Part shown: piece by piece, positions 1-43,016 of the stretch
Numbering within the stretch: position 1 is the first letter of the stretch
Layout of the letters: each line of letters starts with the position of its first letter
Virus record (IMG/VR): IMGVR_UViG_3300002026_000066
Location: 1 to 43,016 of that record
Length of the DNA stretch: 43,016 bases
Direction: 5' to 3' (one strand)
From: a virus
Position numbers and translations under genes: made by a program
Notes under the pieces: model-generated
Databases searched by the model: none
What the model saw: the letters and a program-made list of their open reading frames with translations, nothing else
What the model was told of the DNA's origin: nothing

Positions 1-91
1 CGGGTTGACCGTGAACGCGAGGCAGCATGCTCAAAAAACGACTGGTTTCATTGGCCGCATCGGCTGTTGCCCTGGTGGAAAGCTGTGCGGC
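1..91. repeat. Terminal direct repeat, copy 1 (circular-assembly overlap or terminal redundancy)
   Basis: Bases 1-91 (cgggttgaccgtgaacgcgaggcagcatgc...gctgtgcggc) are read again, identically, at 42926-43016. This gives a unit length of 42,925 bp. Confidence 0.9.
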
Positions 92-2738
92 CGTGCCCGC
101 CCCGGCGCAGGGGCGGCACATTCTGCTGGGGGCGGGTGATGGCGGTGGCACCACGGTGCCAGGCCTGACCCGTTTTTTCAGCCAGGTGGTGGAGCTGGCA
201 GAGGGCACCACGCAAAGCTGGGTGACCATTACCCGGACGGGTAATTTCACCGACCCGCGCTATGGCAATTTCCAAATCACGCCCACCCATCTGGACCAGA
301 TGGTGACCAACTTCAACGCCCGTGTGTTGGGGCAGGAGGTGTTTTTGGACGTGGCGCACCGCCCCAATGACGGCGCGGCTGGCAAGTTTGTGCGGCTGTC
401 TGTGGAAAACGGGCGGCTGCGCGGGCTGGTGGAGTGGACCGCTTTCGGCGTGGCCGCCGTGAAAGAGCGTGGTTTTGCCTACCTGAGCGCCGAATACCAC
501 GAAGCCTGGACCGACAACGAAAAGCAGCAGCCCCACGGCTGTGTGCTGCTGGGCGCGGGGCTGACCACCCGCCCCGTGATCAAACACCTTGAACCCGTGC
601 TGCTGAGCCTGGACAGCCTTGACGCTGACCAGGCAGGCATGCGCGTGGGCATTTCGCACCAATTGTTGAAAGAACTGACGGAGAACGCCACCATGAACTA
701 CCTTGACCAACTGAAGGCCAAACTGCTGGCCATGGGCCTTGCCGCTGACGTGGTAACCAAACTGCTGGCCCAAGCCAAAACGCAGTTTGACGCCGCTGCC
801 ACCGATGCCGTGAAAAGCCTTGCCCTGGTTGACACCTGGGCCGCTGCGGGCCAACAGGTGGCCGACCAGATTCGCGCCCTGTCTACCCCCGGCGCTGCCG
901 GTGCGGGCGGTGCTGGTACCGGTGCTGCACAGCCCATCACCATCACCCTGGCGCAGCCTGGCCAAGCCGCTGATGTGGGTGCCGAAGTGGCCCGTGTGTT
1001 GGCCGAGCGCGATGCCACTGCCGCCCAAACCGCCACCACCCTGGCCGCCAACGTGCGGCTGTTGAGCGAGACCATTGCCGCTGGCGACACCACTTTGCAG
1101 CCCGATGGCGTGACCGCCCTGGCGCAAGAGTTTGTGCCGCTGGTGTCTGCCACCAGCACCGAAACCCAAGTGAAGGCCCTGGCCCAAATTGCCCTGCAAA
1201 ACCACCAGCGTGTGACGGCTGCTGCCCGCCTGAGCGGCATGGGCTATGTGCCTGTGGGCAATGCACGCATTGAGGTGGGCACCCCCCAAACGGTGAAGGC
1301 CCTGCAAACCGAGATGGACCGCCGCTTAGGGCTGGACCGCCTGCCCGATGCACAGCGTTACTTTGGTACCGGTGGCCAGCTGCTGGCAGCCAACCGCCAG
1401 TTTGCCGAACGTGCCCTGGCCCAGTTTGATGCCGAGCACGGCGCGCAACTGCACGCCGAGCACCGCATGCTCAGCGGTGGCCAAGGCAGCGTGAGCGACG
1501 TGGCCGTGCCCGTGGCGGCTGAGCGCACCGTGCTGCGCGAGGCGCTGTACAACCTGCAAAGCCTGGCGTTTGTGAACGTGGGCACCGCACCGTTTGCCAA
1601 TGTCATTACCGTGCCGTACAGCTACCGCGACACGGCTGCAGCCGGTGCCGCTGCGCTGCGCCGCTACGAGGGGCAGGGCATTCGCCGTGCGGGCGTGATC
1701 CAGACGCAGGAAGAGGCCCGCCCCATCCCGCAAAAGCTGGCTTTCAGCCTGAGCGCTGAAATGCGGCTGCTGATGTCTGCCAGCCTCATTGACTTTGACC
1801 CCGTGGCCGAGAACGTGCGCAACATCATCCGCATCGTGGGTGAAGACACCGAGGCGCTGAACATGAACGAGCTGGTGTGCAGCGCTGACGAGTTCGGCGT
1901 GGTGAGCCGCACCGACACCCTGACGGCCACCGTGAACGGCACCAACAGCGTGTTTGTGACCAGCCAGTTTCCCGTGGTGCGCCCCCGCAAGGTGTATGAC
2001 CTGAAGGGCGCCCAAGTGGGCAGCACCACCAACCCCATCACGGTCACGCTCAACGCCGTGGCCCGCACCGAGTTTGTGGTGAATGCCGATGGCAGCGCCC
2101 TGGCCGCTGGCACCTACTGGGTGATGGACTACAACCTGGGCGAGCTGCGCTTTGTGACCCAAGACGGTGCACCCGTGGTGCCTACCAACGGTTGGGCGCT
2201 GACGGTGGCTTACAGCTACACCACCAACGCCGTGAAGTGGAACACCGACGCGGTGGTTGATGAAGACGTGAAAGACCGCTACGACCGCTTGCTGACCACA
2301 GTTGGCGGGCGCAAGGCCGTCATCAGCGCTGACCGCTACTACACGCCCAACATGCTGCTGATGAGCGCCACGGTGGACAACGCCGTGAGCCAGGCCCGCA
2401 GCTTTGAAGCCAATGCCAGCCGCGTGGCCACTGGCCTTGCGCCTGATGGCAGCGTGGGCCAGGTGAAGGGCATTGCCACCTTCAACACCAGCGCACCCGG
2501 CTTGCTGATGGGCGACAGCCGCATTCTGGTGGGCGAGCGGGGTAACTGCCGCTTCCGCATGGTGAAGCCTTTTGCCATGAACCCGCTGGAGCAGCAGCGC
2601 GATGCGAATGGCCGCTTTACCGATGGCCAGGAAGGCTTTGGCACCCAGTGGGTGGTGAGCCACACCCCCACGCAGCTGAAAAACAGCCTGACCAGCGTGG
2701 TGCTGTACAGCGCCACAGGCCGCGTGGCCCGCGCCTGA
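27..2738 (+). CDS. Head maturation protease/scaffold-like N-terminus fused to the major capsid protein (903 aa)
   Basis: Single uninterrupted ORF. Residues about 60-170 (WVTITRTGNF...FLDVAHRP...GRLRGLVEWT...YLSAEY) resemble the Mu gpI-type prophage protease family. Residues about 200-480 are Ala/Gln-rich and scaffold-like. The C-terminal roughly 420 aa look like a coat protein, and the gene occupies the capsid position after portal and MuF. The start is uncertain: the first 30 aa look like a signal peptide, and in-frame GTGs follow from 156 onward. Confidence 0.6.
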   Translation: MLKKRLVSLAASAVALVESCAAVPAPAQGRHILLGAGDGGGTTVPGLTRFFSQVVELAEGTTQSWVTITRTGNFTDPRYGNFQITPTHLDQMVTNFNARVLGQEVFLDVAHRPNDGAAGKFVRLSVENGRLRGLVEWTAFGVAAVKERGFAYLSAEYHEAWTDNEKQQPHGCVLLGAGLTTRPVIKHLEPVLLSLDSLDADQAGMRVGISHQLLKELTENATMNYLDQLKAKLLAMGLAADVVTKLLAQAKTQFDAAATDAVKSLALVDTWAAAGQQVADQIRALSTPGAAGAGGAGTGAAQPITITLAQPGQAADVGAEVARVLAERDATAAQTATTLAANVRLLSETIAAGDTTLQPDGVTALAQEFVPLVSATSTETQVKALAQIALQNHQRVTAAARLSGMGYVPVGNARIEVGTPQTVKALQTEMDRRLGLDRLPDAQRYFGTGGQLLAANRQFAERALAQFDAEHGAQLHAEHRMLSGGQGSVSDVAVPVAAERTVLREALYNLQSLAFVNVGTAPFANVITVPYSYRDTAAAGAAALRRYEGQGIRRAGVIQTQEEARPIPQKLAFSLSAEMRLLMSASLIDFDPVAENVRNIIRIVGEDTEALNMNELVCSADEFGVVSRTDTLTATVNGTNSVFVTSQFPVVRPRKVYDLKGAQVGSTTNPITVTLNAVARTEFVVNADGSALAAGTYWVMDYNLGELRFVTQDGAPVVPTNGWALTVAYSYTTNAVKWNTDAVVDEDVKDRYDRLLTTVGGRKAVISADRYYTPNMLLMSATVDNAVSQARSFEANASRVATGLAPDGSVGQVKGIATFNTSAPGLLMGDSRILVGERGNCRFRMVKPFAMNPLEQQRDANGRFTDGQEGFGTQWVVSHTPTQLKNSLTSVVLYSATGRVARA

Positions 2739-2828
2739 AACCCATAACCCCCCGCCGAAGCGTATCCCCCCACCAGCCAAGCGTGCTGGTGGGGTGTGAC
2801 GAGCCAGACGGGGGAACCGGAGCACACG

Positions 2829-3353
2829 ATGAGCGCAACCCAGTTTTACGTGAACGAAACGGCCCACACCCAGTTTGTGGGTGGCCGGATGATCCCGCCC
2901 GGCGAAGGGCGCGATGTGCCCTTGATGTTTTTGCCCGCCACACACCGGCCCGAGCCCGAAGCGACCGTGTTGCACACCGAGCCCAGCATTGACGAGCTGC
3001 TGGCCGACTTGCTGCGCCTGGGCGTGAAAAACATTGTGGTGCAGCTGCCCGGCCTGACGAACGAGGCGCTTGACCGCCTTGAAGCCCTGGAGCGCGAAGC
3101 CACTGCGCCCGCCGTGCCCCGCAAAACGCTGCTGGAAGCCGTGGGTGCCGAGCGCCTGAAGCGTGCAGCGGTCACCTTCCAGGACGAGCTGGACGCGCAA
3201 CACGCCGCCCAGTTGGCTGCCTTGACCCCTGAAGAACGTGCGGCCATTGAAGGTACGGTTGACGGCGTGCGCTTGCTAGCTGCCACGCACGATGCCGCCG
3301 CGCTGCTGCCTCCTGGAGAGCAAGCAACCCCCACACCTGAAGGGCGGGGCTGA
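2829..3353 (+). CDS. Hypothetical head-associated protein
   Basis: The ORF track gives 2796-3353 (GTG start). The ATG at 2829 is preceded by GGAG. High third-position GC, directly downstream of the capsid gene, no recognisable motif. Confidence 0.5.
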   Translation: MSATQFYVNETAHTQFVGGRMIPPGEGRDVPLMFLPATHRPEPEATVLHTEPSIDELLADLLRLGVKNIVVQLPGLTNEALDRLEALEREATAPAVPRKTLLEAVGAERLKRAAVTFQDELDAQHAAQLAALTPEERAAIEGTVDGVRLLAATHDAAALLPPGEQATPTPEGRG

Positions 3354-3356
3354 TTC

Positions 3357-3983
3357 ATGGCTGGTGGCATGGGCCTGGCTGACCTGGTGGCTGACCTGAA
3401 AACCAGCCTGCACGACAGTGCGGCGGTGTTCAAGGCCCCGGCTGATGCCGACTTTCAGCGCTTTTTGCGTGCGGCCCTGGCCGACATGGGCACCAAACGC
3501 CCCGTGACGCGCAAGGCCAGCGTGACGCTGGAGGCCGACACCGCCCGCTATGCCGTGCCCGTGGCCGACTTTGCCGCCTACAAAACAGACATGTGGGCCG
3601 ATGGTGCCCGCCTGCCCAAGCCGTGGGAAAGCGCCTGGCCCGGTGCGGTGCCCCGCGTGGCCGCCACGTGGGACGGCGCTGCCTGGTGGCTTGACTTTGA
3701 GACCGCGCCCACCGCCAAACACATTGCCGCCTTTGGGCAGCGTTTTGAGTTTTGGTACTTTGGCCTGCATGTGCTGGGCGACGATGCCGCCGACACCACC
3801 GTGACGGCGGCTGACCGTGGCCTGCTGCTGCTGCGTGCCCAGGTGGAGGCCATGCGCGAGCTGAGCATTCGCGCCGCCACCAAGCCCGTGCAACTGCGCG
3901 ACGGCCTGAGCGGCGTGGCCCGTAACAGCACACCCGCTGCGCTGCACGAGGTGTTGCTGCGCGTGTTTTGGGAGGCGCGCTGA
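3357..3983 (+). CDS. Hypothetical head-tail joining/adaptor protein (assigned by position)
   Basis: 208-aa ORF tightly packed between head and neck genes. Function inferred from position only. Confidence 0.45.
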   Translation: MAGGMGLADLVADLKTSLHDSAAVFKAPADADFQRFLRAALADMGTKRPVTRKASVTLEADTARYAVPVADFAAYKTDMWADGARLPKPWESAWPGAVPRVAATWDGAAWWLDFETAPTAKHIAAFGQRFEFWYFGLHVLGDDAADTTVTAADRGLLLLRAQVEAMRELSIRAATKPVQLRDGLSGVARNSTPAALHEVLLRVFWEAR

Positions 3984-3985
3984 CC

Positions 3986-4600
3986 ATGGCTGTGCACAAC
4001 GCCCGCGAAATTGCCGTCGCCCTGCGTGCCCATGGTGAGGATGTGCGGCAGTCTGTGGCCGCGCGCCTGAGCCGCATTGCGCAGGAGGCTGTGCGCGACA
4101 TGCGGCGCAGGGCACCGAAGTTTCAGTCGGAGCTGACCAACGGCATCAAGGCCACGTATGTGGCGCAGACGCATTACCGCATTGACGTGGGCGTTGAATA
4201 CGGCGCTGCCGTTGACCAAGGGCGCAAACCCGGCAAGGGCTTGCCGTACCTGGGCACCCCTGCATCAGAGGGCGCGCTGGGTTGGCTGAGGGGCCGCCGT
4301 GCTGATTACCTGCGTACCTTTGTGGGCCCCGTCACCAAGGCCATGCGCCGTGGCCTGGCGCTCAACCCCAAGAAGGGTAGCAAGCTGGCCAACGAGCGCG
4401 AGGCCGATTTGCGCACCCGCTACTTTGCCCTGAGTCGCTCCGTGAAGCGCAAGGGCATCAAGGCGCAACCGTTTTTCACGCCCGTGGTGGATGAGCTGCA
4501 ACGCACCATGCCCCAGTTGCTGGCCGAAACGGTGCAAGCCGCTGTGGCCCGTGCGAACGCTGGCACTGCCGGCGCAAACCGCGCAGGGGGTGCGGCATGA
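3986..4600 (+). CDS. HK97 gp10-like head-tail joining protein (tentative)
   Basis: The ATG at 3986 lies 3 nt after the upstream stop, with GGGAGG upstream. The N-terminal pattern (...RLSRIAQEAVRDMRRRAPKFQSELTNGIK...VGVEYGAAVDQG) resembles the HK97 gp10 family. Confidence 0.45.
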   Translation: MAVHNAREIAVALRAHGEDVRQSVAARLSRIAQEAVRDMRRRAPKFQSELTNGIKATYVAQTHYRIDVGVEYGAAVDQGRKPGKGLPYLGTPASEGALGWLRGRRADYLRTFVGPVTKAMRRGLALNPKKGSKLANEREADLRTRYFALSRSVKRKGIKAQPFFTPVVDELQRTMPQLLAETVQAAVARANAGTAGANRAGGAA

Positions 4601-5022
4601 CCAGCCCAGCCAACACCGCTTTGCAGGCAGTGGCCGACAGCCTGGCCGCCAAGTTGCCCGCCCGGGTGGTGGTGCGCAGCCTGCTGGCTGACCTGTCGCT
4701 GGTGCCCCAGGCCGATTTGCTGGCCGGTGTGTTGTGCGTGGTGGCCGATGGCGGCGCTGACTTTGCCACGCACCGTGGCCGTGAGGCTGACATGGGCACG
4801 CTGAAGTTTGACCTGGTGGGCTATGTGCTGGTGCCTGACGACCAGCCCCCCGCCGCTGTGGAACAGGCCGAGCTGGCCCTGCTGCAAGACGTGCTGGACT
4901 GGGTGGCCAACCCCGGCGCGGTGCACCCGGTGAACGGCGTGTACCCGCAAACGGTGGCCTTCAGCAAGCAGCTTGACGCGCCGTATGGCTGGGTGGGCAT
5001 TGAGATGCAAACCCGCCCCTGA
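4597..5022 (+). CDS. Hypothetical neck/tail-completion protein (assigned by position)
   Basis: ATGA start/stop overlap with the upstream gene. 141 aa, located between head-tail joining genes and the tail tube gene. Confidence 0.45.
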   Translation: MTSPANTALQAVADSLAAKLPARVVVRSLLADLSLVPQADLLAGVLCVVADGGADFATHRGREADMGTLKFDLVGYVLVPDDQPPAAVEQAELALLQDVLDWVANPGAVHPVNGVYPQTVAFSKQLDAPYGWVGIEMQTRP

Positions 5023-5058
5023 CGACACCCCAACCCCTTTTTATTGAAAGTCCGCCCC

Positions 5059-5259
5059 ATGACCGCCAAAAAGCCCACTGCTGACGTGACCGCCGCCGAT
5101 ACCACGGCAACCGGCGCAGCCACCGACACCCCCCAGCCTGAAGCGCGCCAGCCCCTGCCGGTACCCGATGGCGGCTGGCCAGCGGACGAATACACGGGCA
5201 AGGGTGGCACCTATGTACGCGACCCGTACACCGGCATTCGCACGCCGCTGGTGGAGTGA
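5059..5259 (+). CDS. Small hypothetical protein (66 aa)
   Basis: ATG at 5059 inside the track ORF 5044-5259. Thr/Ala/Pro-rich, no motif recognised. Confidence 0.4.
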   Translation: MTAKKPTADVTAADTTATGAATDTPQPEARQPLPVPDGGWPADEYTGKGGTYVRDPYTGIRTPLVE

Positions 5260-5317
5260 GCCGCGCCAACCCGTATCAACCCGTATCAACCCAACCGATT
5301 TTTAAAGGAGTCCGGCT

Positions 5318-6247
5318 ATGGACATGAAGAGCATGGTTTTGTTGGCCGTGGCCCAAACGGCCAAAGGCACCGCTGGCACACCCGTACCGGGTACGCATGC
5401 CATTTTGTGCAAGGGGCTGGTGCCCACGCCCATCAAAGGGCAGTTTGTGGAACGCAACCTGATTACGGGGAGCGAGGGTAACCAGGGCGGCATTTTCACG
5501 GGTGAGCACCGCCAGTTTGAGTTCGAGGTGGAGCTGGCCGGGTCCGGTGCGGCGGGCACAGCGCCCAAATATGGGCCGCTGCTGACCGGCTGCGCCATGA
5601 ACGAGACCATTACCGTAAGCACCAGCGTGGTGTACCAGCCGGTGAAGGGTGTGGGCAAATACATGACGCTGGCCATCTTTTTGGAGGGCGTCCAGTTTTT
5701 GATGACCGATGCCCTGGGCACCGTGCGCTTTGAGCTGAACGCGGCGCAAATTCCGGTGATGAAGTTCACCTTTATTGGCAAGTATTCGGCCCCTACCGAT
5801 GCGGGCGTGCCCGCGGGTGTGGTGTTTACGGGCTTTCAAAAACCGCTGGTGGTGGGCGACACCAACACCGACGTGTTCACCCTGGGCGGTTTGAATCTGG
5901 TTGTGGAGAGCTTTGGGCTTGACCTGGCCAACCAGGTGGCCTGGCGCGAGCTGATTGGCGACAGCGGCGCTCGCAAGACTGACCGCAAGGCCACGGCCAG
6001 CGCGGTGTTTGAGATGACCGATGTGGCTACCCGCAACTGGGCCGAGAGCGTGCGCACGGGTGCCGAAATGGCGCTGGCCATTACCCATGGCCTGACGGCT
6101 GGAAACATTGTGCAACTGGCTTGCCCGAAGCTGGAGTTCAACGCCGAGCCCAGCATTTCCGACGGCCAGGGCACGGCCATGCTGAACGGCAGCTTTGCCG
6201 TGAAGCCCAACACAGGTAACGACGAGGTGGTGCTGACCATCCGTTGA
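5318..6247 (+). CDS. Major tail (tube) protein
   Basis: AAAGGAG ribosome-binding site upstream of the ATG. 309 aa, located immediately upstream of the chaperone, its frameshift extension and the tape measure gene. This is the canonical gene order of phages with long non-contractile tails. Confidence 0.55.
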   Translation: MDMKSMVLLAVAQTAKGTAGTPVPGTHAILCKGLVPTPIKGQFVERNLITGSEGNQGGIFTGEHRQFEFEVELAGSGAAGTAPKYGPLLTGCAMNETITVSTSVVYQPVKGVGKYMTLAIFLEGVQFLMTDALGTVRFELNAAQIPVMKFTFIGKYSAPTDAGVPAGVVFTGFQKPLVVGDTNTDVFTLGGLNLVVESFGLDLANQVAWRELIGDSGARKTDRKATASAVFEMTDVATRNWAESVRTGAEMALAITHGLTAGNIVQLACPKLEFNAEPSISDGQGTAMLNGSFAVKPNTGNDEVVLTIR

Positions 6248-6345
6248 TGAGCGGCCTGCCGCTTTTGCTGCTGGCATGGCTGTTTTGGCAGCTGGCGCAA
6301 ACGGCCCCCAAACCATTTTCATTTCACATTTTGAGAGCACACACC

Positions 6346-6711
6346 ATGGCATTCAAGCGCGCACTGAGCCCCACATTCCCAGCCAAAGTAACGGTGAACG
6401 TACCCAACAGCACGGGTGGTTTTGACAAGAACACGTTTGAGGCGGTGTTTCGCCGCCCGGTGCCCGTCAAAGACGACAACGGCAAGGTGACCGAGACGGA
6501 CCTGGACGTTTACAAGCGCGAGACCGAGCCCGACGACAAGCAGTTTTTGCGTGATTGGATGGTGGGCTGGACGCTGAAAGACGAGGACACCAAGCAAGAC
6601 GTGCCGTTTGACCCGGTGGAGCTGGAGGCGTTGCTGTCGATTGAGCCCACCCCCAGCGCAACGGTGACGGCGTTTTACATGGCGTACCGGGGCGTCAAAG
6701 CAAAAAACTGA
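6346..6711 (+). CDS. Tail assembly chaperone (gpG-like, zero-frame product)
   Basis: ATG at 6346 inside the track ORF 6244-6711. The gene ends ...GCA AAA AAC TGA and lies directly upstream of the tape measure gene. Confidence 0.7.
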   Translation: MAFKRALSPTFPAKVTVNVPNSTGGFDKNTFEAVFRRPVPVKDDNGKVTETDLDVYKRETEPDDKQFLRDWMVGWTLKDEDTKQDVPFDPVELEALLSIEPTPSATVTAFYMAYRGVKAKN

Positions 6712-7172
6712 CCGAGGCGGCCCGGCACTGGGCGGGGGGAGACAAGCCCGCCACCAGTGCCCAGCCGCTGCAAGTGGACGACGGGCTGGTGCAGGCCATG
6801 CGCGCAGCCGGCGCCACCGAGGCAGACATTGCCCAGGTGGTGGCCGAGCGGGGTGAGGCCCCAGCTGGTGAGCCAGATGAAGACGATGCGGACGATGCCA
6901 GAGCCTTTGCCGTGGAGCCCGACAACTGGGACAACTGGCTGATTTTTTTGGCCGTGAGCACGCAGTGGGTGTGGGCCAGCATGGGAATGGGCGGCGCGGC
7001 CCGTGTGGCACTGAACTACGGCGCGGTGGAAAGCGCACTGCGGATGCAGGGCATCAAGCGCAAACGCTGGCCCGGTGTGTTTGCCGACCTGCGACACATT
7101 GAGCGAGCGGTGCTGGTGGCAGACAACGAAGTGCGGGCGCGACACCCACAAGGTGGCCGCCGGCGAACCTGA
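6346..7172 (+). CDS. Tail assembly chaperone frameshift fusion (gpGT-like; -1 shift at 6702-6708)
   Basis: ORF 6774-7172 is in the -1 frame relative to 6346-6711. That frame is open from the slippery site and ends 7 nt before the tape measure start. Confidence 0.6.
6702..6708 (+). promoter_or_regulatory. Programmed -1 ribosomal frameshift slippery heptamer A_AAA_AAC
   Basis: X_XXY_YYZ heptamer in the correct phase at the last codons of the chaperone gene. I read the -1 frame codon by codon from 6708 and found no stop before it joins ORF 6774-7172. Confidence 0.65.
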
Positions 7173-7181
7173 AAGTGTGTG

Positions 7182-10100
7182 ATGGCCTTGTCCAAATTGG
7201 TGGTTGAGATTGCAGCCCGTATCCGCGAATACATGGCGGACATGGACAAGGCCGCCACTGCCACCGAGGCCAGCGCAGCACGCATTGAGCGGGCTGACAA
7301 AACCATGGTGGATGCCGCCAAAGACGCGGCCACGGGCCAAGCCACCATGGCCGACACGGCCGTGCAAGTGGCTGCCCGTATGGGCCCGGTGGGCGGTGTG
7401 GTGGCTGCCGCAGCAGCGGTAGTGGCTGGCTATGGGCTGGCCAGCTACAAGGCCGCCCAAGAAAACACGGCTCTGGTACGTGCGTTGGCGCTGAGCGGAA
7501 ACCAGGCTGGTGTGACTGCCGGGCAATTGCAGGGCATGGCGGCGGCCGCCAGCCATGTGGTGGGCACGCATGGCCAGGCTGCTGAGGCCATTGGGCTGAT
7601 GGTGAGCGGTGGCAAGGTGGCGGGTGAGAACCTGCAGGCCCTGACCGTGACGGCACTGAACGCCAGCCGCACACTGGGCATTGGCGTGCAAGAAACCGTG
7701 AAGCATTACGAGGCGCTGGCCGACTCGCCCACCAAGGCCAGTGCCAAGCTCAACGAAAGCATGGGCTACCTGAACGCCGAAACCTACCGGCGCATTCAGG
7801 CGCTGGAAGAAATGGGCCGCAAAGACGAAGCGGCTGCACTGGCACAGCAAACCTACGCCAGGGGCGCGGACGATGCCATCAAGAAGGTGGAGGCCAGCCT
7901 GGGTTCGTTGCAGCGCGGCTGGCGCAAAGTGGGTAAAGAGGCAGGCAAGGCCTGGGATTGGATGCTTGGCCTGGGCCGCAAGGACGAGGTGCAAGACTCG
8001 CTGGCTGGGCTGCGGCAGAAGCTGGACGAGAAAGAGCGCCAGTTGCGGGCCGGGTTTGCCACCACGGGTGGTGGTGCTGCGGTGGGCATGCGGGGCATGT
8101 CTGATGACCGGCGCGGGCAGCTGGAGGCTGAGGCTGAAGGCTTGCGCGAGCAAATTCGCTTGATGGGCAGGGCTGGTGCCACAGCTGCGGCCAATGCGGC
8201 TGCATCGGCGCGGTACCAGAAAGAGGGCATTGAGTGGGCCGACAAAGCCGCCGCGGCCGAGGAGCGCTTGAAATCAAACGCGACCAAGCGGGCCGAGGCC
8301 ATTGCAAAGGCCGATGAGGCTTTGCGAGACGGCCACATCAGCACCGTGAAGCATGCCGCCCTGGTGGCCGATGCCGAACGCCAGTTTGCCGACAAGGTGA
8401 CCAAGGGCAATGACGGCGAGCGGGAGCGGCTGCGTTTGCTGAAGGCGCAGCAGCATGACCTTGACGAGCTGGTGAAACAACTTTTGGCCCGTGAGAAGGC
8501 CGAGCACGACGCTGGCGTGGCTGCAACCAAGGCGTATGACCAGGCCATTGACCGACAGGACAAGGCCACGGCTAGCGCAGAAAATGAGCTTGAGCGCCAG
8601 CTTGACTTGAACGCTGCGATGGGCCTGGGCAAGGAAGCCGTGGCCGAGCTTGCGGCGGCCAAGATCGAGGAGGCCGCCGCAAGCAAAGAGCGGCAGGCCG
8701 CACTGGCCGATGACATTGACTGGTCTGGCCGCATGGGCGACGCCTACCGCGACGAGGCCGCTGCGCTGTACGCCCTGGCCAAGGCCAAGCGCGAGGGCGC
8801 AGCAAAATCCGTGCGCCTGGACAACGACAAGGCCTGGAAAAAAGAGGTTGACGACACGGCCAAAGACGCCGCCGCCGAATGGAAGCGCACCAGCCAACAG
8901 ATCGAGCAAAGCCTGACCGACGCCCTGATGCGCGGTTTCGAGTCAGGCAAGGACTTTGCCAAAGTGCTGCGCGACACCGTGGTCAATATGTTCAAGACGA
9001 TGGTGCTGCGCCCCATCATCAGCGCAGTAGTCAACCCGGTGGCTGGTGCCATCACTGGTTCACTCGGGCTGCCCGGTGCGGCCAACGCATCCACAGGCAG
9101 TGACCTGCTGGGCACAGCCAGCAACCTCGGCAGCGCATACGACACCCTGAGCAACGGTGTGTCCAACGCCGTCACGGCAGGCTTTGACAAACTCGCCACC
9201 AGCGGGTTCGGTCAAAAAATCGGCTTGTCTGATTCCATCGACTTTGGCACTGGCTACGAGCAAGTCGCAACCAACAGCACCGGGGCCACGTTGGGCCAAT
9301 ACGCAGGCATGGCAGGCAACGCCCTGGCTGGGTACGGCCTGCAAAAAGCCATCTCCGGTGGCTACAAAACCGGCGAAAGCGGGCTGGTGGACGCCATCAC
9401 CGTGGCCGCCAGCGCCTACTTTGGCCCCATTGCTGGCGTGGCGGCGGGCGTGTTCAACCGCGCCTTCGGCCGCAAGCTGGCCGACCAAGGCATTCAGGGC
9501 CAGTTCGGTGGCGAAGCCGGGTTCACCGGCGAAAACTACACATTCGAAAAAGGCGGCTGGTTCCGCAGCGACAAGACTAAGACAAGCGCGCTCGATGCTG
9601 GCATGCAGTCCGGCCTTGCCGACCAGTTCAACGCCATTCGGGTGCAAACCGCACTCATGGCCACCGTGCTGGGCGACACCGGCCAAAGCGTGGCCGACTT
9701 CACCAGCAGCATCAAGCTCAGCTTCAACGGGCTGACCGAGGCGCAGATTGGCGAAAAGCTGGCCGAAACCTTCGCGGGCATCGCCAACGACCTGGCCAAA
9801 ACCGTGCTGGGCGACAGCGCCTTTTCCAAAGAGGGCGAAGCTGCCAGCCAAACGCTCCAACGCTTGGCCAACAGCCTCACCACCGTCAACGGCACGTTCG
9901 ATGTGCTGGGCTTTTCGCTGGAAGCCGTCAGCCTTGCAGGCGCAAACGCCGCCAGCGGGTTTGTTGACCTCATGGGCGGGCTCGACGCCTTCAAAGCCAC
10001 CACCGCCAGCTACTACGCCAACTTTTACAGCGAGGCAGAGCGCCAGGCCAAAGCCACCGAACAGCTCACCGCGCAGCTGGCCGGGCTGGGTCAAGCCATG

Positions 10101-11555
10101 CCCGCCACCCGCGACGGCTTCCGTGCGCTGGTCACTGCTGCCGAAGCCGCTGGCAACGATGCCCTCCTGGCGGGCCTGCTGAACCTGCAAGACGAATTTG
10201 CCGCGCTGGTTCCCGCTGCTGAAGTTGCCGCTGCAGCCGTCAGCAGCATCGCCGACGGCATCCGCACCAGCGTCAACACCGCCATCACCACCGCCTACAA
10301 CGGTGCCCGCCAATCGGCCATGTCTGCCCTTCGCGCCAGCGTGGCCCAAGAGCGCGCGATGCTGGACAACGCCGCCAGCGCTGCCAGCACCCTGGTGGGC
10401 AAAGTGCAGAGCGTGTTCGACACCCTGAGCGACGCCGTGCAAAGCCTGCGCGCCGATGCCAACGCCGTGGGCACAGCAGAGCAGGGCGCGGCGTTCATCA
10501 GCGCCGCCCTGGCCCAAGCGCAGGCCACCGGCGCGCTGCCTGAGCAGCAGGCCCTGGCCGACGCCATCCAAGCCGCCCGCAGCGGCTTGGTCGCAGACAA
10601 CTTCAGCAGCGTGGCCGAGCAACAGTTCGCCCAGCTCAAGCTGGCGGGTGAATTGGAGGCCCTGCAAAGCGTCAGCGGCAGCCAGCTCACCAACGCCCAG
10701 TACCAGCTCCAGGTGGCCGAAGACCAGCTCAAAGCGCTGGACGATACCCTGGCCTACTGGGAGCAACAGGTCAACGCCGCAGAGGGCAACGTCACCGCCA
10801 CCCTGTCTGTGGGTGACGCCGTGCGCTCGCTGCAGGTGGCGCTGTCGCAATCATTGGATGAAGGCTTTTCCAGCATCAGCGGTGTGGGCCAGAAAACACT
10901 GACCGACCAGCTGCAAAGCGTGGCCAACCAATACAGCCCCGGCACAACCAGCGGCTCCGTGAGCCAACTGGCGGCCAGCATCACAGCCGGAACCATTGGG
11001 CTGAATGACGCTGTAACGTATCTGGCAGGGACGCCAACCACGTCGGCCTCATACACCCAAAACGTCACCGATGGCGGCGCCACGCCGCCGGCGTTTTATG
11101 CCATGTTGCGCACCAACATCGACACGCTGATCGCCCGGGGGCTGACCGGCGAGCAGCTGTCGCAGACCCTTATTGAGTACGGCGTCAGCCTGACCGATGC
11201 CAGCAAGGCATACGGCATCACCGCCGCAGAGGTGGCGGCCAACCTGCTCAAAGCCGGTGCCAGCCGCCTGCCGCAGCTGGCCGTGGGCACCAACTATGTG
11301 CCGCAAGACATGCTGGCCGTCATTCACCAGGGCGAGGCCGTGGTGCCAAAAGCCTTCAACCCCTGGGCCAACGGCGCACCCGCCGCCATGGGTGGCAACA
11401 CCCAGCAGCTGGAGCGCCTGGTGGAGGGCCTCACCGCCGAAGTGCAGCGCCTGCAGGCCCTGGTGGGCGAGGGCAACCGCTACGCCCGCGACACCGCCCA
11501 AACGCTCGACCAAGTGACCGAGGGCGGCGGGGCCATGCGCACCACAACCGCCTGA
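7182..11555 (+). CDS. Tail tape measure protein (about 1457 aa)
   Basis: Very long Ala/Gln-rich coiled-coil ORF after the chaperone pair. The C-terminal motif LPQLAVGTNYVPQDMLAVIHQGEAVVPKAFNPW is typical of tape measure proteins. A GTG at 7179 is an alternative start. Confidence 0.85.
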   Translation: MALSKLVVEIAARIREYMADMDKAATATEASAARIERADKTMVDAAKDAATGQATMADTAVQVAARMGPVGGVVAAAAAVVAGYGLASYKAAQENTALVRALALSGNQAGVTAGQLQGMAAAASHVVGTHGQAAEAIGLMVSGGKVAGENLQALTVTALNASRTLGIGVQETVKHYEALADSPTKASAKLNESMGYLNAETYRRIQALEEMGRKDEAAALAQQTYARGADDAIKKVEASLGSLQRGWRKVGKEAGKAWDWMLGLGRKDEVQDSLAGLRQKLDEKERQLRAGFATTGGGAAVGMRGMSDDRRGQLEAEAEGLREQIRLMGRAGATAAANAAASARYQKEGIEWADKAAAAEERLKSNATKRAEAIAKADEALRDGHISTVKHAALVADAERQFADKVTKGNDGERERLRLLKAQQHDLDELVKQLLAREKAEHDAGVAATKAYDQAIDRQDKATASAENELERQLDLNAAMGLGKEAVAELAAAKIEEAAASKERQAALADDIDWSGRMGDAYRDEAAALYALAKAKREGAAKSVRLDNDKAWKKEVDDTAKDAAAEWKRTSQQIEQSLTDALMRGFESGKDFAKVLRDTVVNMFKTMVLRPIISAVVNPVAGAITGSLGLPGAANASTGSDLLGTASNLGSAYDTLSNGVSNAVTAGFDKLATSGFGQKIGLSDSIDFGTGYEQVATNSTGATLGQYAGMAGNALAGYGLQKAISGGYKTGESGLVDAITVAASAYFGPIAGVAAGVFNRAFGRKLADQGIQGQFGGEAGFTGENYTFEKGGWFRSDKTKTSALDAGMQSGLADQFNAIRVQTALMATVLGDTGQSVADFTSSIKLSFNGLTEAQIGEKLAETFAGIANDLAKTVLGDSAFSKEGEAASQTLQRLANSLTTVNGTFDVLGFSLEAVSLAGANAASGFVDLMGGLDAFKATTASYYANFYSEAERQAKATEQLTAQLAGLGQAMPATRDGFRALVTAAEAAGNDALLAGLLNLQDEFAALVPAAEVAAAAVSSIADGIRTSVNTAITTAYNGARQSAMSALRASVAQERAMLDNAASAASTLVGKVQSVFDTLSDAVQSLRADANAVGTAEQGAAFISAALAQAQATGALPEQQALADAIQAARSGLVADNFSSVAEQQFAQLKLAGELEALQSVSGSQLTNAQYQLQVAEDQLKALDDTLAYWEQQVNAAEGNVTATLSVGDAVRSLQVALSQSLDEGFSSISGVGQKTLTDQLQSVANQYSPGTTSGSVSQLAASITAGTIGLNDAVTYLAGTPTTSASYTQNVTDGGATPPAFYAMLRTNIDTLIARGLTGEQLSQTLIEYGVSLTDASKAYGITAAEVAANLLKAGASRLPQLAVGTNYVPQDMLAVIHQGEAVVPKAFNPWANGAPAAMGGNTQQLERLVEGLTAEVQRLQALVGEGNRYARDTAQTLDQVTEGGGAMRTTTA

Positions 11556-11561
11556 TACACC

Positions 11562-12473
11562 ATGCAATTCATTCGCCCCATCACCATCACCGCCGCCATG
11601 CTGGGCGCGGGCACCACCGTGGCCGAAGACCCCACGCCCGCGTGGGTCAGCGGCACCAGCTACAGCGTGGGCGCTGAGGTGCACCTGGCCAGCACGCATC
11701 GCGTGTACCGCTGCGCCGTGGCCACCAGCGGCACCACCGCGCCCAACGTGGCCATCACCACCTGGGCCGATGTACGCCCCACCAACCGCTGGGCCCCGTT
11801 TGACAGCTACACCAGCACCCAGGCTGCCACCACCACCAGCATGACGTATGTGCTGAGCCCCGGCTATTTCAACGCCCTGGCCCTGTATGGCGTGGTGGCA
11901 GACAGCTACACCATCACCCTCAAAGACGCGCCAGGCGGTACCACCATTTACAGCCGCAGCGGTGCCATGGCCGAAGAGCCCGAGGGCTGGTACGAGTACC
12001 TGTTTGGCGGCTTCAGGCCCCTCACCAAATTTGTCATCAGCGGCCTGCCCATCAGCCCCACCGCGCAGCTCACGCTCACGTTGTCGGCCAGCAGCGGCGC
12101 ACCCGTGGCGCTGGGCATGCTTGTGGTGGGCGACTACAAAAGCCTGCTGGAAGGAGCCGATTGGGGCGGCCCCCTGCGCGGTTGCAGCGCAGAGCCCATC
12201 ACCTACAGCTACATCAACACCGCCGAGGACGGCACCGTCACCATCCGCCGCCGCCATGCCGCCACCAACCTGCGCGTGCAGGTGGTCATGCCCATTGCAT
12301 CGGCTGACTACGCGCTGGCGGCCATTCAGGACGTGCTCGATGTGCCCGTGGCCGTCATCACCACCACCGCCCAAAACCACACGGGCCTCACCACCTTCGG
12401 CCTCATTTCCGGGGCCATCAGCTACGACGGCATTTCTGCCACCGCCAACCTCAACGTCAAAGGACTGATCTGA
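11562..12473 (+). CDS. Tail tip/distal tail protein (putative)
   Basis: 303-aa ORF directly after the tape measure gene. The N-terminal segment AWVSGTSYSVGAEVHLASTHRVYRC is reminiscent of small carbohydrate-binding (CBM5/12-like) modules. Confidence 0.5.
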   Translation: MQFIRPITITAAMLGAGTTVAEDPTPAWVSGTSYSVGAEVHLASTHRVYRCAVATSGTTAPNVAITTWADVRPTNRWAPFDSYTSTQAATTTSMTYVLSPGYFNALALYGVVADSYTITLKDAPGGTTIYSRSGAMAEEPEGWYEYLFGGFRPLTKFVISGLPISPTAQLTLTLSASSGAPVALGMLVVGDYKSLLEGADWGGPLRGCSAEPITYSYINTAEDGTVTIRRRHAATNLRVQVVMPIASADYALAAIQDVLDVPVAVITTTAQNHTGLTTFGLISGAISYDGISATANLNVKGLI

Positions 12474-12474
12474 C

Positions 12475-13323
12475 ATGCCCATCACCACACCCCCCACGGT
12501 AGACACGCCATCCACGCCACCAGACCCATCAGACCGCGCCAGTTTCAACACGCGCGCCTACCCATGGAGCGTGTCGGTCAACACCATGACCACCCAGCTG
12601 GCCACCTTTGCCACCTGGGTGTATGACACCGCCCAGGAGGTGCTGGGCCTTTCAAACACGGCCACCACGGCGGCCACCGCTGCGGGCACATCGGCCACCA
12701 ATGCCGCCAGCAGCGCCACCAGCGCGTCGGGCAGTGCCACCACGGCCAGCGGTGCAGCTTCCGACGCCACCACGCAAGCGGGCATTGCCACCACCAAGGC
12801 CAGCGAGGCCAGCAGCAGCGCAGCAGCAGCGGCCAGCCTGGTGGCTGCCATTGCCGACGGCCCCGTCACCAGCGTCAGCGGAAAAACAGGCATCGTCACC
12901 CTGGCAAAAGCCGATGTGGGCCTGGGCAACGTGGACAACACGAGCGACCTGTCCAAACCCATCAGCACCGCCACGCAGACCGCGCTGGACGCCCGTGTGA
13001 CCACCAGCACCGCCCAAACCCTCACAGGCGCAAAGCGCGGCGCACTGACCACCGACAACGATCTGAGCTTTTCCATGTCGGCAGGCAATAACTTCACCTG
13101 CACCACGGCAGGCTCTGGAACGCTCACATTCACCAACATCACAGCAGGGCAGTCTGGCTTCATCCTGCTGACCAACGCCAGCAACCACACCATTTCAGCC
13201 GCAGCCACCACAAAAGTCAGCAGCACCCTGCTGACCCGCATCAGCGCCAGTGGCACCTACCTGTTGAGCTACTTCAGCAACGGCACCAACGTGTACGTTG
13301 TGGCTTCGGAGCAATTCACATGA
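12475..13323 (+). CDS. Tail fibre protein
   Basis: Ala/Ser/Thr-rich shaft followed by the classic fibre motif VSGKTGIVTLAKADVGLGNVDNTSDLSKPISTATQTALDAR. Confidence 0.7.
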   Translation: MPITTPPTVDTPSTPPDPSDRASFNTRAYPWSVSVNTMTTQLATFATWVYDTAQEVLGLSNTATTAATAAGTSATNAASSATSASGSATTASGAASDATTQAGIATTKASEASSSAAAAASLVAAIADGPVTSVSGKTGIVTLAKADVGLGNVDNTSDLSKPISTATQTALDARVTTSTAQTLTGAKRGALTTDNDLSFSMSAGNNFTCTTAGSGTLTFTNITAGQSGFILLTNASNHTISAAATTKVSSTLLTRISASGTYLLSYFSNGTNVYVVASEQFT

Positions 13324-14855
13324 GCCTGCTACCTGTTGGCTTCGGTGGCAGTGCGTCTGGCTACGACATTGCCAAGAGCGTGCGGTTTCGGTCTAATGCG
13401 TCGGCTTCACTCACGCGCACGTTCTCGGCAAGTGGGACGCAGGCCACGTTCTCCATGTGGGTCAAGCGTGGGGCGCTGGGGGTGGCGCAGGAGTTGTTTG
13501 GCTGGACAGACGGCGTGACCACCAGCTACGACATTCACTTAAACGCATCAAATCAGCTTGACTACTGGAGCTTTTCAGGAGGCTACACCGCCCGCAGATT
13601 GACCACTGCTGTATTCCGTGACCCATCTGCGTGGTTTCATCTGCTGTGCGTACATGACACCCCAAACGCCACGGCGTCAAGCAGGATGCGGGTGTACGTC
13701 AACGGTGTGCAAATCACATCGTTTTCTGCGTCGGTTGACCCAGCGCAGAACTCGTCTTTGAACCTTTCTGGCTCTCGGGCTTGGAGGATCGGGGGGATGG
13801 GTGCGGCTTCACCAACACAATTTTTTGACGGTTACATCGCAGAGTTCCATCTGATCGACGGCCAAGCCCTTGACCCGACTAGCTTCGGCCAATTTGACGC
13901 AAACGGCGTGTGGGTTGCCAAGAAATACGCTGGCACATACGGCACTAACGGTTTCTACCTTCCGTTCGACAACGGCACCAGCCTGACCACGCTGGCACAA
14001 GACCGCAGCGGCAATGGCAACAACTGGACAGCCACAAACGTCAGCCTGACAGCAGGGTCAACTTACGACTGGATGGATGACACGCCGACAAATAACTTTG
14101 CGGTGTTGAACAGTGTTGCCGTCATATCGCCCGGCGGGCAGACAGTAACGAGAGATGCAAACCTGACGCTGTTCATGGCAAACGGTTCCCCTTCTTGGCC
14201 TGTTGACTACTCATACGTATCAATACAACCAACCTCTGGTAAGTTCTACGTTGAGTTTTCTAGCAATCAGACTCCATATCTGGGCTATCCATATCTGGTT
14301 GTTGGTGGGGCACTCTCGACAACTCTCACAACAGGCGCGGTAAATGAGGTTGTATGTTGCGCCATCGACTTCGACACTGGGCAAGCATGGCGGTCAATCA
14401 ATTCGACACCGAATACTGCCGGAGCACCAACGCACACTTTTGGCGCTGGGCAGGGTGGAATGTATTTCTGCATTCACAACTTTGGCAGCAATAACGGGTG
14501 CTGGGTCAACTTCGGCCAGCGCCCATTCGCCTACACCCCGCCCACTGGCTTCAAAGCCCTCAGCACCAAGAACCGCCCCACTGGCGGCTCGATCACCACC
14601 TCGGGCACGTTCACAGGCAACGCATCCACTGATGGCCCGTTTGTGTGGCTGAACGGCAACCCGTCAACGATGACGATCAACGGCAATGCGGTCACCTTTG
14701 GCACCCACGCAGACAAAACGGCAGGCGGTTTCAAAGTTCGTTCGTTAAGCGCCAGCTACAACACCGCAGGCAGCAACACGTATTCCGTCACCTTCACCGG
14801 CAAGCTGTTCGGCGACTCATCCCGCGCACCCAACACAGCACAAGGCAACCCATGA
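13320..14855 (+). CDS. Receptor-binding/host-specificity protein with a LamG (concanavalin-like lectin) type N-terminal domain
   Basis: ATGA overlap with the fibre gene. The pattern FSMWVKR...WFHLLCVHD...RMRVYVNGVQ...FDGYIAEFHLIDGQALDP fits LamG-type jelly-roll domains seen in phage receptor-binding proteins. The central part is visibly lower in GC. Confidence 0.5.
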   Translation: MSLLPVGFGGSASGYDIAKSVRFRSNASASLTRTFSASGTQATFSMWVKRGALGVAQELFGWTDGVTTSYDIHLNASNQLDYWSFSGGYTARRLTTAVFRDPSAWFHLLCVHDTPNATASSRMRVYVNGVQITSFSASVDPAQNSSLNLSGSRAWRIGGMGAASPTQFFDGYIAEFHLIDGQALDPTSFGQFDANGVWVAKKYAGTYGTNGFYLPFDNGTSLTTLAQDRSGNGNNWTATNVSLTAGSTYDWMDDTPTNNFAVLNSVAVISPGGQTVTRDANLTLFMANGSPSWPVDYSYVSIQPTSGKFYVEFSSNQTPYLGYPYLVVGGALSTTLTTGAVNEVVCCAIDFDTGQAWRSINSTPNTAGAPTHTFGAGQGGMYFCIHNFGSNNGCWVNFGQRPFAYTPPTGFKALSTKNRPTGGSITTSGTFTGNASTDGPFVWLNGNPSTMTINGNAVTFGTHADKTAGGFKVRSLSASYNTAGSNTYSVTFTGKLFGDSSRAPNTAQGNP

Positions 14856-15427
14856 GCAAAATCAGCATTCGCAAAGACACAAAGCAGCGCATCAACGCTT
14901 TTGCGGCCTACACCGACGAAAACGGCACCCGTTACCCCACAGTGCCGCCCGAGGTGTTCGAGTGGGTGGAGCCGCCCGCGCCGCCTGCCGAATACTTGGC
15001 AAACCCCGACCACTACTACGTCACAGAGCAGGACGACGCACCGTTCGTGGTTTACACCCGCAAGAGTGACGAGCAAATAGCCGATGCGCGTTGGGTGGCA
15101 ATCAAAGCCCTGCGCGATGCCAAAACCCAGACAGGTGGCTATGCGGTGGGCAGCAACTGGTTTCACAGCGACACATTCAGCCGCACCCAGCAAATGGGCT
15201 TGGTGATGATGGGTGGCAATGTCCCGGTTGGACTCCGTTGGAAAACGATGGATGGGGTTTTCGTACCTATGACCCCCACGCTGGCCCAGCAAATTTTTGC
15301 CGCAGCCGCACAGCAAGACGCCGCATTGTTTGCCCACGCCGAAGCGCTGAAAGCCGACCCCCTGGCCGACATTGCCACCGGCTGGCCTGCCACGTGGCAA
15401 GACGTTCAGCAGGACGACCAGCCATGA
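14852..15427 (+). CDS. DUF4376-like tail-fibre-associated protein
   Basis: The ATG at 14852 overlaps the upstream stop (ATGA). The C-terminal pattern (WFHSDTFSRTQQMGLVMMG...PVGLRWKTMDG.FVPMT...FAAAAQQDAALF) resembles DUF4376 domains found next to fibre genes. Confidence 0.45.
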   Translation: MSKISIRKDTKQRINAFAAYTDENGTRYPTVPPEVFEWVEPPAPPAEYLANPDHYYVTEQDDAPFVVYTRKSDEQIADARWVAIKALRDAKTQTGGYAVGSNWFHSDTFSRTQQMGLVMMGGNVPVGLRWKTMDGVFVPMTPTLAQQIFAAAAQQDAALFAHAEALKADPLADIATGWPATWQDVQQDDQP

Positions 15428-15837
15428 TGCAAATGGCCTTTTACAAAGGCCCGGCCACCGACACCTGGCACCAGGTGGGCCACCACCTGACCGCGTGGTT
15501 TACCGGCAGCCCATACAGCCACTGCGAAATCGTGATTAACGGCACAGCCATGAGCAGCAGCAGCCGCGACGGCGGCGTGCGCTTCAAGCACATCGACCTC
15601 GATTCGGGCAAGTGGGACGTGGTGCCCCTGCCTGGCAGCGAGGCCGCCGTGTGGGCCTGGTTTGCCACCCATGAAGGCCAGGCCTACGACTGGGCGGGCA
15701 TTGCCCGCTTCATTGTGCCCCTGCTGCCCCAGCGGCGCGGCCAGTGGTTTTGCAGCGAGGCCTGCGCCGCCGCCCTGGGCCTGCCCGAGCCAGCCGACTG
15801 GACGCCCGGCATGTTGGCCGTGAAGTATTTGAAATAA
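15424..15837 (+). CDS. Putative permuted papain-like (YaeF/YiiX C92-like) hydrolase
   Basis: The ATG at 15424 overlaps the upstream stop. A His-containing motif (PYSHCEIV) precedes a Cys-containing motif (QWFCSEACAAALG). This order is seen in permuted NlpC/P60-type enzymes. Confidence 0.4.
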   Translation: MMQMAFYKGPATDTWHQVGHHLTAWFTGSPYSHCEIVINGTAMSSSSRDGGVRFKHIDLDSGKWDVVPLPGSEAAVWAWFATHEGQAYDWAGIARFIVPLLPQRRGQWFCSEACAAALGLPEPADWTPGMLAVKYLK

Positions 15838-15844
15838 GGGAAAC

Positions 15845-16180
15845 ATGACGCCACCGCAAGACTTTCAGCAGAGCCGAAACTGGGACGGCGAAGACCGCCG
15901 GCAGCATCCAGCACCGCACCCACACGGGGTGAAGTTCGATGCGACCATCAACCTCGGCCACGTTCTCACTTTCGTTGGATTTGTCGTCGCGGGCTTCACC
16001 GCTTGGTCAACTCTTGACAAACGCCTGACGGTCATCGAAGAACGTGCGCAGTTTCAGGCGCAGATCGACCGGGCTCAAGACGCCCGCCTGATTGAGAGCA
16101 TGGCATCCATCAAGGAGGCCCTGAACGACATCAAAGGCAACATCACCCGTCTGAGTGATGGGCGCAGGAGCGTGCCGTGA
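15845..16180 (+). CDS. Membrane protein with one TM helix and a coiled-coil tail (i-spanin-like or holin-like)
   Basis: The hydrophobic stretch LGHVLTFVGFVVAGFTAWSTL is followed by a charged helical region. It is the first gene of the lysis cluster. Confidence 0.45.
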   Translation: MTPPQDFQQSRNWDGEDRRQHPAPHPHGVKFDATINLGHVLTFVGFVVAGFTAWSTLDKRLTVIEERAQFQAQIDRAQDARLIESMASIKEALNDIKGNITRLSDGRRSVP

Positions 16181-16189
16181 GGGCCAGCC

Positions 16190-16387
16190 ATGCCTGAGCA
16201 TTGGAAAGCACAGCGCACCGAGCAAGCCGCCCGTGCGCTGGTGACGCGCGAGGCCCAAGCCCGCATGCGCGGCAAAACCTCCCGCCAGCAGCTGCTGGAA
16301 GCGCTGGAGGCCAGCCGCGCCCCACGCGAACTGCCAGAGCCAGAAGGTGGTGATGACGCAAGCGTACAACGCCACGCATTGAGGTGA
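16190..16387 (+). CDS. Small hypothetical protein in the lysis cluster
   Basis: 65-aa charged ORF with no lipobox and no TM segment. Confidence 0.35.
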   Translation: MPEHWKAQRTEQAARALVTREAQARMRGKTSRQQLLEALEASRAPRELPEPEGGDDASVQRHALR

Positions 16388-16390
16388 CCC

Positions 16391-16897
16391 ATGGCTGATT
16401 TCTTACCTGCCTTTGAGTCCATGATCGTGCGCGAGGGCGGCTATGTGCTGCACACCGTGGCCGGTGACACCGGGGGCATGACTTATGCTGGTGTGGCCCG
16501 CAACAAAAACCCGCAGTGGGCTGGCTGGCTGGTGATTGACCAAGGCGGCACCCCGCCCGCCGAGCTGGTGCGCAGCTTCTACCGCTTCCACTTTTGGGAC
16601 GCCAACAGCCTGGGCGACTTGGCTGACCAGCGTGTGGCAAGCACCGTGTTTGACTTCGGCGTCAACGCAGGTACTGGCACGTCAGCAAAGTTGGCTCAAT
16701 TGGTGGTGGGCACCACGCCCGACGGCAAACTGGGCCCCAAAACCATTGCAGCCCTCAACGCTTACAGCCCCGAGCTGTTCCTGGCGCACTACACCCTGGC
16801 CAAAATCGCCCGCTACCGCGACATCGTGCGCCGCGACCGCGTGCAGGCCAAGTTCCTGCTGGGCTGGCTCAACCGCGCATTGGAGCAAACCGCATGA
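16391..16897 (+). CDS. Endolysin, glycoside hydrolase family 108 with a C-terminal peptidoglycan-binding domain
   Basis: N-terminal motif VREGGYVLHTVAGDTGGMTYAGV (GH108 EGGY...D.GG.T..G). The C-terminal PDGKLGPKTIAALNAY is of the PG_binding_3 type. Confidence 0.85.
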   Translation: MADFLPAFESMIVREGGYVLHTVAGDTGGMTYAGVARNKNPQWAGWLVIDQGGTPPAELVRSFYRFHFWDANSLGDLADQRVASTVFDFGVNAGTGTSAKLAQLVVGTTPDGKLGPKTIAALNAYSPELFLAHYTLAKIARYRDIVRRDRVQAKFLLGWLNRALEQTA

Positions 16898-17337
16898 ACC
16901 TCGGGCAACTCAACCCCATTTCCGGCATCGTGGCTGCCGTGGGCGGCATCATCGACTCGGTGCACACCAGCGACAAAGAGCGGCTGGATGCCGAGCTGGA
17001 GTTGCAACGCCTGGGCCTGGAAGGCCGGCGTATCGAAGCCGGGCTGCTGCAAGGCCAGGTGGATGTAAACAAGGTGGAAGCCGCGCACCCCAACGTGTTT
17101 GTCAGCGGATGGCGGCCCGCCGTAGGCTGGGTGGGTGTGGCCGCCATGGCCTACCAGTTTGTGGTGTACCCGTTCTTGGTATGGGCCTGGGCTCTCATGC
17201 AGGCCGTGGACTGGGTGCCTACCACCCTGGCCCCGCCGCCCATGCTGGACACCGATGCGCTGTGGGTGATTTTGACGGGCATTTTGGGCCTGGGCGCGGC
17301 CCGCACGGTGGAGAAGGTGCGGGGTGCGGCTGGTTAG
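16894..17337 (+). CDS. Holin, 3-TM GTA-type family
   Basis: ATGA overlap with the endolysin gene. The sequence DKERLDAELELQRLG...VDVNKVEAAHPNVFVSGWRPAVGWVGVAAMAYQFVVYPFLVW matches the family named 'holin of 3 TMs for gene-transfer release'. Confidence 0.75.
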   Translation: MNLGQLNPISGIVAAVGGIIDSVHTSDKERLDAELELQRLGLEGRRIEAGLLQGQVDVNKVEAAHPNVFVSGWRPAVGWVGVAAMAYQFVVYPFLVWAWALMQAVDWVPTTLAPPPMLDTDALWVILTGILGLGAARTVEKVRGAAG

Positions 17338-17394
17338 GAAACGGTTGTCTCCTGGCGGAACTTAGAAGCGCAGCACGCTGAAAAACCGCCTTTG

Positions 17395-17434
17395 GCCCGG
17401 CTTGCATGCGCCCTATGCAGCCGGGCTTTTTTTT
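17395..17434 (+). terminator. Rho-independent terminator ending the late (structural/lysis) operon
   Basis: 12-bp GC-rich stem with one bulge (gcccggcttgcat / atgcagccgggc), a 7-nt loop, then T8. Confidence 0.8.
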
Positions 17435-17453
17435 GCCCAATGGGGTGGGTGCG

Positions 17454-17897
17454 CTAGCGCAGCAGGGTGAGCAGGCTGAGTTGTTTGTCGGGCGGGAGCT
17501 GGCGAAAGATGGCCAGGATGGCCTGGTCGTGGTCGGACAGGGAGGGCCGATCGTTGGTGGTGAGGGCCTGGGTGGCGTGGTTGGGGTAGGTGAGGGGGAC
17601 ACCTGCTGAGCCAATGGGCGTTGTTTCGGTGCGGGGATTGGTCCAGCTGTGGGCGGTGGTTAATGCCGGTACTGACGGAGGTGCGCTCGTGCGCAAGCTT
17701 GCCGCAAGCCGCATGTTGATTTCTGCGGTTTCAGTGCGCCCGGCAATGTAGGCAGCTCGTTTGATGGCTGCGCGTAGTTCGTCTGGCATGGCCAGAAGAA
17801 AACGAGCCGCTCTTTTCCCGCCGATGTTGGCTTTTTGGTCTTCTTGGTTCACGGATGGATTATCTGTTTCGTTTTTGAGTGGAACAAACATTTGCAT
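17454..17897 (-). CDS. Arc/Mnt-type ribbon-helix-helix repressor (147 aa)
   Basis: Arc-domain motif FLLAMPDELRAAIKRAAYIAGRTETAEINMRLAASL. The C-terminal LSDHDQAILAIFRQLPPDKQLSLLTLL is typical of Arc-domain regulators. One of only two minus-strand genes, and divergent from the early operon. Confidence 0.75.
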   Translation of the reverse strand: MQMFVPLKNETDNPSVNQEDQKANIGGKRAARFLLAMPDELRAAIKRAAYIAGRTETAEINMRLAASLRTSAPPSVPALTTAHSWTNPRTETTPIGSAGVPLTYPNHATQALTTNDRPSLSDHDQAILAIFRQLPPDKQLSLLTLLR

Positions 17898-17955
17898 CTA
17901 TGGATAACCATGGATATACTTCAGGATATCCAAATGGATGGCCGAGGATATATAC
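17892..17955. promoter_or_regulatory. Divergent switch region: rightward sigma70-like promoter plus five phased GGAT(A/G) operator-like repeats
   Basis: TTGCAT (17892-97), 17-nt spacer, TATACT (17915-20). (A)(T/G)GGAT(A/G) copies start at 17900, 17910, 17923, 17934 and 17945, roughly one helical turn apart. One copy is the palindrome GGATATCC. Confidence 0.6.
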
Positions 17956-18126
17956 ATGAGAGTCGCAAGTAAAAAAGTTTTGGTCAGCATCCCTGAGCCG
18001 CTGCTGAAGAAGCTGGATGCAAAAGCAGAGAAAGAAAAGCGCAGCCGCTCTGCTGAGGTTTGCTTCCGTTTGGAGCGCAGCTTGAAGGGGGTGCGCAAGG
18101 TGTCTGCAACCGGGGTGCAGTCATGA
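17956..18126 (+). CDS. Ribbon-helix-helix (CopG/Arc-like) DNA-binding protein
   Basis: The sequence KKVLVSIPEPLLKKLDAKAEKEKRSRSAEVCFRLERSL fits the RHH pattern. GAGGA lies upstream of the ATG at 17956, and 17938 is an alternative ATG. Confidence 0.6.
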   Translation: MRVASKKVLVSIPEPLLKKLDAKAEKEKRSRSAEVCFRLERSLKGVRKVSATGVQS

Positions 18127-18344
18127 AAAGGGCTGCAAGGCCCGCAGCACCTGGACAAGAGCCGAGAGTCATGGTTCTTCTGCGACTGCCGCCAGCACTC
18201 GTAAAAAAGCTGGAAGTAGCAGCCGAGCTTGGGTACCGAAGCCGCAACAGCGAGGCTGAAATGCGGCTTTGGGAAACCTTTCAGAACGAGTCGATTGACG
18301 AGCATGGCGTGATCGTCCGCCGCATGCCCACCCCCATCAAGTGA
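18123..18344 (+). CDS. Ribbon-helix-helix (Arc-like) DNA-binding protein
   Basis: ATGA overlap with the upstream gene. The sequence VMVLLRLPPALVKKLEVAAELGYRSRNSEAEMRLWETF fits the RHH pattern. Confidence 0.6.
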   Translation: MKRAARPAAPGQEPRVMVLLRLPPALVKKLEVAAELGYRSRNSEAEMRLWETFQNESIDEHGVIVRRMPTPIK

Positions 18345-18356
18345 GGGGTGCCCGCC

Positions 18357-18857
18357 ATGTCACACCGCAAACCCAAAACCGCACCCCTGTCGGCCGATGC
18401 CAGCACCGTGGTGCCGGTGAACCCCTATGAGGCCTTCCGCCTGGTGGCCTACAGCTACGGGGTGAAGGAGCTGGCTGAGCGTATGGGGCTGAGCCCGGGG
18501 GTGCTCTACAACAAGGCCGACTCAAGCATTGAGAGCCACGCCCAGCCCACCCTGCGTGACCTGATGACCGTGACCCGTGAAACCGGGGACATGCGGGTGC
18601 TTGAAAGCCTGAACCGCTTGTTTGACCGGGGCAGCTACGACCTGACGCCCGTGCCCCCCAGCGACGCTGCGTTGCTTGAGCTGCTGGCCCGTGTGGGCAG
18701 CGAGCAGGGGGCCATGTGCAGTGCGTTGCACAAGGGCCTGGCTGACCGCCGCTTTACCCCCGATGACTTTGCCGAGGTGAGGGCTGAAGCGTTTGACCTG
18801 ATCAATGCGGTGCTGGCCTTTGTGCAGCGGCTGGAGGGCCTGGTCGATGCGCCCTGA
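18357..18857 (+). CDS. CII-like regulatory protein (phage 186 CII / CP76 family)
   Basis: The sequence ELAERMGLSPGVLYNKADSSIESHAQPTLRDLMTVTRETGDMRVLESL parallels the 186 CII helix-turn-helix region and its 'NKLNP....H.lt..EL..l' segment. A GTG at 18348 is an alternative start. Confidence 0.6.
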   Translation: MSHRKPKTAPLSADASTVVPVNPYEAFRLVAYSYGVKELAERMGLSPGVLYNKADSSIESHAQPTLRDLMTVTRETGDMRVLESLNRLFDRGSYDLTPVPPSDAALLELLARVGSEQGAMCSALHKGLADRRFTPDDFAEVRAEAFDLINAVLAFVQRLEGLVDAP

Positions 18858-19021
18858 TTGCTTTGCCCACTACACGCTTGCCCACCGCCTGCCACCAGCC
18901 CACGGGGTGGATGTGACTGCTTTGCTGGCCTTGACCTTTGGCCAGGAGCTGCTGACCGAGCTGGATGCACGCCAGGCTAAGCGCCTGGCCAAGACAGAAG
19001 CAAGACAAAAGGAGCCGTGCC

Positions 19022-19282
19022 ATGCCCATGACTGCCCAACCCCCGGTGGACACCCCGCAGCTGAGCTTGCTGGAGCAGGAGCTGATGCCAGCAAACCCGC
19101 AATCAGCCCTGGTGGCAGCAAGGGCCGCCCGGCGCGACTTGCAGGGCGTGGCGCTGGAGTTGGCCATGCGCCAGGTGTTCAAGGGTTGGGCGCGGTGGCA
19201 CCGCTGCAAGAGGTACGAGGAGGCGGTGACCGACCCCATTACTCGCCGCCTGTTGGAGCTGACAGCCAACCGCAGGCCGTGA
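19022..19282 (+). CDS. Hypothetical protein (86 aa)
   Basis: AGGAG lies 8 nt upstream of the ATG. Third-position GC is very high in this frame and poor in the overlapping frame. Confidence 0.55.
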   Translation: MPMTAQPPVDTPQLSLLEQELMPANPQSALVAARAARRDLQGVALELAMRQVFKGWARWHRCKRYEEAVTDPITRRLLELTANRRP

Positions 19283-19404
19283 AAGGGGTGATGAGCAGGA
19301 CATGAGAGGGGCCTGAAGTTTTTTTACCGACAGGCCGCCCCGGATTGCTGCGCAGGGGCTGGCTGCTGACAACACAAGCGCGGCGTCGAAAAGGAGTTTT
19401 GAAA

Positions 19405-20082
19405 ATGATGCGTAGATACCTGACCGAGGCCGAACAACGTGCCTTGCTGGCTGCCCCCAAGGGGGTGGCTTGCCCGCTTGCCCAGCGGGATTACCACTGC
19501 CTGGCCGCGCTGATGCTGACCGGCATGCGCATTACCGAGTGGAGCCGCCTGACGGTGAGCATGGCCAAGCAGGCCATGGCCATGGGCTGGCTGGTGTGCC
19601 CGCCCGAGCATTGCAAGGGCAAGCGCGGCAACGAGTATTTGGTGACTGAGCAGCTTCGCCACCACCTGGCCGCGCTGTGCCGGCTGAGTGACGAGCTGGG
19701 CGCGGGGCTGCTGGTGCCCGCTGCTGGCCAGCCGTTGGTGTGGGGCCGCGATGTGGCGGGCCGTGCTGGGCCACTGAGCGTGCGCAGCTACGAGGTGCGG
19801 CTGAAAGAGTGGGCTGTAGCTGCGGGGCTGGACGGGCGCATCAGCCCGCACTGGCTGCGGCACACGCTGGGCATGAACATCATGCGGCGCAGCCGGGGGG
19901 CGCACCCGCTGAAGGTGGCGCAAATTGCCCTGGGGCACAAGTGCATTGGCAGCACTGGTGTGTACACGCAGTTGGCGCGTGAGGAGGTGGAGGCTGAGCT
20001 GCGACTGGTGGCGGCTGGCGGTGGGCGCATGCCCAAGGCGGTGGCGCGGCGCTTGGCGTTGCATGGCGGGGTGGTGTCATGA
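19405..20082 (+). CDS. Short tyrosine recombinase (catalytic domain only, about 225 aa)
   Basis: AAGGAG ribosome-binding site. Catalytic signature: R in LTGMRITEW, HxxR in SPHWLRHT, and H...Y in LGHKCIGSTGVYT. There is no N-terminal core-binding (SAM-like) domain. Confidence 0.75.
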   Translation: MMRRYLTEAEQRALLAAPKGVACPLAQRDYHCLAALMLTGMRITEWSRLTVSMAKQAMAMGWLVCPPEHCKGKRGNEYLVTEQLRHHLAALCRLSDELGAGLLVPAAGQPLVWGRDVAGRAGPLSVRSYEVRLKEWAVAAGLDGRISPHWLRHTLGMNIMRRSRGAHPLKVAQIALGHKCIGSTGVYTQLAREEVEAELRLVAAGGGRMPKAVARRLALHGGVVS

Positions 20083-20429
20083 GTACCAAACCGTACCAAT
20101 ATTTGGGCATTGGCGACCTGGAGAGCGCGGGGCGGGCGCATGCGCACCTGTTCACTTTTAAAGCTGTGGACCCCGAGGTGCCTGAATCGCATCCCACCCA
20201 AAGGTGGCTTTCGCGTGGTGTTGGTCGTAACCAAAAAACTGACGTGTGTGTGCACGGTGGCTCTTGCATCCTCGGCGCATCGCTTTTCAGCGATGGAGAT
20301 CGGTTTACGTCGTCGGTCGATTTGAATGCGCAACAGTGCGTTGATCTGGCCAAGCAGCTGCTGACCGCAGCCATGCTGCTGGAGCAGGATGCCGCCGCCG
20401 CCACCCCAGAGCAACAGGTGGCCGCATGA
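20079..20429 (+). CDS. Hypothetical early protein
   Basis: ATGA-coupled ORF of 116 aa with no motif recognised. Confidence 0.5.
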   Translation: MSTKPYQYLGIGDLESAGRAHAHLFTFKAVDPEVPESHPTQRWLSRGVGRNQKTDVCVHGGSCILGASLFSDGDRFTSSVDLNAQQCVDLAKQLLTAAMLLEQDAAAATPEQQVAA

Positions 20430-20704
20430 CCACCCAAGCCGCCGACGCTGTGATGGTGCACATTGAGCTGACAGAGTGCACCCGCTTTGCCCGCACGGTG
20501 CAAATGACCCGTGCCGAGCTGGCCCGCTACCGCAGCCTGCTGACTGACGGCACCGACGAAGAGGCCAAGCGCGATGTGGCTGACCTGATGTTCAGCCGCT
20601 TTGTGGACCGCATGGATGACGAGTGCGAGGACCAGCCCGACGCCCTGGTGGTGACCCTGACGGAGAGTGCAGCGGAGGTGCGGCCATGCAGCGCTGGAAG
20701 CTGA
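20426..20704 (+). CDS. Hypothetical early protein (acidic)
   Basis: ATGA-coupled ORF of 92 aa. Confidence 0.5.
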   Translation: MTTQAADAVMVHIELTECTRFARTVQMTRAELARYRSLLTDGTDEEAKRDVADLMFSRFVDRMDDECEDQPDALVVTLTESAAEVRPCSAGS

Positions 20705-20844
20705 AACACATCGATGCGGCCCGCCACTGCCACAAGCTGGTGGTGACCGCTGCCAACCGCATGGCAGCCGTGGCCGAGGTGGAGGCCTTGTTTGGCCCGG
20801 GCTGGGTGGTGAGCGCCATGCGCCTGCTGAAGAAGGAGCGCTGA
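20686..20844 (+). CDS. Small hypothetical protein (52 aa)
   Basis: ATG at 20686 preceded by GGAGGTG, inside the track ORF 20623-20844. Confidence 0.4.
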   Translation: MQRWKLKHIDAARHCHKLVVTAANRMAAVAEVEALFGPGWVVSAMRLLKKER

Positions 20845-20845
20845 C

Positions 20846-21025
20846 ATGCCGCACCGCACCCGACGTTTGCTGCCCTGGTGGCTGCGCTGCCTGCCCACCG
20901 CGCTGGCGGGCGAGTTCCCCAGCCTGCGCATGTTTTACCTGTGGAGCCGGTCTGCCGGGCGTGGCCGCTGGGCTGCGCTGGTGCATGGCTGGGATTTGTT
21001 TGTTTTCTACGCCAAGAGGAAGTGA
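20846..21025 (+). CDS. Small hypothetical protein (59 aa; below the ORF-track length cutoff)
   Basis: Hand translation gives MPHRTRRLLPWWLRCLPTALAGEFPSLRMFYLWSRSAGRGRWAALVHGWDLFVFYAKRK*. It exactly fills the gap between neighbouring genes and has GC-rich third positions. Confidence 0.35.
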   Translation: MPHRTRRLLPWWLRCLPTALAGEFPSLRMFYLWSRSAGRGRWAALVHGWDLFVFYAKRK

Positions 21026-21029
21026 CGCG

Positions 21030-21416
21030 ATGTTGAACACCCTTTACCTGACCCTGACCACTGGACCCAGTGGCGGGGTGGACATTGCTTGCAGTGAGGA
21101 GCGCCTGGTCGTGCCCCTGCACAAAGCATTGCCAGATGAAAGCAGCTCGGGCTTTGCTCCGGCCAGCCTGCACACCATGGCTTGGGATTTGCTGGCGTTT
21201 GCCAGCATCAAAGGCTGCCGTGTGGGCGGCGCTGTGACCGCACCCCGGGTGAACCCGGTGCTGCTGATTGGCCTGGCCAATGCGCTGCTGGACCCCGAGC
21301 AACTGGGCTACGCCGTGACGGCTGAGGTGCGCGACATGGCGCGTTTGGCGCTGGGCATGCCTGCGGTGGAGAGCCACTTGAAGCCGCTGGCTGTGACGGA
21401 TTGGAGTTCCACATGA
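21030..21416 (+). CDS. Hypothetical early protein (128 aa)
   Basis: ATG at 21030 inside the track ORF 20667-21416. The upstream part of that ORF looks non-coding in this frame. Confidence 0.5.
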   Translation: MLNTLYLTLTTGPSGGVDIACSEERLVVPLHKALPDESSSGFAPASLHTMAWDLLAFASIKGCRVGGAVTAPRVNPVLLIGLANALLDPEQLGYAVTAEVRDMARLALGMPAVESHLKPLAVTDWSST

Positions 21417-21874
21417 GCACCAATAAGCAACTGTCACAAAGACTTTTTGATGCGTGTATGCGCGTAGATCGGGTGATTTTCCTGGCTGGCGCGGTTGCCG
21501 CTGGAGACGCTTTTTGCGATGACCTTGATGCGTTCCTGGACGATACGGATGAAGAAATCGTGGTGGCGTGCTTGGGCCCGATTCCTGATGACATTGACCT
21601 GAGTTACCCGGCCTATGAAAGGGCCGAGTTGGTTTCGACTTGGCTGTACACGGCGAACAAGTTGGGGTTCTTGGTGCAGGTGGCCACACCTGTGATGACA
21701 CGGATGTCACTCACCAGCCGCCACTTTTCGTGGGGCTACTACAACACGCAATGGCTGTACGGCGACACCATGGATGAGGTGGTTTCCAAGGCAGTGGATT
21801 GGGCGCAGAAGAGGCGAGACGCCGAGGATGCCAAGGCCGAAGAGGCAAAAAATGCGAAAGGCGGTGCCGCATGA
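21413..21874 (+). CDS. Hypothetical early protein (acidic)
   Basis: ATGA overlap with the upstream gene. It ends with the conserved ...GGAA* junction. Confidence 0.5.
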   Translation: MSTNKQLSQRLFDACMRVDRVIFLAGAVAAGDAFCDDLDAFLDDTDEEIVVACLGPIPDDIDLSYPAYERAELVSTWLYTANKLGFLVQVATPVMTRMSLTSRHFSWGYYNTQWLYGDTMDEVVSKAVDWAQKRRDAEDAKAEEAKNAKGGAA

Positions 21875-22530
21875 GCTGGATGCTGACCGCCCAAGGGCAC
21901 GAACACCACATGCTGGGCCCGCAGGCCATGGCCAACACGTTTGAGCTGGAAGACGTGGCGCACGCCCTGGCGCTGCAAAACCGCTTCAATGGCCACACCC
22001 GCCGCCCCTACAGCGTGGCCGAGCACAGTTTGCTGGTGGCCGACATTGCCCTGGCCGATGGGGCCAGCGTGGCCCAGCAGCTGGCCGCACTGATGCACGA
22101 CGCCCACGAGGCCTACACAGGCGACGTGGTGAGCCCGGTGAAGTGGGCCGTGGGCCAGCCGTGGCAAGACTTTGAGGCTGGCCAAGCCCACCTGCTGCGC
22201 AAGAAGTTTGGGCTGCTGAGTGCGTTTGCGAGCTGCCGCCAAAGCTTGCACCAGTGGGACTTGATGGCCCTGGCCACCGAGCGGCGCGACCTGACGATGT
22301 ACGAGGCCCCGCGCCATGCGCCCTGGGCCATTCTGGACACCCCGGGCAAAAAGGTGCTGCCGTGGGACGACGCCAACCTGAACAGCCCTGCCCGCGTGCA
22401 GGCCGACTGGCAGGAGTGGAAGGCTCTGTTTGTGGTGCGGGCGAAAGACTTGGCTAGGGCGGTGCGGGAAGTCAGGCCGGTGGTGGAGCCTGGGCATGCT
22501 GAGGGGCAGGCGGGGAGGGTTGAGGCATGA
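21871..22530 (+). CDS. HD-domain phosphohydrolase (YfbR/5'-deoxynucleotidase-like)
   Basis: Motifs RFNGHT..YSVAEHSLLVA and AALMHDAHEAYTGD give the H...HD...D metal-binding signature. Confidence 0.75.
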   Translation: MSWMLTAQGHEHHMLGPQAMANTFELEDVAHALALQNRFNGHTRRPYSVAEHSLLVADIALADGASVAQQLAALMHDAHEAYTGDVVSPVKWAVGQPWQDFEAGQAHLLRKKFGLLSAFASCRQSLHQWDLMALATERRDLTMYEAPRHAPWAILDTPGKKVLPWDDANLNSPARVQADWQEWKALFVVRAKDLARAVREVRPVVEPGHAEGQAGRVEA

Positions 22531-22973
22531 ACAACATTGCAAGGCCCAGTTTTGAGCTGGAAGCATATGAAGACGCCACGCTGCCAACAGGCAAACGCCT
22601 GCATGAGGCGCAAGAGTTGGTTGGCCACACCATCAAGTGCATGGTGGAGTACCCGATTGGCCGCCTGGGCGACTGGGTGAACCTGGTCATCGTGACCGAG
22701 ACACTTTGCTGGCTGACTGTATCGGGCGAAATGTCAGGGTGCAGCGCCGAAGACGGTACGCACTTGAGCTATTCAGGCAAAGCGTACCGCAGCGAAACCG
22801 AGGTTCTGTCTGACTACCTGTGCCCTAAGGAGATGCTGCACAACGGGCTCATTTCCCATGGCCAGTTTGACGCGCTTCAAGAAATTGAGGGCAAGCGAAT
22901 TGAAGCCGAAAAGGCGCAGAAGGTAGCCGAGCTGCGCAAGGAACTGGCACAGCTGGAAGGCGGTGCCGCATGA
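22527..22973 (+). CDS. Hypothetical protein
   Basis: ATGA-coupled ORF of 148 aa, somewhat lower in GC. It ends ...LEGGAA*. Confidence 0.5.
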   Translation: MNNIARPSFELEAYEDATLPTGKRLHEAQELVGHTIKCMVEYPIGRLGDWVNLVIVTETLCWLTVSGEMSGCSAEDGTHLSYSGKAYRSETEVLSDYLCPKEMLHNGLISHGQFDALQEIEGKRIEAEKAQKVAELRKELAQLEGGAA

Positions 22974-23332
22974 CCTTGCACGATGCAGGCCCTTGGTTGG
23001 GCAGGGATGAACACGGCAGATACAAGGCAACCCCCAACTGGACAGCCATTTGCAATGGCCTTGGCTTCTACCAATACGCGCCCATTTGGGCTGGCGACAA
23101 GGTAGTGGCTTTGGTGGTTGGATCGTCTGGCGAGACGTTTGGCACCGACCCGGCGTTTGAGGCCAACGCGGCGCTGATTGCTGCCGCCCCTGATTTGCTG
23201 GCCGCCCTAAAGCTGTTGGAGGCGGAAGGTTTTGGCGAACGGCCAAAAACCGCCGAGGATTTGCTGAGGATGGACGGCATAGCGGTGATTGCCAGCACCG
23301 CCATCGCCAAAGCGGAAGGCGGTGCCGCATGA
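22970..23332 (+). CDS. Hypothetical protein
   Basis: ATGA-coupled ORF of 120 aa. It contains ANAALIAAAPDLLAALK, a motif common in small phage proteins of unknown function. Confidence 0.5.
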   Translation: MTLHDAGPWLGRDEHGRYKATPNWTAICNGLGFYQYAPIWAGDKVVALVVGSSGETFGTDPAFEANAALIAAAPDLLAALKLLEAEGFGERPKTAEDLLRMDGIAVIASTAIAKAEGGAA

Positions 23333-23889
23333 ACCCCTTCGCCCAACTGATTGCGCCCCAGGCCTTCACCCGCCGCCGCTTGCCCGCCACGGGTGCGGTG
23401 GTGACGGTGCGCGAGGGTGTGGCACTGGTGCCCCCTGGCCGTGGCCGTGGCCGCCAGGTGCCTGACAAGCTGGCCAGCCTGCCGGTGTTGGATGCTGACG
23501 ATGCGGCCGATGCCGAGGCGCTGCGCAGGCAACTGATGCGCGAGCGGCAACGCCGCTGGTACGCCGACCGCTATGCCCGCAACAAGCAAGACCCGGCATA
23601 CATGGCAGCCCGCCGTGAGCGCAACCGCCTGCTGTACCAGCGCCCTGAGCAGAAGAAGCGCCAAAAGCGCTGGGAGGCCGACAACGCTGAGCGCTTGCGT
23701 GCCTACAAGACCCAGTGGGCGCAGATGCAGCGGGCCAATGAAACGCCCGAGGAAAAGGCTGCCCGCCTGGCCGTGGCCCGTGTGAAGCAGCGGGAGTACT
23801 ACGCCAAGAACCGCGAGTTGCTGAATGAGAAGCAGCGGGCGAGGCGTGAGGCGAAGGCGGCTGCTTTGGTGGCTGGGGGTGCGATATGA
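23329..23889 (+). CDS. Basic Arg/Lys-rich repeat protein (unknown function)
   Basis: 186 aa with reiterated R..(W/Y)Y...(Y/N).(R/K)N-type segments: RQRRWYADRYARNKQD, RERNRLLYQRPEQ, KQREYYAKNRELL. Confidence 0.5.
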   Translation: MNPFAQLIAPQAFTRRRLPATGAVVTVREGVALVPPGRGRGRQVPDKLASLPVLDADDAADAEALRRQLMRERQRRWYADRYARNKQDPAYMAARRERNRLLYQRPEQKKRQKRWEADNAERLRAYKTQWAQMQRANETPEEKAARLAVARVKQREYYAKNRELLNEKQRARREAKAAALVAGGAI

Positions 23890-24347
23890 AGATGGCCAAG
23901 GCAACCGAAAAAGACATTGATGCCGCTGGCGATGCAATGTCTGTGCTGAACGCTGTCAGCAGCGGCTACTACCCAGCCCGAGATGGTGATGAAGACGCCC
24001 CACTGTTTTTTGACCCTGACGACCACGAACACCTGCGCAAGTTCTACGACTTGATGAATGCCACGCTTGACAAGTCGGCAGGCTGGCCATCGCGCGTCAT
24101 TGGCGGCATGTGCTTCGTGATTTTGTTTGATCAAAACGAGATTGTTGACCCATCCGCAGACACGCTTGAACTGCACCCGAAGTTTGAGCACCAGCACCGA
24201 CTGTTGGCCAACTGCCGCTTTGCCCTTGATTCGTTGTTGCAAGCCAAGCCAGTGCTGGCGGGCATGGTGTGTGGAGAGACGACGCTGGGGAATTTGCGCG
24301 CCGAGTTGGGGGGGGTTCGTCGGACTGAAGCGGGAGCACCCACATGA
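23886..24347 (+). CDS. Hypothetical protein
   Basis: ATGA-coupled ORF of 153 aa, lower in GC. Confidence 0.5.
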   Translation: MKMAKATEKDIDAAGDAMSVLNAVSSGYYPARDGDEDAPLFFDPDDHEHLRKFYDLMNATLDKSAGWPSRVIGGMCFVILFDQNEIVDPSADTLELHPKFEHQHRLLANCRFALDSLLQAKPVLAGMVCGETTLGNLRAELGGVRRTEAGAPT

Positions 24348-24571
24348 CCCAGCGCACCTATCTGGCCAACGATGTGTCCCGCTGCTTTGGCGCGTTGGCA
24401 GGCGAGCCACCCGGCACGCCGCTTGCCCCATGCGACACCTGCGCCCGGTACCACTTTCTGAAACAAACCGACCAACACCAGCGCTGGCTTATCAGCCCGC
24501 CACGCACTGACGATGGCCAGTGCGTGCGCCACCTTGACATGCAGTTGCCGCAGCAGGAGATGTTTGCATGA
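24344..24571 (+). CDS. Small Cys-containing hypothetical protein
   Basis: ATGA-coupled ORF of 75 aa. Confidence 0.45.
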   Translation: MTQRTYLANDVSRCFGALAGEPPGTPLAPCDTCARYHFLKQTDQHQRWLISPPRTDDGQCVRHLDMQLPQQEMFA

Positions 24572-24834
24572 GCCAACAGACCATGACCGGTGATGACTGG
24601 CTGAGCGACCGAGATCGCAAGGAACAAGCCCGCGCTGTGGCCAACCGCAAAAAGACCGCCATTGCGTGCGCCAAAAAGCTGGAGGCAGCCGCCGATTCGC
24701 TCAACGAGTTGATGCGGGCATGCAATGAGTGCCACGACTCCAGCTCTGTGCGCCGGGCGGATGACGGTCGGCAGTTGCTGGTGGAGCGGCTGATGGAGTT
24801 CAGCCATTGGCTTGACGCTGCCTACAACAAATAG
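24568..24834 (+). CDS. Hypothetical protein
   Basis: ATGA-coupled ORF of 88 aa. Confidence 0.45.
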   Translation: MSQQTMTGDDWLSDRDRKEQARAVANRKKTAIACAKKLEAAADSLNELMRACNECHDSSSVRRADDGRQLLVERLMEFSHWLDAAYNK

Positions 24835-24896
24835 AAACAAAAATGCCGTCTTGCGCTTGATGGCATTGCATTTCCAGCTACAACAAAAACACACTT

Positions 24897-27770
24897 ATGG
24901 AACAAACAAAAGGCGCTTTTCGGCCTGGCGCGGTCGATGAGCTGAATGCGCGCATTGACTGCCACGACCTGGCGCAGCGGCTGGGGCTTGAGCAGCCGCA
25001 GCAGCGGGGCAACTACCGCAGCCCGCACCACCCCGACAAGGCCCCCAGCGTGGGGGTGTACAAGGACAAAAAGTCGGGCCTCTCCAAGTTCATGGACTAC
25101 AGCACGCAAGAGGGCGGTGGCCCCATTGACATGCTGATGTGGGCCGAGGGGCGCGACTTTGTGGGCGCTGTGCGCGAGCTGGGCAACATGTTTGGCATTG
25201 CGGTTGACCGGCCCAAGCCCCAGGGCAACGGGCAGCCGGGGCCGGTGGTGAAGCAGAGCCTGGCTGAGTTCATTGGCGAGAAGTGCCGCAAGGCTGTTGC
25301 CACCGATGACGGCAAGGCCCGCGTGCAGGCCTACCTGGAGGGCCGGGGCATTGCCCGTGCCGTGGTGGACCGGTCGCTGGCCAAGGGCTCGTTGGGCCTG
25401 AACACTTACCTGAACGACAAGGTGCCCGAGGGCCAGCCTGGCCACGGTGGGCCAGCGGTGGCGTTTTTGGTGCGCCACATTCAAACGGGTGAGGTGGTGG
25501 CGGTGGACATGCGCTACTTCAACCCCGAAATCAACGGCCACGTCAAAACCCAGTGCCAGGGCGAAAAGCACGGTTTTGCCTGGACGAGCGACTGGCGCCG
25601 GGTGCGCGATGCCCGCACGGTGTATGTGGTGGAGAGCCCCATCAATGCCCTGACCATCGAGACGTGCATGGACCCGGCTGACGGCAGTAAGTACGACGGG
25701 CGGGTGGCGGCAGTGGCCATCCGTGGCACGGGCAATGTGGACAACATTGACTGGAGTTTTTGCCGGGGCAAACAGGTGATTGGGGTGATGGACAACGACC
25801 CGCCCCAGGCGCACGGGCCCCAAGAGGGCTATTGCCCCGGCCTGAAGGCTGCGTGGCGGCTGCACGAGGTGCTGACGGCGTTGGACATTTCGTGCCTGCT
25901 GGTTGACCAGGCCGGTTGGTTTGAAGACCAGGCCGACATGGACGGCCCGCTGAACGATGTGAACGACTTGCTGAAGGAGTGGGGCGCTGACGCTACCCGC
26001 AAGGAGTTGGCCAAGCTGGAGCAGTGGCTGATACCCGGCATGGTGGGCAACGAGAAGCGCCTGGGCAAGCCCCGGTTGTTTTTGCCCAGCCACGACTACA
26101 TGACGTACTGGAAGTACCGGGTGCAGCCCGACTTCACCAAGCTGATTGGCAAGACCACCAAGGAAGATGACGGCAACGAGAAGCACGAGTTTTCAGACGT
26201 GTGCGGCTTTCGGGTGGCTGCCGTGGCCCGTGTGCGCATTGCCAGCCCGCAAAGCACCATGACGGGCGACGTGGACCACAGCCCACGCACCGTGTTTGCC
26301 CTGAGCGTGCAGGTGGCGCGGCATGGCCCCGTGTTGCAGCGCCGGGTGGTGGATGACGAGCGCCTGCACAACGTGGAGGTGTGGAAAAAGCTGGGCCCGG
26401 TGTATGCCCCGCAGGGGTTTGCCCGCCTGGTGAACATTTGGGAGCGTGCGGCCGAAATTGGCAGCCGCGAGGCCGTCAACTTTGTGGGCCTGGCCTGGCG
26501 CAATGGCAAGCCGGTGGTGAACGAGGGGCCTGACTGCTTTTTTCAAGACCCCCGCCAGCAGTGCCCGTACCACGAGCTGTTGTTTCCGGTGGGCACGGTG
26601 GCGCAGGGGCGGGAGGTGGTGGAGCAGTTTCGCCACACGTTCAAAGACAGCGTGGCGCTGATGCCGCTGGTGTGGGGCCTGGGGGCGCACCTGAAGGCGT
26701 TTTTGGGCTTTTGGCCGCACTTTGTGATGCAGGCCGAAAAGGCCACGGGCAAAACCACGCTGGTCAAGCGGCTGGAGCGCAGCATTGCCATGGTGATGAG
26801 CAGCCGCCAGAGCCTGCAGACCGAGTTCAGGCAGATGACTTCCTTGAGCTACACCAGCCACCCCGTGGGCTGGGGGGAAATGAGCACGAACAAGCAGGAC
26901 ATCATCAACAAGGCGATTCACAACCTGCAAGAGAGTTACCAGTACGAGCACACGCGCCGGGGCTCTGAACTGCTGGACTTTTTGCTGTGTGCCCCTGTTT
27001 TGCTGGCCGGTGAGGATGTGCCGGTGGACAGCCTGGTGGGCAAGGTGGTTCGCAGTGAGCTGACGAAGGGCCGGCGCGGCCCGCTGATACCTGAGGATTG
27101 CCCGGTGTTCCCGGTGAAGCAGTGGTTGCAGTGGCTGGCCAAGCGCAGCAAGGACGAGGTGGTGAGCCTGCACAACGGCATGGTGAAGACGTTTTTTGAT
27201 GGCTGCGTGGCCAGCATGAACGACAGCGGCGCGGAGCGCATGGTGAACAACTATGCCGCGCTGGGCACGGCCTGGGAGCTGCTGTGCCGTTTTTTGGGGC
27301 TGGAGGTTCACAGCACGCCGTTCACGGGGGACTTGATGGCGGAGATGAACCGCCACATCCGCGAGACGGTAAGCGACCGCCAGCCGTGGGCCTGGGTGGT
27401 TGAGAAGCTGTTGAGCGAGATTGCGGCCAAGAAGCTGTTTCACCCGTTTGCGTTTGATGTGGTGACCACTGACGGCACGCATGAGCAGCGCGCGGTGCTG
27501 TGCATTCGCACCAGCCACGTGATGGACCACATGCGCCAGACGCCGTACCTGCGGGAGTTTTGGGACGGCTTGCCGATCAAGAGCGATCGGGTGTTCAAGC
27601 GTCAGCTGGAACAGGCTGGTGTGCTGGTGATGGACCCGGCCACGGGCAATGCACGGATGTTTGAGAAAACCATTGGCCACAACCGCGTGGGCTACATGGT
27701 GGGCCTGAGCCTGCCTGCCCTGATGCAGTACGGGCTGCATGCGGTGGTGCCTACTGAAGGGGGTGTGTGA
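24897..27770 (+). CDS. Primase-helicase (degenerate CHC2-like N-terminus, Toprim domain, P-loop NTPase)
   Basis: The Toprim-like region is VYVVESPINALT...AVAIRGTGN...VIGVMDNDPP. The Walker A-like motif is AEKATGKTT. The N-terminus aligns to the DnaG zinc-finger region (HHPDKAPSVGVY...GGGPIDMLMW) but lacks the Cys ligands. Confidence 0.8.
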   Translation: MEQTKGAFRPGAVDELNARIDCHDLAQRLGLEQPQQRGNYRSPHHPDKAPSVGVYKDKKSGLSKFMDYSTQEGGGPIDMLMWAEGRDFVGAVRELGNMFGIAVDRPKPQGNGQPGPVVKQSLAEFIGEKCRKAVATDDGKARVQAYLEGRGIARAVVDRSLAKGSLGLNTYLNDKVPEGQPGHGGPAVAFLVRHIQTGEVVAVDMRYFNPEINGHVKTQCQGEKHGFAWTSDWRRVRDARTVYVVESPINALTIETCMDPADGSKYDGRVAAVAIRGTGNVDNIDWSFCRGKQVIGVMDNDPPQAHGPQEGYCPGLKAAWRLHEVLTALDISCLLVDQAGWFEDQADMDGPLNDVNDLLKEWGADATRKELAKLEQWLIPGMVGNEKRLGKPRLFLPSHDYMTYWKYRVQPDFTKLIGKTTKEDDGNEKHEFSDVCGFRVAAVARVRIASPQSTMTGDVDHSPRTVFALSVQVARHGPVLQRRVVDDERLHNVEVWKKLGPVYAPQGFARLVNIWERAAEIGSREAVNFVGLAWRNGKPVVNEGPDCFFQDPRQQCPYHELLFPVGTVAQGREVVEQFRHTFKDSVALMPLVWGLGAHLKAFLGFWPHFVMQAEKATGKTTLVKRLERSIAMVMSSRQSLQTEFRQMTSLSYTSHPVGWGEMSTNKQDIINKAIHNLQESYQYEHTRRGSELLDFLLCAPVLLAGEDVPVDSLVGKVVRSELTKGRRGPLIPEDCPVFPVKQWLQWLAKRSKDEVVSLHNGMVKTFFDGCVASMNDSGAERMVNNYAALGTAWELLCRFLGLEVHSTPFTGDLMAEMNRHIRETVSDRQPWAWVVEKLLSEIAAKKLFHPFAFDVVTTDGTHEQRAVLCIRTSHVMDHMRQTPYLREFWDGLPIKSDRVFKRQLEQAGVLVMDPATGNARMFEKTIGHNRVGYMVGLSLPALMQYGLHAVVPTEGGV

Positions 27771-28075
27771 TGGCCCGGCTACACAAAAACCCTTCACTGC
27801 GCCTTTCCGTGTGCTACATTGGCCGTGCCCCATCAAAAAAAGGTGGGGCCGGGTTTGGCGACCCGAAACAATCCTGCGACGAAAGCCGCAGTTCCTCACC
27901 CGCAGAGTCTGCGGCTTCGTTGTCTGTGCCTCCAGTTTTATGGTGGCTCGATGGGAGGCCGAAAGGCCTGCCGGTTTCCGCAAGGATTGTCCGGTTCGCC
28001 AACCCGTCGAGCTACCGCCCCTGTTTGGCGACGAGGGCGGTGGTTTTTGCAAACCACAATCCTTGGAGGCCTTCA
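27771..28075 (+). other. Structured non-coding region (candidate ncRNA or replication origin)
   Basis: No convincing coding frame. Several hairpins are present: 27880-27919, GAAA tetraloop 27956-27969, 27993-28004, 28041-28056. A 9-bp long-range pairing joins 27982-27990 to 28056-28064. The 10-mer GTTTGGCGAC is repeated at 27853 and 28023. Confidence 0.4.
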
Positions 28076-28381
28076 ATGGCTGCTGCCCACACCCGCCCGG
28101 ACGCGTCCGGCGCATCTGCCCGTTCCCACGTTTCCACCGCTGCCCCTGGCCCTGACACCGACTGTCTGGCCGAGCTGCTGCATGGCTGCACCGCTGAGTG
28201 CGCCCACACAACCCAGGCGCTGGCCAGCTTGGTGCAACTGCTGCAAGGCTGCCAACCCGGCCACACCCTGAGCGCTGGCGGCCTGCTGGCCCTGCTGGAG
28301 CCGCTGGCCGGTTCGCTCGACTCGCTGTGCAACGACTTGCACACCGCGCATTCCCTGTTCCCCCAGCCACACCACCACTGA
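28076..28381 (+). CDS. Hypothetical protein (101 aa, helical, Cys/His-rich)
   Basis: GGAGG lies 8 nt upstream of the ATG at 28076. Only the 3' third of the track ORF 27767-28381 looks protein-like. Confidence 0.4.
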   Translation: MAAAHTRPDASGASARSHVSTAAPGPDTDCLAELLHGCTAECAHTTQALASLVQLLQGCQPGHTLSAGGLLALLEPLAGSLDSLCNDLHTAHSLFPQPHHH

Positions 28382-28392
28382 AAGGCACCGCC

Positions 28393-28938
28393 ATGGACAA
28401 CATTCGTTTTGCCAAGCTGCCCAAGGGGGCTTACCTCATCGTCACAGACGGCTCTGAGAGGGGGGATTTTGAAACCGTCATCAAAAACCTGGCTCGCCAG
28501 ATGGCGTCAGGCTCTTCAGAGCTGCTGAGTGATGCCAGCCTTCTGGATTGGATTGGACGCACCAAGCCCAGGGCAGTGGCAACACCCGCTGATTCGCATC
28601 GGGCGATCAGCATTCACCTGCTGAAACATGCGTTCAAGGTGATGGCCATGGGGAATTTCCGCCGTCCGTATCGCTGGGATGCCTTCAGCGGCTGGGTGGA
28701 CGTTCGCATGACGCACCTGGCAGAGCTTCAGACGGATGAAACAGCCGCTCGATGGGGGGGCAAGGTCACTTCCCGTGTGCTGCAACGTGAGTTGCTGAAT
28801 TTGGGCTTGCTGGACGCCCTGAGCAGCGGCAAGGCCAAGGAGGTGGAGAGGACGATTGATGGCCACCGCGTGGGCCACATGGTTTCCATTCACATTGGCA
28901 CCGCCACCGAGTTGGTGTTGGCCCACCCGGAGGAGTAA
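28393..28938 (+). CDS. Hypothetical protein whose C-terminus is paralogous to the primase-helicase C-terminus
   Basis: ATG at 28393 inside the track ORF 28198-28938. The segment TSRVLQRELLNLGLL...VERTIDGHRVGHMV aligns with SDRVFKRQLEQAGVL...FEKTIGHNRVGYMV of the 24897-27770 product. Confidence 0.5.
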   Translation: MDNIRFAKLPKGAYLIVTDGSERGDFETVIKNLARQMASGSSELLSDASLLDWIGRTKPRAVATPADSHRAISIHLLKHAFKVMAMGNFRRPYRWDAFSGWVDVRMTHLAELQTDETAARWGGKVTSRVLQRELLNLGLLDALSSGKAKEVERTIDGHRVGHMVSIHIGTATELVLAHPEE

Positions 28939-29652
28939 CGGAAATGCGGCCCACCAAGGCGTTTTCGGGCGTTGCCCATGCCAGTGCATCAACCTCGCGC
29001 CAAAGTCGCCTTGTGGGCGGTTTTGGCGGGTCGGTTTTGCAGGTCTGGCCCCAGCCCCACGTTCTAGGCATGGGGGAGGGTGGTGCTTACCCGGCCTGTA
29101 TGCCCCCCCGTATCCCCCGCCTAGAAAGCCGCGCACCTGTGGGGGGGCAGACCAGCAGGAGGGAGGGGGCGGCAATAGATTTTCTCAACCGGGATGGGGT
29201 GGCACTCTTCAAAACGTCCCCAACTCTGGGAAAGTTACCGTTTTCGTCCGTGGAAGTGGCTCTGGCTATAGGTTTCTTGCTTTTTTGCATCCCAGAAATG
29301 CAACCAAAGTCCCAAGATTTCGCACGTTTTTTCCACGAGTCTGTTTTTTGGGTTTTCGCGCCCCTTCTTCTTCTTTTTCTTCTTTTTATAGAGAGAGAAA
29401 CAGAGGTAAAGATGAGGGGTGACGGGCGAAAAAGTGTCCCAAGAGTCAGCCGTTTTTTTACTTGGAAAGTTTTCCGCAAAAAAAACGGGGATCAAGAGTC
29501 GGGGACTCCGAAACGAGCTAATTCAAGGATTTCTGGGGCAGGCGTTTCCAATGAAATCAACGGGTTAGGTGTGTTCGATGGGGTCATCCCAGCAAACAAG
29601 AAAGAAATGCCCCCCTCCCCCCCGCGATCGCTGTTTTTTGGAGGTGCCAGCC
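28939..29652. other. Roughly 700-nt non-coding tract upstream of the tyrosine integrase gene (candidate attP and/or large ncRNA)
   Basis: All ORFs here translate to low-complexity sequence. Contents: C7 and G7 runs that can pair (29101-09 with 29141-49); a 27-nt pure pyrimidine run (29361-87) followed by a purine-rich run; GTCCCAAGA at 29309 and 29436; CAAGAGTC at 29440 and 29493; about ten (C/G)GTTTT(T) motifs. Confidence 0.5.
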
Positions 29653-30690
29653 ATGGCCAATGAGATCGAATGGACTGACGAGCTGGCCGTGGGTGCCTAC
29701 CTGGACTATTTGGGCATGGCCCGTGGCCTGAGCCCGCGCACGCTTGAGATTTACGGGCTGGCCTTGCGTCGGCTGAAGGAGTTTTTGCAGGGCAAGCCGC
29801 TGCTGGACGCTGACGGCATGGAGTTGGAGGCGTTTTGTGGCCTGTGGCTGCACCGCAAGGGTGTGGTGGCCACCAGTCGCAAGCCGTATGTGGCCGCGGT
29901 GCGCAGCTTTTACGCCTGGGCCAATGACAAGGGGTTGCTGGAAGATGAGCTGGGCAACCCGGCCAGGCAGGTGCAGCAGCCGAAGGGGGGCAGCCGGTTG
30001 CCGCGCTCGATGTCGCTGTCAAGCGCCGAGAAATTGATGTGGGCCCCTGACCTGGGCACGTTTGTGGGCATTCGGGATGCGGCCATGTTGTCGCTGCTGA
30101 TGGGCTGTGGCCTGCGTGTGTCGGGCCTCACAGCCCTGAATGTGGGCGACCTGAGGACGATGCAGGTGGATGGCCGCCCCCGCCTGATGCTGCTGGTGAC
30201 CGAGAAGGGCAACCGTCAGCGCATGGTGCCCTTGCCGCGTGAGGCTGACAGCCTGTTGCGGGTGTACATGGGGCATGAGGAACTGGCCAGCATTGACCGC
30301 CAGGTGACGAACCAACAGGGCAAGCCTGACAAGGTGCTGTTCGTGAACACCAAGCACCCAGCCCTTGCCGAGCATGAGCATGTGGGCGAGGCCCGCAGGC
30401 TGACGCGCCGGTCTGTGCACGACATGATCCAGCGCTATGGCCGCCGTGTGGGCATCCCTGAGCATGAGCTGCACCCCCATGCCATGCGTCACCTGTTCGG
30501 TACCGAGTTGACCGAGGGCGACGTGCCCACCATCACCACTCAGGGGCTGATGGGCCACGTTGACCCCAAGAGCACCGCTATCTATGTGGAGCTGGCCATG
30601 ACCAAGAAGATGAAGGTGGTCGACCAGCACGCACCGCTGGCCAAGATGAAGACGCCCGTAGGCGAGTTCCTCAAGCGCATGCCGCGCTGA
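29653..30690 (+). CDS. Tyrosine recombinase/integrase, XerC/D-like (345 aa)
   Basis: GGAGG ribosome-binding site. N-terminal SAM-like core-binding domain (YLDYLGMARGLSPRTLEIYGLALRRL). Catalytic R (CGLRVSG), HxxR (HAMRHLF), and H/Y (GHVDPKSTAIYV). Confidence 0.85.
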   Translation: MANEIEWTDELAVGAYLDYLGMARGLSPRTLEIYGLALRRLKEFLQGKPLLDADGMELEAFCGLWLHRKGVVATSRKPYVAAVRSFYAWANDKGLLEDELGNPARQVQQPKGGSRLPRSMSLSSAEKLMWAPDLGTFVGIRDAAMLSLLMGCGLRVSGLTALNVGDLRTMQVDGRPRLMLLVTEKGNRQRMVPLPREADSLLRVYMGHEELASIDRQVTNQQGKPDKVLFVNTKHPALAEHEHVGEARRLTRRSVHDMIQRYGRRVGIPEHELHPHAMRHLFGTELTEGDVPTITTQGLMGHVDPKSTAIYVELAMTKKMKVVDQHAPLAKMKTPVGEFLKRMPR

Positions 30691-30986
30691 TTCCCCTGAG
30701 CCCTGCACCACCAGGGCCAAACCCCAACCCCCAATTTTTCACACCATTCTGAGGGCCATCCCGATATGTCCGTCCTACCTGCACCATTACACAACGCCTA
30801 TTCTGGGGGGGTCTACAAACCCTGCGCCGCTACAGCCGTAGAGCGTGGCGGCCTGGGCTTGCGGGGTTCCGCAAATTTCCCGAATATCGGGCTAACTCGT
30901 GCGAGGGGGGTCGATGGGTCGCTGCGTTGTTTGGCAATAGTCGCAGTGATGCACACTGGCTGCACTGGCATGGCAGGGGGTGCACG

Positions 30987-31475
30987 ATGATGCAAAGTCG
31001 CAGTGATGACGGTGCAGGCCTGCAGCTTGATTGGGTTGGTGGTGTGCCTGTGCAGGGGGTGGGGGCTCGGCAGGCCAGCCCCTCACGGCCCCGGCGGGGG
31101 GGTGGGTACCTGGATGAATGCATTGCTCCGCAACTTTCGGCTGATGCCCGATTTCGCGAGCTGGAGGAAATGGGCCTGCCCGCCGTGTGGCTGACCCTGG
31201 CCCATGCCATTGGCTATGACCACTTCATGACCATGTGGCGTGTGTTGGATGCCGCGCAGGAAATGCATTCCGACTCTGGCTCGATGATCGAGCTGCAAAT
31301 GCGCCGGTACGGCAGCTTCAAGCGCTTCCAGCGCAACCGTTATGTGGAAACTCTGGTTGACATGGGCTTGTCAGACACGGCCATCAAAGACCGGCTGCAG
31401 GCTGAGTTGGGTGAAGAGCTGAGCATTTCTCACATTGGTCGGCTGACCGGCCCGCGTAGAGTGGGGGCACGATGA
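30987..31475 (+). CDS. Mor-like HTH protein (possible transcription activator or recombination directionality factor)
   Basis: The C-terminal RNRYVETLVDMGLSDTAIKDRLQAELGEELSISHIGRL resembles the Mor/middle-operon-regulator HTH. ATGA-coupled to the serine recombinase gene. The start is uncertain. Confidence 0.4.
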   Translation: MMQSRSDDGAGLQLDWVGGVPVQGVGARQASPSRPRRGGGYLDECIAPQLSADARFRELEEMGLPAVWLTLAHAIGYDHFMTMWRVLDAAQEMHSDSGSMIELQMRRYGSFKRFQRNRYVETLVDMGLSDTAIKDRLQAELGEELSISHIGRLTGPRRVGAR

Positions 31476-33094
31476 AAAAAGCCGTGATCTATGCCCGCGT
31501 GAGCACCAAGCGCCAGGCCGATGACGGACTGCCGGTGGAGAGTCAGATTGACCACTGCCAGACCAAGGCCGCAGGCATGGGGCTGCAGGTGGCCAAGGTG
31601 TTTGTGGACGGCGGCATTTCAGGCACTACCGACAAGCGCCCCGCCTTTCAGGACGCACTGAACTACTGCGCGCTGATGGACGTGGACTACTTCATTTGCT
31701 GGAGCAGCAGCCGCTTTGCCCGCAACCACCTGGACGCTGGCCACTACAAGGCCCAGTTGGCCAGGTACGGCACCCGGCTCATTTACAGCAGCACGGAGGT
31801 GGACATTCGCACCGACGACGGCTGGTTCATTGATGCCATTGGCTCGGTCATTGACGAGCGGTATTCGCGCCAGGTGAGCACCGACACGCGGCGCAGCATG
31901 CTGAAGGCCGCGCGCGACGGGTTTTTTCTGGGTGGCCGTGTGCCGTTTGGGTACCTGACGGTGCCCGACGGCAAGCGAAAGCGCCTGGCCGTGCACCCGG
32001 TGGAGGGGCCGCAGATTCGGCGTCTGTTCGACATGGCGCTGAACGGCTGGGGTACCAAGATGATTGCTCTGCAGCTCAATGCCCAGGGGCTGAGCATTCG
32101 GGGCAAGGCCTGGAGCAAAAACACCGTTAATTTCATTCTGAAGAACGAGGTGTATGCGGGCCTGAGCGTGTTCAACCGCAAAAAGGGCCGTGTGGACAAC
32201 CCGCGCGAGGACTGGGTGAAGGTCACCAGCCATGAGGGCTTGGTGAATGAAGCTGATTTTGAAAGGGTGCAAACCATGGTGACCGACCGACAACCCATGA
32301 ACGTGGGTGGCCAGCCGCGTAGCAACTTCGCCTTCACCGGCCTGCTGCAGTGTGGCGTGTGCGGGGCCGGCCTGCAGACCTGCAGCGGCACCGGGCGCAG
32401 CAAGGTGTATCACTACTACGGCTGCCGTGACGCTTTGAGCGGCAAAAACCGCTGCAGCATGAAGAAGGTGAGGGCAGACCTGTTTGACGAATGGATGCTG
32501 TCGGCCTTGCTGGACGAAGTTCTGACGCCCGAACGCATGCTGGATGTGTTTGCCCAGGCTGCGGCGCAGCGCCAAGAGTGGGTGAAAGACCGGGCGGGTC
32601 GTCGAGAGGGGTTGGTAAACGAGATGCGCACGGTGGAGCGGTCTCGCGGGAATCTTTACGGCTTGCTAGAGCTGCACGGGGTGAACGCGCCAAATCTGGG
32701 GGATTTGACGGTTAGGCTTCGGGAACTGAACGAGCGCCTGAAGAAGCTGGAGGCAACGTTGCTGGAGCTGGAGAGTGAACCTCTGTCGCCAGGCGATTTG
32801 CCCGATGCGGATCCGCAGGAGGTGGCTGAAGTGCTGAGGGGGGTGGTGATGGATTGCCAGGATCCACGCAAGGTGCGTGCGTTCTTGGGGTCATTTGTGA
32901 AGGGAATTAGCCTTGGCGAATCAACCGTGGAGGTTGAGTATTTGCCGGAGTGCCTGGTGCGGCTGAATAGCCGCACCAGGGTTCACAGTGGTAATGGTTG
33001 GCTCCCCAACCTTGGCACACAGCGAACCATTACGGCCACGTTGGAGCGGCCTTTGCGGTTTGGTGTCAGGTGGGTGGATGCCATTGCGGCCTGA
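31472..33094 (+). CDS. Large serine recombinase (540 aa)
   Basis: N-terminal resolvase domain AVIYARVSTKRQ (catalytic Ser), recombinase domain, zinc ribbon (LQCGVCG...YYGCR...RC), and a C-terminal coiled coil. Confidence 0.9.
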   Translation: MKKAVIYARVSTKRQADDGLPVESQIDHCQTKAAGMGLQVAKVFVDGGISGTTDKRPAFQDALNYCALMDVDYFICWSSSRFARNHLDAGHYKAQLARYGTRLIYSSTEVDIRTDDGWFIDAIGSVIDERYSRQVSTDTRRSMLKAARDGFFLGGRVPFGYLTVPDGKRKRLAVHPVEGPQIRRLFDMALNGWGTKMIALQLNAQGLSIRGKAWSKNTVNFILKNEVYAGLSVFNRKKGRVDNPREDWVKVTSHEGLVNEADFERVQTMVTDRQPMNVGGQPRSNFAFTGLLQCGVCGAGLQTCSGTGRSKVYHYYGCRDALSGKNRCSMKKVRADLFDEWMLSALLDEVLTPERMLDVFAQAAAQRQEWVKDRAGRREGLVNEMRTVERSRGNLYGLLELHGVNAPNLGDLTVRLRELNERLKKLEATLLELESEPLSPGDLPDADPQEVAEVLRGVVMDCQDPRKVRAFLGSFVKGISLGESTVEVEYLPECLVRLNSRTRVHSGNGWLPNLGTQRTITATLERPLRFGVRWVDAIAA

Positions 33095-33155
33095 TGGTAT
33101 CCTGATGCTGCCCCAGTCTCTGGGGCCTCCCTTTCGACGCTTGGCGTTGATTCAC

Positions 33156-33183
33156 GCCGGGCCTTTGGGTCTGGCTTTTTTTT
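33156..33183 (+). terminator. Rho-independent terminator after the serine recombinase gene
   Basis: Stem gccgggcc / ggtctggc (8 bp including 2 G-U pairs), tetraloop tttg, then T8. Confidence 0.6.
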
Positions 33184-33210
33184 GTCACAACACTATTCAG
33201 GGGGCCAAAA

Positions 33211-33528
33211 ATGGCACTGGTGAATTGCAAGGAATGCGGTGCAGAGGTCAGTACGGACGCGAAATCGTGTCCCAAGTGTGGGGCGCGGATGAAGCCCAAG
33301 AGCAACCTGTGGAAATGGATTGTTGGCTTGCCGATTGGTGGCTTTGTGCTTCTGATGGTGATTGGTTCTTTTGGGATGGGCAGTCCTGAAGAACAACAGG
33401 CCAGGCGGACATACAAACAATGCCTGAAAAACCTGGAGAGCGCACCACCAAGCGTGCGCAGCACGATCAGCGGGGCGTGTGATTTGCTGGAGTCGCAGTT
33501 CAGGGCGAGATTCGGCAAGAACCCCTGA
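33211..33528 (+). CDS. Zinc-ribbon membrane protein (possible lysogenic-conversion gene)
   Basis: N-terminal CKECG...CPKCG zinc ribbon followed by the TM helix WIVGLPIGGFVLLMVIGSF. Flanked by terminators on both sides. Confidence 0.6.
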   Translation: MALVNCKECGAEVSTDAKSCPKCGARMKPKSNLWKWIVGLPIGGFVLLMVIGSFGMGSPEEQQARRTYKQCLKNLESAPPSVRSTISGACDLLESQFRARFGKNP

Positions 33529-33533
33529 AGCTG

Positions 33534-33977
33534 CTACTCGCTGGGATCGAGCGCCGGGCCTTGAGCCCGGTTTTTTTCGTCTGTTGGGCGGCGGTCTCTG
33601 GCGAACAGAACCCTTGTGCTGGGGGGCACCACGGTTTTGCTGGTGTCGAGGGCTTGCAAGATGGCCCCGTATGACGTTTTGCGCGCGGCCTTGATCGTCA
33701 ACAAGGTGCCGCCGCCGCTGTAGCCAGCCAGCACCAGGCGGGCGAGGGCCTCTGTGAAGGTGCCGCCTTGCTCGTCCATTTCATCCTGAACGGCAATCAC
33801 GACTTCTTCGGGGTAGTCGGTGGTGGGGGCTGACGCCTGAACCAGTGATGCTGCAAGGCGCTCTGTGACCTCCGCGTTGAAGCTTCGCCGCGCATCTTGC
33901 GCAGCCTTGGTGATTGCTTCCTTCAGTTCTGCGGGAAGCCGCAACGGGTAGGCGGGTGCTTGATGTCTATCGGTCAT
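33534..33977 (-). CDS. Arc/Mnt-type RHH repressor with a C-terminal domain (Mnt-like position)
   Basis: The start is taken at MTDRHQAPAYPLRLPAELKEAITKAAQDARRSFNAEVTERLAASL, a typical Arc-domain N-terminus. The track ORF extends to 34034. Divergent from the arc-like and antirepressor genes. Confidence 0.65.
   Translation of the reverse strand: MTDRHQAPAYPLRLPAELKEAITKAAQDARRSFNAEVTERLAASLVQASAPTTDYPEEVVIAVQDEMDEQGGTFTEALARLVLAGYSGGGTLLTIKAARKTSYGAILQALDTSKTVVPPSTRVLFARDRRPTDEKNRAQGPALDPSE
33554..33577 (+). terminator. Rho-independent terminator
   Basis: Stem ccgggc / gcccgg with loop cttga, then T7. It lies within the 3' end of the convergent minus-strand ORF. Confidence 0.65.
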
Positions 33978-34013
33978 GTGTCGATTGTGGACATCATCCT
34001 GAATCTTTTCAAA

Positions 34014-34050
34014 GATACACATTGACATCCACAAGATGTGTATCTATTAT
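34014..34050 (+). promoter_or_regulatory. Near-consensus sigma70 promoter (TTGACA-N17-TATTAT) overlapped by a 9-bp inverted-repeat operator
   Basis: TTGACA at 34022-27 and TATTAT at 34045-50, with a 17-nt spacer. The inverted repeat GATACACAT (34014-22) / ATGTGTATC (34036-44) brackets the -35 element and spacer. CATCCACA-like half sites also lie nearby. Confidence 0.65.
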
Positions 34051-34088
34051 TCATCCACACCAAACAGGTGTTCGATGAAAGGAAGCAC

Positions 34089-34256
34089 ATGCCAACCCCC
34101 AATCCCCGATCCCCAACAAGCCTGCGAATCCCTGATGAGCTGAAGAAGTGGCTCAAACACCGTGCGGTTGACAACAACCGTTCGTTGCCCGATGAGATTT
34201 TGGCCATCTGCAAGGACTTGCAAAAGAAAGAGAAAGCCCATGCCCCACAAACCTGA
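34089..34256 (+). CDS. Arc-like RHH repressor (55 aa)
   Basis: AAAGGAAG ribosome-binding site. The sequence PTSLRIPDELKKWLKHRAVDNNRSLPDEILAICKDL fits the Arc pattern, and the gene lies immediately upstream of the antirepressor gene. Confidence 0.65.
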   Translation: MPTPNPRSPTSLRIPDELKKWLKHRAVDNNRSLPDEILAICKDLQKKEKAHAPQT

Positions 34257-34965
34257 AGCCCCAAAAGGAAACGCCCCGGCTGCGCTAACAGCCGAGGCGT
34301 TGGATGCGAAACCCTCAAATCACCAAAGGAATCACACCGTGAATTCTAAAGCCACCCCCGCAAATGACCAACAGGCAACCGATGTGGTGCCGTTGATCCC
34401 CGTCCTGTTTGACCAGGACACCCTGATTTTGGTTGAGCATAATGGCCAGCCTTATGTGGTCATGAAGCCCTTGGTAACCGCCATGGGCCTCGATTGGGCC
34501 AGTCAGTTCGTCAAAATTGGGCAGAAATTTGAGTCAACCGTTGTGGAAATCACAACGGTTGGAGAAGACGGGAGGCTTCGCACCATGATCTGCATCCCGT
34601 TGCGCAAGCTGCCGGGCTGGCTTTACTCCCTCAACCCTGGAAAGGTGGCGCCTCACCTGCGAGCCAAAGTGGTCCGCTACCAGGACGAATGCGACGAAGT
34701 GCTGTGGCGGCACTGGACGGGCACCTACACCCCCACACACAGCACGGCCAACTTGGGTTTGTCACGCCTGAACCTGAGCTATGAGCGTGAGCACACCCGC
34801 GTTTGCTTGGAACTGTCCAAGTGCACCGAGCTTGGCCTGGGTGATGCCCTGTTCGACAAATACCAGCGGCTGTGTGCGTTGTTGGGGGCCAAGGTGATCA
34901 AGCTGGATGACTTGGCCCCAGGCCTGCGGCAAAAGCGCTTGGCTTTGGAAGGGGCAGGGTCATGA
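34240..34965 (+). CDS. Antirepressor (P22 Ant-type N-terminal domain)
   Basis: The sequence LILVEHNGQPYVVMKPLVTAMGLDWASQFVKI...EDGRLRTMICIPLRKLPGWLYSLNPGKVAPHLRAKVVRYQDECDEVLWRHW matches the P22_AR N-terminal domain pattern. Confidence 0.8.
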   Translation: MPHKPEAPKGNAPAALTAEALDAKPSNHQRNHTVNSKATPANDQQATDVVPLIPVLFDQDTLILVEHNGQPYVVMKPLVTAMGLDWASQFVKIGQKFESTVVEITTVGEDGRLRTMICIPLRKLPGWLYSLNPGKVAPHLRAKVVRYQDECDEVLWRHWTGTYTPTHSTANLGLSRLNLSYEREHTRVCLELSKCTELGLGDALFDKYQRLCALLGAKVIKLDDLAPGLRQKRLALEGAGS

Positions 34966-35240
34966 GCGCCGCTGTTTTTACCCTCGAACCCGCCACCAGC
35001 CACACCGTTTCCATTCCCACCGAAGCCGAGTTCGCCGCCGATCTGCTGGACGATGCCGAGAGCGCCCGGCGCAACGTGGCCGCGCTGGCTGAAATTCTGG
35101 CGGGCTGTGCGCCTGAGTACAAAATTTCGGCCTTCCTGTTCCGCAGCCTGTTGGAAACGGCCTTGTGCCACCTTGAGAACACGGTGGAGGGCGTGCGCTT
35201 GCTGGCTGCTGCGCCTGTTGGGGTTGTCACAATGGCGTGA
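34962..35240 (+). CDS. Hypothetical protein
   Basis: ATGA-coupled ORF of 92 aa. Confidence 0.45.
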   Translation: MSAAVFTLEPATSHTVSIPTEAEFAADLLDDAESARRNVAALAEILAGCAPEYKISAFLFRSLLETALCHLENTVEGVRLLAAAPVGVVTMA

Positions 35241-35285
35241 CTTGCCACCGTTTTCGGTGCAAAATCCACAGCTACAAACACAAAC

Positions 35286-35312
35286 GGGGCTTGCGTAAAG
35301 CCCCCTTTTTTT
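35286..35312 (+). terminator. Rho-independent terminator
   Basis: Stem ggggctt / aagcccc with loop gcgta, then T7. Confidence 0.75.
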
Positions 35313-35339
35313 GCGCAAAATTGGCGGTGATGATGGGGC

Positions 35340-36293
35340 ATGCCTCATCACGATTGGTCGGCCCAGCTTTCGCACGTCAACTTCCGTTGCGGTGCATGCA
35401 AGCGGTCGTTTGCGGCTGCGCCTGACCTGATTGAGGACGCGCCCGAGCGCGACCACCACCCTTACCGCTACTTTGCCCACTGCCCGCACTGCGAGGCTGA
35501 GAACCAGCCGCAGGCCAGCTGGGAGGTGGCGCTGCTGAAGGCGCACCAAACCAGCACCGGCCCCCGCACTGACGAGGGCAAGGCCGCCACCGCTGCCAAC
35601 CTGGCTGGGCACCCCACCGCTGAAGAGACCCGGCGCACCCGCTTCAACGCCATGAAGCACGGCATGAATGCGCGTGTGGCCACCTACTTTCCGGCCAAGC
35701 CGGATGGTTACGCCTTTTGTGCCCGGTGCGATGTGGGGCGCGACTGGTGCGCTGCGCAGCCCGCGTGCGTGAAGCAAACCGAAATTTTCATGCTGCACCA
35801 CGCTGCGTTCGAGCAGCGCGACCCCCGTGTGCTGGGCGGCATTCATGCCGATTTGCAAGCCAGCCTGACGGCCATGTTGCAGATGTGCATTCAGGAGGTC
35901 TTGGGGCTGGGGGTGCTGATCAAAGCGCCCAAGGTGGAGCTGGACCGCGAGGGCAACCCGGTGACGCTGACCTATGTGGACGAGGGCGGCAAGCGCCAGT
36001 ACATCTACAACTACACCAGCAACCCGGCGTTCAAGCCCCTGACCGAGCTGGTGAGCCGCCTGGGCCTGAGCATGAACGACCTGGGCATGACGGTGAAGAA
36101 GGCCGATGACGAAGACGGCATGCTGAATGGCCGCCTGCAACTGGATGCCGACACCCGCGAAACCCTGCAAAGCTTTGGGGCCCGCATGCTGGAAGCCACC
36201 CAGGGCGCCAAAGACCTGATTGCCCAGGCGCAGCAGCGCACCAAGGCTGACCCGGTGTTGGTGGAGTTTCAGGCGCGGGGTGGTGAAAAATGA
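35340..36293 (+). CDS. Putative small terminase subunit (assigned by position)
   Basis: 317-aa ORF ATGA-coupled to the large terminase gene. It has an N-terminal Cys4-like cluster (CGAC...CPHC). There is no family-level recognition. Confidence 0.4.
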   Translation: MPHHDWSAQLSHVNFRCGACKRSFAAAPDLIEDAPERDHHPYRYFAHCPHCEAENQPQASWEVALLKAHQTSTGPRTDEGKAATAANLAGHPTAEETRRTRFNAMKHGMNARVATYFPAKPDGYAFCARCDVGRDWCAAQPACVKQTEIFMLHHAAFEQRDPRVLGGIHADLQASLTAMLQMCIQEVLGLGVLIKAPKVELDREGNPVTLTYVDEGGKRQYIYNYTSNPAFKPLTELVSRLGLSMNDLGMTVKKADDEDGMLNGRLQLDADTRETLQSFGARMLEATQGAKDLIAQAQQRTKADPVLVEFQARGGEK

Positions 36294-37888
36294 GCCGCAT
36301 CAGCGCCGCGCAGCGCGTGAAAAGCTCGATCGTGGCCGAGCAGGAAATCATGCGGTTTGCCCTGCCTGACCCGGTGACGGGCATCAGGCCCCACGCCCTG
36401 TGGCACAAGTATGTGCACAACGTGGAGCTTGACCCCATTCAGGTGCTGAAGATGCAGGAGATGGACGAGCACCGCGACACGGTGGACTTCAGTTGCCGGC
36501 GCACGGGCAAAACCGCCGTGAAGGAAATGCACATTCTGGAAGAGCTGGCCACCACGCCTTACCAGGAGTGCGGCATTGTGGCCCCGCGCATGCAGCAGAG
36601 CCAGAACAACCTGAATTACCACATTGACGCCATCAGGCGCAGCCCCATGCTGGGTGCCTTTATTGCCCACAAGCAAGGTCGCCCGCAGCTGAAAGACATG
36701 GCCTACCAGTTTGTGAACGGCAGCAAGGCCAGTGCCTACGGCATCATGAGCCAGATTGACGGCGACAGCATCACCCTGGCCAGCCTGGAAGAAACCGACG
36801 ACATGCCCCAAGACCGGTTGCTGAGCCGGTTTTTGCCCATGCTGGGTGCCGCGCGGCGGCTGGGGGTGGACAGAAAAGAGACCGAATTCAAGCCCAAGGT
36901 GCGCATCAGCGGTGTGTACAAGGGTGCTGACGTGCTGCAAAGCCTGATTGCCAGCGGCGGCTACCACTGCTTGCCCGCGGTGGATGTGCACCTGGGCGTG
37001 GCGCTGGGCATGGTGGACTCGCACTGGGCGGCCAGCATGCAGGCGCAGCTGCCAGATGAAGAGTACATACGCCAGTTTTTGTGCCGCAACATCCGCGCCC
37101 GCAACTGGATTTGGGAGCAGCACATCAAACGCGCCAACGCCCTGGGTCTTGATGCTGGGCTGGTGCGGGCCGAGCCCCTGCCGGGTGTGCGCTACAAGCG
37201 CCAGGGGCTGCTGAGCTTTGGGTATGACCACACCGGCCACGGGGAAGACCCGGCGGCATCGAAAAGTTCGCTGGTGGTGTGCGAGCAGCTGGGCAACTGG
37301 GTGACCTTTCCGTTTGTGAAGCTGTGGGCCCCCGGTGTGAGCGACAGCACGCTGGCGCGTGACCTGGTGGCGCTGTGGGACTACTTCAGGCCCGATTACG
37401 CCATTGGCGACGCCTACGGCGTGGGCATGCTGACCGGGGTGAATGACGAGCTGTTTCGCCGGGGGCTGACCCCCATCAACCGCGAGACGGTGGGCGACGG
37501 CCAAAGCACCGGCAGCACCTGGGCAGAGTGGGCGTTTGCCCCCATGCGGTTTGAAGGCATGACCAAACACGTGATGGCCAGCGCGGTGCGCGAGGCCTTC
37601 CACAGCAACCGGGCCGCGTTCCCCTACGTGGACACCATGGACGAACGCGAGCCCGAGGAGTGGCTGGCCTTTGTGCGCCAGCTGGGCAACATGAAGGCGG
37701 TGCCCACCCAGGCCAGCTACAGCAGCTTTCAGATGGTGAACCGCAAAGTGGGCGACGACTTGTTTGACGCCGTGTGCGCCGCCGTGTACGCCCTGCTGAC
37801 CCGTGGCCTGGCCGACGCGCCGACCGTGATTTCGCAACGCAAGGTCAGCCGCGAAGAGCTGCTGGGCCTGCCAACCTACGGGCACTGA
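36290..37888 (+). CDS. Large terminase subunit
   Basis: 532 aa with a Walker A-like motif (SCRRTGKTAV). Located immediately upstream of the portal gene. Confidence 0.75.
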   Translation: MSRISAAQRVKSSIVAEQEIMRFALPDPVTGIRPHALWHKYVHNVELDPIQVLKMQEMDEHRDTVDFSCRRTGKTAVKEMHILEELATTPYQECGIVAPRMQQSQNNLNYHIDAIRRSPMLGAFIAHKQGRPQLKDMAYQFVNGSKASAYGIMSQIDGDSITLASLEETDDMPQDRLLSRFLPMLGAARRLGVDRKETEFKPKVRISGVYKGADVLQSLIASGGYHCLPAVDVHLGVALGMVDSHWAASMQAQLPDEEYIRQFLCRNIRARNWIWEQHIKRANALGLDAGLVRAEPLPGVRYKRQGLLSFGYDHTGHGEDPAASKSSLVVCEQLGNWVTFPFVKLWAPGVSDSTLARDLVALWDYFRPDYAIGDAYGVGMLTGVNDELFRRGLTPINRETVGDGQSTGSTWAEWAFAPMRFEGMTKHVMASAVREAFHSNRAAFPYVDTMDEREPEEWLAFVRQLGNMKAVPTQASYSSFQMVNRKVGDDLFDAVCAAVYALLTRGLADAPTVISQRKVSREELLGLPTYGH

Positions 37889-37890
37889 CC

Positions 37891-39315
37891 ATGAACCTGA
37901 TGAACCCCCTGAAAACCGGCATGGCCAACGTGGCCGGGCTGTTTGCCAAGCTGATGCCGAGCGCCATGAACGTTGGGGCAGAGCGCGGCGACCGCCTGGC
38001 CAGCGATGACGCCATGGAGCGGCTGTACCGCACCATGTGGATTGACTTTGACCGCAAAGCCCAGGTGCGGCTGATGCGCGAGATGGACATGAAAGACGGC
38101 CGCGTGAAAACCGTGCACAGCCGCGTGGCGCGTGACGTGGTGAAGGGCGGGCTGCTGATGCAGGTAAGCGAGCGCTTCAGCAGCGAGACGCTGAAGCGGG
38201 AGTGGACGGGCTTTCATGCCCGGGTGCAGCTGAACAACAGCCAGAAGCTGAAAAGCGATGCCCGCGGTCTGTTAATGGAAGGCAACCTGCCCTTGCAACT
38301 GGTGCTGGACGATGCCCGGCGCGACGTGGTGTCGGCCATCCGCATGCCCAGCGAAACCATTGTGCCCATGACCAACGCACAGGGCCGCTTTGCCAACCCC
38401 GCCAACGCCTTTGAGCAGCGCGACGTGATGACCGGTGCCGTGCTGGCCAACTTTGCCGCCTGGCAGCTGATGCTGTGCAGGCTTGACCCCTACAACTTTG
38501 ACGACCTTGGCAGCATGGGCCGCCCCTGGCTGGACGCCAGTTGCACCGTGTGGAAAAAGCTGGTGATGACCGAGGAAGACCTGGTGATTCGCCGGCGCAT
38601 GCGTGCCCCGCTGCGCCTGGCTCACGTGCTGGAAGGTGCCGACGAACCCACGTTGGAGGCCTACCGCCGAAAGGCAGAGGGGCAAAAGGGCGAAATCACC
38701 ACCGACTTTTACCTGAACCGCAAGGGCGGGGTGCAGGCCATTCAAGGTGACGCCACGCTGGGCGACATTGCCGATGTGGCCCACCTGCTGGACACCTTTT
38801 TTGCAGGCAGCCCCGCACCCAAAGGCCTGTTTGGCTACACGGGCGACATGCAGCGCGACATTCTGGAAGACCTGAAGCGCGACTACTACGCCGAGGTAGA
38901 CGGCCTGCAAGACACCCTGGCCAGCGCCTACATGACCGCCTTCAGGGTGCACCTGCTGTTCAAAGGCATTGACCCCGCGCCAGACGAATTCACCGTGCGG
39001 TTTGCCGAGCGGCGCACCGAAACATTCAACCAGGCCGCTGACCTGGCGCTGAAGTACATCGCCCTGGGCCTGCCGCACCGGCTGGTGTGGGCCGAGCTGG
39101 GGTATGACCCCGACGAGATCGAGGCCATGCTGGCAGAACAGCGCAGGAACGGCGATGCCTACCCAGTGCCGAATGCGACCGGGCGCAATGCGGTGAACCT
39201 GCCCGGCCAAGGTGGCACGCCGAATGTGAGCGTGACCCCTGGCAACGCGCCCAAGGGCGAAAGCGCCACCAGCATCAACAACCCTGGCGGGAATGGTGGG
39301 CGGGGCAGGGCATGA
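37891..39315 (+). CDS. Portal protein
   Basis: ATG at 37891 inside the track ORF 37774-39315, 474 aa. Located between the large terminase and MuF-like genes. Confidence 0.65.
   Translation: MNLMNPLKTGMANVAGLFAKLMPSAMNVGAERGDRLASDDAMERLYRTMWIDFDRKAQVRLMREMDMKDGRVKTVHSRVARDVVKGGLLMQVSERFSSETLKREWTGFHARVQLNNSQKLKSDARGLLMEGNLPLQLVLDDARRDVVSAIRMPSETIVPMTNAQGRFANPANAFEQRDVMTGAVLANFAAWQLMLCRLDPYNFDDLGSMGRPWLDASCTVWKKLVMTEEDLVIRRRMRAPLRLAHVLEGADEPTLEAYRRKAEGQKGEITTDFYLNRKGGVQAIQGDATLGDIADVAHLLDTFFAGSPAPKGLFGYTGDMQRDILEDLKRDYYAEVDGLQDTLASAYMTAFRVHLLFKGIDPAPDEFTVRFAERRTETFNQAADLALKYIALGLPHRLVWAELGYDPDEIEAMLAEQRRNGDAYPVPNATGRNAVNLPGQGGTPNVSVTPGNAPKGESATSINNPGGNGGRGRA

Positions 39316-43016: not shown

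Follow-up and report, generated by a model that had tools for sequence, protein, structure and literature searches.

In P4, the alpha protein joins a primase, a helicase and a C-terminal origin-binding winged helix in one protein, the origin carries type I iterons of 8 bp (TGTTCACC), some direct and some inverted, a second site, crr, is required 4.5 kb away, and the small protein Cnr modulates origin binding. Iteron plasmid origins (pSC101, RK2, F and P1 oriR) have direct repeats with a period of ~21 bp by an unwinding element, an IHF site, and inverted repeat copies near the downstream gene; their iterons are 17-22 bp long, and the dimer/monomer Rep proteins that read them recruit host DnaB. 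The SaPI origin spans ~300-450 bp downstream of the pri/rep gene (bioRxiv 10.64898/2026.10.17.759575; PMC9371898). In it, short iterons, some of them inverted, flank an AT-rich centre and are bound by the C-terminal winged helix of SaPI Rep, with the beta-hairpin wing in the major groove (bioRxiv 10.64898/2026.10.17.759575).

The element described here lies at ~29150-29630 of a complete 43,016-bp IMG/VR virus record with direct terminal repeats, which was analysed as a whole and is called the window below. We read it as a phage replication origin of the SaPI/P4 type with a self-loading initiator-helicase, at a probability of about 0.8. It resembles SaPI origins in having iterons on both sides of a presumably more easily melted centre, some of them inverted, in lying downstream of the gene for its proposed initiator, in a primase C-terminal domain that is structurally nearest to that of SaPIbov1 Rep, and in an iteron specificity that shifts with the protein. 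It differs from them in that no sequence similarity was detectable, that its iterons are 9 bp long rather than 5-7 bp, that its centre, a purine run preceded by a pyrimidine run, is only moderately enriched in A+T where SaPIs have a 100-bp AT-rich block, and that it has IHF-consensus sites, G/C-rich boundary boxes, high-GC Proteobacteria hosts and a DnaG-like primase part (zinc ribbon and Toprim). The ~21-bp repeat period, an IHF site and inverted copies near the downstream gene are shared with iteron plasmid origins, whereas the repeats here are 9 bp long, the proposed reader is a primase-(helicase) fusion and the downstream gene encodes a recombinase, not a Rep protein. Unlike the ori/crr pair of P4, no second copy of the element was found in the window, and P4 alpha gave neither a sequence nor a fold match among the matches listed; a stand-alone paralogue of the primase C-terminal domain (28393-28938) may be comparable to Cnr.

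Architecture of the element in the window

The window is the genome of a temperate, tailed phage of ~63% G+C that carries head genes as well as genes for a tape-measure protein, for Arc-like repressors and for an Ant antirepressor. A sequence-only reading had singled out the tract 28939-29652, proposing an attP with arm-type sites as the conservative interpretation, a large structured RNA as another and, last and briefly, a replication origin, which is the one that the evidence below favours. The features of the locus are as follows.

24897-27770, + strand: primase-helicase (helicase part putative), 957 aa, the proposed initiator on the basis of Pfam, PHROG, structural model and co-variation
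28393-28938, + strand: 181-aa protein, a stand-alone paralogue of the C-terminal domain of the primase; its gene adjoins the proposed origin on the upstream side
28939-29652: the tract, between the upstream gene (28198/28393-28938) and the tyrosine recombinase gene
28998-29038, + strand: terminator-like hairpin and T-run after the upstream gene 28393-28938, from a terminator scan
29069-29149, no strand assigned: further boxes rich in G or in C, among them the C7/G7 pair 29101-29109 / 29141-29149; a left flank shared with locus L002
29161-29169, + strand: G-box GGGAGGGGG at the left boundary, 226 nt ahead of the centre; inverted counterpart of the C-box
29247-29256, - strand: inverted iteron copy, CCGTGGAA on the + strand and TTCCACGG on the - strand
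29289-29341, + strand: iterons to the left of the centre and adjoining it, three direct copies at ~21-bp spacing
29361-29421, + strand: centre, a 27-nt pyrimidine run, ATAG and a purine-rich run; the proposed DNA-unwinding region
29436-29508, no strand assigned: right iteron set, direct and inverted copies
29555-29567, + strand: IHF-consensus site AATCAACGGGTTA (WATCAANNNNTTR), the forward site of a mirror-site pattern seen in relatives
29586-29626, + strand: outermost iteron(s) ATCCCAGCAA, then the right boundary C-box AATGCCCCCCTCCCCCCCGCG; also in phages KS5 and KS14
29653-30690: tyrosine recombinase gene, the downstream neighbour of the tract
further downstream of the recombinase gene: 182-aa ORF
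31472-33094: large serine recombinase, 540 aa, downstream of the Xer-like tyrosine recombinase gene

The module at ~29150-29630 is one unit. It consists of ~8-13 copies of a 9-bp motif (TCCACGGGT type) in both orientations and at fixed offsets, a centre with an A/T spacer between a pyrimidine run and a purine run, IHF-consensus sites, and a G-box and a C-box placed symmetrically at its ends. The left iterons, ATCCCAGAAAT at 29289, GTCCCAAGATT at 29309 and TTCCACGAGTC at 29331, stand at -98, -78 and -56 from the centre, against -94, -73 and -52 in relatives, and the inverted copy at 29247-29256 is homologous in place to the -151/-137 inverted copy of relatives. The right set combines direct copies (GTCCCAAGAGTC at 29436 and GATCAAGAGTC at 29489) with inverted ones (CTTGGAA at 29461 and GACTC at 29504), for which the direct and inverted counterparts in relatives lie at +49/+64, +85, +117, +137 and +146. 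The copies in the window thus fall on the canonical positions; they are fewer and more heterogeneous than those of relatives, comprising GTCCCAAGA, TTCCACGAGTC, GATCAAGAGTC and ATCCCAGNAA. When folded alone, the centre of the window forms an imperfect hairpin (z = -2.7).

A check by script found the features named in the sequence-only reading at the positions it had given. Both of its pairing runs are present, TGCCCCCCC (29101-29109) with GGGGGGGCA (29141-29149) and GGGAGGGG (29161-29168) with CCCCTCCC (29612-29619); the latter pair, at -226 and +224 from the centre, is part of the G-box/C-box boundary pair, the C-box core CCCCCTCCC lying 224 nt after the centre. The composition switch it described was likewise found, with 27 nt of pure pyrimidine at 29361-29387 followed by purine-rich sequence at 29390-29421, as were the two copies of GTCCCAAGA (29309 and 29436), the degenerate third copy (29216) and the two copies of CAAGAGTC (29440 and 29492). 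The enrichment of (C/G)GTTTT that it noted is real, at 9.8 per kb in the tract versus 0.8 per kb in the whole window, a twelve-fold difference, with the count corrected from about ten to 7 in the tract.

Ahead of the element, the tract begins with ~200 nt (28939-29150) that comprise the terminator and 3' flank of the upstream gene and the extra G/C boxes. The terminator scan gave a 14-pair stem followed by GGTCGGTTTT, and this hairpin probably lies outside the origin. The block 29069-29149 is 84% identical between the window and L002, and a direct repeat CCCCCGTATCCCCCGC at 29105 is similar to the right-hand C-box at 29610. Searches of Pfam, PHROG and NCBIfam gave no match for the 239-aa, 246/181-aa and 182-aa ORFs, and a scan of 27700-29800 for promoters found none of sigma-70-like type.

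Related loci and the genome-level partner of the element

Related loci were collected with the recombinase as query (37 loci) and with an alignment of the primase as query (80 loci); the upstream 246-aa ORF, used in the same way, found no relatives. The tract had no blastn match in phage records, and the element was located via the flanking proteins and the KS5 copy. With that copy as query, blastn found the element in 66 phage records, mostly without annotation over it.

The architecture is conserved in more than 45 related loci. Around the Y/R (pyrimidine-run/purine-run) centre, motifs occur on the left at -151 (reverse) and at -94, -73 and -52 (forward), and on the right at +64, +85, +117 and +137 (forward), +146/+156 (reverse) and +212 and +220 (forward). 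In the recurrent order, one or two inverted 9-bp copies come first, then two to five direct ones spaced with a period of 21 bp (five in L025), the pyrimidine run, a short A/T spacer, the purine run, more direct and inverted copies, two tandem copies and a C-rich box. This recurrence at equal offsets in dozens of loci shows that the repeats exceed chance. The motif is TCCACGGGT in most loci, with the variants TCCACAGGT, CCACGAGT and TCCACCAA, and TCCCCGTG in L002.

The centre and its flanks recur as well. In most loci of the Xer group, the recombinase gene starts ~225-268 nt after the pyrimidine run and the purine run that follows it. The centre keeps its strand asymmetry across loci, the two runs are 1 to 13 nt apart, and 45 of 46 loci have more A+T in the centre than in its flanks. 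A strict-consensus IHF site in forward orientation was present at +146 to +180 in 17 of the 46 loci, and 22 of the 46 had a reverse-oriented mirror site left of the centre, within about -122 to -141 and mostly at -124. The inverted boundary match is found in the window and in many relatives, and extends over 30-40 bp, imperfectly, in P2-like members. Co-variation between G-box and C-box averaged 19.1 for pairs from the same locus and 17.3 for pairs across loci (sd 4.4), a comparison that is not informative because the boxes are conserved. In the closest relative, L002, whose recombinase and primase are 96.5% and 93% identical to those of the window, the tract shows near-identical blocks interspersed with unrelated ones; the stretch from the primase stop to 29012 is a wholly different inserted module, and homology to the window begins at 29012.

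At the genome level, the element associates with the primase family and not with any recombinase. In most P2-like loci it lies 250-630 nt after the primase stop, and in the window ~1.4 kb past it, beyond an inserted module. About 40 of the 80 primase loci are proviruses in isolate genomes with neither the Xer-like gene nor the 182-aa ORF nor the serine recombinase. In place of these they have an HTH_17 (Xis-like) gene and, at the provirus edge, an unrelated lambda-type tyrosine integrase of 358 aa, and their primase gene is followed by the same element with unchanged offsets. These proviruses belong to the P2-like group of Burkholderia/Ralstonia phages that includes KS5, KL3, phiE202, phi52237, phiE094, phiX216 and others. 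KS14, a plasmid prophage with no tyrosine integrase (PMC3091744), has the primase, and a 740-nt gap next to parA holds a full element whose motif is TCCTCGG. The opposite case is G001, a complete record in which the Xer-like gene is present but neither the primase nor the element; two loci with the same recombinase family (L028 and L030) have a different ~1050-aa primase-like protein and a different iteron, GGGTGCAAGT, in a similar layout. In several relatives the element lies 9-12 kb from the primase, yet always just upstream of the Xer-like gene; because of this position, the element may also hold the control region of that gene, for example its promoter.

The element is also intact in integrated genomes. 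Full-length records of the window lineage stop just past the serine recombinase with the element intact, and G002, a record classed as a provirus that holds locus L014, has it intact inside.

The primase and its modelled C-terminal domain

The primase matched Zn_ribbon_DnaG and Toprim_3 in Pfam and PHROG 5629 at E = 0, and its match to the PDB by sequence was limited to the DnaG zinc-ribbon/primase part. The middle part of the protein has a Walker A motif (KATGKTT; GKT), and its ESM language-model features matched DUF927 clusters at 0.96-0.97; this helicase part had no Pfam or PDB-sequence match, and the AlphaFold model of aa 470-800 reached a pLDDT of only 41. This P-loop part is a putative helicase.

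The C-terminal 180 aa were modelled by AlphaFold at a pLDDT of 90, and in this model the domain folds as a winged helix (~aa 830-957), which we propose as the iteron reader. A VIA-align search of 48,161 chains with the model returned a single match with Z of at least 8 (Z 8.9), the C-terminal domain of SaPIbov1 Rep (residues 453-565), with an rmsd of 3.4 A over 100 aligned residues; the next matches were a C-terminal domain of DUF1528 and TcpK, a winged helix that binds oriT. Foldseek gave weak matches (E ~0.02) to oriT- and origin-binding winged helices and to SaPIbov1 Rep. The origin-binding domain of P4 alpha was absent among the structural matches listed, a result compatible with similarity between the two.

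In the primase family, the wing reads ..ERTIxxRRVxHL.., and the residue at the position of Y933 co-varies with the iteron of the same locus: H goes with GGGT, Y with GAGT or TAGT, N with AGGT and R with CAAA. Concordant changes of wing and iteron were found at no fewer than five independent places on the primase tree, with one exception, L059. They include a sister pair at 94% identity, the window (Y, GAGT) versus L039 (H, G[G/T]GT), and a Y-to-H reversal nested within the Burkholderia clade. Such co-variation is the pattern that direct read-out of the iterons by the phage protein would predict. A stricter proposal, which we regard as doubtful and offer tentatively, is that one wing residue (H, Y, N or R) sets one or two iteron bases (GGGT, GAGT, AGGT or CAAA, respectively), with an invariant centre that possibly serves as a strand-asymmetric unwinding or priming element instead of an ordinary AT-rich DUE, and with the window possibly caught in mid-switch. 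If this code were true, origin specificity would be re-set by single substitutions together with a concerted change of all repeat copies.

When the 181-aa paralogue was compared by hhalign with the alignment of primase C-terminal domains, the match had a probability of 97.6% (E = 4e-12, 114 columns); the paralogue has the wing motif ERTIxxHRVGHMV in common with the primase, with H at the position of the primase Y. A role in regulating the origin is possible, or the paralogue may be a second iteron reader or read a second type of iteron.

Heterogeneous iterons, a Y-wing primase and an H-wing paralogue adjoining the proposed origin occur together in the window, and are possible signs of a switch in progress.

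The origin reading, its alternatives and its meaning

From these results we infer protein binding, melting of the centre, helicase activity and the start of replication at the element. In the mechanism that we propose, the beta-hairpin wing of the primase C-terminal domain would bind the ~9-bp iterons in both orientations on both sides of the centre, and IHF-type bending sites would assist wrapping of the DNA. The A/T-richer centre of pyrimidine run and purine run would then open, the helicase would load at the opened centre, and the primase would begin synthesis.

The tract could instead be an attP or another recombination site of the Xer-like recombinase, for example for dimer resolution, with the repeats as accessory or arm-type sites and the Y/R centre as the crossover core. 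A core with flanking direct-repeat arrays, IHF sites and an integrase neighbour is indeed the likeness it bears to lambda-type attP, and IHF sites and flanking direct repeats also occur in the attP of lambda and L5; moreover, throughout the Xer/serine-recombinase lineage a fixed distance separates the element from the Xer-like gene immediately downstream, including where the primase is 9-12 kb off. This position is not matched by the behaviour of the element elsewhere, however, as the same element with the same offsets stands beside an unrelated integrase and Xis module or, in KS14, in a genome with no integrase, and it is unsplit in proviruses. In relatives, attP has been mapped elsewhere: in phi52237 and phiE202 it lies at the 3' end of int and is identical to the end of a tRNA-Phe gene (PMC2920897), and KS5 integrates into an AMP nucleosidase gene via the end adjoining the 3' end of int (PMC3091744). 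The element is therefore not the integration crossover site. The Xer-like enzyme aligns end to end with XerC/XerD models (residues 10-330 versus models of 300 positions) and thus has no arm-binding domain, and the repeats follow the primase rather than the recombinase: the window and L002 differ at several repeat positions although their recombinases are 96.5% identical, and G001 has the recombinase without the element. A spacing of 1-13 nt between the two runs is also unlike a crossover spacer. We consider a recombination site very unlikely, and the choice of attP made from the sequence alone is not upheld.

Alternatively, the repeats could be host DnaA boxes, the tract still being an origin, or a DnaA-titrating region, read by DnaA and not by the primase-helicase. 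The DnaA box is TTATCCACA; many copies read (T)ATCCAC(A/G), near that sequence, with a TCCAC core that resembles part of the box, and DnaA-like copies include TTTATCCACG in L024 and TGTATCCACAGG in L018. The conserved part nevertheless runs 3' past the box (..GGGT) and the TTA part is not conserved, whole arrays have departed from the box (TCCTCGG in KS14, GCGCGGGT in L084 and L117, TCCCCGTG in L002 and CCCAAGAGT in the window), and repeat changes follow a residue of a phage protein, which argues against DnaA as the main reader; we give this reading just as little weight as the recombination site. If the tract encoded a large, structured non-coding RNA or gave the recombinase mRNA a long structured leader, this would account for the long-range complementarity of the G-box/C-box and C7/G7 runs, for the imperfect hairpin of the centre (z = -2.7) and for the conserved strand asymmetry there, but an Rfam cmscan gave no match in the tract at gathering thresholds, neither GOLLD, ROOL nor HEARO nor any other family, and at E up to 5 (28800-29750) only miRNA-like hairpin noise of 16-19 bits; the sole gathering-level match in the window, a C4 antisense RNA at 27936-28022, is outside the tract. 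RNAalifold predicted 0 pairs at the centre across 18 diverse loci, with no hairpin conserved in register, and 17 pairs (-13.6 kcal/mol) over the whole element in 16 loci, all of them between inverted and direct iteron copies, so that no conserved structure was found beyond the pairing of inverted repeat copies; with no sigma-70-like promoter either, the RNA proposal is highly improbable. The statement that the tract holds no credible ORF stands as to its being non-coding, yet a 239-codon ATG frame (28944-29663) covers all of it, and the chance that this is a real, fast-evolving gene deserves mention: its length was reached by only 14 of 2000 dinucleotide shuffles, its ATG lies 5 nt past the upstream stop, L002 retains a 234-codon frame at 41% identity, six further relatives have open stretches of at least 150 codons, and GenBank annotators drew ORFs across the element in some phages. 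Against this, GC at codon positions 1/2/3 is 0.59/0.50/0.54 versus a GC3 of 0.77-0.85 in the clear genes of the phage, Pfam gave no match, and the frame is broken in most relatives. The seemingly conserved residues that it has in common with the open frames of seven relatives are translated DNA motifs, with PRV, STGC and STKC from iterons and FSLFSL..KERERE from the Y/R centre, and pyrimidine runs, purine runs, G/C runs and iterons contain few stop triplets. Lacking codon-position bias, and with the frame broken in relatives, the tract is taken as non-coding, and a protein-coding gene here is scarcely credible.

Two further candidates were ruled out: a partition site (parS), as integrated relatives without ParA have the element, and a packaging site, as the direct terminal repeat lies at the record ends.

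Read as an origin, the element is a predicted member of a type already known from SaPI and P4, and was previously unannotated. It places a probable origin in the P2-like Burkholderia/Ralstonia phages (among them KS5, KL3, KS14, phiE202, phi52237 and phiX216) and in a wide metagenomic group, at a position that is now blank in GenBank or filled with doubtful ORFs. These P2-like temperate phages are a large group of medical and agricultural relevance, and for the plasmid prophage KS14 the element is what it could replicate from. A repeat-rich tract upstream of an integrase is thus not necessarily an attP, and the natural variants of initiator and iteron specificity in this family offer material for studying origin recognition by self-loading helicases.

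Isolated phages carrying the element and its annotation

The predicted replication origin was also found in isolated phages. In Burkholderia phage KS14, a plasmid prophage (L122/L121; NC_015273, about 29640-30050 and 30230-30400), the full element is present with the iteron TCCTCGG and lies in the gap between gp39 and parA, with its C-box, the right boundary box, overlapped by the annotated 3' end of gp39. Immediately 5' of parA lie ATATCAAC palindromes that resemble an operator or centromere of a par system. Microcystis phage vB_MaeS-yong1 carries the same element 5' of its Xer-like gene (L127; MT855965, about 27760-28170), comprising TTCCACG iterons, a centre of a pyrimidine run followed by a purine run, and IHF-like sites, at a distance of ~10 kb from the primase gene.

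GenBank phage records, including those of Mana, AP3, Momento, phiE094 and BEK, contain ORFs annotated across the element and labelled "putative membrane protein", "putative baseplate J family protein" or "hypothetical protein". Long stop-free frames are common within the element, and these ORFs are probably spurious.

A variant of the predicted origin and a repeat array

A second variant of the predicted origin was found in two related loci (L028:3440-4000 and L030:3440-4000). It keeps the usual layout, but its iteron is GGGTGCAAGT and its centre is rich in A. The genomes of these loci encode a different primase-like protein of ~1050 aa together with a recombinase of the same Xer-like family. 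At another related locus, L020, from which the usual element is absent, a 12-bp unit containing CGCCGGTA occurs in nine tandem copies 600-700 nt 5' of the Xer-like gene (L020:2035-2140).

Right boundary of the predicted origin and recombinase cassette

In two further loci an inserted gene of ~160-180 aa separates the origin from the Xer-like gene (L026:3447-3989 and L027:3508-3993), and this insertion indicates the position of the right boundary of the origin. The two inserted genes share 71% identity and, judging from the sequence, may belong to the DUF1643 family.

In the window, the Xer-like tyrosine recombinase, a 182-aa ORF and a large serine recombinase form a cassette (29653-33094) that is kept in ~35 viral contigs. 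Because the large serine recombinase occupies the provirus edge, it is probably the integrase.

Insertion hot spot between primase and predicted origin

The region from the primase stop to the origin (window 27771-29011, equivalent to L002:1847-3347) is an insertion hot spot, which in the window contains the following features:

27936-28022: C4 antisense RNA (Rfam RF01695, 64.8 bits)
28393-28938: ORF of a 181-aa stand-alone protein paralogous to the winged-helix domain at the C-terminus of the primase (hhalign 97.6%, E = 4e-12)

At the equivalent position, the closest related locus, L002, carries 334-aa and 130-aa ORFs unrelated to this content, and further insertions were found there in L012 and L035. 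The origin lies directly downstream of the 181-aa paralogue ORF, the wing of which reads RVGHMV, compared with RVGYMV in the primase. This paralogue may act as a regulator of the origin or recognise a second type of iteron.

Follow-up and report, generated by a model that had tools for sequence, protein, structure and literature searches.

Three recombinases of a temperate phage as putative separable modules, with a large serine recombinase as the probable integrase at a tRNA-Asn gene

Introduction

Why should a single temperate phage carry three site-specific recombinases, and which of them inserts it into the host chromosome? The question is raised by the IMG/VR virus record IMGVR_UViG_3300002026_000066. 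The stretch of DNA analysed here, called the window, is the whole of that record, 43,016 nucleotides in length. Its ends share a 91-nt terminal overlap, so the assembly is circular and represents a complete phage genome.

The window phage is temperate and has three intact, apparently active recombinases: a Xer-like tyrosine recombinase, a large serine recombinase (LSR), and a short tyrosine recombinase. The overall explanation favoured here, with some reserve, is that each belongs to a separable module of its own within a widespread temperate siphophage family, whose hosts are apparently Betaproteobacteria. A limited literature search on serine integrases at tRNA-Asn genes and on mixed-integrase phages found no description of this family.

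Three intact recombinase genes

The sequence-only reading had recognised three recombinases in this phage, and Pfam bears this out, with PHROGs concurring. All three genes are on the plus strand. The Xer-like recombinase (29653-30690, 345 aa) is a two-domain enzyme of the XerC/D kind, with the Pfam domains Phage_int_SAM_1 and Phage_integrase. The LSR (31472-33094, 540 aa) has a resolvase domain (PF00239, residues 4-150), a recombinase domain (PF07508, 176-273) and a zinc ribbon (Zn_ribbon_recom, PF13408, 288-346), and it matches PHROG 95, annotated as integrase, at 6.5e-94. The short tyrosine recombinase (19405-20082, 225 aa) consists of the catalytic domain alone. Phage_integrase (PF00589) is the sole domain in its reading frame (19345/19405-20082), covering 2-171 of the 172 profile positions, and the gene follows a CII(CP76)-like gene in the early operon.

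By eye, the catalytic residues had seemed intact, and alignments of relatives confirm it. R155, K185, H276, R279, H302 and Y311 are all invariant in 27 sequences of the Xer-like enzyme, as are R42, K71, H149, R152 and Y187 in 28 relatives of the short one. With these R-K-H-R-H/W-Y residues in a PF00589 fold, both belong to the tyrosine recombinase superfamily. In five LSR sequences the catalytic R9 and S11 and the zinc-ribbon cysteines C294, C297 and C318 do not vary. A resolvase domain with a nucleophilic serine, a recombinase domain and a Cys-rich zinc ribbon together identify the LSR as a serine integrase.

Three recombinases in one phage had been regarded as an unusual count; they turn out to be the norm in a family that numbers over 165 IMG/VR contigs. 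A distant-mode DNA search of the phage collection with window positions 28-34 kb found no relatives, and protein searches alone reached them. The order of Xer-like recombinase, helix-turn-helix (HTH) gene and LSR recurs in 58 of 80 related, independent IMG/VR loci; proviruses and a cultured phage, yong1, have it too.

It is extremely unlikely that some of the genes are inactive remnants or that the window is an assembly chimera. A degenerate array of 8-mers upstream of the Xer-like gene could be taken as a sign of decay. Against this, the catalytic residues are invariant in 27-28 relatives at about 30-60% identity, the three reading frames are intact with high third-position GC, and the arrangement is found in all of the independent settings just named. 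Since the identical gene set recurs across many independent contigs, a chimera is excluded. The three recombinases are, with good probability on comparative grounds, independent modules of which none is a remnant.

Integration at a tRNA-Asn gene

Evidence for the role of the LSR is provided by the ends of prophages in host genomes. The proviruses G001, G002 and G003, as well as 31 IMG/VR loci, have the end of the LSR gene joined to a tRNA-Asn gene at the 3' end of the latter. In at least 13 IMG/VR loci, under a strict pattern, the gene instead ends in a free dyad. Both prophage junctions are available in two prophages from metagenome-assembled genomes (MAGs), G002 and G003; in G002 a tRNA-Asn predicted by ARAGORN overlaps the LSR stop codon on the opposite strand. 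Even where the LSR gene lies away from the Xer-like gene (G012), it is still at the provirus end. Examination of prophage junctions had been proposed as a check, and all informative proviruses prove to be split at the LSR site. One LSR-less provirus (G006) begins with 2.8 kb of phage genes, so its ends are uninformative.

The attachment site of the phage, attP, is a 49-bp imperfect dyad at 32980-33028, identified by its homology to the P and P' arms rebuilt from attL and attR of G002 and G003. It lies within the last 38 codons of the LSR gene, and its centre is C33004, in the core TGGCTCC (32999-33005). The palindrome at 33110-33126, earlier suggested as a candidate site, falls outside it. The attL and attR sites have a common core of 10 bp in G002 and 15 bp in G003, and the phage-type arm of attL matches the window sequence to the right of the core. 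A tRNA scan of the window found no tRNA genes; the attP just resembles a tRNA end.

The inverted arms of attP co-vary among relatives, with up to 12/12 and 14/14 matches, in dyads of 47-49 bp. An outer motif, CGAACC, is separated from the core by 17 nt in attP and by 12 nt on the tRNA side of attB; the tRNA-side arm alone shows this shift, no clear shifted motif being found in the host-side left arm of attB. A 5-bp shift of the outer (ZD) motif between attP and attB has been described for serine integrases (PMC3783163). The covariation of the arms and the shifted motif thus fit the serine-integrase model. So does the general form of the sites: a dyad attP of about 50 bp, a shorter attB, and no long block of identity. 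Where the LSR gene is inverted (L083), the dyad remains at its 3' end.

These comparisons support an integration step in which the LSR would recombine the dyad of about 49 bp inside the 3' end of its own gene with an attB made up of the 3' acceptor/CCA end of a host tRNA-Asn(GTT) gene and the flank behind it. The crossover, which can be placed only to within the core of 7-15 bp, would occur inside the shared TGGCTCC and leave the tRNA intact. In the prophage, the last 30 or so codons of the LSR gene would be swapped for about 13 codons read from the opposite strand of the tRNA. The natural attL and attR junctions of relatives display the outcome of this integration. The LSR is very probably the integrase of the phage, acting at tRNA-Asn.

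Contigs from public data cover this part of the window as well. In one public sample a contig break falls at 32960-33010, spanning the attP core, but breaks in other places are common as well. No strand-changing joints occur among the contigs of four public runs when these are compared with window positions 19000-34500. Contigs are blind to rare variants, so no conclusion is drawn from these runs.

The sequence-only reading had also considered dual integration sites. The Xer-like enzyme would then be a second integrase, with the HTH partner as its excisionase, the leader upstream of its gene as a second attP, and two chromosomal sites. The layout of a site array, a recombinase gene and a small HTH gene does resemble attP-int-xis, the leader has many repeated motifs of a protein-binding kind, and some relatives have the Xer-like and HTH genes without an LSR. 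The junctions speak otherwise: the G002 prophage has the leader in its interior and both of its ends at the LSR site, and among the proviruses examined none is split at the leader. Both LSR-less complete genomes examined have a classical integrase at the prophage end, G009 one of 388 aa beside the short recombinase, and G013 one of 401 aa beside the short and Xer-like recombinases; only G013 has the Xer-like gene. In addition, the Xer-like enzyme has no arm-binding domain, its N-terminus being a SAM-like core-binding domain (Pfam). Dual integration is accordingly held to be very unlikely, and by sequence comparison the Xer-like enzyme does not appear to be the prophage integrase.

The Xer-like recombinase and its leader

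The Xer models of NCBIfam match the Xer-like recombinase over their full length at 161-169 bits, with cut-offs of 279-335. With a score below the equivalog cut-off, it does not qualify as a XerC/XerD orthologue.

Upstream of the gene, a consensus scan finds a terminator-like hairpin on the plus strand (28998-29028), with 14 stem pairs followed by a T-run. It probably closes the early/replication operon and bounds the recombinase cassette on the left. Between it and the gene is a conserved non-coding leader (29030-29652). Here a CT-run is followed by a GA-run (29356-29419, with the switch at 29387/29388), after which there are about six 8-mers that in the window have diverged from the family motif TCCACRGG.

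The pair of runs is found 190-270 nt upstream of the Xer-like start codon in about 65 of the 80 loci. The positions of the 8-mers, including one inverted pair, are kept in G001, G002, L003, yong1 and most paired genomes. In G001, L003 and yong1 the inverted pair occurs once per genome, with a spacer of 5-7 bp and arms of 7-10 bp. Motifs like TCCACRGG cluster solely in the leader, and relatives have one palindromic core per genome. These features are conserved across relatives whose Xer-like enzymes are 42-97% identical, and in yong1 the leader accompanies the gene.

The window itself departs from this pattern. No clean palindromic core was found in its own leader, where the array is degenerate, so the site of the Xer-like enzyme may differ here or be decaying. 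Moreover, the window enzyme is 96.5% identical to that of L003, yet their 8-mer variants differ, which weakens the idea that the enzyme reads the array. The C-terminus of the primase was considered as another reader of the 8-mers and rejected, since this C-terminus and the 8-mers show no covariation when the window is compared with L003.

The Xer-like recombinase, the HTH partner and the leader may form a transcription and recombination unit of their own, probably also self-regulating. The enzyme would then act on the single leader site and resolve circular multimers of the phage genome, much as Cre/loxP or TnpI/IRS do. An integrase combined with a resolution or inversion system had been among the first suggestions. 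With the LSR as the integrase, it is still the best reading of the cassette, although its resolution part, a single-site system, is itself tentative and given somewhat less than an even chance. Phages that package concatemers have no obvious need for dimer resolution, which counts against it.

The HTH partner

The HTH partner gene (30987-31475, plus strand) encodes a protein of 162 aa from the ATG at 30987. An alignment of 27 relatives and an AF2 model show a disordered N-terminus, in which a Gly/Arg-rich motif is conserved, and a C-terminal domain of six helices that ends in an HTH; pLDDT exceeds 90 for residues 48-154. The gene follows the Xer-like gene in 68 of 72 informative loci, 8 of which have no LSR. 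Its reading frame (30927/30987-31475) shares 4 nt with the start of the LSR gene, an overlap kept in five relatives (six genomes), which supports the translational coupling proposed earlier.

The same reading had called this protein Mor-like. There is a weak resemblance in fold, with no Pfam or NCBIfam match behind it: Pfam gives no match to PF08765 (Mor/C) at E up to 10, no PDB sequence matches, and Foldseek finds nothing at E <= 0.001 with the model. In VIA-align the model scores Z 5.0 over 79 residues with Mu Mor (1rr7), Z 5.4 with Mu C and Z 7.1 with a small-terminase HTH, the Mor and Mu C scores being within the range of generic HTH matches.

Could the cassette be regulatory? The HTH partner would then be a Mor/C-type activator of packaging and late genes, and the Xer-like enzyme would flip or lock a promoter segment in the leader. 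LSR-less relatives have the HTH gene directly upstream of packaging genes, the fold is weakly like that of Mu Mor and Mu C, and the promoter-like leader keeps a fixed distance from the Xer-like start. However, the protein lacks a Pfam Mor match, there is one palindromic core per genome where an invertible segment needs two inverted sites, and the yong1 unit is not beside packaging genes. This reading is considered rather improbable.

The same degree of doubt applies to a role of the HTH partner as a recombination directionality factor or other cofactor of the LSR, which would be compatible with the other readings. The conserved 4-nt stop/start overlap is in its favour and would fit a role with the LSR, against a unit with the Xer-like enzyme; the invariant Gly/Arg motif in the disordered N-terminus is what might be expected of a docking peptide. 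Yet at least eight relatives without an LSR retain the protein together with its N-terminal motif, and about 2 kb separate the HTH gene from the LSR in L048, L052, L053 and L061. Co-transcription with the integrase would also be odd, as a directionality factor ought to be missing while integration takes place. A predicted complex of the Xer-like enzyme with the HTH partner scored 0.00, which carries no weight for or against binding.

The short tyrosine recombinase

The AF2 model of the short recombinase has a pLDDT of 91.5, and its best fold matches are XerH, XerA and the catalytic domain of XerD. Of 80 loci, 53 have a CII-like gene upstream of the short recombinase and 47 have a primase-helicase gene within 6 kb downstream. 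This linkage suggests an enzyme of the early or replication module, independent of the LSR and the Xer-like recombinase. No conserved non-coding site was found upstream of the gene.

An invertase of the FimB/FimE type was also considered and rejected, as the short recombinase scores 24-25 bits where the cut-off is about 221. One weak inverted pair (20259/21814, 80% complementary) was the sole one found nearby.

Modularity among relatives

Relatives with fewer of the enzymes had been proposed as a check, and they exist. Eight loci have the Xer-like and HTH genes without an LSR; elsewhere the short recombinase occurs without the Xer-like enzyme, and G011 combines it with a distant LSR.

The cassette could itself be a mobile element nested in the phage, with the 29.0-33.2 kb region inserted by the Xer-like enzyme and the LSR and its attP as cargo. 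What remains of the nested element suggested earlier is a separate unit, bounded by terminators in a consensus scan and found in varied places. Its right-hand terminator, at the end of the unit, is an intrinsic one on the plus strand (33156-33175), whose hairpin is also kept in L036. The cassette follows the primase gene in the window and the lysis genes in yong1, and is inside the head operon in L043, L047 and L048. Between cassettes in different contexts, similarity begins 510-625 nt upstream of the Xer-like start, at about 620 nt for two such phages.

The mobile part of the suggestion fares worse. No direct or inverted repeats of 9 nt or more flank the cassette, and the point at which similarity starts is upstream of the site array rather than at the palindromic core. 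In some relatives the LSR is absent, inverted, or about 2 kb from the other two genes, so ordinary mosaic exchange explains the pattern. A self-mobile cassette is thus thought very improbable.

C4/isrK RNAs were rejected as a constant component of the cassette, being upstream of it in the window, between the Xer-like and HTH genes in G003, and absent from four other relatives.

Implications

The number of integrase-like genes is a poor guide to the lifestyle of a phage. Two of the three recombinases appear, from their conservation, to be backbone genes of a large phage family, with putative roles other than integration.

Possibly, though the odds are against it, the family carries two undescribed tyrosine systems: a Xer-like unit acting on its own circular genome, and the short enzyme in the replication module. 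If so, the Xer-like unit would have a dedicated HTH partner and a hallmark leader in which a CT-run and GA-run precede an ordered 8-mer array. The short enzyme may act by nicking and rejoining, like a topoisomerase, or process replication intermediates, rather than being a classical recombinase.

One family supplies dozens of natural attP, attL and attR sites, all of them directed at the end of a tRNA gene that is universally conserved. Compared with one another, they offer a way to learn how serine integrases read their sites, and a source of new integrases for genome engineering.

Comparison with known systems

In the collection searched, the Microcystis phage vB_MaeS-yong1 (MT855965.1) is the sole cultured phage with all four genes in the window order. 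Its proteins are 34-39% identical to their window counterparts. In yong1 the cassette is between the lysis genes and the repressor region, and the record annotates the genes without interpretation. As a cultured phage, it makes the roles of the recombinases accessible by ordinary genetics. The closest relatives found for yong1 include prophages in MAGs of Burkholderiaceae and Rhodocyclaceae, and its host is therefore possibly misassigned.

With XerC and XerD, the Xer-like recombinase shares a full-length model alignment, the catalytic hexad and a SAM-like N-terminal domain. It differs in scoring far below the orthologue cut-offs and in being phage-encoded, with no dif-like site or FtsK link evident.

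Single-site resolution is known from Cre/loxP of P1, ResD/rfsF of F, and TnpI/IRS of Tn4430 and Tn5401. Like these systems, the Xer-like recombinase is a simple two-domain enzyme with one putative site per genome, upstream of its own gene, and its relatives have an inverted motif pair around a 5-6 bp spacer with flanking direct copies. Unlike them, it has an extra HTH partner and a CT-run/GA-run, the window array is without a clean core, and there is no membership at the sequence level.

Phage large serine integrases, such as those of Listeria A118/LI, phiC31, Bxb1 and SPbeta (SprA), resemble the LSR in their order of resolvase, recombinase and zinc-ribbon domains, in an attP dyad of about 50 bp, and in a short core at the crossover. 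They also share an outer motif that is 5 bp nearer the centre on the host side (PMC3783163). The LSR differs from them in its target, the 3' end of a tRNA gene, which is usual for tyrosine integrases; a limited literature search found no description of a serine integrase with such a target. It also differs in having its attP within the integrase reading frame, so that the C-terminal tail is swapped on integration.

Integrases of the Sulfolobus SSV1 type have their attP inside the int gene and target tRNA genes. They are tyrosine recombinases, and integration splits the gene. The LSR and SSV1 Int are thus alike in having the site in the integrase coding sequence and a tRNA gene as target. Where the SSV1 gene is split, the LSR gene would exchange its last 30 or so codons, with the reading frame staying open through the opposite strand of the tRNA.

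Three intact recombinase genes

The virus record is identical over 91 nt at its two ends and is thus a circular assembly of 42,925 nt; the window is the whole of this record. G+C is ~63%, and nearly all genes are carried by the + strand. Capsid and tail genes are followed by lysis genes, a leftward repressor region, and an early operon. The early operon contains a CII(CP76)-like gene and encodes, after it, a short tyrosine recombinase and a primase-helicase of 957 aa. Behind it come the recombinase cassette, an Arc/Ant module and finally the packaging and portal genes.

The sequence-only reading had counted three site-specific recombinases in this one phage. Matches in Pfam, PHROGs and NCBIfam, together with invariant catalytic residues, bear this out. 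The first enzyme is a XerC/D-like tyrosine recombinase with two domains (Tyr, 29653-30690). The second is a large serine recombinase (LSR, 31472-33094) with resolvase, recombinase and zinc-ribbon domains, whose start codon is overlapped by 4 nt by the preceding ORF. The third is the short tyrosine recombinase of the early operon (19405-20082), which consists of the catalytic domain alone and is predicted with high confidence (pLDDT 91.5) to adopt the fold of a Xer-type catalytic domain. Alignments of 27 relatives for Tyr and 28 for the short enzyme, sharing only ~30-60% identity, show no change in the catalytic residues; R9 and S11 of the LSR are invariant among five sequences. Nothing about the three genes suggests a remnant.

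Hairpins directly 3' of the primase-helicase gene coincide with a match to the Rfam C4 antisense RNA (RF01695; 27936-28022, + strand; 64.8 bits, gathering score 45). Because this match overlaps the ORF at 27767-28381, the 5' part of that ORF is probably non-coding. In a Rhodocyclaceae MAG (G003), unlike in the window, C4 and isrK sit between the Tyr gene and its helix-turn-helix (HTH) partner. The ORF at 28393-28938 (+ strand), located 3' of the C4 RNA and 5' of the Tyr leader, is a swapped gene: no family match was found for it, and its homologue is absent from a related locus (L003) though the flanking genes are 92-97% identical.

Spread of the recombinase set

In the reference collection, relatives of all these genes occur together in one phage only, Microcystis phage vB_MaeS-yong1 (MT855965.1, here yong1). 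Their order is the same, with a XerD-like gene, a "middle operon regulator" and a Pin-like LSR, and a short XerD-like gene in the early operon. Relatives of Tyr are present on at least 165 IMG/VR contigs and those of the short enzyme on at least 96, and many contigs carry both. Among the best 80 of the at least 165 Tyr contigs, 58 have Tyr, HTH partner and LSR in the order of the window, and two have an inverted LSR. Tyr and the HTH gene occur without an LSR in eight, Tyr and LSR without a detectable HTH gene in two, and Tyr alone in two; the remaining eight loci are too short for the arrangement to be read. All four genes are also present in a provirus of an isolate genome (G001) and in prophages of a Burkholderiaceae MAG (G002) and of G003. 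Because the set recurs across a cultured phage, IMG/VR contigs, a provirus and MAG prophages, an assembly chimera, which the earlier reading had named as a way to be wrong, is excluded.

The recorded host of yong1 is Microcystis. Among the relatives found, those whose host context is named are the Burkholderiaceae and Rhodocyclaceae MAG prophages. Over the one stretch of ~1 kb that was measured, the G+C of yong1 is ~65%. The recorded host may be worth checking. Inside the Rhodocyclaceae prophage, an Rfam RT-15 RNA match (L033, 10127-10309; 159 bits) suggests a reverse-transcriptase-associated element as cargo.

Integration at tRNA-Asn

The LSR is very probably the prophage integrase, with tRNA-Asn as its target, and its phage site (attP) lies inside its own gene. 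In G001, G002 and G003, ~20 codons short of its normal end, the LSR reading frame passes into an opposite-strand tRNA-Asn(GTT) gene; the G002 tRNA is called by both ARAGORN and Rfam. The other prophage end is also found on the 76-kb G002 contig, as a host terminator, the same short core and then phage sequence. Beyond the core, this phage arm is homologous to the window sequence just right of 33005. Both prophage ends have 10 bp in common in G002, and 15 bp in G003. Judging by two core-adjacent mismatches in G002, the crossover falls in TGGCTCC or to its left, at the discriminator/CCA end of tRNA-Asn. With the crossover at this end, the tRNA stays wholly host-derived and intact after integration.

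LSR gene ends fused to tRNA-Asn number 31 in a wider survey, and the unintegrated form of the end was found at least 13 times by a strict pattern. The unintegrated site is an imperfect inverted repeat of 47-49 bp with the core at its centre. Its arms co-vary between phages and are complementary at up to 12/12 and 14/14 positions. On the phage side, 17 nt separate the core from an outer CGAACC motif; on the tRNA side the motif is part of the tRNA, as its T-loop, and the distance is 12 nt. This difference corresponds to the inward displacement of the zinc-ribbon motif by 5 bp known for attB sites of serine integrases (PMC3783163). The dyad, with arms ~25 bp apart, does not fit the core of a tyrosine recombinase.

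The att site follows the LSR and not the Tyr gene. In one related locus (L083) the dyad is still at the 3' end of the LSR although the LSR is inverted, and in a relative with LSR and Tyr at opposite provirus ends (G012), the provirus edge is the LSR gene. In the window, attP maps to 32980-33028, centred on C33004. The sequence-only reading is supported in part: it judged the catalytic residues by eye to be intact, which stands, and offered the palindrome at 33110-33126 as a recombination site, which falls outside attP, 3' of the stop codon and before the terminator-like hairpin at 33156-33175. Since attP lies within the LSR gene, the integrated LSR has a C-terminal tail that is shorter than, and different from, that of the free phage.

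At locus L043, a second, tandem tRNA-Asn gene lies ~100 nt beyond the attR tRNA used as attB; thus, some hosts offer two adjacent targets. The LSR of L083 is a variant, inverted relative to Tyr and the HTH gene, and its dyad (7700-7760), with arms of 18 bp, is built around another core, suggesting that it has another target. L079 carries the same variant gene, truncated after ~400 nt. In run X1, the likely source sample, Logan contigs end at 32960 and restart at 33010, a gap spanning the attP core, and such breaks are common elsewhere too; the gap could reflect a mixture of integrated and free forms.

Exchange of modules

Five complete relatives with the short enzyme (G009-G013) were compared. 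The end integrase is a classical tyrosine integrase in two of them, of 388 aa in G009, which lacks the Xer-like Tyr, and of 401 aa in G013, which has it. A distant LSR takes this place in G011, again lacking Tyr, and in G012, where Tyr is near the opposite end. G010, a DTR record without a provirus end, has a family LSR directly 3' of the Xer-like Tyr and an extra tyrosine-recombinase-like ORF (338 aa) nearby. Because the end integrase varies in this way, the integration module is exchangeable between this LSR, another LSR and a classical integrase. Tyr and the short enzyme keep their internal positions while it varies, and neither is the integrase; a second integration system is ranked below multimer resolution as the function of the Xer-like unit. 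What is new and firm is which enzyme integrates the phage, where its attP lies and that tRNA-Asn is the target, along with the modular organisation of the three recombinases across the family.

The short enzyme probably belongs to the early/replication module. In 53 of 80 loci it comes after the CII-like gene, and in 47 of 80 the primase-helicase is found within 6 kb 3' of it, at times directly adjoining. It is found also without the other two recombinases, and no conserved non-coding site was found beside it. A replication-linked nicking-rejoining enzyme is our guess.

The Xer-like unit

The highest-ranked function for the Xer-like unit, put forward tentatively, is that of a single-site, self-regulating unit for multimer resolution. 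The functions of Tyr and the short enzyme can be tested in the cultured yong1.

Tyr makes up this unit together with the HTH partner and a conserved leader. The unit is bordered by terminator-like hairpins on the left (28998-29028) and on the right (33156-33175), and it moves as a block. It is found 3' of the primase in the window and 3' of the lysis genes in yong1, whereas in L043, L047 and L048 it is flanked by head genes. Cassette mobility as its function is ranked below multimer resolution, and so is a role together with the LSR. In the HTH partner (30987-31475), the N-terminus is disordered and carries an invariant Gly/Arg-rich motif; a confidently predicted six-helix domain ends in the HTH. 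The protein had been labelled Mor-like, and the likeness to Mu Mor is a weak one. A late-gene regulatory role of the unit likewise ranks below multimer resolution.

The gene-free tract at 28939-29652 is the conserved leader of Tyr. Between differently placed copies of the unit, similarity starts 510-625 nt upstream of the Tyr start. In ~65 of 80 loci, a CT-run of 20-25 nt is directly followed by a GA-run of 20-25 nt, 190-270 nt 5' of the Tyr start. The window has ~32 pyrimidines and then directly ~32 purines (29356-29419); these runs might serve as a recombination core, DNA-unwinding element or promoter element. On the 3' side of these runs is an ordered array of TCCACRGG-like 8-mers in conserved positions, with one inverted pair around a T-rich spacer of 5-7 bp. 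In G001, G002 and yong1 the motif is clustered in the leader and nowhere else, and the sole convincing palindromic core of G001 and yong1 sits there. In the window the array has diverged and lacks a clean core; its 8-mers differ from those of L003, while the Tyr proteins of the two are 96.5% identical.

Such a layout has parallels in known systems. In Tn4430 and Tn5401 the resolution sites are located upstream of tnpI, and loxP adjoins cre; the layout described here resembles either arrangement.
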